Positions 1-64,000 of a stretch of 64,000 nt of DNA are shown piece after piece. The position numbers and the translations under genes were made by a program. Below the pieces are notes generated by a model. It searched no databases and was not told the origin of the DNA. It saw only the letters and a program-made list of their open reading frames with translations. The stretch comes from Tubulanus polymorphus. Lineage: Eukaryota; Animalia; Nemertea. Location of the stretch: positions 17,360,110 through 17,424,109 of the forward strand of contig NC_134030.1 of NCBI RefSeq assembly GCF_964204645.1, read 5' to 3'. Every line of letters begins with the position of its first letter. The first letter of the stretch is position 1.

Positions 1-249
1 GGGCGGCCTAGTTCCTGAGGACCCTATTTTCTGCCAAGTAGTGCCAGCTCCTGAGGTCGATCCAGAAGATTTATCTAACTTCGGTGGCTGGAATTTGGCT
101 GGAATGTATAGACCGTATATAGGGCTCGGTCTCATGAGCAGTACAGGACCAAAAGGGGATTGCCAACTCGGCGATCGGGGTCACGGTTCTGATGGAAACG
201 GGCCGGTCGGACCAAGCTGAGAGATGGCCGCCCGAGGAATGCTTGATAG

Positions 250-561
250 CGAGAGAACGTGTCCGTGCACAAACCCAAGTAAAAACAAGAATGCCGGAAA
301 TTTGACTGAATATAATAATAGTCAAACGAATTTTATTTACCTTGATAAGTAATCTAAGCCTTCCAGTTAAAACACAGTCCAGTTCCTAACTCTAAGTTCC
401 TATTGTACTCTACTGCTGGTAACCCGTCCTGAATCAAGTCCCAATCAAGTTTTTATCAAGTATCTATCGAGTGTCTATCGAGTGTCTACTCTCCCAAGAC
501 TGCGAGTCCCTTTTATAGAAAGATCGGCATTTCTAGAATGCCGACTCTCCCACTCGACTTT
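250..561 (-). repeat. Fragment of family A LTR (distal TATA-R-U5 module)
   Basis: Reverse complement matches about 41980-42290 (gagagtcggcattctag, TATAAAAG, aaggtaaataaa, gcacggacacgttctctcgc). Confidence 0.85.
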
Positions 562-769
562 GACCCTCATTTGCCAACATCGACCGCCTCGGTATGTCGA
601 AAGACGGGGGCCCTGATGGCGAATGATTGGCCATCGTCGATCCTAGGACCAAAATGCTCGGTTGCTGACTCTCAGTTTGAGCTTCAACGTCAATAGCTAC
701 AATTTCGGGTACTGTTATAGTGTCGCATATATCTACCAGTGTTGTGAATCCGGGTTGGGTTCTCCAACT

Positions 770-1295
770 AGCGTTGTGGTAGTGATTCCTCTCGACGATG
801 TAGTGAGGGACACTCTCTTAGGTCGGATCTCAGTCCTTGGTCTTGACTTTCTTACAAGGCTCCTGGATATAACTTAACAATTTCTTAAGTTATCTATTCG
901 TTTATTTTCTCTTACCAGATTTTCACAAGATCATTCCCCGGAGCTCTCCCTAAAACCTCTCTATTTATATAACTTTCTCTTTTGTAACGTGTGCAGGTCC
1001 ACTTCCACACATGGCTTGTAATTCATGGCTTGTGACGTATTCATACGTCACAACATTCTTCCCATCCATCTATGAGCGATGACGTATCTGCACACGTCAC
1101 AATTTTCTTCAAATATATTTCTGCACCCAACAGAGTCCATGGCCGCACCATATTAGGTGTACCTACGTAGACTCTTACGTCACTTCCAGACTTGTTTATT
1201 TATATAATTTCTATTTATGTTTATGTATGACGTACATATCCACGCAGGTTGTCTCTGGTACTGCAACACTAGCCATGAACTCCACGTTCCGTACA
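770..1295 (-). repeat. LTR-like promoter module D (CRE-rich)
   Basis: Starts TGTACGG on the minus strand; several TGACGT/ACGTCA sites, then TATA and AATAAA. Homologous copies at 21910-22282, 25866-26482 and 29230-29580. Confidence 0.7.
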
Positions 1296-1313
1296 TTTAT
1301 CTAAACTACTAAA

Positions 1314-2700
1314 CTATCCGCACAACAGTGCAACTGATAACACCACGAGTTTCGCCACTTCTCTCAGTTCCACACTCAACGAACGATAATTTGCCACGAC
1401 GAGTGCTTTACTAGATACCGATAACATCAGCCTCATTTCAAACAGGCTTATCTTTAGAGGCACCGAGCATGATTTTGGTAAATTATGAACCGTCCCCTGT
1501 GAACAGGTCACTTGTTTTTCGTGCCAAGTTGAATTGAATCGGGCAACCCCACAAGTGACCTGTAAGGTGACTCTAGTAAGAGCTGGTGGCTCTAAATAAC
1601 ATTCAGATTTACATCCAAAGGTTATTCGAGCCTATGTATGAGCCCAGGGGGAGGCCTCGCGTGGATCCATCACGACTGCCGAACTATCGATTTATTGCGG
1701 TGCAAGATAACATTAAATTGAGCTTCAGTTTCAAATATATATATGTATTACAAACAGTAGATTTAACCGTCTCTCTAGATGCTTTTGGCATTTTAGTTTA
1801 ATCGGTTTTCCGCATGTTATTTTGAATTTATTTTTCGATTAAAAGTTGTAATCGAAATACACTCGTGAGAATGTCTCGTGAGAATGTATGGTCTCTCATC
1901 AGAAAATCAATAGTTCTTACTTACTTACGTTTAATCAAAGGGCGGGGGGTGTTAAAACCAATTAGACAGTTATTCCAATTGACGGAACTATTGAAATTTT
2001 TAGATGCCCCCTTACCAGGCGAGAATGCTGCTGTAAACAATGCCTGCATCTATAAAATAAAGCACGTAACAACGGCCGAAAAACAATTATCGAAATTCCA
2101 ACAACGATTAACAAAAACAGAACAACATCCACCCGAATCAAGTTTTTTTCAGCAATGACCACTTAGTAACTGAATTATTCCAACCTCCCGAACGTAGATT
2201 ATGAATAGAGGGGTAAACTGTTACCATGGCTAGAGTGGGTGGAAGAAATCCTGCTCCCAACATTGGTATTAACCCTTGAGATTTCAACAAAACAAATATC
2301 GACAGTAATATGCTACCTGCGGATAGACATATTGCCAGCCAAGTCATCTAACCAGTACCATCACCATTCGAAATGACTGGTTCCTGGTGACCAAATAATG
2401 CATCGGCTTGGGAACGGTAAAGTTTTGACTCTTGACTGACAGTTTGTGCCAGTTTCTTAAAATCCATGCTAAATTTAGAAACAACTGCCGCTAGGTTCAC
2501 AGCATGTGCAATAGTTACGGTGTCCTTTTTTCATACACGTATTAATTCGACCAGGGACATAGAACGTTGAGCCCCGCAATGCACAACCAATTTTAATTAA
2601 GCAGAGACGACATGCTGGAATCGCTTGTAGTTATTTGCCGGGGCATGCGAGGGTCGTGATATTCAGCAGATTCGGATCCGATCGTTGATTTACAACCATG
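1314..2700 (-). pseudogene. env: Decayed env-like membrane protein gene (C-terminal part) of a Gypsy-type element
   Basis: Lies downstream of RNase H. Reads KFSMDFKKLAQTVSQESKLYRSQADAL, then hydrophobic segments WLAICLSAGSILLSIFVLL and VVLFLLIVVGISIIVF, with stops and frameshifts. Similar peptide at 40034-40300. Confidence 0.55.
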
Positions 2701-2731
2701 TCGTTTGGCATCGGATCTTGATTTTCGGCTT

Positions 2732-3958
2732 CTACCGTGCATGTCTCAATCGTGTCCTCTTCCATCTGGGTCTCAGGATACGGTCTCCATCATTGCCATG
2801 CGATTTCCCCGGACGAAGAGAGACAGAATAATCGAACTGTTCAAGATAAAGCGCTATGCAACCCAAACGACCCGACAAATTCTCCATTGACTTTAGATAT
2901 TGGAGACAGCTATGGTCAGTTATTATCTCAACGTGATATCCCCTCAGATATGTTTCGAATTTCCGAACCCCTGCGGCTACTGCGAGAAGTTCACGGTCCG
3001 TGGTGAAGGAATTCTTTCGGTTTTTGATAACCCACGCCCTGCATATGCGATTGATCTCTCCATGCCCGCCTGAACTTGTGCTAATACCATACCAATGCCG
3101 TCCGTATATAGTAGCATATAGAAGCATCCGTATATAGTAGAAATGGAGCTACTCCATTGATGGGATAGGCCAGAATAGGAACTTTGAGCATTGCTTGTTT
3201 CAACGTATCAAACGCTCGTTGATCAGCAGCATCCAATTTACATGGAACACTTTTGGAGCGGCGCGGCTTTAGTTCTATACCCCTTACAAAATCGCCTATA
3301 TTAATTGGAAAACCAAAGAAAGCTTCGCAGTTGTTTGAGAATGGTTGGATGGGTCCGTTCTGGACCGCCATTATCTTCTCGGGGTCGGTAGCAATGCCGT
3401 CTTTCGATAAACGGTGACCTAAAACGTTGATTTCCTTGAGTGCAAAGTAGCATTTCTCAGGGTTCAGACGAAGCCCTGACACTCGCAAACGACCGAAAAT
3501 TCGCGGCAAATGTGTGAGTCGAACGAGTCTGAATAGAAAATAATATCATCTAGGTATACAAGACAAAACTTCCCGATCAAATTTCTAAGAAGCCCACCCG
3601 TAAGTCTTAGAAAAGGTCGATGTAGCTGATACCTTGACCTCTAGCAGACCAGTTTGAGTTATAAATGCGGTCTTTTCTCTCCTTGCTTCACCTATACCAA
3701 CCTGCAAATAACCGCCCAAAGGGGTCGAGTGAGCTTAAATATCTCAGTGATGCCTGTCCAACTTGAGCTGATAAATCGTCAATCCTCGGCAAGGGAAAAG
3801 AATCAGTCCGGGTGACAGCATTGCATCTCCTCTAATCTACACAAAACCACCATTTGACCTCGTCGTTTCGGCTCTTTTTCTGGACTAACACCACTGGAGC
3901 AGTCCAAGGGCTCGTACGATATTGAACAATTCCGTTGTCCAACAGTACTTTGATGTAA
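2732..3958 (-). pseudogene. pol: Ty3/Gypsy reverse transcriptase-RNase H remnant
   Basis: SPWTAPVVLV, FPLPRIDD, YLDD (about 3545-3556), LNPEKCYF, LYTDAS, ELLAV, IITDH. Many frameshifts; no integrase seen. Confidence 0.9.
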
Positions 3959-4125
3959 TGCGCTCATGGGACATCCCTGTCTTACGCCTCTTTCTAGAGT
4001 AAATGGTTTCGTTAGGAAGCCGTTGCTTTTAATCTTGGATTTTACGTCTGAATAACAGGTTTTGATATATTGGGTTAGATTCTCTCCAAAGCCAAAGGAT
4101 TCTAAAGTCTTGAACATATAATTAC
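3959..4125 (-). pseudogene. Non-LTR (L1/Tx1-like) RT fragment
   Basis: LESFGFGENLTQYIKTCY...FTLERGVRQGCPMS is the LINE RT domain 3-4 signature. Confidence 0.8.
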
Positions 4126-5460
4126 AGTTAAAAAAAATTTCTATCCTCTGGACGCCTCTGATATCTTTGGTGCACTTGCCAGGTGTAACCGCACTAGTCA
4201 ATTAAATGAATTACGCCACCGTGCGGGCATGAGTCCGAAACGACAAAAGATAAACAGTAATTAGTATATATATATAGTCACAAAGTCACAAATTATTGCA
4301 ATTTTATAAGAAATAAAATGGGCCATTTTCGAAAGTTAAAAAAATAATTAAAATTAAATTCAAAATCAAATAAAAGTCTTTTCAAAAGTTCTTATAACAA
4401 AACTTAGCGTTAACGCAATCGTTGCCGCTCCTCGCAATTTGTTCGCTGTGGTTCCTAGTTATTGTATCTCGCTGTGGTTCCAGTGAATGGCGTCAATGAT
4501 CCCAAAATTTGATGATCTATGCAGAAATACCAAGAACGCTGTCCTATGCGTTCCCGAAAAAGCACGACAGCTGACTGTTGTTGATTGTGGAATGTAACAG
4601 TTAAACGACTCCCGTAAAGTCCACGAGTGGTTCGCAAAAAATACGCTAAAATATAATTTTTCTCCTTTATTAAGTTTAATCGCCAAGCTGGCTTGTGTTG
4701 ACGAAAATGACATTAATAATCCACTAGTAAAAGTGTTCTAAAAACGTCTTCTTATAAATCTCGACACAACTCCAATAGTTAATGAACTAATAGTCCCGCT
4801 GGAATTTCGCCAACGGAAAGCGAACTGATAACGTGACGATTTTATCAACTGTCACTAATATGAATTTCTTTTAAAAATACCGAATAAATAGCATAAAATC
4901 TTACTAGTCGTAAGTTTCAAAAGAAACCAGAGAGCTCGGGTTGAGCTTCCTCCTAATCCGAAATTCCAGAAACAACTCCCCAAAAACTAAATGCACACAC
5001 CCCACTTCCTGCAGGGGCTCCCAAAAAAATAATCTCTCAAAGAACTCATTGAAAAACGAAAATTAAACTATATAACCCCTAAATTGACGAAAAAGAACTT
5101 ACCCAAAAGAAAACTAATGCATAAAATCTCCACAATATAAATTTGAAATCCAATCATTCATCTTCTATTTTGGAAACGAATTCTTTGAGAGATTAAAAAT
5201 GATCAAAATTTGTGTGAACCCCACAGCTTCCGGTTAGAATTGCATCAGCAGATACGTGTCCAATTCACTACCAACTAAATGAGTCAACGACCTCATGAAA
5301 CTAGCATAAATTAAACTGGTGAACTAACTTCACTACGGTCTGCTGAAAGGTCGACAAGGACGAACCAAAACATTAACGCTACAGTTTAAAATCTAACTTT
5401 CAATAATAACCAAAAAAAACATAAAGTAAATCATAATGATATCGAGGACTGAAAAACGGA

Positions 5461-6133
5461 CTACAGGCGGCTCCAACGGAAATAAGGGACTTCAAACTGG
5501 TTAACCGAGGGGGCAGTTTTCCTCTTGTTTTCTATGTGTTCCGCCATCCTACCGGCCTCCCTAAAAGTTGCGGGCTGCTGGGCATGCAGATTTCTGGCTT
5601 TAAGTTGTTTATGAACGACATTTTCTTTTGATGATCCGAAAACTTTAAGCCAGAGGCCATCCAATCGATATCCTCGGCGAACTGGTCAATCGGTTGCCCC
5701 TCTCCCTGTTTCATAGTCGTCAGGGCAGATTCCTTGACTAAAGTTTACGACGTGAGGCTTAAATTTTTTTTATTAAAACCTCCACGGTGTTATCCCATGG
5801 GGTCATTATACGTTCACCAGCTGCATCGATCTCTTGGTCGATATGCATATCGTTAAAAAGGACCAAAGCTGGTCCCGACGGAAACCAGAAAATATGTTTC
5901 TTTTTATCCTCAGTGGTCCAGCCTTTGAGGTCGGCGAGCCTATCGAATACCCTAAACCATTCCTCTACATTTTGATTATCCCGCCCTGTGAATTTTGGAA
6001 GCAGGCTATAATTGACAAATGCTGCTGCTGAGCCCATCTGCTCCTGAAGCCCGGTCAGCGCCCGCGTGTCTTTGCTGACTGAACTATCAGCCTCCGTACC
6101 CGGATCCCCGTGGGCCCGACTTCGAGTCGTCAT
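5461..6133 (-). pseudogene. gag: Gypsy gag remnant (family B, homologous to family A gag)
   Basis: LPKFTGRDNQNVEEWFRVFDRLADLKGW and MKQGEGQPIDQFAEDI align with 44442-45539; frameshifted. Confidence 0.85.
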
Positions 6134-6606
6134 TATAAAAAAATTTCGTTTCCAATTTCAATTACTATTATTATTAATTCAAATATTATTATTACTCTTA
6201 TTATTAATATTATTATTATTCCTAATATTCTTATGACTTATGTCAAGGTTAAAGATCTATCGAAAGATTATCGCATAAAACCTAGAGCTTTACGCCCACG
6301 AGGGGTCTTTGAACGCTTTACCCACCACTTCCGCGGTTTCTAAAAGGCAATTTCGAGGGTGCCTTAATTTTGGCCCATTAGCATTTACGATAAATAAAAA
6401 CGTATCGTTGTCACTGGATGTTGCTGCCCAATGGATACCGTGTAAGCCATCTGTAAATACTTCTAAGAGAAAATCATAGGTTTCTTCGGCCTCAATGGCT
6501 TCTTCATCCATAATTCAGAAATTTGACTATATCGTATTATCGTATTAGAATGAAATTTAGCGTGTTATTTAAATTGGAATTTGAATTAGTTAAATTTTAC
6601 TGGAGT

Positions 6607-6624
6607 TCCCGGGTCTCGGCACTA
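6607..6624 (-). promoter_or_regulatory. Primer-binding site, tRNA-Phe
   Basis: TAGTGCCGAGACCCGGGA, 16/18 match to TGGTGCCGAAACCCGGGA, 3 nt after the LTR end. Confidence 0.8.
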
Positions 6625-6627
6625 ATA

Positions 6628-7304
6628 TGTTTCGCGGTCCCTTTCTCCCCTGTCGTTCTTCTCTATTGCAAACTCCGGTCCCTGGCGAGAATGTCAACCA
6701 CGAACACAGAAAACCGAAAAGCAAAGAATAAAAAGGAACTCCGGATTTCAATATGATGATACTCAACTTTTATTCCAACAATTAAAACTTAACTTTAATT
6801 TCAATAATTAGTAAAATTCCCTACCTTTAAATTTTGAATTTCGTTGTAAATCCCACACACAAGAAGATACGATTTAACCTGATAGCCGAAAGTTATCCGT
6901 TTTATAATCTTCCTAAGTTCCCCAAATGTGCTTTCTAAAATAGCTGCTCTCTCTCGAGGTGCGGCCCCTTTTTATACGGCTGAGTCCACACCCAAGAAAA
7001 ATTCAGAACCCGGCTTGCTGCCAGCCGTAAAAGGGAACGAGCAACCAACGCAGCACCACGACGCAGAGCTGGGGTCCTGATTCTTAGACTTTTTATTCGC
7101 TGCTTACTTTAACCCAACCCTCGACGTAATGATACTTGCCGGTCTGCTTAAATTCTCAACCGCACCGAGCAGATTATATACTGCTCTACCAACCCTCGAA
7201 TTCATTTATTTTTAAACTTATTCAATGATCACAATTCCCATTATGAACGGTATCTAACTTTGTCGAAACGGTAACATATAATATAAGCCGAAATATCATC
7301 TTTC
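6628..7304 (-). repeat. 5' LTR of family B element (outer boundary uncertain)
   Basis: Ends in AACA before the PBS; has TATA (gtataaaaagggg). A second copy is split at 41020-41074 plus 50256-50878. Confidence 0.8.
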
Positions 7305-7730
7305 AACGCGTTCTCAAATGTTTTGATACTTTCTCAGTTTGTATCAAAAATATTGCCGATTTTTGGTCCTTAAGTCCTGAAAAATGATAAATTTACAGTG
7401 TAAAATCGTACAAACGTGTCATCTATACCTCAAAACACTTTATTTCCTGACCAATTTATGATGTTATGTGTGGGCCATAGACCTCAATATCTGCCTGTGA
7501 TCTCAACTTTCAATTAAGATTACGTAAGCTACTCGTGCCCAAAACGCGGCAGGCGCACAATAGAAAGTTACGCGCAGGGTACTTTTATTGTCGCCGACAT
7601 AGAGGACCGATATTTTGCTAATTGGATTCGGGAGGTTTAAACCTCCCAAGGTCAATTTACTAAAATTGTGACCTTCAGGGAGATTCTACGAAAGGCCGAT
7701 CGTTATCAATTTTGGTTGAACTTGATACCA
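7305..7730. repeat. About 430-bp repeat with an inverted partner at 13255-13680
   Basis: Colinear reverse-complement similarity, roughly 80% by eye, including the palindrome gggaggtttaaacctccc. Confidence 0.8.
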
Positions 7731-10700
7731 TAATGCTCGCTGGTTTTAATGTCAAACCATGTAGTCCATATTTGGTAAGTTGTAAATTATGTAAAACCGA
7801 AAGAAAAACCAATTATTGGATCGAGTTTTTCCTAATTACACGAATTACGTGAAATATCTAATAAATGAAATAAATGTATACACAATACCAATAAGAACAA
7901 CCTGATTTGATTCTGTTCAGAATTCATTCCTATATTTTCGTCATAAAAATCGGAGGCAGTATTTCTCATTGATTTTTTCAATAGCGTCATTTCAGCCATG
8001 GACTGTAAAAAAACGTTACTGATTCCGTGGTTAAGCTCGTTTTCGAGTAAAATATTGCATTTGATTCATTTCTCGTTGTGGTTTTGTCAAAGCTATATTT
8101 TCACAGTCCGATCAGTGATACAAATAGCTAGTCAGTTACCAACGGTATAGCCAATAGTCTACAGAACCACCCGAACAGCGAAAATTAGCAAATTGTACCA
8201 GTGATACCAGTTTTTGTCATGATTTTATCGAACATGTCATTCAATAATCGATGTGATCGGGTAAAAACTCGCCCCGTAAAGGTCCCTTTCAGTAAAAATC
8301 CCCTTGTTAAATATACCCCAAGGTAAAGGCCCCAGGTAAAAAACCCGAATAAAGATTTTTCAGTGTCTAGTTGGATGTTCTTTTCTTGTTCCTCTGTATA
8401 CCTGTATACCTTCTCTATCAGATAGAAATGTTGTTAACTGCAACTATCCGTTAATCAAACTGTTGAATTATTTTTGATAATCGGGAGTGATGAAAAGTTA
8501 GGAATGAAAATTAACGGTTTAGCTACTTATATATAGTTTAAAATCATGTGCTCTGCTTTAACAAATGCACTGTTTTATCTAAAAATATTATCTGACCCGA
8601 GTGCCTCAATCACAGTCCATCTCACTGATTACTTCATCACAAATAATCACCAGCCATTGAAATGTTTAATCCTCATACAATACAATACAATTATCTCAAA
8701 TCTAAATTTCATGAGATAAATGCCCCTAGATTTCATAGGTTTTATTCCAACTGTTGCGACAGTCATATCAAAACTGGACCATTCATATCAATAGACGTTA
8801 AACTGGACTGTTAATATATGAAAAGTCTTTAAGGCCATATCATATATCTGAAGTGCGCTATGTTTTGCCTTGCAGTAATAATTTGATTTGTCACATGATT
8901 ACTCCATATCTTCATATAATTTCCAAATAAACGAATACATTTCCATTGTTATGTTAAATGACATCAGCAAAAGCAAATAGACACAAACTACTACACTACT
9001 GTGTTTAGGATGGTTTAAGAGATTGGACGCCGATTGATACGAAAAGTAGATTTCATGCAATCATTTTCTTTCTTTAAAATCGTTGCGAATTAACGCGCGA
9101 GTGTTCGACTCTGGACGAACGGTTAATAGAATTTTATCGGGTTAGTCTTTCTATAGCCGACTAGCTATTGAATACCAGTGATTAAGCCATAAGTAAATAA
9201 AGAAGTTACTTGGGATGTTTAATCAATTGATGACAATGTACAAGTAAAACTAGGCCTATGAGACACCCGTAATGTAAAATGATATCATGCAAGATATTCA
9301 TATAAGCGTATTTTAGTCCTGATTTGAATGAATGTACCCACATTTTAGGCAATGAATCGAGACTTGGTTTTATCCCATAGCGTCAGCGCTAGTACATGCT
9401 TGAGATGAGATTGTTGGTTTATATTTTGAACTCTGTAAAGAAGTTTTGTACATTTAAGCGTGAATGACGCACTGTGATGAACTATGTACGAAATAACATA
9501 TTAAATTCAATGAAAGAATCTTAATGTTCCAAAAGGAATATAAGTGTAGTTAAGATTAATAGTTGTTTTTTTTTCTTAATGAAAACCGATGATATAAAAT
9601 AATTTAGCTTATTATCCCCAAAGTAAAAATCCCCCGGTAAAATATTCCCAATATTTGATTTAACTAACATAAAATCAACACAATTTATTATGTTCAAAAA
9701 AACTCAACTCATAGATTCAAGATTTTATTGCACTTCTTTTAACTGAAGATGATAGTAATGATGTATAGATGTATAATATGATGAACGAACGTTTGATGAG
9801 GAATAACTACTGTGGTTAGATACAATTCTCATTCTTAGGATACGAATCGGTTGATTGAATTCGGTCGTTGAAACTACTGGCTAATTTACAGTGGTCACTA
9901 TTGAAACGATTAATTGAAGTGCCCTTGAAATCAAGATAGATTCCTGTTGCGTAAATTAACTAATTTTTAAGCGACCACCTTCTATTGTCGGTATTCGGTT
10001 AGCTCTTGGTTAGCCAGAGGTTTTACCATACAGACTCGGACTAGATGATTGAATTAAATCTTTGAATCAAAATATTGTCACTGGAGTAAATATATATTCC
10101 TTATTACACTTTCAGCAGTGATCATATTTTACATGTAAATTGAAGGTATTACTGTCATCTAAAGTTAATAAGGGATTAGAATCGCAAAATTTAAGTTGTT
10201 CAAAACCAACATGAAAATGAGAAGAAAATACACAATATCCGTGTATGGTGAATAACGAGACAAATCCCACAATGAATTCAGCTAAAAATCAAATGTTCTA
10301 CGAGCAATGTTTCGGCTAATGCTATTAGCCATCATCAGGCCCCCGTCAACATGAAAATATTGATACGTAAATCGAATCCATATCATAAGCATACTATACC
10401 ACAAGTTAAAAAGAGTTATTTAGTTCGAATTAAAATATAGTATGAATAAGAATATGAAAAGATAGTATGAATAAAAAGTTCATTAATTTCATTTATTCTA
10501 TGAATTTATTTAAAGATTTATTTCATCAAAAGAGATCAATGCACAGTTAAATATATTGCAGTTGTATTGTGGATGAATATGTTTGAATAAATATCGTGCT
10601 TTCAAATGTTCTTGAAAAATCGCCAAGTGAGGATTTTACCTAGATTTTACCCCAGGCCCTAAATCCAGTAGGTTTATGGCGAAAGGTTAAGATTAGGAAT

Positions 10701-13254
10701 GTATTAGCAATATGATTTTTTGAAACAGTATTTTGTCTCCCGATGATTTGATTTGCAGGTCAGACTTATTGTTGACCAAAGTTCTTAAAGTGAATCGCTT
10801 TAAAGTAATAAATATCAATGAAACAATATCATAAATTTTGAAGTGAGTTATTTTGTAATAATCCAATTTAAGTGCACTCCGATGCATGCTAAATTCTTAT
10901 AAATTCATTTATAAATTCAATTTATACATTTTCCCTCCTCACTTGTAATTATATATTAGTTTTACTAATGAACATAACAGTGACTTGTGCCTAATGTCAA
11001 TAAGCAGCGATTGGGTGCCGCCTTTCTGTGTTAATCTATCACGAAAGATTTAACTCGATTAGAGCCGCTGAATACGTATTTCTTTGCAGCCTAGAGTTTA
11101 TGCATACATGTTCTAAATCAAGACAATATGCTCTATATCAGAGCCTATACTAAAGCATGCACTCATAATTCGTTGAAGAGTCCGAGGCTTAATTGTGAGA
11201 GTTGTTATACAATGAGTAATTAAATGGTGGGATTACAATGGGAGAGATCATTTCATCAGCCACATCGTTGCCCCAGGGAGTTAGTTATATTCGTTATAGC
11301 CAAAATACCTTGACCATGGACTCTAAAACGTCCATGACTTGACAGAATATAGAAATTTGCCCAGAAAAAGTTATGCATATTCCAACAAAAAAAGAATCAA
11401 TAAAGACTTATATTACTTGAATTTAAATGAAGAGACGAGTAGTACTTTAAAGGTTAACTATTTATTTCGACGCACGAGCTTTCGCTTCTGATGTATAGAA
11501 GCTTCAATGAGTGAATTATTAGAATTGGTACATTTAGTAAATTCCGGAAACAAAACCTAGTCTTAAGAACTACCATTAACCAAGTTTCAAAGAATTTTGT
11601 TCCCTTATGATATTGAATGGTGTGAAATTGAAGTGTCCCTAATGATATATCTTTATGTAAGTTCAACTAACTTACCCAGTTAGTGATGATAGTTGAATAA
11701 TTAACAAAATAATGGTTGGAATATCGTTTAGGACAAATTAGGATTTTACCGGATAAGTTTTTTCCTAATAGGCTACCTTTTTGAAGAGCATGTATCCTGA
11801 GATACGTATACAAAAATTCGTTTGACGCTAAATGCAGAGTTTTCACGGTAGAATATATTTGGACATCAATTAATCACGTGAAGGAGATGAAATGACAATT
11901 TGTCACTGCTGAGCTTATTTTCCTTCACTGAACTTTTTCTAAGTTTTTTCAATATTCTCTAATCCGACATTATATACGCTGCGTACTAACTGTACACAAT
12001 TTCGGGTTTGGGTTGTTTTTGGAAAAAACAGATTCCCAGAAAATTGTAATTTTTGGGTTCTTGAAAACGGTCAATATGTTATAGCAGGTTAATGTATAAA
12101 CCGCATAGAATAGCTACAATAAACAAAATGTATCCAGGAAAATATATATTTCAGAACACGATCGATTTCACTGAATTTAGCCTCATCATGTAGGATAAAA
12201 TGAACTTCTGTTGATATTGCGATTGTGCTGTCGTTAGCTGTCGCATAGCTTATTCGAATCGCTATCGAAAGTAACAAAACAATGGTCACATGTGTCAATG
12301 AACTTATCGCTATTCGAAGTAATGGGCGTATTGAAAAATTTCTCAAGCACTTCGAATTTCCGATTGCTTAATCGCCAAATTTGCATTCGAAATATTAAGC
12401 CAATCTATTCTAATTCATACCTGGTCGTGTTATAAGCAATTCAAGCGTTTAGTTTGTACTTTAAAATAGAATGAAATAGATTTATTGATGAAATACAAAA
12501 CAAGTCAAACAAACTCAACTAACTGACTACTGCTGAGTTATATATATTTGATGAAAGAACATATTCTAGTTACTGACATTGGCTCGCACCTTGATTATTG
12601 TCTAAGTTGTACTATAACTTACATGCCAATGGATGTTTGCATGCGCCTCTCTGATTGGCTAGAATCCTTGCATTCGATAGAAACTGCCGGCATCAGTGAA
12701 CTAACGGGGAAATTAGAATTGTATGTTTGACCACGGATTCTTCTTTATTGAGTCCATGGTTTTGGCTCTGGTTTTATCGTGAGTTTGATTAACGTACATT
12801 GTAGAGAACAATGGTGGGGATTCGAATAACGTGCATCCTTTATTCAGAAAGAGTATCATTACGTATATACATATAGAAATTAATACAATAACTTTAATCA
12901 GAATTATCTCATCACGCAGAACCAGTGAAATAGCCGTTGTAAAGCCGCAAAGTAAATTGAATGAAATTGACATAATGTCAACGTCTTACGGTCAACAAAT
13001 GAAACATATAGTACAATAATGAACGAATCAATGAGTAGTGCTCACGCATTTGTTTCCATTTCATAAGAATCAATTCCAAACAGATGAATCAGATTCGAAT
13101 TTTTGCTTCTTCGTTATGCAAAGTTTTTTTTTTATACCAGGGACTCTTAAACGATTTAGGTTTTAGAGTCCATGGTTATATGAATATCTTATGATTTCTC
13201 AACTTTCATCAAATACTTAGGAATGCCATTGAAAGATTTTCAACCATTAAACGT

Positions 13255-13680
13255 TTGGGTAAAAAGTTCTGCTAAATTTGATTACCATCGGCTATTTAGA
13301 TAATCTCCACGAAGGTCACAATTTTAGTGATTTGACCTTGGGAGGTTTAAACCTCCCGAATCCAATTTGCGAAATATCGGTCCTCTTTGTCGGCGGTAAT
13401 GAAAGAATACATAGAGCGAAGTTTCTATTGTGCGCCGGCCGCATTTTGTTCACGAATAGCTTACGTAATAAATTGAAAGTCGAGATCACAGGCGGATATA
13501 GCGCTCTATGGCCCACGCTCAATTCATAAACTGGTCCGCAAATAAAGTGTTTAGAAGTATAATTGACACGTTTGTACGATTTTGCGCTGTAAATTTATCA
13601 TTTTTCAGGACTCAATGACCAGAAATTGGCAATATTTTTGATACAAACTGAGAAAGTATCAAAACATTTGGGAACGTGTT
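13255..13680. repeat. Inverted copy of 7305-7730
   Basis: For example gatacaaactgagaaagtatcaaaacatttg is the reverse complement of 7316-7346. Confidence 0.8.
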
Positions 13681-14417
13681 TTTCTTATTTATCTTCTTAT
13701 TTCATGATTAGTACATGTAAATTTAAACACACAAACTTATATTTATTAAGATAATAAAACTCTTTAATATTATTCTTTTCGTTTTTTTATTACATCGTTT
13801 GTGCCAGATTAAAAATTCTTTAAGAAATCCTCCTTTTCAGCAACGGCAACAGAATGCGAACATAATTAGTGAAATTTGTACTGCGGGCACGTAGACGTAA
13901 ATTTGTTCCGTTGTAAATAGAAGTTTAGCTGATTGTTTATATCTGGACTTTCACCAACTAGGCCTAAACTAGATTGGGTTATTTTGACTTGGTGCATCGG
14001 AAATATGATCATCAAAACTAAGAACATAGTCAGCCTTTATCCAAATCCATTTCAAAACTGCTTCATTAGTCTTGACTGAGTAGAAAGATTTAACTTCGTT
14101 AAATGATACTGAAAAGGAATGGGTACCAGAGGTACCATCAATATCAGATGGAGAATTAAGCAATTCGTGCATACTTACACAATTTGCTTTCTTCAAAATC
14201 TGTTTTCTTATTGGTCAATGCTTTTGTCAAAGAAGGAAGGGTATATAAAATATGTTTGAACTCATCTCTAACTTTTATACTTTCACCGGCATATGCCAAA
14301 GCTACGAATGTTATCTCTTTCATATAATTTCGGAAGAGTATCCAGATAGTTAAATAATAATAAGAACGCAACTATCACAATCTTCATGATGATAATGAGT
14401 TTATTTACATTTTCATA

Positions 14418-14465
14418 CGTTTCGATCGATTTCGACTCATCTCTTCGAGTCCTTTTCAAGAAATG
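14418..14465 (-). ncRNA. Minimal type I hammerhead ribozyme motif (U3-A8 variant) in the Penelope 3' region
   Basis: cauuuc-UUGAAAA-g-gacuc(gaagagau)gaguc-GAAA-ucg-AUC-gaaacg, followed by AATAAA, downstream of the GIY-YIG ORF. Confidence 0.6.
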
Positions 14466-14583
14466 ACATGAAAAGATACAAACTATGTATAGTATACTGT
14501 TACTAATTACAGAGAATATCATGCAGGCGTGAAGTGGCCTAGTTTACAAAGTACAAATGGATTATAAACATATCAAAATGCGT

Positions 14584-15105
14584 TCAGTAAAAATGAGATA
14601 CCATGTGTGGAGAGTTGTTAGTTAATACTTGGTTTTTGGATTTTTTATATAATGCCTCTTTGATGGTGATTTCAAAGTCATTTTTTCCAGAATCCACGAT
14701 TGAAAAGTTGTTTTTTAAAGAAAAATTTGATGCACAATTTTTACATGATGTTAAATGTTCCTTAATTGCTGAAGGCGAAGTTCCATGCTCCTCTACCCTT
14801 GTGGCCAAATGTCGCATCGTTTTACCAATGTATGTGTTATTTGCATCACGCAAACATTTGAATTTATAAATTACATTGGCCAACAAGGGTGAAGGAGTAT
14901 GGGACTTGAGTGAAAAGTAGTTCCTAATTTTGAAAGAAGTAAAGACAATACGAATATCCACGTTGTAATATTGTTTGAATAGACTCTTGAGTTTTCTGCT
15001 AAATATAATTGAAGGGAGGCCTATGTAAGGAACGAAAAAAAGTGTTTCGACCTTATCTTCCCTGACCATACTAGCGGGAGTATCTTCACTACATTTACTA
15101 TTCAA
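14584..15105 (-). mobile_element. Penelope-like element, 5'-truncated; GIY-YIG endonuclease
   Basis: VPYIG...NVIYKFKC...TYIGKTMRHLATRVEEH...IKEAL. Confidence 0.9.
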
Positions 15106-15411
15106 AAATCTTCTGTCTTAGAAGATTTGTTTAATTCGTGTCTTAGAAGATTTTTGAATAGTAAATGTAGTGATGATACTCCGAAATTCCCTATTAAAAA
15201 GAAAATCCCTACCAGTGAGTTTGGATTCATAATAGACGACAAAATTATTGTCAAAAAGTTTAAGCGTGATACGCCAAATCATGTGTGAAATTTGACATAA
15301 TGTGCTGATCGTGAACTTGAGACCATAATTTAGTAGCGCTGTGGACCAAATTATCCGTCTACATAATTCCGTGATTTTTAAAGAAGTGGTATTTTTGTGA
15401 GATTTTGGATC

Positions 15412-16022
15412 CGGTACTCGAAAAACGCCTAATGAAATACACCGAATCGGAAAACGCATAACGCCTAATTCCTAGAAAATGACCTAATTTCGTAATTGCA
15501 CCATCTACTGAGACTCACAATCCAACTCATCAACGGAACAGTTTGAAAATACATGTGTTTTACGCTTCACGAAACAAGACTAGTACTCTTATAAACTTCA
15601 TTATAGGATGATGATAGAATGTCCGCAGTGCAAGCGATTAATTACATAACGCCATAGAAGTGTAAACTGAAGCAGTTTACACTTCTATGATAACACGAAA
15701 ACAAACGCCGCGGTTATAAACCGGCTTTCTTGAATTTTGAAACCGGAATGCATAAATATGGTACAACCTACGCTCGTAGGTACAACGCACACAAAGACTG
15801 ATAAAATAGCCTTTCTCAAAATTATCCTCCAAAACTGTTCACAACCACGCTAATGTGAACCTACCGAACCAATGAGAGACTAAATAATGTCCAGCCCCTG
15901 AACTTCCTTGAACAAAAGATAATAAACTATATGTTCCATATAAAAATATGATGTCTTTTATTATCATATATGTTATGCGTTTTCCGATTCGGTGTTTTTC
16001 ATTAGGCGTTTTTCGAATACCG
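15412..16022. mobile_element. MITE with about 50-bp terminal inverted repeats
   Basis: cggtactcgaaaaacgcctaatgaaa...gcataac at the left end, with its reverse complement at 15972-16022. Confidence 0.75.
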
Positions 16023-17160
16023 TAGTTTATATACCGGTATATATTCTCCGCGCACCAGATACACCTCACGAGCGCGTTGTTCTTTCAAAATGATGCCTTT
16101 TTAGGGTTGGTCATTTCTGAAACGTTGGTTTATCCCAAAAGAAACGAAAACACCGACGTAATACCACATAAGTTATAATAATATGTTTGATATTAGAGTA
16201 TAAATATACGGCGACCAATATACGGTGACTTTTACAGCAATTAATGGAGTTATGCACCATTCGCGGTTTTGAAACGAGTTGTTAATGGGATGCATGGTGG
16301 CTGTGATTTCGGGGTTCCAGCTCAGATGTACGAAATATTGAAAAAGTCAAGAGCCAAAGTAATCTACGTCCGTTTATTTAAGATTCCAGATGAGAGAGAA
16401 ATATGCTTAGGGGCAAAGATAGTTTAGCTCCCTTAGTCATCGTACATATAGATATAACTTATACTTAGCCAGCTAGCCATTAGTACAACAGCTCACCATA
16501 TATAGATAGTATACTGAAGTACTGGTTTTGCTTAACGGTGAATTTCCTTTGTATCAGCTGTTACTCCCGATACAGTTAGGACCAAAGTAACTCAATGTAC
16601 CCCCTTCCCTTGTCGGGTTGATATGATAATTTGGGAACTGCCGGCCCCGGGACCCAGATTAGTAGTGCAAGTCAACTTGAATCAATTAAAAACTTTCTAT
16701 AGATAAGGAGTATATTAAGTTGTCCAATTTGATGCTGTCAAAATGAGAAAATTTGTAAAACGAGAAGAAACAAGACCCAAAGACACTGACTCATTTTTTT
16801 TCAAAAAATCAGCTGGGGGCTTTTGGGGGAATGGAAATAAGATTAATATAATAATTAATATTATAGATAATAATAATTTTTTGTATTGGTTACAAAACCA
16901 GTCAGTAAGTATAAAATCCGTCTCGACGAAATGACAATCATTGAGAGACTCTAGCCGATTAAGTGGCCTTTATTTGATCGAACCTTGACCGTGAGGCACA
17001 GGATCAGGTCTTAGATTAAAAGGCACGCCTGCGGCCTTTCCTATCAACTCGCTAATTGAACGATTATGTTTGTTCTAGATGCAGACCTGGAACATCATTT
17101 AAAAGAGGTGTCTTGCAATATTCATACACTCCCGTACGACATATTAAGTACCAGAAATTC

Positions 17161-18291
17161 CGGTGTTGTCATATCGCGGAAAGACGGAATCGCGGAATTT
17201 TCCAAAAACGCGGAATTTCTTCATTTTTACTATAAATAGTAAACGGGTTTTCCCACGGGGATACCAACTGTCGGACAGGGCATCGGACCCAGGTTTTCAA
17301 CACCGGGAATTAGTATTTGATAATTTATTATATCGCCAGTCAACAACTTAACGATACTGTTCCAAATAATGTAGAACCTAGGCAATACGTGCTTTGCGAA
17401 TTCAGTGATACAGAGTATCGCTGCATTAACTGAAGGAATACAAATCGATGGTACGTAAACGTAGGATTTGTGATGACACCATGGGTCATTCTCCAGGACT
17501 CAGTTCCGAGTTAAGATTTGACTCTGGTCTCTGGATTTAAAACATTGGAAATGAATTGATTCTAAGTAACTCAGAGTTAACTCACAACTGTGGAACTGGA
17601 TCGATGTCAGACGAAAATAAATAGACATTATGTATATTTCATTCTGGCTTAGGATTGTTCATGCGTGTTGGGTGTCTACATTGTTGTTATAAGCAAATGT
17701 GGTTTATCTTTTAGAATTAAATGATATGAAAGATTATAAAATGGTTTCGTTTTTTAATGTTTACTTTGTGACTGCTATAACATATGTTCCTATGCTGATT
17801 ATTTGGATCAAAAGAATCTTATTGGTACCGGTACTGGACGAATTTGACGAAGGAATTTGAACCGGTACTTGTTTGGTCGTAGGATTTCATGTTTGCAACC
17901 ATCTACAACTACGGTCCGACACCGCGAACGTGCTCAATATTTATCTGATAATATTCGTTTCTGAAGTTCTCAAAAAGTCGATGAACTTCGATAACCGAAG
18001 TTTGCCTAGTAGAAATAGACATTAGGTGCCTGGTCTCTTTCACCCCACTTGATTCTGACTTCTTCTACAGGTGGCAGCCAGTCAACGGTATCGTAATATA
18101 ATAATTCCATATAAAATTGCCTGCAAATAATGGGACTCGAACCTAACTCGTTGCATCGATCGGTCCGGTGCCCTGTCCGACAGTGGGTATCCCCGTGGGA
18201 AAAACCCGTTTTCTATTTAAAGTAAAAACGAAGAAATTCCGCGTTTTTGGAAAATTCCGCGATTCCGTCTTTCCGCGATATGACAACACCG
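17161..18291. mobile_element. Non-autonomous DNA transposon, about 128-bp TIRs, 9-bp TSD (Mutator- or Merlin-like)
   Basis: Ends CGGTGTTGTC...GACAACACCG; CAGAAATTC duplicated at 17152-17160 and 18292-18300. Confidence 0.9.
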
Positions 18292-18359
18292 CAGAAATTC
18301 TAAATAATTAATCCTGTAAACTCATGTCACAATTTCTTACGGACTGTATCTACTGTATC

Positions 18360-18881
18360 TTCAGTAATATCCGCTTGAAAATTGATTTTGCAGTTCACTC
18401 GTCCATCTCTCATTACAGACTGATTGTATTGTACCTTCAGTCATCTCTCTTTATGTACTGATTGTACTGTGCAGTTATCTCCCCTTACATACTAATTGTA
18501 CTGTAACATCGTACTGTGCAGTCATCTCCCCTTACATACTAATTGTACTGTACCATCGGTCATTTCTCTTTACAGACTGATTGTACTTAACCCTCAGGCA
18601 TTTCACCTTGCAGACTGATTGCACTGTACCCTCAGTCATCTCCCTTTACAGACTTATTGTACTATAACATCGGTCATCTCTCTTCGCAGACTGATTGTAC
18701 TTAACCCTAAGACATCTCACCTTGCAGACTGATTGTACTGTACCCTTGGTCATCTCTCCTTACTGGCTAATGGTAATGAACCCTGAGTGGTCTCCCATTG
18801 CATACTGATTGTACTGTACCCTCAGTTATCTCTACTTACAGACAGATGTGCTAGACACATAATAATCAACTAAACTATGTA
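18360..18881. repeat. About 38-bp minisatellite array
   Basis: Unit cagactgattgtactgtaccctcagtcatctcccttta; also at 25453-25752 and 28016-28430. Confidence 0.9.
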
Positions 18882-19225
18882 TATTAGTTAGTTGGCTTAT
18901 TCAAATAGAAGAATATTAAAATGATACAAGAGTGATACTAACAGTTAAATTTATTTAATTTCTTTTTATATCTAGTCAATTCTATTCAGCCTATTGTTTA
19001 ACAAGGATTCAAAAAGATTTAAATAACAAAACAATAAGTTAAATAAGTTAGTGTTAGATAAAGTAACTTATTGTTTTTTTTATTTAAATCTGTTCGAATT
19101 CTATTCACGCTATTGGTTAAAAAGAATTGACTAGATTTAAAAGGAAATTAAATAACTTTAACTGTTAGTATCACTCTTGTATCATTTTAATATTTTTCTA
19201 TTTGAATAAGCCAAATAACTTATAT
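18882..19225. repeat. About 340-bp AT-rich imperfect palindrome
   Basis: ttggcttattcaaataga...gatacaagagtgatactaacag pairs with ctgttagtatcactcttgtatc...tctatttgaataagccaa. Confidence 0.9.
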
Positions 19226-19836
19226 CACTCTTGTATTATCCTAGTCAAATGTAAAGAAATTTAATATCATATATGAATAAATTTAAAAAGGTTCTTAATT
19301 ACCTCTACTTAAATTTAAAAAATAAAGCATAATATGTATTTAATACCATTAATACGTATTTAATACGTTAATACGTATTTAATACTTATTTAATACATTA
19401 ATACGTATTTAATACGTATTTAATGCGCATTTAATACATTAATACGTATTTAATACATTAATACCTCAACCCCCTTTTTCAATTAACTAATATTTCAGCC
19501 AATATTTTATATTTTCCCCCAATTTAACAGTCTATTTCGTGATTTAAAATTGAGTTTTTGAATATACAATCTACTCAATTTACTACTTAAATAGTTTAAC
19601 AATCTAGCGGATTCATTGTAATACTCTTTTAATAATGATAAATGTAAATATATAATTGAATATGATTTATACTTTTCCAAATATTTATAATAAATCTGTG
19701 AGATGAATAAATATTGAAACAGAAATATATATGATAAAACTATAAATATAAATCATTAATCTAAGTATAGAAATTTAAGTGAAAACATATAATTTATTCA
19801 TTTTTATATATTTCAGCCAATCTAACAGTCTATTGC

Positions 19837-20142
19837 CTAATTTGAATTATGTAACCTATCATTTAATTCGTGAATACATCTATGATTTCTGAAAATCTTT
19901 TTATTTTTATATTTTTTATTGCATATTTCACAACACTTAATATTATTCAATCTATCTGAGATATAATTTATATCATCTTTTAATTCTGTATAATTAATTA
20001 TACAGTTATCATAGAATTCTAACAGCTGTTTCAAACTATAAACTGAAAAAGAAACTAATCCTGCAAGCATAATAATTGATTTAATATTCTGTTGATTTTT
20101 ATAAATAAGGTGTAATATTTCTAATACCTTACTCTCACTCAT
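19837..20142 (-). CDS. Small virus-like protein with a hydrophobic segment and a C2HC-like zinc finger
   Basis: Open ORF in very AT-rich DNA, ATAAAAATG start, IIMLAGLVSFSVY, CEICNKKYKNKKIFRNHRC. Confidence 0.55.
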   Translation of the reverse strand: MSESKVLEILHLIYKNQQNIKSIIMLAGLVSFSVYSLKQLLEFYDNCIINYTELKDDINYISDRLNNIKCCEICNKKYKNKKIFRNHRCIHELNDRLHNSN

Positions 20143-20189
20143 TTTTATAGTTAAAATATATGAAATAAATTAGATTAAAAGATTCTGTC

Positions 20190-20408
20190 TTATTCCTCCA
20201 AATCATTTAAAAAATTAACTTTTTTATCGTAATTTTTTCTGTGATTGTTTCCATTTAATTTCTTTAATTTCTGGCTCAATTGTATATTTTCATTCATCAA
20301 ATTTTTACTAAGATTCTCATAGTAAAAGAAAAGCGCAGCCAATATTAAACCTCCAGCAACTAAATAATGTTTTAAATCACTTTTCCTAGTTGGAATGAAA
20401 CCATCCAT
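20190..20408 (-). CDS. Small virus-like membrane/coiled-coil protein
   Basis: TAAATG start; YLVAGGLILAALFFYY followed by a heptad-like segment. Confidence 0.5.
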   Translation of the reverse strand: MDGFIPTRKSDLKHYLVAGGLILAALFFYYENLSKNLMNENIQLSQKLKKLNGNNHRKNYDKKVNFLNDLEE

Positions 20409-20578
20409 TTATTAAAAGAAAAAAACTAAAAGATTAATAAGTAATTTGATTTATATTTAAAAAATATTAAACTTTTATATGTTTCAAATCAAATAACAAT
20501 TTAACTTACCTAACAGTTATTCATAAACTAATTTCTCAATGCCTTAACTACTATACAATTGAAACATACAGCTTAATC

Positions 20579-21218
20579 TTATTTCAATACATATTTATTA
20601 TTCTTTTCATATTCGATATGTTTAACTGTTTGATAATATTTTGATTCATGTGATCTTAAATATTTACCTCCATAATCACAATACACTTTTTCATTAGGAT
20701 TGAATTTGCTAAATTCATCATCTAAATAACATTGAACTGCAATATCTTTATAAGAATTATTATTAACTGATTCACATTGAATTCCAATATTTGATGAATT
20801 TTCATTATAGATAATTTGTTTATTATCAAAGTTGAAATAATATAATTGTCTTTTTTTCAATTCTTAAGTTAATCAAATCATTATAATCTTTTGAAAGTAT
20901 TATATCACTTTTTCTTTCATTGAAAGGAATTTTAAGAATATTTATTATGTTTTCATCTAAAGTTCCTTTAAAATTTAAAACTGTATTAAATATTTTAGGA
21001 TTTCTGATTCCATTATCAAAAGTATCTACTACTTCAGTAATTAAATATGTTTCATTTGATAATATTTGATTAATTACAGTAATATTATCAATTTTATAAT
21101 GTCTTGCGGACACTAAATTTGTTGCTGAAATATAATTTCTAATGTTAAACTGTGAAAATAATGTATCGGTTTCTTTTATTTCGATTTTGAATTTAGGTAC
21201 TTCTTCTTCTGTCTTCAT
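20579..21218 (-). pseudogene. Frameshifted virus-like ORF with a decayed C-terminal zinc finger
   Basis: Two overlapping ORFs (20826-21218 and 20579-20860) meet at an A run; ATAAAAATG start; KVYCDYGGKYLRSHESKYYQTVKH. Confidence 0.5.
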
Positions 21219-21508
21219 TTTTATAACCTAACTTTCACTAAAACTCATTCAAATATAAATATTCACTTTTTTAAATATAAATTATTTCACTCACACTTTA
21301 CTCACACTTTTTATGTTTAAAAATAAGAATTTAACTCATATAAATATAAATATTCACTGTTTTCAATATGAATTATTTCACTCACACTTTACTCACACTT
21401 TTTGTGTTTAAAATTGATTTTTTTATTGCTACAATCTATATTTGATCTTATTTTTCTAGATTATTATGCTAACATTTTACTCTCACTTTTAAAACATGAA
21501 TATTTTAA

Positions 21509-21660
21509 GAGTAATTGGGAATATGAGGGGTCATATCAAATGTTGAAGGGGCGAGTGAGTAAAAAATAAAAACAAATTCGAGCGTGCGAGAATTTATTTT
21601 TATTTTTTACGAGCTCGACCCTTCGACCTTTAGTATGAACCCCCATATTCCCAATTACTC
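21509..21660. mobile_element. Short palindromic MITE
   Basis: gagtaattgggaatatg...catattcccaattactc. Confidence 0.75.
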
Positions 21661-21664
21661 ATAC

Positions 21665-22282
21665 TTGACATGGCGAGAATAATGATTAATATAATTAATA
21701 TAATGTATTTCATTTTACCTTGATAAGATCACTATTAATTCGAGACTTTCAGAATGTCGTTAAACACAATTCTTATCCTAGTTCCAAATGTATCTTTGCC
21801 TTCACGGTTGTTGGTAACCGTCATCAATTAAAGACCAAAATCAATCAATATCTGCTCTTTCAAGACTCTGGATCTCTTTTGTAGAGAGAATTGACATTCT
21901 TGAGATTCTGATTCCCTTACTGATGGTCATCCCATTTTGGCAAGGAGATGTGTTGGAAGCCAATCTCTACCAGCAATGCTGTGAGGGGTTACAGTGTTCT
22001 AGACCGGATCTTCGATCCTGGTTCTTGACTTCTCATAATGTTCCCGTCCATAACTTGAACGACTTCTTGAGTTATCTATTCGTATTTATTCTCTCTTAAC
22101 CAGATGTGTACATTCTTTCTCCCCCGAGCTCCCTTCTTTCTTGAGTTATCTATTCGTATTTATTCTCTCTTAACCAGATGTGTAAAATCTTTCTCCCCCG
22201 AGCTCCCGTCTTTCTTAAACCTTTATCTCTTCTGGCAAGCCTCCTTAAGCCTCAAAGCTTTCTAACCCCCCCCCCCTAAGCT
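21665..22282 (-). repeat. Composite LTR remnant (module D joined to a diverged A-type R-U5)
   Basis: Same order as 250-1295; contains an internal duplication of about 75 bp (22064-22213). Confidence 0.65.
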
Positions 22283-25200
22283 TTAAACGTATATATGTTC
22301 GATTAGCCCCCTGTGAGCCTCGCCCCGTATTCTGGGACCGAAACTGACCCCTACCCGATTTTTGGGACGGTGATTATTACGCTGAAATGTTTCCCAGTTT
22401 GGTGAGACGTGCGACCTTTGTTGGTCATAACGCCAAGTTGGACAATTCCTGGCGTAATGACAGGGGGCGTGACATTGATAGCACACCACATGCTCATCTT
22501 GTGACCCTTGTGATGGACGATTTTCACTCACTATGATTAGTTCCTCTATCGTCCATGATCTGGCGGAACATGTCCCGTAACTCAGTCATGACATCTCCTA
22601 TCGCCTTATTTGGTTCGGTCCCAATTTGCGATACCTTGGGAGAAGACGGAGCCTTTCGCTGTGCAATATGTTCAGCCATTCCCGCTGCTTCCCATGCATC
22701 CCTTAACGTCGTAGGACGCTACCACAACAGGTAGACTGAAATGTCAGGCCGAGAGTTATTGAACAATAGCATCTTTTACTGATGGTCTGAAAATTTCAAA
22801 CTTGAGGCCACACGATCAATCTCCTCCGCAAACCTATCGACCGGTTGGGTTTCCCCCTCTTGCATTGTCGTCAAGGCTGACTCCTTGACGAAGGCCCACG
22901 AGGTGGGGCTGAATTGTGTACAAAATGCATGGACAATATGGTCCCTGGGAGTGACAATTTTAGCACCGGTCGAATCAGTTCCCTGAACAATGCGGAGGTC
23001 ATTAAATAGAACTAGGGCTGGTCCAGCTAAAAACCAGTATAACTGTTTCTTTTTGGCGGTTTCGTCCCAGCCTCTCAGATCGGCCAAACGATTGAACCTC
23101 TGAACCAATCAGAGACGCACTGACTGTCCCGTCCCGTTAATTTAGGGAGCATGGAGAAGTTCTTTAACGCGGTGGCCGTATCCACCTGTTCGCGTAGGCC
23201 CGAGAGGGCCTCCAAAACCGTGTTATTACTAATTGGGGCGGGGGTGACCCTGTGGGTCCCCGTCGGTAGGGGTTTGCCCCTGCAAACCACCCACATAGTC
23301 CGTTGTATGTTGTCCAGGGTCTAGTTGCCATCTTTGAACCAGAGTAAATCAAATTATTATTGACCCCTCCTATGATACTATTTTAAATATTAAACCTGAT
23401 CCTGAAGATCAGCCCAACGAAGCAGGTTTTCCCAAGTACGGGCAACCTCCTCCACCGTAAATTCTTCGCTTAATAATGACGAAAGAATCTCGTCAATCGC
23501 CTCAAAATTCCACGCGGTGCAAGGGCTAAAGGCAGACTGACTTTCCAAAAATTGGCCTCCCCGCTGGGCGACAGATCCAATGGTTGGTCAACCGCAGATG
23601 CACCTAAGGACAGGTCTAGTGGAAAAATTTTGGAGAGGTGTGCCTAAAGGTCCGCCCAACACCTGGCCCGCTACGGGCGTATCTACTACTAACAGTCTGT
23701 TTTCAAAAGATCGATCTACAGACAGGTCTACTGGTTGCTCCATGTCGGATTGACCAACCAGGCCGCACCGAACAACAGCACGAAAAACTTGAGCCGCTGG
23801 AACTGGTTGATCCAGCCGATGACGGCGGCCGTGTGGAAGGTTCACCAGTCCGTTTCGAGCTCTACCGGTTCGAATCCGTACTCGAAGGACTTAGGGGCGG
23901 AGAAGGGGTCACTGAAAGTAAACAAGTACAATTTATCCGGTCCTCAAAAACCGTTAACGTAGGGCCCGCAGAATACAAACAGCTATCCGAAAAGTCTGAA
24001 GACTGAGAAGTTGGAGTCCCAGCACTGGTCCCAGGAGGAGTTTGCGCAACAGCTGTTATGGACGGTGCTGTAGGTGCCACATTCACAGTAGCGAGGCACC
24101 TTTTCCGAGGTAGTGTACTCCAATAACCAGTGCTACGACGTTTGTTTGTGCACCTAACCGTAATCGGCCCCAACATCAATGTACTAACTCACAGATAATA
24201 AGTAAAACAAAACAACAATTTAAAATCTAAAATTAAAATAAATAAATAAATAAATAAATAATAAATTTAAATTAAAGTAAAATTATACAATATGAATATA
24301 ATATCTTATAACGATCTAATAAATCTAATAATCTAATAATGATCTAATAATCTAATAAATAAACCCCAGTTTATTCAAAATAGCTGTATATTCGCGACTT
24401 GTCAGCCAACAAAACGTTGTGATAAGGTTCGAATCCTATAGTGTCTGTCCAAAGCTCCGTTGGTGGTTCCCTCGGTGCTGGGTGGGTTCGAATCCCACAG
24501 TGGCTCCCTTAAATGAGCTGGTACCTCCCAAGTAGACTTGGGAACTGGGGCAAGCGTATGTGTCTTGTAAACCGTTGCCCCACAGTGACCACACTTCAAC
24601 CCAACGGACATGAACCAACCACAATAAAAAAAAACAAACAAATAATAAATGAATAAATATCTAACCAAATAACACTCAGGCAATCGTGATGATATTAATT
24701 GACTGGTATCTATAATACCCCACTTAGTCTATACTGGACAAAGAAAGTAGCCGTCTGCGTCTTTATCACCAAAGAACAACTCGGCTGGATTCGCAAAATC
24801 GTGAAAGAAATGCGCCCAAAATGGGTGAAATGCCTAAGGGTTCGAATCCCTTAAAGTGATGGAAGCTGGCACCTTGTGCTGTGTAGCAGTTAGGTTAGAA
24901 TCCAACAAAGGCTCATCAGGGACGGCCAAAGTCGGCAGTGGTCTCGAATCCGATAACGGCTCCCGATGTTCTTCCGGAATCTCGAATGGTCGTGCACTTC
25001 GTGCGTTCGAATCCCGCAATGTCTCAACAGAGACGACCGGAGTTGGCAGTGGGTTCGACTCCCACAACATCTACCACGATTATAGAGACTTTGTTCTTAA
25101 TTAACATCCAAAATACTCTAATTAAATATATTTTCAAAACTTTGTTTTCATCACAAATTACGGTACAAGCTCATTGTTTCTTTTCGACTTATCATTATTA

Positions 25201-25452
25201 CTTTTGAGTCGGAAATACGTTGTGATCAATTATCATTCTTAAAATCATTCTATAACTGTTATACTAATTTTATTACAATACGGGATAAAGCAAAACAACA
25301 ATGTCTCCCCATACTTCAGTTTTTCTTTTTATAGAAAGTACAACCTGCTTACTACATTGTTTGTTGTCTGACACCCATTCATAACCACCGACCATACAGG
25401 AAATCAACATTACAAACATTTTTTAGCTACTACGAAATCTTGCTGCGGCTCA
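22283..25452 (-). mobile_element. Decayed family A copy: truncated 5' LTR, accessory ORFs a, b and c, gag
   Basis: LTR start TGAGCCGCAGCAAG at 25452; DSNP repeats; PVDLS and PLDLS; gag with CYQCHAPCHYARNC. The distal LTR half and PBS are deleted. Confidence 0.9.
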
Positions 25453-25752
25453 GTACTTAACCCTCAGGCATCTCACCTTGCAGGCTGATTGTACTGTACC
25501 CTCAGTCATCTCCCTTTACAGACATATTGTACTATATCATCGGTCATCTCTCTTTACAGACTGATTGTACTTAACCCTAAGACATCTCACCTTGCAGACT
25601 GATTGTACTGTACCCTCGGTCATCTCTCCTTACAGGCTGATTGTATTGAACCCTGAGTGGTCTCCCATTGCATACTGATTGTACTGTGGCCCCACTTATC
25701 TCTCCTTACAGACAGATGTGCTAGACACATTATAATCAACTAAACTATGTAT
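25453..25752. repeat. 38-bp minisatellite block
   Basis: Nearly identical to 18583-18881, including the unique tail gctagacacat...actaaactatgtat. Confidence 0.9.
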
Positions 25753-25865
25753 CTACGTAGCATCTGTATTAATTTACGTTGGTGACTGGGGTCGAAGTAC
25801 GTTGAGCAAACCATCTGATATCGGTTAAAATCGCAGTTGCGAGTTGAAGAAAATGGGGAGGAGGT

Positions 25866-26482
25866 TCTGATTCCCTTACTCATGGTCATCCCATTTTGGC
25901 AAGGAGATGTTGTGGAAGCCAATCTCTACCAGCGATGGTGTGAGGGGTTACAGTGTTCTAGGCCGGATCTTCAATCCAGGTTCTTGACTTCTCATTATGT
26001 TCCCGTCTATAACTTGAACCACCTCTTAAGTTATCTATTCGTATTTATTCTATCTTAACCAGATGTGTACAATCTTTCCCCCCGAGCTCCCTTCTTTCTC
26101 AAACCTTTCTCTCTTCTCTCAAGCCTCCTTAAACCTCTAAGCTTTCTTAACCCCCCCCCCCCCCTAAGCTTTAAACGCTCCTTTTTTTCTCTTACACACA
26201 TGGCTAGGAATTCATGGATTGTGACGTATTCATGCGTCACAACATTTCCCCAATCAATGTATGGGGTGTTGACGTATCTACACACGTCACAATAACCTAA
26301 ACATATCTTTTGCCTCATCGGAGCTCACGGCCGCACCATATTAGGTTTTCCTACGTAGACACATACGTCACTTCCAGACTTGTTTATCTATATTACTTCT
26401 ATCTATGTTTATGTATGAGGTATGCATCCACGCAGGTTTCCTGGTAACTACACTACTGGCCATGAACTTCAGCATCCGTACA
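25866..26482 (-). repeat. LTR-like module D
   Basis: Homologous to 770-1295 and 21910-22282. Confidence 0.75.
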
Positions 26483-27371
26483 TAGCTTGTTAGTATAGTT
26501 TAACCGCTGATAACTGAAACCTCCTAAATATGTTCCCTAAAAGCTTGTTGATATAATTCATGAAAGCCCAATAATATATGCCCTGAAAGTCTCCATAATA
26601 CTTAATACATTTGTTAATTCTATCACGATCGAACAATTTTGATCCACGAAATGCATATGCACGACCAATCTTTACCAAACAAAAACGACAAGCGAGTATC
26701 GCTTTTGGTGACTTGCAAGTGCAGCCACCTGTGAGAATTTGTTGAAGAAAAGGCAACTAAGGCATGATTCAACGGTCATTTCGTGCATGAACATGCACTG
26801 ACCCCCTCCCTGCAACCACTCACTGCATCTGCCATCAGTCGTTCTACTAGGATGATATTTCGTATTGTCATATCCGTAGCCAAATGCCAGCATGCTCGCA
26901 ATGCCAGCATGACCCTCAAATAGACTTAAGTTCTTTGGAATTAGCCACGGACACAGAGGTTAGGCTACTGATTCGATTGTCAGTGGCATTAATAAACGAA
27001 GAAAGTGACCCCGGTATGTGTAGTGAGTTATTTGATCTGCATTCAGCATGACAATTTATTGTCTCTAGCAGACAACTGGGAATTGTCCCTCCAGCTGTCC
27101 TCATAATAACTTTATTCGATCTAGAATGTCAGAAACGTCATTAGCCCCCATTTGAGGGGTACGATACCCGATAAATCTATCAAAATCCGATGACTCATTG
27201 TCATCAAAGTAATACGAATCGTAATTTCCTCAATTTCCTAATAGCTGTCGACTGGATACTGGTGTCCCGCATGATACCTCGATAAAATGACGTATCCAAT
27301 ATATCACCCATATCGCCCTCAAAGTAATCAAAAATCGTTGTCTCTGTTCGTTTCCCTGTCAAAATGTTCGA

Positions 27372-28015
27372 TTACACCCTTGGTAGCCTTGGACCGAAAC
27401 TGACCCTTCCAGAATTTTGGGGACGGCGATTATCGCTGAAATGCGTCCCGGTTCGGTGTGACGCGTGACATTTGTTAGCCATAACGCCAAGTTTTACAAT
27501 TCCTGGCGTAATGAACAGGGGAGTGGAATTGACAGCACACCACCCGAACATCCTGCGATCTTTGCGATGGACTTGTGATGGACGGCTTTCACTATAATAA
27601 GAGCTTATCATTCTGCTGAATATGGGTAGCTTTTGTGTGTTCAACATGTTGCGCAAAATGTCCTGTAGCTGACCCATAACATCTCCCAACGCCTTATTTG
27701 TTCTGGTCCCCTTTTTGCAATACCTTAGGAGACGACAGAGCCTTTCGTTTTTGGTGTGCTCTGCAATTCTGACTGCCTCCGATGCATCCCTAATAGTCGT
27801 AGGAAGCTGCGATAAAAGGTAGACTGAATTGTCAGGACGAGAATTAGTACCATTTTTTTCTGGTTGTCCGAGAAGTTTCAACTCGAGGCCACACGATCAA
27901 TTTCTTCCACCAATCTATCGACCGGTTGTCTCTCATCGTCGCATTGATATCAAAGCTGACTCCTTAACCAAAGCCCTTGAGGTGGGGCTAAATTGTGTAC
28001 AAAACGCATGGACGA
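27372..28015 (-). pseudogene. gag: gag remnant related to family A
   Basis: NSRPDNSVYLLSQLPTTIRDASEAVRIAEH and RRPQNSGRVSFGP. Confidence 0.85.
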
Positions 28016-28430
28016 TATGTACTCTCGGTCTTCTCTCTTTACAGACTGATTGCATTTTACTCTCAGCTCGCCTTGCAGACTGATTGTACTGTACCCTCGG
28101 TCATCTCTCTTTACACACTGATTGTAACGTACCCCTAGGTGCCTCCCATTACATACTGATTGTACTATACCTTCAATCATCTATCCTTACACACTGATTG
28201 AACTGAACTCTCAGTCACCTCCCCTAGCAGACTAATTGCGCTGTGCCCTCAGTCATCTCCCCCTACAGACTGAGTGAACTTTACCTAATTCGGTCATCTC
28301 CCTTATCAGAAACACTGTACTCTCAGTCATCCCACCTTGTAGACTGATTTTACTGATACCTCAGTTATCTCTCCTCGGTGACTGACTGTACCCCAAGTCA
28401 TTTTCCCTCACGACTGACCGCTCTGTATCC
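28016..28430. repeat. 38-bp minisatellite array (diverged)
   Basis: Same unit as 18360-18881. Confidence 0.85.
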
Positions 28431-29229
28431 ACACCGCCTTTCATTATAGCGGATAAATATGACGAAGCTTGTATGTACGGAATACAGTAGGCCTATACAG
28501 AATATAGTATTTCAAACAATGCAAGTGGCTAGAAGTTCAATACGCACGATCTCAATGCCTCGCCGAAACAACAAGCAAGATCCCTTCCAGTCGATTCAAA
28601 GGCACGATAAAGCATTTCTCTCCGATTTTGGTATTCTTTTTGAAATTATTATATATAGGAATCAGCAAATCTCTTATTCGTCTCATGGTTTTCTTTGACG
28701 GCCACTTTAGCTTTATCCAGCCTTTCATTTGGGGTGTTCATAAAAGAATTAAGTAATTTGTCATCCTGTACTACCTGATCAGCCAAGGCGACACACCTGA
28801 TTCAACTTTCAGGACATATTGCCTAAGTGCATCCACATTGTCTTCCGTAGCCATACCAAAAGTGATATGTTAAATTTCCTACAAAATTGAGTAACGCTCT
28901 CTTTTCACGACCAGCTGCTCTAAACAGGAAGGACAGATTTAACTGTATTCATATTAACGTTGATCCGGGTTCGTGTTTCCATTAATCTGGGCTTTAATTC
29001 TTTCAATTATTTTATTCAGCATAATCAATTCGCTAATTCCTTACCTTTCAATTTTGAATTTAGATCCCTTCCTTGGTTCGAAATCCAACACACATGGTAA
29101 CATTGAATATCCATGTTTCGCATAATAATAGATAATGCTATGTATAATGTGAATAATAGTAATGATATAAAATGCTTGAGGGCTGTCAATTCTCTTAATG
29201 ATTTACACATTTTAACAGCCCTCTCCAGG

Positions 29230-29580
29230 TGCGGCGTGTTGTGGTAGTGTAATACCTACCGGTGTGTTCTCAGGCCGGATCTTCTGCCCCGGGTCCTAAC
29301 TTGAATGATTTCTAAAAGTCTATCTATCCGTATTATTTTTTAAGCTGGATGTATACATTCTATCTCTAGAGCCCCCGCAAAGACTCGCTCCCCCTTTTTA
29401 TATCGTTACTGGATAGAAACTTGTGCATGCCCTTTACCAGACTTGGCTTGGTTTTCACGGATTGTGATGCATTCATACGTCACAACATATCACCGCCTCA
29501 GATATGGAGTGTTCACGTTTCTACATATATCAAAATATCCTAGAAATACCTTTTGCATTCGCCGTAGCCCATGGCCGCAT
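29230..29580 (-). repeat. Diverged module D fragment
   Basis: ggccggatctt, gattgtgatgcattcatacgtcacaacat and catggccgca are shared with the other D copies. Confidence 0.65.
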
Positions 29581-31274
29581 CATCTGACCTTTTAAAATCC
29601 CCCGGGATCCCACAATCTGGGTTAACGAGTTATCTTTGTGGCATTTTGAACATCAGCATTTATTTCGGATATGTTATCGAATCCTACATGTTTTTCAATT
29701 TTCTGAGTTTCAATTTCATACTGTTCCCGTCTACACATTTCTTCTTCATCTCTATTTGATTTAAACTTTGAATATCTTTCCTTCAGAGTAGGAGCTTAAA
29801 CTAGAAACATTTTCATCATTTATCTCTCCGTCATTTATAACGGTAGATCCAATCTGACGATCACAATCATCACAAATTCTATTATCGAATTCATTATTCG
29901 TATCATTCATATTATCATACTCAACGTTACATCTTCTCTATTTAAATTCAATAGGCTATATGATTCAATTCGTTCAGATTTACTATTTGCATCTGACAGA
30001 CCTTTTCCGATAAATAACTTTCTGCTTTTATTTACGCTTTAATTTCACTAAGTGCGGATACCCCCATGGATTCACCAGTATACAATAAACTATTCATATC
30101 TCGTCTGGGATCTTCGCCAGCTGACGGTACTTTCATAAAACATTTAATGTACATATTTCACCCCTCGTTCCTGTCCATCAAAATGTCTTATCGTTAACAT
30201 AAGGCTCAAAATGATTCTGCTCATAGTCTGAAGGAAATTCTCCTTCTCTAAATCCGTTATAGCATCGTAAATTATCATTTCTATCATCATGATCAGATTC
30301 ACTCGAATGTCCGTTTGTAAATGCCGATGTGGCCATAGGAACTTACTGTTTATGTCGGCGTTCTATTTCCTCGTAGTGATATGTTGGAAAACTAGCTCGA
30401 GTCCAAGAATGTTTTAAAATCAGTCCAAAAGAGTAGTCCAAAAATTATGATGTGAATGGATTAATTATATAATTGATGTCCGTGCTGGGTGAGCGATGAA
30501 GGTAGAATGTACTAGGTGTAGTCGAAGGAATTAGAAACCACCGCTCAGCAGCGAACTATTTTTGTACTGAGTTGCCTTAATCGGCTGGCTGACCGATAGT
30601 TTCTACGAAATGAGGGAGATGAAATGAGCTTGTATGAGAGGGGTGAAATTAGGGTAATTTTATAAACTATATATCAGTAGTATAAGTGATTGAGCTTGCT
30701 GTCTGAGAGGCGGCGGGTCACGTGAATTATTTTGATAGACTGTACTGGCCCGGAAACGATCAAACCGATTATCAAACCGATTATCAGATGGTTGTCTCAC
30801 TTGCGAATATTTTCCTTGCGGTGACGAGTATGCCGGGCCATATCAAAGTTTTGCTATGGACTCCGACATTGCCGTGCGATATGGCCACGACGGCCACGAT
30901 TATGGCATATTCCGCATCTAGATGTTGAATGCCATACCGTTCGACCTAACTCGCAATATTGTCGACCATCCGATAATCTAATCGGTCGAATTTTGTTTTG
31001 ACTAGTTCAACCCTTTGTAGTTGCAATAATTCAGTTGACTTTTCATTCATACTTTTACCTCCAGTTCTTAGGCTATCTGGTACGAGTAGACTAAATTCAA
31101 TGACTTAAATTGATGCCTGTGCTGGAGCTATCTTTCCTAACTCCTGTGCTGGTATCAGTGATCGCATGGTCAAAATTAATGGGGCATTTCCCAATTACGA
31201 ACACCTTTGTGGAGGGTAATAAACCACGAAGAAATGTTTGCAACAGGTCATCACCCGAGTTCTCATATTTACCT

Positions 31275-34200
31275 TGTTCTTGTTTATCCTCGGGTCCTGG
31301 CGTTTAAACTATAAACTGGCCCTTGAATCAGGGAAACTAATCTATCTGACTCTAACACCTGCTTCCATATTTGATCAACAACTTATGCAACAGCTATACA
31401 AAAAAATCAACTAAAAAATTTGATATGTAACAGATGTAACAATTTTCATTATAAGATCACAGGTTCAAATCTTACCCCCTAAAGTGACATCCTGTCTCTT
31501 TAATTACTCTTAAGTCTATATCCACTAAATTAAACAAAATCTAACTTAACTATAGCTTAACATTGAACTTTTAAGAACTAAACTTTTTCTATAAATTTTC
31601 TGAAGAAATTACTAAACTTAACTCTTGTAATATAAATTAATTGGAATGATTCTTTGTAATTTTACCAAGATTTGTATATGAATTATATCTAAATCTATTT
31701 CTATATGTGCAGCATATACTTAAAACAATTTTCACTTAAACTCAATTATCTAAATACAATGTAGTCACACAAATCTAAGGTTCAACTTTCAACGCAACAC
31801 GCGAACCGCAAACGAATTATTAAGACTAGATAATCTCAAAATTGACTTTTAACACAAATTACTCTTCGGTGAGTAATCAAACATATTTATGCGACAATAT
31901 ATGTTTGCTGATTTCTAATTCCAACCAACGAATGAATTACGCATCAAATTCGGTTTTTCCTTTCGAATGATTGTTTCACTGTTGATACAACGCATAACTA
32001 ATATTATTTTGAATTAAATTCCAGAGGACTGATGTTGCCTATGGAACGCTTATAAACCTTTTTCGAGGTTTCAACATCAACAACACGAATTAATCCATCT
32101 TTTCCTGGATAGACCGATTTGATTTCTCCCAATTTCCACTGCCGCCTTGGAAGATCCTTATCGATAACTAACACAATATCTTCGTTCGCAATGTTCTGAT
32201 TTGGAGACAACCATTTCTTTCTCGCGCTCAACTGGGGTAGAATCTCTTGGATCCACCTACCCCAAAACTGACGAACGACTTCCTGACTATGTCGCCACTG
32301 TTACGCAAATTGAACGGAATGCAGTCTACACTACTCGGCGCAGTATCTCCGCTGTCTCGTCCCACGATAAAATGATTTGGTGTCAACATAGGTTCATTTA
32401 TATCTTGACCAACCAACGGTCTCGAGTTCATTAGTCCTTCAACTAACGTAACGACTGTACGAAACTGCTCATCGTTTAATTCGCTACCTCCGATTATTGC
32501 TTTTATCGAACGCTTTGTGGCTTTAATCATTGTTTCAAATACACCACCGAAATATGGACTAACAGGTGGATTCCAAATCCAGTTTACTCCGTTATTCGCT
32601 AAGTTATTCGATATCTTATCTTGATCAAGACTATAAAGACAATCGACGAGCTCCTTCAACTCTGATTCTCCTGAAACGAAACTTCCACCGTTATCTGATA
32701 AGCATCTTTTAGGCCACCCACGCCTTGCCGCAAATCTTGAGAATGCGCAAAGGAACGAATCTGTATCCAGGCTATCAGTAGCTTCGAGATGTACCGCTCT
32801 GACTTGCAGATCGACCATCAAAAGGAGGTATCTTTTCGCCCTAGTACGACCTCTGCCCATCTTAACTGAAAACGGACCCGCGAAATCCAGACCGATTTCT
32901 GAAAACACATTCCATGATGGGTTTACTCGAATACTAGGCAGAGGAGCCATCTGTTGACTGAGACGCTTCTTTCGTAACCATCTAAGACAATACGCACAGC
33001 TGTTTAGGATTTTCTTAACCGCAGTCGACCCTTGTAAAATCAGAGATTTTCTACGAAGAGTGTTAAGAATATGTACTGGTCCAACACTATGTGCAGTATC
33101 ATCATGTGCCTGTACTATCAAAAGTCTTGTAATGTCACTCGACTTTGACAGAATTATCGGAAATTTTGTTTCTTCCGGTAATAATTCGCATCTTTCGACT
33201 CTCGTTCGCGATCGAAGAACTCCATTTTCGTCCAGGTATGGGTTCAACCCTGCGATTTTACTACTGAGTAATACATGTTTCTTCTTTTCTAATGCTACTA
33301 TTTCTTCACTGAAAGCTTCTCTTTGACCTACTTTCACTAACTCTACCTCCGCTGCTTTCAGTTCATCAGGAGACAATACACGATCATTATTTCTGCTCGA
33401 CTTACACGTTTTACAGTTCAATACAAATCGCTTAACCCACGCATAAATTCGAACCAGCGAAAACTTTCCTGTCCAGGATATACCACCGTTTTGTACGGGT
33501 AACCGTCTAGACCATCGACTAGGTTTCAAACTCCACACAAATTCATCGAGTGGAATATTCGTCATCGAATCATCATTTTCTTTGCGATTTTCTGTATTTT
33601 CGACATTTAAATCCAACGCACGAATCATAAACCCAGTAGGTTTTTCTGTGTCTGGATTTTCGACTGTTTCATGAGTAATATAATCCCTCCAATCTTTACG
33701 AATTTCATCCATTGCTTTGGATGATATTTTGATCTCTGTTTCTGGCCACGAGTCTGAGTTATCACATAGAAATTGTGGTCCGTGCCACCATAACTCTTCA
33801 TCTTTCAACCGAACTATACTGCAGCCTCTTGACGCGACATCTGCCGGATTACAGCTTGTTGGTACGTATCTCCACTGAGACGGAGAGGTAACTTCATGAA
33901 TTTTACCAACACGATTTGAAACAAAAGTCTTGTAGCTTCGACTTTCTCCTCCTAACCAGAACAAAACATCATAAGAGTCGCTCCAGAAAGTAGCTTCTTC
34001 TATTGGTAATTTCATACTTTACTTACTCGTCTTGTCAACTGCATACCAATTTCCGCAGCCATTAACTCTAGCTTAGGAATTGAAATACTCTTTGTTGGAG
34101 CCAACTTCGATTTTGCAGTAACTAGCGTGACAGTAACTGAACCATCTTCATATGTAGTTAACTGATACACTGCTGTGGAGTAAGCTCTAATCGAAGCATC

Positions 34201-37200
34201 ACCGAATGTATGTAAAGTCACCGATTTTACATCTTTTCGAGTCTTCAAACATCTTGGTATGTGGAGACATGAGATCAATGACAAATCTTCACACCACAAT
34301 TTCCATTTCTGACGTAATTGTGACGTAAGAATCTCATCCCATTCGAGTCCTTTCAGCCAAATTTCTTGCAGAATGATTTTCGCTTCAAGGACTTTAGGTG
34401 CTATAAGTCCCATTGGGTCAAATATCCGAGCGATATAACTGAGAACTTCACGTTTCGTTATACTGTCGTGGTATTCTGGTACGTTAACTTGATATTCAAA
34501 TGTGTCTGATTCTGCTTTCCAGTAGACACCCAGAACTTTGGTTTTTGGCAATACATTGTCTTGAATCTTCAATCTATCGGATTCCGGAATTTCTTCTAAG
34601 ACAGTTCTGTCATTTGACATCCATTTTCTATAATGAAATCCTCCATCTGTAGCCAAAGCCGTTAACTGTTGTCTGGTGGCTATGGCAACATCTGGGTCAT
34701 CCATTGAACAAATGGTGTCATCCATGTATGTTTTCGAATCAACTGCATCAGCTGCAAGGGGAAAACTTCTTTCTTCATTTTCGCATGAGTCTGCCATACA
34801 TACTGAGCACAGCAAGGAGAGTATGTTCCACCGAATACATGCCTTTTAAATTCATAGACTTCAATTTCACCGGATATCTGATTTTTCCAGAGATATCTAT
34901 GATACTTTCGATCTTCTGGCTTCATTTCTATTTGCAATACATCTGTGAAAGATCTGCACCCATAGCTTTGAGTCCACTTCTGAATGGACCTTTGAATTCG
35001 ATATAATCTTTGGTCAGGTATTCTGCGATTGTTTCCTCATACGATTTTTTGATGTCCGGATTGGAATCAATTTTCTTCATTAATAATTTAAGTCTGTTCA
35101 ACGCTACTGACTGATTATTTTCCAGATAGGGACTTTCATCCTTCCAAGGAACGCCAATTTCATAACGCTTGCCGTCGAACTTCAACGATTGCTCAAGCTT
35201 TTTCTGAGCTATTTCTTCGTCAACAGATAATTTGGATCTTGATTCATCGAGACCCGATTTTTCTTTCTCCCAAAACGCTTTTAGGGTAGAATCTAACGAA
35301 ATTTCTTCTTCATTCGGATTTTCACGATTAGCCAAAATCGTTTGACAGATTACATGAGTCTGTTTCTTCACGTTATGTGACTGATTTACATTGTCACCGA
35401 TACACGTCCAACCGAACGGACAAAGACGAGCGATTGGATCCGACGGATTTGGACCGCATATTTCTTTCAAACAGTACAGTAGATGTCTACAATCTTTTCC
35501 AAGTATTCCCTCAACTGTAGAATTAACACTAACATCTGGAAAGGGTATACCTTGTAGATGTGTCCACCGATTACGTATCTTCGACCATGCAATCGACACC
35601 ATACTGTCACAAACGTTATCCACTACGTAAAATCGCTGCGTGGCTAAGATTCTATCTGAACCGTTGTAATGTCTTATGTTTACATCACAAACTTTCGATT
35701 TCGTTGAAATTTCCGAACCATCGAATACTTTAACCGTCAAAGTTTCATTGTTATATTTCAAATTACGCATATGCGATACAGCGTGAGTACTGAGGTAACT
35801 AATGTCACTGCAATCATCTAGAAGAACTATTATCTGACGTTTATCATGACCATCACCAATATAGATAGGAAGAGTTCTCATTCCAACGTTCACTGAACTA
35901 TCTATAGCATATATCTGCTTCGCCATAAACGAACCATTCTTTTTTACGTCAGTTTCTAATGACGACTGGCTAGTTTCTTGATCTGTAGTTTCATCATCTT
36001 TATTTTCCCGATCATAAATTTCTGATTTCTTAAACTTCGGTCGATGCAACATCGAACTGTGTGTTAGAGTACAGCCAGATACTCCACACTGTCGTCTACT
36101 ATTACAATCCGAACCACGGTGATACGGACGTAAACATCGAAAACATAAACCAAGCCTTTTTGCAGTAGTCCAACGTTCATTTTTCATCTTTCGGAAACGG
36201 TCGCATTTTACTTCAGTGTGTTCCATTCCACACACGCTACATTTTACTGAATTACCCACGAAGGTACCACTACGTTTATTCGGTAATTTTCTATCAACAG
36301 TCTTCGAATCATTCGATACTCCATGAAGACCCTTAACTGCTTCACGAGCTTTCACCTTTCGCGCAACGACTTCTGAAAAACCATTCACTTAAGGAAGCAA
36401 GACCTTCGTCACATGATCTCGAGCTTAACCAGTCATAGTACTGTACAAGCAATATCTCAGGAATCTTTCGAGATACGATGCTATACCAAGCACCATCGCC
36501 GAGATCATCACCTTTTCCTCCAGCTTTCAATTTTGCTACTGCAACGACGAGATTATCCGACAATTTTTCTAATTTGTCGATATCATAAACTGACGGCTTT
36601 TCTGACTTTTCCAATTCATCTAAATATCCCTGTAGTTTCCTTCGTTCACCACCAAAAATCTGAACGAGTAACTTTTTTGCCGCTTCGTATTCCTCTAAGC
36701 TATAACCGAAACCCTTTATGGTATCAATAGCTTTTCCTTTCAACGAGTTCATCAACCGTAGCATTTTATTAGCTGCTGGTTCATCTGTACTGTCAACTAC
36801 GTTCACGAAGGCCATCCAGTAACTGTCGAATGTCAACTTATTTCCATCAAATACAGGAACTTTTATGCGTTCAAGTTTGGAAACAGCTGCCGTAACCGAC
36901 GATTCATCTTCTTCAAGGCTAATTCTCTTTCTTGGAGTGGACGTTTTCTTTTTACTCGTGTCATTAGATTCATTGACCGAACGATTCAATAACAGAGAGC
37001 GAGCCTTTTCTATTTCATATTCTGTTGAATTAAAAACCTCTTCTGCTTCAGCTTGAATATTCTGAACGCCTTTACTGTTATTTTCTGTTAAGTGGAGTTG
37101 TTCTAACTCATCTAGTACTGACAGGACTAAATCTCTTTTCTCATGAATATTGTCTATTATTTCTAATACGTGACTACCATCAGTATCTTCTTTACTTTCT

Positions 37201-37487
37201 AAGACCTTTGCTGTCAATTTTGTTAGGAGTCTACTCAAAGTGCTTTTTTCTATTTTCTTAAGCTTTTTCAGCTCACCTAAACCACGTTTTGAAGTATTTC
37301 CGGTTGCATCAACATCAGCCATGATTGCGAAATATTGTCAGCAGTTACTGAAGTCTAATTATCTGATGTTAATACTTGCTCTTTCTGATGTTCTATTTCT
37401 ATTTCATGAGCCAGCTTTACAGTTTTCTTGTGTTCCCGGGTTTCGGCACCATTTTATGTTCTTGTTTATCCTCGGGTCCTGGCGTTT
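31275..37487 (-). mobile_element. BEL/Pao LTR retrotransposon, defective
   Basis: gag-PR-RT-RH-IN order; tRNA-Phe PBS at 37434-37451; 31-bp terminus tgttcttgtttatcctcgggtcctggcgttt at both 31275 and 37457. Confidence 0.92.
32004..37322 (-). pseudogene. gag-pol: BEL/Pao gag-pol polyprotein, frameshifted, with an RT N-terminal deletion near 34990
   Basis: KLERIKVPVFDG (DUF1759-like), three Cys/His knuckles, LLDDCSDISY protease, TYMDD, HTFGDAS, SIPKLEL, WRYVPTSCNPADVASRG, GLDFAGP, SDNG, GGVFE, ISPLE. Confidence 0.93.
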
Positions 37488-39795
37488 CTTGCCCCCTTCA
37501 GTTCCCCAACTTATTTACTCTCTCTATCTACCAAGTTTCATCCACATGATCTCTCCCAAATTTGGTCTGATTTTTACAGAATATGCAACCTCCACCAACA
37601 ACTCCGAATAGAAAATACATTCCCAACCAACAACACTATATACCATGTTTCTGAATCCATCCCCTAGGCTAAACTACATGTATTACATTTCATTAGCCCT
37701 TAAACCAACTCTACGCATCAATCATAATAGTCATATATTACCGGACGGAAATAAAGAAAAATAAAATTCATCTTCATTTTACTTCCATTTAAAATTCGGA
37801 GGCGGTTCCTGTAAACCTCGTTATTAAAAAGGCGTAATATCAATCATATGTCTACATAACGAATACATAAATTAAATGGATCAAGACACAACTATATATT
37901 CAACATTTCAGAGAGAGAAGAGTGATTTATCCCAGTCTTTCACATATCTTTATATCATTTTATATAGATAACAATAACTTATAAATCACTTTATTTCCAA
38001 CTTTCATTACCACATTGTTAAAGCGGTTTCCATCGCCGCTAATGCCTTATAACGTTTACACAATATAGCCGATACTATCACGGCTATAATTTCTAATGGA
38101 ATAAGTATATTACTCCCGATTTTTAAATAGCTATGTGTCCCCTTAATGCCCTACTCCAGTGAGACAGCAATGAGCATTTTCCAATTATAGTCATTCCTCA
38201 ATCTAGCAATTGGACATTGTTGCGAGGGCGCAGAGTGGCGACTAGTCTCTGAGACATCTGGGTGATCCATCTGTGCCGGGCAAAGGACATTGTACTCGTC
38301 TATGCACGAACGTTATGCATAGACGGACTTTATCAAGGCTTCCTTCGCTGTTAAGTTATTCGGCGTTTTCTTCGCCGAAAGTAGTTGAATCAAGTAGTAG
38401 TGTCGTTTGCGTCAACCCGTAGTACATTGATGTAGTATCAGAGTGGTAGTAGAGCAGTACCAGAAGTTGGAGATAGGCATCAAAGCGATTTTATCAGCGT
38501 AATTCTGGTAGTGACATCTGAAGCAGTCCTATAGTACACCTGATGTAGTAGCTGATGACAACAAGGCAGTACAGTTGTACACGTGAGCGGCGGCGATCTT
38601 AACCAATCAACGAGCAGCTTGGTGTCTTCTTGCGGCAAAATGTTTTTGTTTTGTATTTTTGTCATAGCGGGCACTTGACGTCTGTGGTTTTCTTCAGAGA
38701 CTGGGATGTGACTTCCAACGGTGTAGTTAGCAGTACCTGCAACCAGGCCTTTTTGAAGATAAGTGTAATGGCTATATCTCATCGTCTAATATCGACAATA
38801 TGAAGTACCTCTTTGCTTTCTCATGACATTACACGCAAGGGTCGACACCAATTCTAAGTTATACGTATATGTTAAAACATGCAGATTCATTAGATTAGAT
38901 ATTTTAAAATATAAACCTAAGTTGTTGCACCTGAAAAAAACTTTTGATAAATGGTGTAGAGAAACAAAAATTAATTTCTGTTTACTACCGCACGCACTCT
39001 TTGCCGTCTGTTGTTATGAATGCTATGAGCCTAGTGCAGACTTGGGTAATCAACAGCTGAAGGCATCAACTAATAGTGTGTTGAGTCAGGGCGAACTCTA
39101 TCAGCGAAATGCTGAAAGGTGAGAAACTATGCAAGCTCAAAGATTGTATTGATTTCAGTATGTAAAATGTCCAAAAGTAAAGTTCTTTGCTTCTTCTGTG
39201 CGCCAACTTTATCTGGTGATCAGTATTAGATCATTATTTTATTTATGTGAGAAAAATTGGCTCTTTTTGAAATTTCATACTCTCTATACGAGTTATATAT
39301 TAATAATACTGTTAGAATAAATATGCCGTGGTATACATATATAAATATGCATACCTATATAAATCCATACAATGTACGTAAACACATACACAGTATAAAG
39401 TTGCAACTCTCATATATTTGTTAAAAAATTATATCTTTGTTGATCATACTCAGTTTTCTAAATTCTAAGTACTAAATAATAGATCTACATACTAAATATT
39501 CGCAATGGAAATTACTAGGGTGATGTTTCGACGGGCAACGAAATCATTTTCCCATCCGGGTATGCCAAATAAAGATAAGTCTCAAAACTTAAGCCAATAA
39601 TTTTCTGAATACGGAAGTATTGGATCCAAGAAATCCGTGGATCCAGTCCGACTTTACCATTATAAGGATGCCGTATGGAACTTTATTAATATAGTAGGGC
39701 AGTCGGGAAAATCGCGGATTTAAATATTTAGGACATCATCCAAAGAGGAAAGGGACAAAACTACCGTGCACCCTCCGCGTTGAAATCTATAACAA

Positions 39796-40300
39796 TTAAT
39801 CAAATACCTCGAGATAAACAGACCAGTCTGGGCGAGGATGTAAAAAAACAATGGTTAGTAGCAAAATGTGAGAATTTGCGTGGATACGCTCCAAGACAAA
39901 GTAAGTATGGGCGGAACCATCTGCCAAGACATTTTCTGAGGTGGGTGGAACAAAGGTCAGAGACCTATTGACAGTAATCCTAAATCCGGTAGCCACAGGA
40001 TAGCGTTCGTGGCTATAGGGGGAATTAATGCCGCTAGTCCCCTGCGGTTACCGCGATACAGTAAAATGCGATCACGAGAGCTACTAGACTAGACGCTAGT
40101 GAAATACAACTAATTAAGTCGGATTGGGACACGCCCATTAGACTTGAGGATTCACGCCACGGAGACGCAAGAGCATCCGCCTTCGTGGCAAAAAGCTCGA
40201 CCTTCCTGTGCCCCTCCGCTGACACCTTACGGAAGCTGGCGGTGAACTTCTGCTCAGTGTCAGCTACTTTGTCCCATTTGTCTGTTTTGATGGTTATTGT
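39796..40300 (-). pseudogene. env-like remnant of an internally deleted LTR element
   Basis: KFTASFRKVSAEGHRKVELFATKADAL plus a TM segment ISLASSLVALVIAFYCIAV; resembles 2150-2520. Confidence 0.5.
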
Positions 40301-40311
40301 TGTGGATCTGT

Positions 40312-40700
40312 ATTCTCCACCAATGTTGTGGTGCTGGTTTGCGTTCTTCACTCGTGTTGTTGTTGTTTAATTCCTCCGAGTATGAGGGTTCATCCGATTC
40401 GAGATATTCCTCTCACTCGAGAATAATAATAACACTTCTCGTGGATCTAAGTTTCTTTCTTTATTCTGCCAATACAATTCTTATTCCTTCCTACCCTACA
40501 GCTCGTATCTTAAGCTTCTCCACCACTCTCGCTCTCAACCCCCTTACTGTGCTGACCCTCCCTTTTTATACCATTTCATGTTACTCACGACGTATACTTC
40601 TACATAGCTCGGTATTGATCCGCAGCTGAATTGTACTTTCAAAAAGATCAAACGATTTGTATACGTAGGTTTCTTGGCATGGTCCTGGGAGAACACACGC
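40312..40700 (-). repeat. LTR (family C) with a probable tRNA-Ala PBS
   Basis: TATAAAAAGG, AATAAA and the end ...CACAACA, then TGGTGGAGAAT (40312-40322). Confidence 0.6.
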
Positions 40701-41074
40701 ATTGTTCCTTATGTACGATAATACATTATCCGCCTTAATGGTTGTTTGTCTGAAACATTTATACTTGTATCAGACGAACATTCTAAATCACTTTGAAGGT
40801 AATCACGGCGCTGTAGTCATGAGAAGAATTCGTGGAAATGAGCAATTATGAAATCAACTTATGAAACACTCGCTGACCCTTAGTCTGATAATTCGATAAT
40901 AAGGAGTAATATTAAAGAGTAATATTAAAAAGTAATATTAAAGAGTTTTATTATTTTAATTAATAAGAGTTTGTGTGTTTAAATTTGTATGTACTAATAA
41001 TGATAAAGAATATAAATAAGAAAGATGATATTTCGGCTTACATTGTATATTACTATTTAGACAAAATTAAATAC

Positions 41075-42353
41075 TGATCCGCGGCAAGATTCCGTAGTAA
41101 CTAAAAAATGTTTGTAATGTTGGTTTTTGTTTGCGTTGGTGGTTTCTTTGTGGGTATCAGACAACAAACGATGTAGTCTAAAATTGTGCAAGTTGTTGTT
41201 TGATGCTTCGATCTATCAGTGCTGACAATAAATCAGCCTGGTGCAAAAATAATTCTTTCTCGGTTCTTGTGCTGCGATATCTGGCAAACATTCAGAATCA
41301 TTTTTAAACTTAAGAATAGACGGAACCGTAATTGGTTGGGTCGGAACAATGAGGTGCTTTGATAATGTGGTTTGTGCAGGGATCTCGCTGTTACTTCTTG
41401 ATACTCCCGACTACTTTCTATAAAAGGAAGAACCGGAAGTATAGGAAGACATTGTTGTTTTGCTTTATCCTGTATTATAATAGAATTAGTTAAATTATAA
41501 ATGAAAATTGGTATTATAAGTATAGAATGATTTTAGATTTGATAATTAATTACATTGTATTTCTGAATCAAAAGTTTACTATTGTTAATTGGAAAAAGAA
41601 ACGATGAGTTTGTTCCATAATCTAGGTGAAAACTAAGTTTTGAAAATATATCTAAATTAAGTATCCTGGATGTTAATTAAGGACAAGACCTTTATAATCG
41701 CTTAAGTTTTATGGAAGTTTAATTGTGGCAAATATCAATACTAGCTCTCTAAAGTTTCTGTTGGTGTACATGTCTGTTGGTAACTCGTAGAGAATAGCTG
41801 CTCTCTCAACAATGATAAGCAAGGAGTGAGTAAATCAAAGCGCGTCATGACAGGAGGGTTGAAAAGAAAAGTTACTTTGGCAAATCAGTTTCTCAAATAA
41901 TTTTAGATTAGCGAATCATTAAGGCTAATTCTACATGTCCAAAACCGTCATGACAGCTAGGTTGCTGCTCCTTGCCAAAAGTCGAACGGGAGAGTCGGCA
42001 TTCTAGGAATGCCGATCTTTTCTATAAAAGAGGCCCGCAGTCTTGAGAAAGCAGACCTACTAGGGACGCTCGTTAAGATACTTGAGATTTGGGTTGAAAT
42101 ACCAGAATTAAGACGGGTTACCAACAGTAGTGTACAATAGGAATTTAGAGTTAGGAATTGGACTGTGTGCTATCTGGAGATATTACTATTATCAAGGTAA
42201 ATAAAATCTATTTTATTTTTATTATATTCAATCAGAATTTCGGCATTTTAGTTTGATTATTTGGGTTTGTGCACGGACACGTTCTCTCGCCAGGGACCGA
42301 TCTTTACGTTTTTATATTCAACGATTAAGGAGAGGATTGTGACCGGTGTATCA
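41075..42353 (+). repeat. 5' LTR of family A
   Basis: Direct repeat of 48973-50251; TATAAAA at 41419 and 42023; AATAAA at 42200. Confidence 0.95.
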
Positions 42354-42354
42354 T

Positions 42355-42372
42355 TGGTGCCGAAACCCGGGA
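42355..42372 (+). promoter_or_regulatory. Primer-binding site, tRNA-Phe
   Basis: TGGTGCCGAAACCCGGGA is the complement of the metazoan tRNA-Phe 3' end. Confidence 0.92.
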
Positions 42373-42430
42373 AATCAATAATCTTCGGTTTACGATAAAC
42401 TTTTTACATTAATTGTTTAGTTTTGTTCAA

Positions 42431-42958
42431 ATGGTACATATTTCCGTATGCTCCCACTGTGGTGCGAGGAACGCATTCTCTAAGAAGCGCCGCACTACAA
42501 CCAACTCAACATACGAAAAGAAATTGTGGGGGTCGAACCCACCTAATACCAAACCGTTTGAAATTCCGGTCGAGTTTCGGGAACCATTGTGGGATTTGAA
42601 CCCACTGCCCCCTCCGGTCGACCCTGTTGAGACACTGCGGGATTCGAACCCCAGAGGTGCACAGCCATTTGAGATCCCGGAAGAGTATCGGGAGCCGTTG
42701 TGGGATTCGAACCCACTGCTGACTTTGGCCGTATCTGCTGAGCCTTTACGGGATTCTAACCCGACCGCCACACAGCGCGAAGCTTCGATCACCTCGAGGG
42801 ATTCGAACCCTCTCGAACGCCGGCAAAGGGTAAAGCCAGTGAAAGTGCCCGAGAAATTCGACCCATTTTGGGCACATTTCTTTCGCGATTTTGCAAACCC
42901 GGCCGAGTTGTTCTTTGGTGATAAAGACGCTGACGGCTATTTCCTTTGTCCAGCATAG
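42431..42958 (+). CDS. Accessory ORF a: CxxCG plus six L(W/R)DSNP-type repeats and an aromatic tail
   Basis: Open ORF from an ATG; the tail differs from the 24730-24825 copy by 7 synonymous and 2 non-synonymous changes in 31 codons. Confidence 0.7.
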   Translation: MVHISVCSHCGARNAFSKKRRTTTNSTYEKKLWGSNPPNTKPFEIPVEFREPLWDLNPLPPPVDPVETLRDSNPRGAQPFEIPEEYREPLWDSNPLLTLAVSAEPLRDSNPTATQREASITSRDSNPLERRQRVKPVKVPEKFDPFWAHFFRDFANPAELFFGDKDADGYFLCPA

Positions 42959-43052
42959 ACTAAGGGGGTCTTATAGTACCAGTCAATTGTTAACTTTATG
43001 ATTGCCTGATTGTTATTTGTGGAAAATATTTTGTGTTGTTTGTGATTGATAC

Positions 43053-43493
43053 ATGTCAGCTGGGTTGAGGTGTGGTTACTGTGGGGCAACGGTTTACAAG
43101 ACGCACACGCTTGCCCCAGTCCCCAAGTCTAGTTGGGAGGTACCAGCTCATTTAAGGGAGCCACTGTGGGATTCGAACCCACTCAGCACCAAGGGTACCA
43201 CTAACAACAGAGCTGCTGAACAGCCACTGTGGGATTCGAACCCACTTAGCATCAAGGGTATTACCAACGACAGAGCTGTTGAACAGCCACTGTGGGATTC
43301 AAACCCACTCAGCACAAAGGGTACCAATAACGACGGAGCGGTCGGACAGACTCTGAGGGATTCGAACCCTCCACCCAGCGGGCTTAATATTTATACGTCT
43401 ACCTGGGATCAGGGGGATTTCAGTTTATGTGCTATCCCTGACCACAACGTATTGTTGGCTGATAAGTCGCGAATATACAGCTACTTTGATTAA
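43053..43493 (+). CDS. Accessory ORF b: CxxCG plus four 21-aa PLWDSNP repeats
   Basis: Open ORF; the N-terminus is conserved in the 24375-24610 copy, which has fewer repeats. Confidence 0.65.
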   Translation: MSAGLRCGYCGATVYKTHTLAPVPKSSWEVPAHLREPLWDSNPLSTKGTTNNRAAEQPLWDSNPLSIKGITNDRAVEQPLWDSNPLSTKGTNNDGAVGQTLRDSNPPPSGLNIYTSTWDQGDFSLCAIPDHNVLLADKSRIYSYFD

Positions 43494-43585
43494 ATTGGGG
43501 TTATTTATTTAAATTATAATAAGCAATTAAACTCGAATTGTATAATTTTCTTTTTGGTGATTATTATTTGTAAGTTAGTACGTTA

Positions 43586-44407
43586 ATGTCGGGGTCAATT
43601 ACGGTGAGGTGCACAAACAAACGTCGTAGCACTGGTTATTGGAGTACACTACCCCGAAAAAGGTGTCTCACTACTGTGAGTATAGCACCCGCAACACCTA
43701 CCATCACAACTGCTTCCCCTGGGACCAGTGCTGGGACTCCAACTTCTCAGTCTTCAGACTTTGACTTTTTGGATAGTTGTTTGTATTGTGAGGGCCCAAC
43801 GTTAGCGGTTTTTCAGGACCAGGTAAATTGTACTTGCTCGTTTTCAGTGACCCCTTCTCCGCCCCTAAGTCCTTCGGGTACGGATTCGATCCGAGATAGC
43901 TCGATACGGACTGGTGAACCTTTCACACGGCCGCCGTCATCAGCTGGATCAACCGGTTCCAGCGACTCAAGCTTTTCGTGCTGTTGTTCGGTGCCGCCTG
44001 GTTCACCTATAGGGTTTGATCAGTTCGACTTAGAGCAACCGGCAGACCTGTCTGCAACTCGATCTTTAAACAGACCATTAGCAATTGTTACGCCTGTAGC
44101 GGGCCAACTGTTGGGCGGACATTTGGGCGCACCTGTCCAAAGTTTTCCACTAGACCTGTCCTTAGGTGCGTCTGCGGTTGACCAACCGTTGGATCTGTCG
44201 CCCAGCGGGGGTTTAGGCCGATTTTCGGAAAGTCAGTCTGCCCTTGGCCCTTGCACCTCGTGGACTTTTGAGGAGATTGATGACATTCTTTCGTCATTTT
44301 TAAGGGAAGAGTTTACGGTGGAGGAGGTTGCCCGTACTTGGGAAAACCTACTTTGTTGGGCTGATCGCCAGGATCAGGTTTGGAATTTAAAAGTAGCATC
44401 ATCGTAG
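43586..44407 (+). CDS. Accessory ORF c: low-complexity protein with NLS-like KRR/PRKR and three PxDLS motifs
   Basis: 273-aa open ORF; PADLS at 44039, PLDLS at 44147 and 44186; motifs retained in the 23370-24179 copy. Confidence 0.7.
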   Translation: MSGSITVRCTNKRRSTGYWSTLPRKRCLTTVSIAPATPTITTASPGTSAGTPTSQSSDFDFLDSCLYCEGPTLAVFQDQVNCTCSFSVTPSPPLSPSGTDSIRDSSIRTGEPFTRPPSSAGSTGSSDSSFSCCCSVPPGSPIGFDQFDLEQPADLSATRSLNRPLAIVTPVAGQLLGGHLGAPVQSFPLDLSLGASAVDQPLDLSPSGGLGRFSESQSALGPCTSWTFEEIDDILSSFLREEFTVEEVARTWENLLCWADRQDQVWNLKVASS

Positions 44408-44441
44408 GGATAATAATAATTTGATTACTCTGGTTTAGAAA

Positions 44442-45539
44442 ATGGCAACTAGAAGCGGGACAACATACGGGTCGGACGATGCGGGTGGCTTGCAGGGGCA
44501 AACCTCTACAGGAGGGAACCCACAGGGTCACCCCCCAATTAGCAATGACACGGTTTTAGAGGCCCTCTCGGGCTTACGCGAACAGGTGGACACGGCCACC
44601 GCGTTTATGAACTTCTCCATGCTCCCGAAATTTACAGGACGAGACAGTCAGTGCGTCTCTGATTGGTTCAGAGGGTTCAATCGTTTGGCCGATCTGAGAG
44701 GCTGGGACAAAAATGCCAAAAAGAAACAGTTAGATTGGTTTTTGGCTGGCCCAGCCCTAGTTCTATTCAATGACCTCCGCATTGATCAGGCGACCGATTC
44801 GACCGGCACAAAAATTACCACTCCCTGGGAAAATATTGTCCGTGCGTTTTGCGCGCAATTTAGCCCTACCTCGTGGGCTTTGGACAAGGAGTCGGCTTTG
44901 ACGACGATGCGACAGGGGGAGACACAACCGGTCGATAGGTTTGCGGAAGAGATTGATCGTGTGGCCTCGAGTTTGAAATTTTCGGACCACCAGAAAAATA
45001 TGTTACTAATTAACAACTCACGCCCTGACATCTCTGTCTACCTGTTGTCACAGCGTCCGACGACATTTAGGGATGCATGGGAGGCAGCCAGAATGGCGGA
45101 GCATATCGAACAACGTAAAGCTCTGTCGTCTCCCAAGGTATCGCAAATTGGGACCGAACCAAATAAAGCGATGGGTGACGTTATGGCTGAATTACGGGAC
45201 ATGTTCCGCCAAATTATGGACATCCAGAAGTCTACCCGTACTCAGCGGAATGATAGAGCCACATTTTATAGCGAAAGCCGCCCGTCACAAAGGTCACAAG
45301 ATGGCCAGGTGGTGTGCTTTCAATGTCACGCCCCTGGTCATTACGCCAGGAATTGCCCGACGTGGCGTTACGACCAACAAAGGTCACCAAACCGGGACGC
45401 ATTTCAGCGTGATAATCGCCGTCCCCAAAATGCTAGTAGGGGTCACTTTCGGTCACAGAATCTTGGGCGTGATTCCCAGCGGGTTAATCGAACATTTGGC
45501 CATGGAAACGACCGGAGACCTCATCCTATGGACCGATAA
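44442..45539 (+). CDS. gag: Gypsy Gag (capsid plus CCHC knuckle)
   Basis: PKFTG...WF...W, QGETQPVDRFA, CFQCHAPGHYARNC. Confidence 0.92.
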   Translation: MATRSGTTYGSDDAGGLQGQTSTGGNPQGHPPISNDTVLEALSGLREQVDTATAFMNFSMLPKFTGRDSQCVSDWFRGFNRLADLRGWDKNAKKKQLDWFLAGPALVLFNDLRIDQATDSTGTKITTPWENIVRAFCAQFSPTSWALDKESALTTMRQGETQPVDRFAEEIDRVASSLKFSDHQKNMLLINNSRPDISVYLLSQRPTTFRDAWEAARMAEHIEQRKALSSPKVSQIGTEPNKAMGDVMAELRDMFRQIMDIQKSTRTQRNDRATFYSESRPSQRSQDGQVVCFQCHAPGHYARNCPTWRYDQQRSPNRDAFQRDNRRPQNASRGHFRSQNLGRDSQRVNRTFGHGNDRRPHPMDR

Positions 45540-45541
45540 GG

Positions 45542-45672
45542 GTGGGGTCACGCAATGAATGGTCAACTGAGCCCTCGCCGGACTCGTTAATAAGGAGTGA
45601 TTATTGGTGGGATGACACATATTCGGGTTATCATAGTTATGATGATGACAGTCCGGTAATTGATGATTATAT

Positions 45673-45716
<44 letters not shown>

Positions 45717-46759
45717 ATTATTATTTAGAGGACGATAGGGATGATATATTTGACATGTCATTTGATCAGGGCGACATGCTAGCTGACTCATTTTCTCTTT
45801 ATTTTGAACCTGAGGGGAACTGTAATGCAGATTACTTAGATGACACTGAACCTTTACATTTAGATAAGTTTATTGATTATCACACTCCTTCATGGGGTGC
45901 CGATGACGTTTATGACATTCAAGATCGTAACTTTGGGGATAGCTGGAGGGACAATTCTCAGTTGTCGTTAGATGGAAATTTTTATATGGATCAGGGATCC
46001 AATTTTGAGGACATCTGGAAGGACAATTCCCAGTTGTCGGCTACTTACGGGCATATAAATAGACACAGGAGGGTTACGTTTAGCGATCCGGTTAAATTGC
46101 AGGAGGTACGTGCTGATATGGCGTGCTCAGGTGACAATATTTGTATTGATAGGTCACACCCTAGAGGGGTTAATGGTCCGACGGATTCGGCAGAAGATGA
46201 CCTTTTTAGAGATAGGAAGTCTCATTTAGATTGTCACGAAGGCGCTTTTGATCAGTATAGGTACCCAGCAACCTCCGAATCAGCAATACAATGTGATCTT
46301 GTGTCATCAGATTCAAGTAGTAGTAATAATTCACGATCGGAATGTCTTAATGATCAGAGTAATATGGAAACTATTTTGTCAAAGATATCTAGTCAGGAGT
46401 CAATGTCGGAGAATTTGTGTCACTCGTTTGAAAGAGGACAGAACTTTCCTGTCACCTCAAATGCCAGCAGTTTTCACCATCCAGTTAGGGATGGCATGTC
46501 CCATGAACAGGACAGAGGTCAAGTTGTCCTCACGTCTAAACCGAATATGCAAATCAACGAAAAGGTTGGGATAGGAGATTCGAACTCCGATTGTCAACCA
46601 ACTGTTCACTGTCAGGAACAATTTCCACCTGTTACGATGACTTTAGGTAACACGTCAACCAACGACATAGGGTCCTTTTCCAGTCAGAACAACACTATTG
46701 GACAGGAGGCTTATTCCCCGTCAAATCATGGCAACTGCCGCCAACCGAGTGACTGGTAG
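45542..46759 (+). CDS. Acidic low-complexity ORF between gag and protease
   Basis: 405 open codons, Asp-rich, (GAT)13 at 45677-45715; homologous sequence at 63700-64000. Confidence 0.55.
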
Positions 46760-47519
46760 TCATTCAGGGACACCGTTAAACATTTTGATTGATACGGGTG
46801 CCGATATTTCTGTAGTGTCAAACAATTACTTCATCAATCATCCTCAGATATCGAATGGCCCTTTGCAGGAGGGACAATTTCAGTCCGCCCGTGGGGTAGA
46901 TGGTACTAAGTTTTATTTAAAAGGTGTTATTTCCGTAGATTTTGTATTAGGAAATTTGGACGTGTCACATTCTATGTACGTGGTGGATGGAGTCACCTCG
47001 GACTTCATTCTCGGAGTTGATTTCCTGGAACGAAACCAGGCAGTTATCGATTATGCTAAAAAGGCTCTCTTGTTGCCAGGCGCCGACATAATTTACTTTA
47101 GTAATGATGTCATCTTGGGGAAATCTTCGTCGGTTAAAGTCACGCGTATGACTGTTATTCCCCCTTCATGCGATGTCACCGTAGACCGTAAGTGGTTAAT
47201 TGACAAGTCTCAGTCATCGATTGCAGCCTTTGAGCCTGTACATGATTTGAGAATGCGTGATCGCATGAGCGCAAGGTCAGTTGTTAGCGTCATGCCATCA
47301 AGGCATCGGTTTCGAGTCACGAACCCTACGTCACGACACGTCACCCTCTTTGAAGATACGTGTCGTAGTGATTCGTGGACAGATGGGTGGTCACTTGACC
47401 GATCACTCAAAACAGAGGCGAAGTCAGGACAGCTTCCTCGGCCACCGGAGGTGTCTATCACACATGTGGAAGACCCTCAGACGTCAGACAAAATTTGTAA
47501 GTATAATCGAATTATTTAG
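46698..47519 (+). CDS. pro: Retropepsin aspartic protease (truncated pol)
   Basis: ILIDTGADISVV and FILGVDFL. Confidence 0.9.
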   Translation: MDRRLIPRQIMATAANRVTGSHSGTPLNILIDTGADISVVSNNYFINHPQISNGPLQEGQFQSARGVDGTKFYLKGVISVDFVLGNLDVSHSMYVVDGVTSDFILGVDFLERNQAVIDYAKKALLLPGADIIYFSNDVILGKSSSVKVTRMTVIPPSCDVTVDRKWLIDKSQSSIAAFEPVHDLRMRDRMSARSVVSVMPSRHRFRVTNPTSRHVTLFEDTCRSDSWTDGWSLDRSLKTEAKSGQLPRPPEVSITHVEDPQTSDKICKYNRII

Positions 47520-48972
47520 AGTTTGGATCAAGATGCATACGTCCTATTGAAAATTATGAATTGTATACGGTAAGCGTCTCTTCAGTAAGTTATCGAAATA
47601 TAATTACTTAAGTGTTGTAAAACTGAAGTATATATAACGCATTGTTGCCAATGAGTTAACTCCTGATCTGGGTTTAATCTAATACAGGAGATAAAGACAA
47701 CTATAAATAAAAGTGAATAATAGCTTGATTGTCGTGATATTGGTTTTTTTTTGCTGAAATATCACTAGTCTCTAGGGTTTATTATCTGTAGTCTGAATGG
47801 ATGTCATTAATTGTCAGTTAGAAAAGAAAGAGTTATGATATGTTTGAATAATCTCTGTATTATTATGATATTAATTGTAGGATACCCGTATCGGATGTGT
47901 TGGAATGAGACCGCCGAAGATACGATAGCACTTAGATGGAAGAATGCCTTCTTCTGTCAACCGCAATAGATGTTGATGGGTACCCCCCTGATAGTGACCA
48001 TATGGAGATGGGGACTTGTTGGGAGGTATCCTGAAACTCTATTCGATGCAACTGATAGTTGAAAAACCAGCAACTGGTATGCTCTGGCCGAGATGGGTGA
48101 TATTAATTCACCGATTCGTCAATTAACGAGGAAAAAGGAACAACTATATACAGCCTACAACAACGATCTAGGGCGTTGCCGTTTCAACGGGATGGAATTA
48201 TGCTCGATGATTAGTCATGCGATTCTGGCCATTGTTAGTGGTGTTTGTCACTCTCGAAGACCTGTTATATACTCACAAACTTAAGTGATGAAGGGTGGAC
48301 AAAGACACCTGGCCAATGCGATACGAAATATGAAGAAAAGTGATAATTTCCGTAGACATTTTAGCGGAGTAAAGCCGAGTGTGTTCAAGATGGCTCCCGT
48401 GTAGTTACATTAACATTCGATGGAATGTTGTTCGCTCAAGCCGTAAGATGCGAATACATTACTGTTCCGTTTCTATATTAACTGTGGAGAAAAGACTCCG
48501 ATATAGTAACCGTAGTACTATAGCGTCTATGAATAGCGAGCATTTGCCGTACTATCAACGTAGCAGTACGCGCTGCGAGGAACTGCGGTGGATGACGTCA
48601 TTCGTCCGTCCATGACGTACTTTGTTGTGTCTGGTAGCTGTTGCGTCACTTCGCGGTAAATTCTAAACTCAAACTGTGAACTGTTTTGTGCTTAACTTTC
48701 GACTGTTTAGTGTGCGGGGACAGCGGTCTCGAATGAACTTTTTTCCGATTGGGTATCCAGAACTTTAAATGCGGTTTTATGATAAACTATATCCTGAACT
48801 TTAATACGCGTTTGTTGTGTTGAACTTTTAAACAGTTACTCGTTGCATGAATTGTTTTTTTTTGTAATTGATGTTCTTTTTCAGGATCTGTCTAGGGAAG
48901 TTTCAGCGCGATTTTCATGAGTCAGTCTAAATTCAAAATTTCGGGACGAAATTTAAGCTGGATGGGGAGTGA

Positions 48973-50251
48973 TGATCCGCAGCAAGATTCCGTAGTAACT
49001 AAAAAATGTTTGTAATGTTGGTTTTTGTTTGCGTTGGTGGTTTCTTTATGGGTATCAGACAACAAACGATGTAGTCTAAAATTGTGCAAGTTGTTGTTTG
49101 ATGCTTTGATCTATCAGCGCTGACAATAAATCAGCCTGGTGCAAAAATAATTCTTTCTCGGTTCTTGTGCTGCGATATCTGGCAAACATTCAGAATCATT
49201 TTTAAACTTAAGAATAGACGGAACCGTAATTGGTTGGGTCGGAACAATGAGGTGCTTTGATAATGTGGTTTGTGCAGGGATCTCGCTGTTACTTCTTGAT
49301 ACTCCCGACTACTTTCTATAAAAGGAAGAACCGGAGGTATAGGAAGACATTGTTGTTTTGCTTTATCCTGTATTATAATAGAATTAGTTAAATTATAAAT
49401 GAAAATTGGTATAATAAGTATAGAATGATTTTAGATTTGATAATTAATTACATTGTATTTCTGAATCAAAAGTTTACTATTGTTAATTGGAAAAAGAAAC
49501 GATGAGTTTGTTCCATAATCTAGGTGAAAACTAAGTTTTGAAAATATATCTAAATTAAGTATCCTGGATGTTAATTAAGGACAAGACCTTCATAATCGCT
49601 TAAGTTTTATGGAAGTTTAATTGTGGCAAATATCAATACTAGCTCTCTAAAGTTTCTGTTGGTGTACATGTCTGTTGGTAACTCGTAGAGAATAGCTGCT
49701 CTCTCAACAATGATAAGCAAGGAGTGAGTAAATCGAAGCGCGTCATGACAGGAGGGTTGAAAAGAAAAGTTACTTTGGCAAATCAGTTTCTCAAATAATT
49801 TTAGATTAGCGAATCATTAAGGCTAATTCTACATGTCCAAAACCGTCATGACAGCTAGGTTGCTGCTCCTTGCCAAAAGTCGAACGGGAGAGTCGGCATT
49901 CTAGGAATGCCGATCTTTTCTATAAAAGAGGCCCGCAGTCTTGAGAAAGCAGACCTACTAGGGACGCTCGTTAAGATACTTGAGATTTGGGTTGAAATAC
50001 CAGAATTAAGACGGGTTACCAACAGTAGTGTACAATAGGAATTTAGAGTTAGGAATTGGACTGTGTGCTATCTGGAGATATTACTATTATCAAGGTAAAT
50101 AAAATCTATTTTATTATTATTATATTCAATCAGAATTTCGGCATTTTAGTTTGATTATTTGGGTTTGTGCACGGACACGTTCTCTCGCCAGGGACCGATC
50201 TTTACGTTTTTATATTCAACGATTAAGGAGAGGATTGTGACCGGTGTATCA
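48973..50251 (+). repeat. 3' LTR of family A
   Basis: Preceded by the hairpin aaatttcgggacgaaattt and the PPT. Confidence 0.95.
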
Positions 50252-50255
50252 ATAC

Positions 50256-50878
50256 CATTCATTGTGGGAATTGTAATCATTGGATAAGTTAAAATAAATG
50301 AGTTCGAGGGTTGGAAAAATAGTATATATGTAATCTCTTCGGTGCGGTTGAGAAGGGGAGCAGACCGGCAGGTATCATGACGTCGAGGGTCGGGTTAAAG
50401 TTAGCAGCGAATGAAAAGTCTAGGAATCAGGACCCCGGCTCTGCGTCGTGGTGCTGCGTTGGTTGCTCGTTCCCTTTTACGGCTGGCCGCAAGCAGGGTT
50501 CTGGATTTTTCTTGGGTGTGGACGCAGCCGTATAAAAGGGGCCGCACCTCGAGAGAGAGCGGACTCTTTTAGAAAGCATTTTCAGGGGAAGCATTAGAAG
50601 ACTATAGAACAGATAACTTTCGGCTATCCGGTTGAATTGCATCTTCTTGTGTGCGGGATTTGTAACAAAATTCTAATTAAAAGGTAGGGAATTTTATAAA
50701 TTGTTGAGACTATAGTTCAGCTAAAATTGTAGAATTAAAGTTGAGTATTATCATATTCAAATCCGGAGTTCCTTTTATTCCTTGGTTTTCGGGTTTCTGT
50801 GTTCGTGGTCGACTTTCTCGCCAGGGACCGGAGTTTGTAATAGAGGAAAAAGACAATAGAGATAGGGACCGCGGAACA
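50256..50878 (+). repeat. Family B LTR interrupted by the family A element
   Basis: 41020-41074 joined to 50256-50878 restores the reverse complement of 6628-7304; no PBS follows. Confidence 0.85.
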
Positions 50879-51371
50879 GTATCATAGCCTATCACGTATT
50901 CTCTCGTCACACCATTCCACCGAGCTATGTAAAGGATTTATACGTATGTTATACGTCACCAGTTTATTACTTGTTTACTACTTAAACATACTAGAGTTCA
51001 AAGCTGCCGCTGTAACCAGCATCCCTACGCAGATGCCCACGTCACTTTCACATATCTTCTATTCAGTGTCTTATGTGCGACGTAAGTGTTCACGTAGGTT
51101 GTTTATTAACTTCAGCCACTGCCCTGAACTCTGGCTTCCCTCCCCGTTATGCAAACTAATTGTGAACTTATTTATCACTCCAATACTATCCCCCTATCCA
51201 GACGATTGGTCCCCAATCGCTAAAAATTCTTAAGACCCTATTGTATTTTCCCCAAAAAAGTTTTCAAAAGTGCATAGGCTTTAGAACATCATTCATAAGC
51301 AACATCTCTTACTACTTAAATTCAGCCGCAAGGTAATGAAAATTACGAAACCTTCAGAATATCAAGACTAA

Positions 51372-54184
51372 ATATAGCTGCTAAGCAGCGATGACGGGTT
51401 TTCTGCAGAGCCATTCAGAATGATGGGAATTGTAGTAAATTGAAATGCCGATACATAGAATGAAATGCATTGACAGATTCGAACCTAATATGCAACCACT
51501 GTGTAAAAGGTCAAATATGATTCAGCTTTGAAACCGAACATACGCGGGCGTACAATCAACAAATATGAATTTATTTGACCAGGCATTTTTTTGGCATTCA
51601 AACATCATGATACTGTTTTATCACCATGCTTAACTAAGGGTCCAGGGACACCATGCCCACTTGGGAAGTGGTTTCAAATGCTCAACAATCTAACAATTTC
51701 GATATTCAACGCCCCCTGGTGACCATATACAAAAACAAATGACCTTGAAACTCACCACAATCATAGAACATGTCATATGCAACGATTTTGTAATTGATTG
51801 TGATAACAAAATATTCTCGTTACCAATTTAGTATGGTAATACTAAGTTATTCTACAATTCAACGCCCCCTGGTGCCCATATTCAAAACCCAATGACCTTG
51901 AAACTCGCCACAATCATAGAACATGCCATGAACTACAACTTTGCAATTGATGATGTTAACAAAATATGCCTAGGCACCAATATAATAAGGAAATAAGTTA
52001 TTCTACTATTCAATGCCCCCCCCCTGGTGACCATATAGAATAACTAATGTCGTTTGAACAGACCACAATCATAGGCGATGTCATGAGCTACAACTTTGCA
52101 ATTGATTGTGGTAACAAAATATGCATTGGTACAAATATAATATAGAAATACTAAGATATTATATTATTCAACGCCCCTTGGTGGCCATATAAAAACACTA
52201 ATGACCTTGAAACTCACCACAATCATAGAAAACCTTATAATCTACAACTTTCTAATTCATTGCGGTACCAAATATGCTAAGGTATCAATATAATGTCGAA
52301 AAACTTTTTCCCACCGAATGAGTACCGATAACACCAAGATGGCCGCCAATTGCGTCATAATTGGCTGATCAAATATACCTACCTCAGGTATAAACCATCC
52401 CTTTCCAAAGAATACCCATCAGCAATTGCAATGACAAATGGCAAATCAGTAGGAAGCTAGAGGACTCAGAATTCGGACCTAAATTGACAATTTTGGGCAC
52501 TAAAAAGGTCATAGGACGGCCATCTGTAGTCCGATCGACCCACTTTTGTTATTCTTATGGGCCCTGGGGAGATTCAAATATATAGGAAAGATCAAGGTAA
52601 TTGATCAAAGCGTCTTCAAAATTTCCCTCAAAAAGTTCAAAAACGTATAAAAAGTGCTGATTTTGGCAAACAACAATGGCTGCCAGTCGGCCATCTTGAT
52701 TCTGACAGGGCCAGTTTTTGGACTGAAGATGTGTCTAAGGTAGATACATGTGTAACCCAAATATCAAGACTTTACATAGAAGCGTCTTCAAAACTTCCCA
52801 AAATAACTGGATTCCGTCTACGGACGGACGTACGACGGACGAAAATTGAACGCAATAGCTCGTTGGGACTAAAGTCCCATGTGGGCTAAAAATGGATCTG
52901 TCCTATTATGAACTCATCTTTAGCACCTGCTGAGTCGATAGATTGAGTGAATTTACAGATAAAAACGTATTATGATTTGGAATAGATTTAAGAAGATAAT
53001 CTATTTATTGAAATATTTGAATAAATACATATATTGTAGTGTAGATTCAATCAATAAATTATGAATGGATTTGGTCTGGGTTTCCGCCTGATGTTGATTT
53101 TGGCCTTTATGGAATTACAAATTCTAAAGTGATAAACAATTTATACCTGCAACATGTGTGTAAATCAAACCTATCCCACTAGTTGCGTGTGTTTCCTAAT
53201 AAACGGGAGAGTTACTCTTGATCTGAGTTATTAGAAAAATAATGTTCATATATTTATAGAAATTTATTGCCTTTTTGAAAATTCTATAATAATATTTGTT
53301 CTGTCCTAATTTTTATGACCGTATGAACCAATGATATGCTATGTAAATATGATGTAATAAAATAAATTTGAATTTGAATTAAATTTGAATATGAGAATCA
53401 AGCATAACTTGTGTCTTTTCAACTTGTCTTACTTGTCTCTTGTTAACAGTTCCAGAGTTTCGATTACAATCAAATCCAAATTGGCTAAAAAGTATATAAG
53501 ACTAAATGAAATGAACTGTTAGTCACCGCAAAGGTTATGGCTGTTCGAATATCACGGATACCGGATACCGGACACCTAAATACCGGATACCGGATATTCG
53601 AGATTGCGGAGTATATAGCGCATCGGGTCTAAGGAGTCATTTTTTCAAAAGTAAAACGCCCCCCTGGTGGGTGAACGGGGTCTCCAATCAAAGATCCTTA
53701 GACTTACCTTGAGGTACCTGTGTTCCGTACAACTCACAAAAGTTTCAAGTAAATCCGTCAGGGAATATTGTAATGCTAGCAGAATATAGTCATCCAGGCT
53801 CTCGCGTATAGATAGCTGCATTCATTAGCTCTATCTAGGGAAGTTACTGCAAGGATGCTATTGCTTGTATGCGGCATAAACAAGGCTATAAAAATTCCTC
53901 AGTTGCGTTCACTCGAGACTGGCCACATTCAGTGCGCCTCATATATAGTAGCATAGATAAAAAATACTAAAAAACTACAGATCTAGTACACAGCTCTATC
54001 ACTGCTTATGGGACACTGGCACAAACACACGTACTGACGCGCTGTGGGAATGACACATAGGCAATACACATATGTAGATGCATATCGGGCTTAAATTTCG
54101 ATGTTTAGAGGCTCACAGTGAGTAAACAGTGAAAGTAAGTTGCAGTTGTTTATATCCTTTCAGTAAGATCCAGTGTGAAAAAGA

Positions 54185-54236
<52 letters not shown>

Positions 54237-54900
54237 CAGCAGGAATACAATAGGGTTTCTGCGAAGGCAGCAGAAACCCTAATTATTATTATTATCATTA
54301 TTATTACTATTATTATTATTATTATTATTAATATAGCTGCAAAGCAGCGATAACGGGTTTTCTGCAAATCCGCACCATGCCATTCAGGTTGATAGGAATT
54401 ATTGGAAATTTAAATGCCGATACATGAAATATAATGTATTGACAGATTCGAACCTAATATACAACCACTGTGTAAACGTCCAATGTGATTCAGCTTTGAA
54501 ACCGAACTTACGTGGACGTAAAGTCTATAAATATGAATGGATTAGACCTAGCATTTATTTTCTATCACCACGCTTAAAAATGGATCTGTTCTATTAAGAA
54601 ACTCAACTTAAGAATCTGCTGAGTCAATAGGTGTTGAATACATTTACGGATATAAGAACGTATTAGGATTTAGAATAGATTTCAAGGAATTAATCTTTTT
54701 ATTGGAATATTTGAATAAATATATATATTGTATTGTAGATTCAATCGATAGATTATGAATTGCTTTGGTCTGGGTATCGGGCCAATGTTGATTTTGGCTT
54801 TTATGGATTACTGATTCTATACTGATAAACAATTTAAACCTTGCAACACGTGCGTAAATATCAAACCTATTCCACTAGTTAAGAAACTGTTAGTCACTGC
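51372..54900. mobile_element. Cluster of nested Helentron/HINE-like non-autonomous repeats
   Basis: Two copies start atatagctgc.aagcagcgat (51372 and 54331). An insert at about 51633-52890 has four units of about 153 bp, (GGAC)n and a terminal hairpin. (AAT)n plus a hairpin at 54187-54330. Confidence 0.6.
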
Positions 54901-54974
54901 AAACTATTCCAGTGTTATGTCGATCGTGTTAATCGCTTTGCTTCAGTTGAAAGAATCAGACCGTATATGGTATG

Positions 54975-57900
54975 TGTTGAGTTATGTTCTCAATTTACTC
55001 ATCTTAGTGTGAGAGATTGTTTATTGTTTATATACCGGGTGGATGCTGCATGTAACCAAGACACACATCTGTTTGTAATTATTCTTGCATCTCTTTGTAT
55101 TGTGGTTAAATAAAGATTAGTACGAGTCAGATAGTCAACGAAAGAAGACGTGTTATAGTTTCGCTGCTCAAGGATTTTCCCCCATCATGGAAGGACAAAA
55201 CTCAACAGGTTATGGGCCCAGGGCACCAGCTGGACGCTATGGTCGACTTTATTACGATGGGGATGAAAGAAAATACGAACAATGGGAGGCAAAGTTTTTG
55301 GCTTAAATGAAAATACAAAAACTTAAAGCGGTAATTACCCAAGAAGCGGAAATTGATGATACGGACCTGGATTTAGTCGACAAAAATGAACAGGCGTACG
55401 CAGAACTCATACAGCTACTTGACGACAGGAGTCTGAGCCTGGTAATGCGTGAAGCTGCAGATGACAGTCGAAAAGCATTAGCGATTCTGCGACGTCATTA
55501 CCAAAATGAGGGAAAACCGAGGATCATTTCTCTTTATACGGAACTGACCTCACTAGTCATGAAGCCAAGTGAAAGTGTGACGGACTATATAATCCGCGCA
55601 GAAACGGCAGCAACAGCTTTAAAAACTGCCAAGGAGAACATAAGCGATAGCTTATTAATCGCGACGGTCCTAAAAGGTTTGGCGGATAGTTATAAACCTT
55701 TTGTGGCGATAATCACGCAGAAAGACGATGCCCAAACGTTCTTGGACTTTAAAAACGCCCTCAGAAGATTTGAGGAGACCGAAAAAGCGAGGAAAGATAC
55801 GGCAGAATCATCAGATGATCATGTGATGAAAAACAGTTTCCCCGCCAAAAATGTCAAGGACAGTCAAAATAGCGGGAATAGTAGTGGCCCTAAGTGTTTC
55901 AGATGTGGAAAGATTGGGCATTACAAAAAGGACTGCTACGCAAAATATTGTTCTACATGTAAGTCCAATACCCATAGTGATGAAAATTGTCGCGCACAAA
56001 ACCGCGGGAAAAACAACGGTCGAAAAGATAGATTTCATCGAGCGAAAGATGACGCCCGATCATCAGATGACGACGGTAACGAACATTCATTCTCATTTCT
56101 ATATAAAGCTGGGTGTGATCATAGAAAAATTCCTGATGTGAAATCTCAAAATATGCACATCCCGGTGAATGAAGATGCCCTGAAATCGTGTTCGAGCCGA
56201 AAGAAGAATTCAGATGATATGTTGGTGGATTGTGGAGCTACGTCTCATATACTTACGGACTTTGGATTATTCACGAAATTTAATGAAACATTTGTGCCGG
56301 AAAAACACACAATTGAACTGGCTAATGGAGAGCGCTCAACAAATGTGGCCGAAAAATGTGGAGATGCAGTAATTAATTTGAAAAACTCTGACGGAATAAA
56401 CGTGAAATTCGAACTCAAAGATGCTCTGTATGTCCCGAGTTATTCGCAGGACATTCTATCCGTTCGCGCTGTGACAAAAGAAGGAGCAACAGTCACATTC
56501 CGTCCCGAGAATGCAAATCTCAAGTTCAAAGGTAACATTTTTAACATTCATATGTCAGATAGATTGTATTATCTTAGTAGTGTGGATCAAAATGATTGTG
56601 ATTATGTTAGCATCACTCGTGACCTTCAAAGTTGGCACGAGGTCTTAGGTCATTGTAATTATGAAGATGTAATTTCATTAGAGCATGTAGTCGATGGTAT
56701 GAAAATCAAAGGTGTCACAAAAATCCCCGATGGTTGTATTGTGTGTACTATGGGAAAGCAAACGTGTGGTCGGAGTAGAGAGGCAAGGGCTAAATCCAAA
56801 GCTCCCCTAGATTTAGTGCATACTGATTTGGCAGGGCCAATTGAACCGGTATCCACTGAGGGATTCAAGTATGCGATTTCCTTTACTGACGACTATTCAG
56901 GGGCTGTGTCTGTATATTTCCTAAAAGCAAAAAGTAACACGACTGAGGCTACGGAAAAATTCCTGGCTGACATGGCACCCTTTGGTAAGGTAAAAAGGTT
57001 GAGATCAGACAGAGGGTCAGAATTTCTGTCTAATTCATTCAAGTCACTTATGAGTAGAAATCGCATAAGACACGATACCAGCGCCCCCTATAGTCCTCAT
57101 CAAAATGGTGTTAGTGAAAGGCATTGGAGAACACTATTCTCTATGGGTAGATGCCTGTTATTTCAGTCTGAGCTGCCAAAAGAAATGTGGCCGTATGCAG
57201 TTATGGCGGCAGGTTATATTAGATACAGGTGCTACAATAACCGGTTGAAAAAGACACCATTTCAAGCAGTCACAGGTAGAAAACCTAATGTGTCAAATAT
57301 GCAATCTTTTGGGTGCAGGTGTTTTGCCTACCAACAAAAGAAAACCAAGTTAGACTCAAGATGTGTTGAAGGTATTTTTGTAGGATATGATAAAAACAGC
57401 CCATCATATCCGGTGTATTTTCCTGAGACAAACAAAGTTCTGAGGTACAGGGTTGCGAAGTTTCACACCAAGAAGTTTGTAGAACAACAAACACAAACAG
57501 GTGCACATGATGATGATGTTTCTTTATGTGAGTTTCCAATAATCAAATCTGACACAAATAGCAGCTCAAATGGTTCCAAAGTTCAACCACAATTAACAAC
57601 TGTCAGTAACCAAGGGACCAGTAACTCACATGATGAAACTGATGAGTCGAGATACCCCAGGCGTAAGAGAAAGCCTCCTGCTTATCTCAATGACTATATA
57701 AGTGATTCAGATTTAGAAAGTTCATGTAACGATGACCATATGTTATTTGTATCGGACTCAAATGTAGATTATTTGTGTAAGACTAAAGTTCACCCTGTGA
57801 ACTATAGTGAGGCAATAGCATCCCCTGAGGCACAGCAGTGGCACGAGGCAATGAAGGAAGAGATTAAATCCTTAAAAGAGAATGACACATACTCTTTATG

Positions 57901-59881
57901 TAAATTGCCAGAGGGTAAACATGCTGTGGGGGGTAGATGGGTTTACACAGTCAAAACAAAACCTGATGGATCAGAGCTGTATAAGGCAAGATATGTAGCC
58001 AAGGGCTATAGTCAAATTGAAGGGGTTGATTACAAGGAGACTTTTTCTCCTACTGCTAAACTCACATCTGTTAGAATCCTTATACAATTAGCAGCTCAAA
58101 ACAATTTGAAACTTGAACAAATGGATGTTAAAACAGCATACTTGAACGCCCCTATCGACTGTGAGTTGTACATGGAACAGCCAGAGGGCTTCAGTGTAAA
58201 ATCAAAAAGTGGTGATAAGTTGTATTGTAAGCTCAACAAATCTATGTATGGTCTAAAACAAAGCGGCAGAAATTGGAATAACTTGCTCCATGACCATTTG
58301 ATAGACCATGGGTTTGACCAAGGTTTAGTTGACCAATGCCTGTATATAAAATATGTAAATAATGAAATGGTGATTATGTTAGTATGGGTCGATGACGTCC
58401 TAATTGGTGCAAGTAGAGATGATTTAATGTTTAAAACTAAACAAATGCTGAGCGACAGATTTAAAATGAAAGACCTGGGGAATATCTCCTGGTTCTTAGG
58501 CATTGAATTCGAACAGGGTGACGGTGAAATAACAATGAGTCAGAAAATGTACATAAACAAAATCCTTGAAAATTCCAAATGTCTGATTGCAAACCAAGAA
58601 AGACCCCATGTGAACAAAAACTGTCATTTAATGAAAATGCGGAGCGATACGATGCTAAGAAATATAGGGAGTGCATTGGTAGTTTGATTTATGCAATGAC
58701 TTGTACTAGACCAGATATTAGCTATGTAGTAACCAAACTATCACAATATTTATCAAACCCAACAGTTGAACACTGGACGGCAGCAAAGCATGTGCTCCGA
58801 TATTTGAAAGGTACTAGTCATTACAAATTAGTGTATAGAAAGGATGAAAATGGGTTAAAACTCTCAGGTTATAGCGATGCAGACTGGGCATCATCTGCTG
58901 ATGATAGGAAGAGTGTTACGGGTTATTGTTTCAGTTTATCTGACCAGAGTGCATTGATATCCTGGAAATGTAGGAAACAGCCTACGGTAGCTTTGTCTTC
59001 GTGCGAATCAGAATATATGGCTTTAGCGGCGGCCACTAAAGAAGCTCTGTACTTATCCCAATTTCTAATTGAAATTGACCCCAACGGTAGCTACGCCCCA
59101 GTCACATTGTACGAGGACAACCAAGGCACTATCGCACTGGCCAAAAACCCCGTCAATCATCAGCGCTCTAAACATATCGACATACGATATCATTTTATTC
59201 TTACAGAGCAAAACAATGGCAAAATTGAAAGCATGTATTGTCCTACGGAACGAATGATAGCTGATGTTCTGACAAAGCCAGCAACAGATTTTAAGTTGAG
59301 AGAGTTTCATCCAAATATTTTTGGTTAGAAAAACTGCTTTGTTAAAAGTGTACCATATTAAACGGCATGTAAACATTGATGCTACACCCACAATGCTTAT
59401 AAACACGAAAGCACGTGTTTACTGTGTATAGGGATTTTGTAAATGTTGTCAATTATAGTATGCATGGTAATAGCGAACATTTTAAAGAGTAGAATATTGA
59501 CCATTTATGAAAGATGATTTAACCAATTACAGATGATTAGTTTTTGATATTTATCTGACGCAAAAGTTAGATTGCCAAATAATGAATATGTTATGAAATA
59601 TGAGTAATATGTATTTTAATAATCTATCAATTGAGAATCATGTGGGGGTGTTGAGTTATGTTCTCAATTTACTCATCTTAGTGTGAGAGATTGTTTATTG
59701 TTTATATACCGGGTGGATGCTGCATGTAACCAAGACACACATCTGTTTGTAATTATTCTTGTATCTCTTTGTATTGTGGTTAAATAAAGATTAGTACGAG
59801 TCAGATAGTCAACGAAAGAAGACGTGTTATAGTTTCTCTGCTCAAGGATTTTCCCCCATCATGGAAGGACAAAACCCAACA
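54975..59881 (+). mobile_element. Ty1/copia LTR retrotransposon, near intact
   Basis: 233-bp LTRs at 54975-55207 and 59649-59881 (3 differences); TSD GTATG; PBS GGTTATGGGCCCAG (tRNA-iMet half-molecule type); PPT tgtggggg. Confidence 0.97.
55187..59328 (+). pseudogene. gag-pol: copia gag-pol (Gag-PR-IN-RT-RH) with a premature stop at 55304 and one frameshift near 58570
   Basis: CFRCGKIGHYKKDC, LVDCGAT, WHEVLGH, HTDLAGP, RSDRGSEF, YKARYVAKGY, WVDD, YSDADW, KHIDIRYHF. Confidence 0.95.
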
Positions 59882-60364
59882 GTATGATGCAACATCGGTC
59901 GAAGAGAGTTGGTGTTGACTGACTGCCCTTGACCATTTATCTTCATGTGTTTGACATCAGCATATACCCATGAACTGCAAAATTTTCATAGAACATGAAA
60001 ACGTATATACATGTATACAGTATTCAAACTTTCACCGATGTTGGATATTTGATAAACATTGGCTTATTTCAATATTTTAAAGCAGGAAATAATAAGCCCA
60101 AATCAATAGGCCGTATTTCCATTGGTATAATGCGTTCAGCTGTACCGTACACTCATCTGTCGAAATTGGAGAAATCGGTATACCAAACCTACGTACAGCA
60201 AAATGTACAGGCCTACATAATGATTTCTTGTTTTCCTGTATACAAGCCGTGATCACACTAACGTTTTGGATCTAGGTTTGACTATAAATGTCAGGTCAGC
60301 AGACAAGGCCTGAGCAAAATTTAATCACATGGCTCAAATAGCCTTTCTGTGTGCGAATACTTTA

Positions 60365-60797
60365 AGGTAGGGGGACACACGAGCGTATTTCTTCACCCGG
60401 TCGCGACGATTAAATTTGCCAGTGAATTTGCCGCCGAATTTATACGCCCGATACAGCCCGAGTGGGCACAAGTAGCGATGAAACCGAAATTTGGTCAGCG
60501 ACCGGTACTTAGTGGAAGAGAGTTAACAACTTACATGATATCAACTATGCATCCTATTGGTTGATAAAAATGGATCGCGCGGCGGAATTCGCTGAGTACG
60601 AGCAGATGAGGGAGGGAATTTGCGGGCGATCCGATCGCCGGTGTAAATAATCGGTCGAAAATATTAAACATGTATGATACGGGCGATCGAGTCGGCGGAC
60701 GAAATCGTCGTCGCCGTGAATGGCCACACGAGCGATTTTTTTGGGCGATTTATAAATTCGCCGCGATCGGGTCAAAAACATACGCGTGCCCCTACCT
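60365..60797. mobile_element. PIF/Harbinger-like MITE
   Basis: AGGTAGGGGACAC...GTGCCCCTACCT flanked by TTA on both sides. Confidence 0.7.
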
Positions 60798-60862
60798 TTA
60801 TACTACATTGTTTTAATAATATCGAGGGAAAAGTAAATATACTGAATTAGATTTTAGGCTAG

Positions 60863-63800
60863 TGATCCGCAGCAAGATTTCGTAGTAGCTAAAAAATGTT
60901 TGTAATGTTGATTTCCTATATGCGTTGGTGGTTATTAATGGTTTCAGACAGCAAACGGAGTAAGATGTAGTAAGCAGGTTGTTGTTTGATGCTTTGATCT
61001 ATCAGCGCTGACCATAAATCCGCCTGGTGTAAAAATAATTTTTTCTCGGCTCTTCTGCTGCGATATCTGGCCAATATTCAGGAATCTTTTTATAAACTTA
61101 AGTATAGACGGAACCGTATTTGGTTGGGTCGGAACAATGGGTTGCATTAATAATGTGGCTGGTGGAAGGATCACGCTGTTACTTCATGATACTCCCGAGA
61201 ACTTTCTATAAAAAGAAAAACGGAAGTATGGGGAGACATTGTTGTTTTGCTTTATCCCGTATTGTAATAAAATTAGTATAACAGTTGTAGAATGATTTTA
61301 AGAATAGTAATTGATCACAATGTATTTCCGAATCAAAAGTAATCATGATAAGTTAAAAAGAAACGATGAGTTTGTACCGACGAATACTAAAGTTTCGAAA
61401 ATATATTTAATTTGAGTATTCTAGATGTTGATTAAGAACAAAGTCTCTATAATCGCTGAATTTTTAGGAAAATTAATTTGTGTTAAATGTTTATACTAGC
61501 TTTCTAAATTTTCTCTTGTTGTATACGTGAGTTGGTAATTCGCAAAGAGTAGCTGTTCTCTCAACGTTGATAAGCAAGGAGTGAGTAAATCATTCCGCGT
61601 CATGACAGGAGGGTTGGAAGGAAAAAGTTAGTTTAGCAAATCAGTTTCCCAAATAATTTTAGATCAGCGAATCAGTAAGGCTAAATTCTACATGACCAAA
61701 ACAGTCATGACAGTTAGGTTGCTGCTCCTTGCCAAAAGTCGAGTGGGAGAGTCGGTATTTTAAGAGTGCCGGTTCTTTCTATAAAAGGGACCCGCAGTTT
61801 TGGGAGAACAGACACTCAAAAGACACTCGAAAGTCACTCAATTTAGTTCGATTGGGAGGGGATAATTTGGACCTTGTTTAGAGAGTTTTGTTACTAACAA
61901 GAGTGTAGGCTAGGGATCATTTTAAGAGCTAGGATCTGGATTGTGTTAACTGGAGGATTCAGATTAATTACTAAGGTAAATAAATTCGTTTTACTACCGA
62001 TATATTCATTCAAATTTCCGGTATTTTAGTTCTTACTTGCACGGACACGTTCTCTCGCCAGGGACCGATCATCGCTTTTATTAATATACGACTAAGGAGA
62101 GGATTGTGACCGGTGTGTCACTGGTGCTGAAACCCCGTGTATTGGTTAACATTGGTGCCGAAACCCCGTCTGTTGGTTAACGTTGATGCCGAAATCCGGT
62201 CTGTTAATTATTATTAGTGCCGAATCTCGTACTTTTAATCTGTTGTGCTGTAACCTTTTATAGTGCTTATTCGTTATTGAGATGTGGGATTCGAACCCAC
62301 CAAACACACAATGATCTGAAATACTGGCAGGGTTTGTGAACCGTCGTGGGATTCAAACCCACCCCTGCATGCCCATGTGTAATACCGGAGGAGTGTCGGG
62401 GACCTCTGTGGGATTCTAACCCACACGCCATGCAGGTCGACACCGATGGGGCTGCAGTTCAGCCATTGAGGGGTTCGAACCCTCCTCCACCTTGTCTATT
62501 GCCAAAACCGTCCAGCCATGATGGGGGATCGAACCTACATCTCTTTTTTGGGTCAGAAATTTTTAACAATGTTATTTTAGATAAGTATTCGTTTAAAGAT
62601 ATACAATGTCGACAGGAGGTGGACGACGTACGGCGCGGGTGGCTCACGGGAACGACCAGCTGTAAGCTACGTCACTGTTCTGTAGACCCTCTCTGGCCTT
62701 CGCGAACAGGTGGACACAGCCATGGCGTTCATGAATTTCTCTATGCTCCCTAAATTTAGGGGACGAGACGACCAGTGCGTCTCTGATTGGTTCAAAGGAT
62801 TTGACCGTTTGGCCGATCTAAGGGGTTGGGACGATGACGCTAAAAAGAAACAGCTATATTGGTTTTTAGCTGGCCCAGCCTTAGTTCTATTTAATGACCT
62901 CCGCATTGATCAGGGAACCGCTGCGACCGGCGCTAAAATTGTCACTCCTTGGGACCATATTGTCCATGCATTTTGTACACAATTCAGCCCCACCTTGTGG
63001 GCCTTGGTCAAGGAGTCAGCCTTGACGACAATGCAACAGGGGGAAACGCAACCGGACGATAGTTTGCGGAGGAGATTGATCGTCTGGCCTCAAGTTTGAA
63101 ATTTTCAGACCATCAAAAAAGATGTTATTAATTAATAAGTCCCGCCCTGATATTTCTGTCTATTTGCTGTCACAGCGTCCTACGACCTTTAGGGATGCAT
63201 GGGAAGCAGCCAGAATGGCTGAACATATTGAACAACTAAATGCTCTGTCATCTCCCAAGGTATCGCAAATTGGGACCGAACCAAATAAGGCGATAGGAGA
63301 TGTCATGACTGAGCTACGGGACATGTTTCGCCAGATCATGGACATACAAAAATCATCCCGTACTCGGCGAAATGATACAGGGACCTCCTATAGTGAGAAC
63401 CGTCCATCACAAAGGTCACAAGATGGGCAGGTGGTGTGCTATCAATGTCACGCCCCCGGTCATTACGTCAGGAATGTCCATCTTACGACCAACAAAGGTC
63501 ACGGGTCTCGCCAAACCGGGATGCATTTCAGCTTGATAACCACCGTCCCCAAAATTCTGGTAGGGGTCAGTTTCGGTCATAGAATCTTGGGCGTGGTTCC
63601 CAAGGGGTTAATCGAACATTTGGTCAGGGAAACGACCGGAGACCTCATCCTATGGACCGACAAGGATGGGGTCGCGAAATGGATAGTCAACAAAGCCGTT
63701 GCCCGATGGGGCGATAAGGAGTGATTTTTGGTGGGACGACTCATATTCGGGGTATCATAGATTTGACAATGACAGTTCAGTAATTGACGATTATATTTTT

Positions 63801-64000
63801 GATGATGTTGATGATTATTTTGAGGACGATAGGGATGATATATTGTCATTTGATCAAGGCGACATGCTAGCTGACTCATTATCTCTTTATTTTGAACCTG
63901 AGGGGAACTGTAATGCAGATTACTTATATGACAATGAATCTTTACATTTAGATAAGTTTATTGGTTATCACCCTCCTTCATGGGGTGCCGATGACGTTTA
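60863..64000 (+). mobile_element. Family A variant running off the window: LTR 60863-62120, four PBS units, T-arm array, frameshifted gag, acidic ORF
   Basis: LTR homologous to 41075-42353; gag at about 62600-63720; ORF c absent. Confidence 0.92.

Follow-up and report, generated by a model that had tools for sequence, protein, structure and literature searches.

The window analysed here comprises 64,000 nucleotides of contig NC_134030.1 of the nemertean Tubulanus polymorphus (positions 17,360,110 to 17,424,109). On its plus strand lies an LTR retrotransposon, element A, whose 5' and 3' LTRs (41075-42353 and 48973-50251) are 1279 bp long, run from TG to CA and differ by 9 mismatches. A 4-bp target duplication, ATAC, flanks the element. 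One base past the 5' LTR, an 18-nt primer-binding site (PBS, 42355-42372) is complementary to a tRNA 3' end, presumably of the tRNA-Phe type, and a purine-rich tract stands just before the 3' LTR. Pfam recognises gag (44442-45539; Retrotrans_gag, with a CCHC zinc knuckle) and a retroviral-type aspartic protease (46698-47519), both on the plus strand. Coding ends after the protease: only short ORFs occupy 47520-48972, and RT, RNase H and integrase are absent from copy A, which is non-autonomous since neither RT nor integrase follows the protease. With its TG...CA LTRs, target duplication, PBS, polypurine tract, CCHC gag and retroviral-type protease, element A bears the hallmarks of Ty3/gypsy elements. 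It is a young, RT-less LTR retrotransposon of the Ty3/gypsy type, a clade assignment drawn from gag and protease only, because coding in copy A ends at the protease and the two other copies in the window are truncated. BEL/Pao and copia elements are also present in the window; the closest copia relatives, from mollusc, coral and fish, are only about 54% identical.

Element A has further ORFs on the plus strand. The ATG that opens ORF1 (42431-42958, 175 codons) is the first one downstream of the PBS and has A at -3 and G at +4. The ORF1 product has C-x2-C-G-A at its N-terminus, followed by six motif units and, at the C-terminus, a tail that is aromatic and conserved. ORF2 (43053-43493, 146 codons) has the same C-x2-C-G-A N-terminus, four units and a tail related to that of ORF1. 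The two are paralogous (BLASTP, E 2e-13), and their alignment extends outside the repeats. ORF3 (43586-44407, 273 codons), the last before gag, and the Asp-rich ORF5 (45542-46759, 405 codons) match no family; ORF3 holds a relic unit at 43881-43893, and its residues 92-116 align with unit 3 of ORF1 (E 0.012).

The motif units coincide at the DNA level with ten 17-nt hairpins of copy A, which we found where a preliminary description had placed them. Six form the first array (42526-42812; starts at 42526, 42589, 42637, 42700, 42748 and 42796) and four the second (43166-43371; starts at 43166, 43229, 43292 and 43355), both on the plus strand. Spacing is 48 or 63 nt: 63, 48, 63, 48 and 48 in the first block, where a 111-nt super-unit (63 + 48) is detected by TRF, and a constant period of 63 in the second. 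With at most three mismatches allowed, the window contains 16 instances of the 17-mer, where shuffled sequence would give 0.11; the unit at 42748, with four mismatches, was picked up through a 13-nt core. The stem variants GTGGG/CCCAC, GAGGG/CCCTC and CGGG/CCCG are present as first described. The units had been assigned to the leader of the element, an untranslated position that the two ORFs contradict. Those of the first array are all phased G-TGG-GAT-TCG-AAC-CCA-C, a single codon phase is common to all ten units, and each of the eight spacings is a multiple of three.

Two other copies contain related arrays. Copy B (24417-25071, minus strand) is a diverged, damaged relative with stop codons and deletions, whose PBS and ORF1 start are missing. 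The unit first noticed there, at 24836-24852, is one of seven recognisable units rather than a single one, and these are orthologous to A2-A7 and A10. Copy C (62284-62538, plus strand) retains, as reported, five units at 62284, 62346, 62408, 62468 and 62522, spaced by 62, 62, 60 and 54 nt; a 1-nt deletion and stop codons disrupt its reading frame. Its first two units correspond by orthology to ORF1 units 1-2, those after them to the end of ORF2. Copy C has no ORF3, and its PBS-like segment is a 31-nt tandem repeat of 3.3 copies.

The comparison of copies A, B and C within this one window, on which all our evolutionary tests draw, reveals selection on the protein. Relative to copy B, ORF1 has a dN/dS of 0.24 when read in frame; the two other sense frames give 1.06 and 1.17, and the antisense frames 0.98, 0.33 and 1.31. 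A matching frame pattern is seen for gag against the same copy (0.18 in frame, 1.48 and 1.82 in other frames), and against copy C its ratio is 0.12. ORF1 is under purifying selection: its tail has accumulated 7 synonymous changes and 1 nonsynonymous, and the repeat part has a dN/dS of 0.35. For ORF2 the ratio is 0.45 in frame and 0.81 and 0.87 off frame, and among its three 63-nt repeats pS (0.21-0.48) exceeds pN (0.10-0.12). For ORF3 the corresponding values are 0.62, and 0.97 and 0.89. Peptide conservation extends past the hairpin, to an E/Q-P-L written with varied synonymous codons (CCA, CCG or CCT; TTG, CTG or TTA), and the sites that vary within the unit core are the third bases of the Ser and Pro codons.

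Relatives of these proteins did not emerge from the searches. ORF1-3 and ORF5 contain no Pfam family and retrieved nothing from the PDB. ORF1, compared with 1.84 billion representative sequences, gave two spurious matches to repeat proteins only; a word-indexed search with ORF2 and gag returned no relatives, and no sequence on record is identical to gag or to any of ORF1-3. Gag was without a match in bacterial and archaeal genomes and in viral contigs. A DNA pattern combining the motif with its context found seven lone matches and no array in metagenomes, and a two-unit pattern found 17 loci in viral contigs; four of the five checked bear phage tRNA genes, and one such locus reads as a tRNA T arm beside a tRNA fragment. 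AlphaFold2 predicted no confident fold (pLDDT 51.6), which is weak evidence as a single sequence was used. Because no homologue was found, the case for translation and function of ORF1 and ORF2 is built on the three copies of the window.

We favour, on balance, a reading in which the units encode a repeated peptide motif in accessory genes ahead of gag. The coding frame, the purifying selection, the paralogy of ORF1 and ORF2 and the anatomy of the element, on which this reading is founded, are all directly observed. Between PBS and gag the element would have a minimum of two accessory genes, the paralogues ORF1 and ORF2, with relic units in ORF3 and perhaps ORF5. The motif is [E/Q]-P-L-[W/R]-D-S-N-P-[L/P], in four to six copies 16 or 21 residues apart, with poorly conserved linkers. 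The 17-mer is composed of a Leu wobble base, the codons TGG-GAT-TCG-AAC-CCA and the first base of the next codon, and tandem duplication would have passed on to every unit both its self-complementarity and its antisense likeness to a T arm. The ORF1 and ORF2 products may be disordered, multivalent carriers of a linear motif that binds a partner from the host or the element, and would in this respect be similar to the small accessory proteins encoded at the same place in Drosophila MDG1-group elements.

A rival that does away with the protein treats the arrays as non-coding leader sequence, tandemly repeated and neutral, with ORFs that are accidental. Periods of 48 and 63 without a stop do stay open by themselves, and no homologues were found; but purifying selection is frame-specific and acts also on the non-repeat tail of ORF1 and on the linkers, and ORF1 and ORF2 can be aligned outside the repeats. 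This reading is disfavoured, and we give it next to no credence.

Several observations count against a motif that is peptide and nothing else. The first concerns codon choice. The third bases of the Asp and Asn codons are constant in 22 of 22 units, even though AAC, fixed here, is the minority choice for Asn in the rest of the element (39%). Under the codon usage of the element, W-D-S-N-P would be spelled as in the unit about 1% of the time.

The second is the likeness to tRNA. Read on the minus strand, the consensus unit has, as noticed at the outset, the form of a T arm: a 5-bp stem, a 7-nt loop TTCRANN and the closing pair G53-C61. This minus-strand sequence, the reverse complement of the unit, recurs without a difference as the T arm of a tRNA-Ser gene that ARAGORN calls in phage locus L008; for a hairpin of such shape an exact 17/17 match is expected about once in 1000. 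We also take this strand to fit the Pol III B-box consensus. The likeness to T arms, B boxes and extra-TFIIIC sites lies in the complete stem, the T loop and the G53-C61 pair. The units differ from them in having neither cloverleaf nor A box, in being antisense to the element transcript and placed in coding sequence, and in letting the equivalent of C56 vary freely. In the window, no family of Rfam scores up to its gathering threshold and no whole tRNA cloverleaf is recognised, the matches being partial and T-arm-sized; the best tRNA covariance match is to tRNA-Sec, with 21.9 bits against a gathering score of 47 (E 0.17). ARAGORN makes one call in the window, 101 nt on the minus strand at 62338-62438, which spans two units and is without Rfam support. 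The earlier suggestion that the units are tRNA-mimic processing signals on an antisense RNA is not supported here, as they fit no tRNA model.

The T-arm likeness could be a relic. An antisense 3' part of a tRNA, acquired next to the PBS, perhaps as a lengthened or duplicated stretch of primer-binding sequence, would have been multiplied in tandem and only later become coding; this accounts for the origin only and is compatible with the peptide-motif reading. The units are oriented like the PBS and lie shortly downstream of it, their T-arm match is exact, and the PBS-like repeat of copy C attests to duplication of tRNA-complementary segments in this region. Upstream of three units, [C/A]GG-G-7 nt-T arm loosely recalls the order TGG-N-acceptor-T arm, but this resemblance is weak and confined to those three. 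The flanks fit no tRNA model, tRNA-Sec being the best, and the present PBS implies another T stem, its 3' strand being CCGGG where the units have CCCAC. We hold such an origin to be possible, in a tentative way.

The third observation is that hairpins with the same loop occur beyond the arrays: at 43881-43893 in ORF3, at 46574-46588 in ORF5 and, weakly, at 44794-44806 in gag. Three are found where codon shuffling predicts 0.11 (p 3e-4). The ORF5 hairpin, GGAG-ATTCGAA-CTCC, keeps the codon phase of the units (G-D-S-N-S), and its combination of exact loop and 4-bp stem has p 0.001 under the codon-shuffle null. In ORF3 and ORF5 the stems are altered yet complementary, with different flanking amino acids (p ~0.001). 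Chance is unlikely for these two, and a role at the nucleic-acid level is possible. The gag hairpin was rejected: its stem has 3 bp, its loop is imperfect, and it is lost in copy C.

It is doubtful, but conceivable, that the 17 nt are truly dual-coded, specifying the D-S-N core and at the same time a cis hairpin whose stem covaries freely, either a packaging or dimerisation signal or a mimic of the T arm or B box, retained even in ORF3 and ORF5; or, in a related form, that the motif was born of an antisense tRNA 3' half duplicated by the PBS. The version in which the hairpins, with their fixed AUUCGAA loop and variable stem, also have a cis function in the genomic RNA we consider unlikely. As dispersed packaging or dimerisation signals, for instance, they could be recognised by Gag or the C-x2-C accessory proteins, with the UUCGAA palindrome mediating loop-loop contacts. 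Retroelements hold such signals between PBS and gag, which is where the units are; the ORF3 and ORF5 hairpins and the invariant Asp and Asn wobble bases point the same way, and a single hairpin in isolation is stable (-6 kcal/mol). Against this version, the Ser wobble base breaks the middle of the loop palindrome in four independent units, and the weak hairpin of gag is not kept. Folding z-scores of -1.7 and +0.43 reveal no excess stability over shuffled sequence, and in context the probability of a unit forming its own stem exceeds 0.9 in only 2/10 units on the plus strand and 3/10 on the minus strand.

Stem covariation, whose loss after correction for repeat phylogeny the preliminary description had named as one part of a refutation, has little support once relatedness is taken into account: two or three independent events are left. 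The covariation score is 0.193, against 0.184 for a control that keeps relatedness and slides the partners by +1. In units with Arg for Trp, the Pro wobble base pairs in three of four, which speaks for a structural role, at a chance probability of 0.10-0.22 given the Pro codon usage of the element. An ortholog permutation gave p 0.02, yet of the compensated changes, three in all, two fall at deletion junctions of the second copy, B. There, the AAGGG/CCCTT stem of 24836-24852, once cited as a covarying variant, owes the 3' T of its outer A-T pair to a position bordering a 39-nt deletion and is not an orthologous compensatory change. As had been pointed out, the sequence does code, and a Pro wobble base serves as one of the stem partners; the accompanying view that protein selection does not account for the stems is unsupported. 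CpG decay was considered as a source of the change from TGG/CCA to CGG/CCG and set aside, CpG observed/expected being about 0.97. Template switching at quasi-palindromes is reported to be able to create and maintain hairpins without selection (PMC8794818), a pattern the same as that ascribed to dual coding. With the units as a peptide motif, the few compensated stem changes would reflect chance, or template-switch correction of quasi-palindromes during replication or reverse transcription, and not structural selection. No test performed here supports a function of the hairpins in their own right.

We regard as highly improbable a B-box array acting on DNA, be it as a TFIIIC insulator or anti-silencing element, as first proposed, or as a driver of minus-strand transcription by Pol III. 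A consensus-compatible B box is kept on the minus strand by 7/10 units of copy A, and unit number and position presumably resemble the Su(Hw) array of gypsy. The remaining 3/10 are altered at position 56 or 57. The C56 equivalent, a Ser wobble base, is the most variable site of the core (TCA or TCT in A5, A9, C2 and C3), and the G57 equivalent is altered in one unit; in yeast, TFIIIC binding falls 370-fold with C56G and 56-fold with G57C (PMC11811891). Candidate A boxes 30-60 bp upstream on the same strand average 3.1 mismatches at best, against 3.6 in random windows, and the best of them are merely the stem of a neighbouring unit. An A box is required for Pol III transcription, though not for extra-TFIIIC sites. 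No tRNA or other Pol III family rises above threshold, and DNA that binds a protein would not need strict conservation of frame. These results leave the insulator function unsupported.

Scarcely credible, finally, is the proposal that the units pair on the genomic RNA with a tRNA T arm or a tRNA fragment, extending the contacts of the primer or soaking up inhibitory fragments. Their 17 nt are perfectly complementary to a common T-arm sequence, and the RNAs of Ty1 and Ty3 contact the T and D arms of their primer tRNA. The PBS of element A, however, implies a primer with another T stem, its 3' strand being CCGGG. The units also lack the acceptor strand and CCA that 3' tRNA fragments further require, a folded tRNA leaves its T arm unavailable for pairing, and ribosomes would clear ten sites within translated ORFs.

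The nearest counterparts of a peptide-motif array in accessory genes are the accessory ORFs upstream of gag in MDG1-group elements, which are translated, lie on the unspliced genomic RNA and have low dN/dS (10.1101/2025.03.14.642691). Like sORF1 and sORF2 of the Drosophila elements 412, mdg1, Stalker and blood, the ORFs of element A are small sense ORFs between PBS and gag under purifying selection; they differ in their tandem motif repeats and in being three or four, not two. Inspection of the translations found no sORF2/FAST-like features, namely no transmembrane or long hydrophobic stretch and no Met-Gly start for N-myristoylation. Homology to sORF1 or sORF2 was detected neither by Pfam nor among the 1.84 billion representatives, the comparison with MDG1 being one of described features.

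In Drosophila gypsy, the Su(Hw) sites also form a tandem array of short units between PBS and gag. Those are untranslated, protein-binding DNA, whereas the units here are codons under purifying selection. Retroviral packaging and dimerisation hairpins offer another parallel: the HIV-1 dimerisation site has a palindrome in its loop, and gammaretroviral Psi has conserved GACG loops. The units share with these hairpins their number and place between PBS and gag, a conserved loop with a 6-nt palindrome and variable stems, but they are translated, break the palindrome by wobble changes and are backed neither by folding nor by covariation.

For the peptide itself, the W-acidic motif recognised by kinesin light chain has a Trp with flanking acidic residues and a Leu at -2, as in TNLEWDDSAI of SKIP (PMC6214655). 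Several W-D motifs in a disordered protein, with a Leu close by, are reminiscent of it. The units, reading E-P-L-W-D-S, differ in placing Leu at -1, in having nothing acidic before the Trp and in replacing Trp by Arg in 4/10; they fall outside the motif as defined, and the likeness may serve as a lead only.

Our analysis illustrates, as a caution, that codons, shared descent and deletion junctions can together yield a palindromic repeat with seeming stem covariation. It also extends the short list of LTR retrotransposons with extra ORFs before gag, a class lately shown to matter in the cell-to-cell spread of MDG1-group elements, by an orphan family of accessory genes. If the residual signals, namely the exact T-arm match and the dispersed compensated hairpins, are real, the units would represent a rare overlap of a protein code with an RNA or DNA code in a retroelement; they might also be a tRNA fragment that has become coding sequence.

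The hairpin units, 17 nt each with the consensus GTGGG-ATTCGAA-CCCAC, are part of a gypsy-type LTR retrotransposon, copy A. Its two LTRs (41075-42353 and 48973-50251) are 99.3% identical, with 9 mismatches over 1279 positions; a target duplication of 4 bp is present, as are a polypurine tract and, one base past the LTR, a primer-binding site (PBS) of 18 nt. Downstream of the PBS lie ORF1 (42431-42958), ORF2 (43053-43493) and ORF3 (43586-44407), followed by gag (Retrotrans_gag plus CCHC), the Asp-rich ORF5 and a retroviral-type protease. ORF5 (45542-46759) has 405 codons without a family match; a run of 13 Asp comes from a perfect (TGA)13 microsatellite (45676-45715), and parts of it weakly resemble the tails of ORF1 and ORF2 (E 0.17). 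No reverse transcriptase, integrase or RNase H was found in copy A, and about 1.45 kb from the protease to the 3' LTR (47520-48972) is without long ORFs. The element may have transposed in a non-autonomous, deleted form; alternatively, pol may have been lost after insertion.

Two diverged, damaged relatives, copy B (about 22000-25400, minus strand) and copy C (about 61090 to the window end), bring the copies compared to three; alignment-tool consensus lines and one 33-nt repeat-unit consensus served difference counting only. A 38-nt satellite forms three arrays of 7 to 12 copies each (18404-18847, 25453-25717 and 28018-28285), two of which flank copy B. The window also holds a BEL/Pao element (32228-37322, minus strand) with four long ORFs (DUF1759, Peptidase_A17, integrase), a 153-nt tandem repeat (51703-52294) and an apparently intact Ty1/copia element (54974-59882). 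The LTRs of this last element, 235 bp each (54974-55208 and 59648-59882), are 99% identical, and its gag-pol ORF has 1126 codons (55307-58687); its best relatives stand at about 54% identity, the named proteins including those of a sea slug, an octocoral, a fish and a clam-symbiont bin. The presence of BEL/Pao and copia elements marks the host as an animal, and it is not human.

In copy A, all ten units (A1-A6 in ORF1, A7-A10 in ORF2) share one codon phase, (Leu wobble)|TGG|GAT|TCG|AAC|CCA|(next codon), and encode the peptide [E/Q]-P-L-[W/R]-D-S-N-P-[L/P]. ORF1 is under purifying selection: between copies A and B, dN/dS is 0.24 in frame and 1.06 and 1.17 in the other sense frames, and its non-repeat tail carries seven synonymous changes and one nonsynonymous. 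The same pattern holds for gag (0.18 in frame; 1.48 and 1.82 off frame), with a weaker signal than ORF1 in ORF2 (0.45; 0.81 and 0.87) and ORF3 (0.62; 0.97 and 0.89). The strand opposite ORF1 is open for 121 codons (42427-42792, minus); antisense frames give 0.98, 0.33 and 1.31, of which the 0.33 is what mirroring of the sense frame would produce and does not speak for a second gene. Among the three 63-nt repeats of ORF2, differences per site are two to five times more frequent at synonymous than at nonsynonymous positions. Upstream of the hairpin, E/Q-P-L is also conserved, spelled with varying synonymous codons, which is not what a hairpin model would predict.

ORF1 and ORF2 are paralogues, their C-x2-C-G-A starts included (E 2e-13), and neither has a homologue in any collection searched. 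Small, translated accessory ORFs with low dN/dS are documented in MDG1-group elements of Drosophila, at exactly the same position in the element (10.1101/2025.03.14.642691). On balance, we favour protein coding as the main demonstrated constraint, with the units spelling out a linear motif that recurs in orphan accessory proteins of a gypsy-type element.

The preliminary description had seen in the units a dual-coded array of antisense T arms, or B boxes, with covarying stems. Its unit starts in copy A were recovered, with spacings of 63, 48, 63, 48, 48 and 63, 63, 63 nt, and the window holds 16 matches with up to three mismatches against 0.11 expected; a 13-nt core search recovered more diverged units. 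The T-arm and B-box likeness of the minus strand is also real at the sequence level, since the unit, reverse-complemented, reproduces exactly the T arm of a tRNA-Ser gene that ARAGORN calls in a phage locus. For a hairpin of such shape, the odds of matching a T arm exactly are about 1 in 1000, and W-D-S-N-P would be spelled as in the unit about 1% of the time given the element's codon usage. The Asp and Asn wobble bases are invariant in the units, although the rest of the element uses AAC for fewer than half of its Asn codons. Folded in isolation, the unit forms a 5-bp/7-nt hairpin on either strand, at about -6 kcal/mol.

Stem covariation fared less well. Among 22 aligned units, 87% of cells are paired, and observed values exceed column shuffles, a control that ignores relatedness; when relatedness is kept, by shifting the 3' partners by +1, the covariation score is nearly as high (0.184, against 0.193 observed). 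The informative pair, base 1 of the Trp/Arg codon with the Pro wobble, is U-A in 13 units, A-U in four, C-G in one and unpaired in four. The A-U cells fall into two sets of orthologues, A6/B6 and A10/C4. Both sets may share one origin, since ORF1 and ORF2 are paralogous and each ends with an Arg-type unit, with Arg in place of Trp. At least three of four Arg-type units would pair by chance with probability 0.10, or 0.22 with A6 and A10 counted once, given the element's Pro codon usage. Between orthologous units, five pairs are altered on both sides and three still pair (permutation p 0.02). Two of these three lie, by alignment, at deletion junctions of copy B (39 nt after B6, about 200 nt inside B10), so that the 3' halves there are not orthologous. 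The sole remaining compensated event, C-G versus U-A in unit 5, adjoins an uncompensated double change. CpG decay was discarded as a cause of the stem changes (CpG observed/expected about 0.97).

The best evidence of nucleotide-level constraint or bias is found outside the arrays. Scanning for the ATTCGAA loop with a flanking stem returned hairpins that all belong to the element and share the codon phase of the units: one in ORF5 (46574-46588, GGAG/CTCC, peptide G-D-S-N-S), one in ORF3 (43881-43893, again in the D-S-N phase) and a weak one in gag, lost in copy C. At the ORF3 site, copy B (23866-23878) has CGG/CCG and the exact loop, and copy A has mutated to a longer perfect palindrome, CGGAT-TCG-ATCCG. 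When the codons of these ORFs are shuffled, 0.11 such hairpins are expected against the three observed (p 3e-4), and 0.001 with the exact loop and a 4-bp stem. The ORF3 site is a relic unit, as its stretch shows weak homology to unit 3 of ORF1 (E 0.012). The ORF3 and ORF5 stems are altered on both sides and still pair, with flanking amino acids altered. Selection on an RNA hairpin could explain this; equally, so could correction by template switching at a quasi-palindrome with TTCGAA at its centre, which has been shown to give rise to hairpins and preserve them in the absence of selection (PMC8794818). A second role of the units as RNA hairpins is possible, if rather doubtful. The arrays show no extra folding stability relative to shuffles (z -1.7 and +0.43). 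When 42354-43600 is folded with a partition function, own-stem probability exceeds 0.9 for only two of ten units on the plus strand and three of ten on the minus strand; instead, the quasi-palindromic units form pairs among themselves.

Whether the unit derives from an antisense tRNA is a question separate from function, and we hold such an origin as a tentative idea. In copy C, a PBS-like segment (TGGTGCCGAAACCCC...) is repeated 3.3 times in tandem with a 31-nt period directly past the LTR (62122-62224); the region just past the LTR therefore duplicates tRNA-complementary pieces. Copy A has one PBS.

The functional tRNA readings are unlikely. Against capture of the primer tRNA stands the T-stem 3' strand that the PBS implies, CCGGG rather than CCCAC, and no Rfam family reaches threshold for a tRNA mimic. 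The lone ARAGORN call, a 101-nt tRNA-Arg(ccg) spanning two copy C units (62338-62438, minus strand), is probably spurious, with no Rfam support at threshold. A B-box insulator binding TFIIIC is unlikely: no A box accompanies the units, the Ser wobble (C56 on the minus strand) is the most variable core base (altered in A5/B5, A9, C2 and C3), the G57 equivalent is altered in A2, and C56G and G57C lower yeast TFIIIC binding 370-fold and 56-fold (PMC11811891). Elsewhere, two copies of another repeat, which may be a tRNA-derived SINE or an LTR fragment, carry CAGATTCGAACCT (51474-51486 and 54443-54455), a minus-strand B-box-like core without a stem.

Accessory ORFs ahead of gag are of a known kind; these proteins, and their coding repeat in the shape of a T arm, are a new variation on it.
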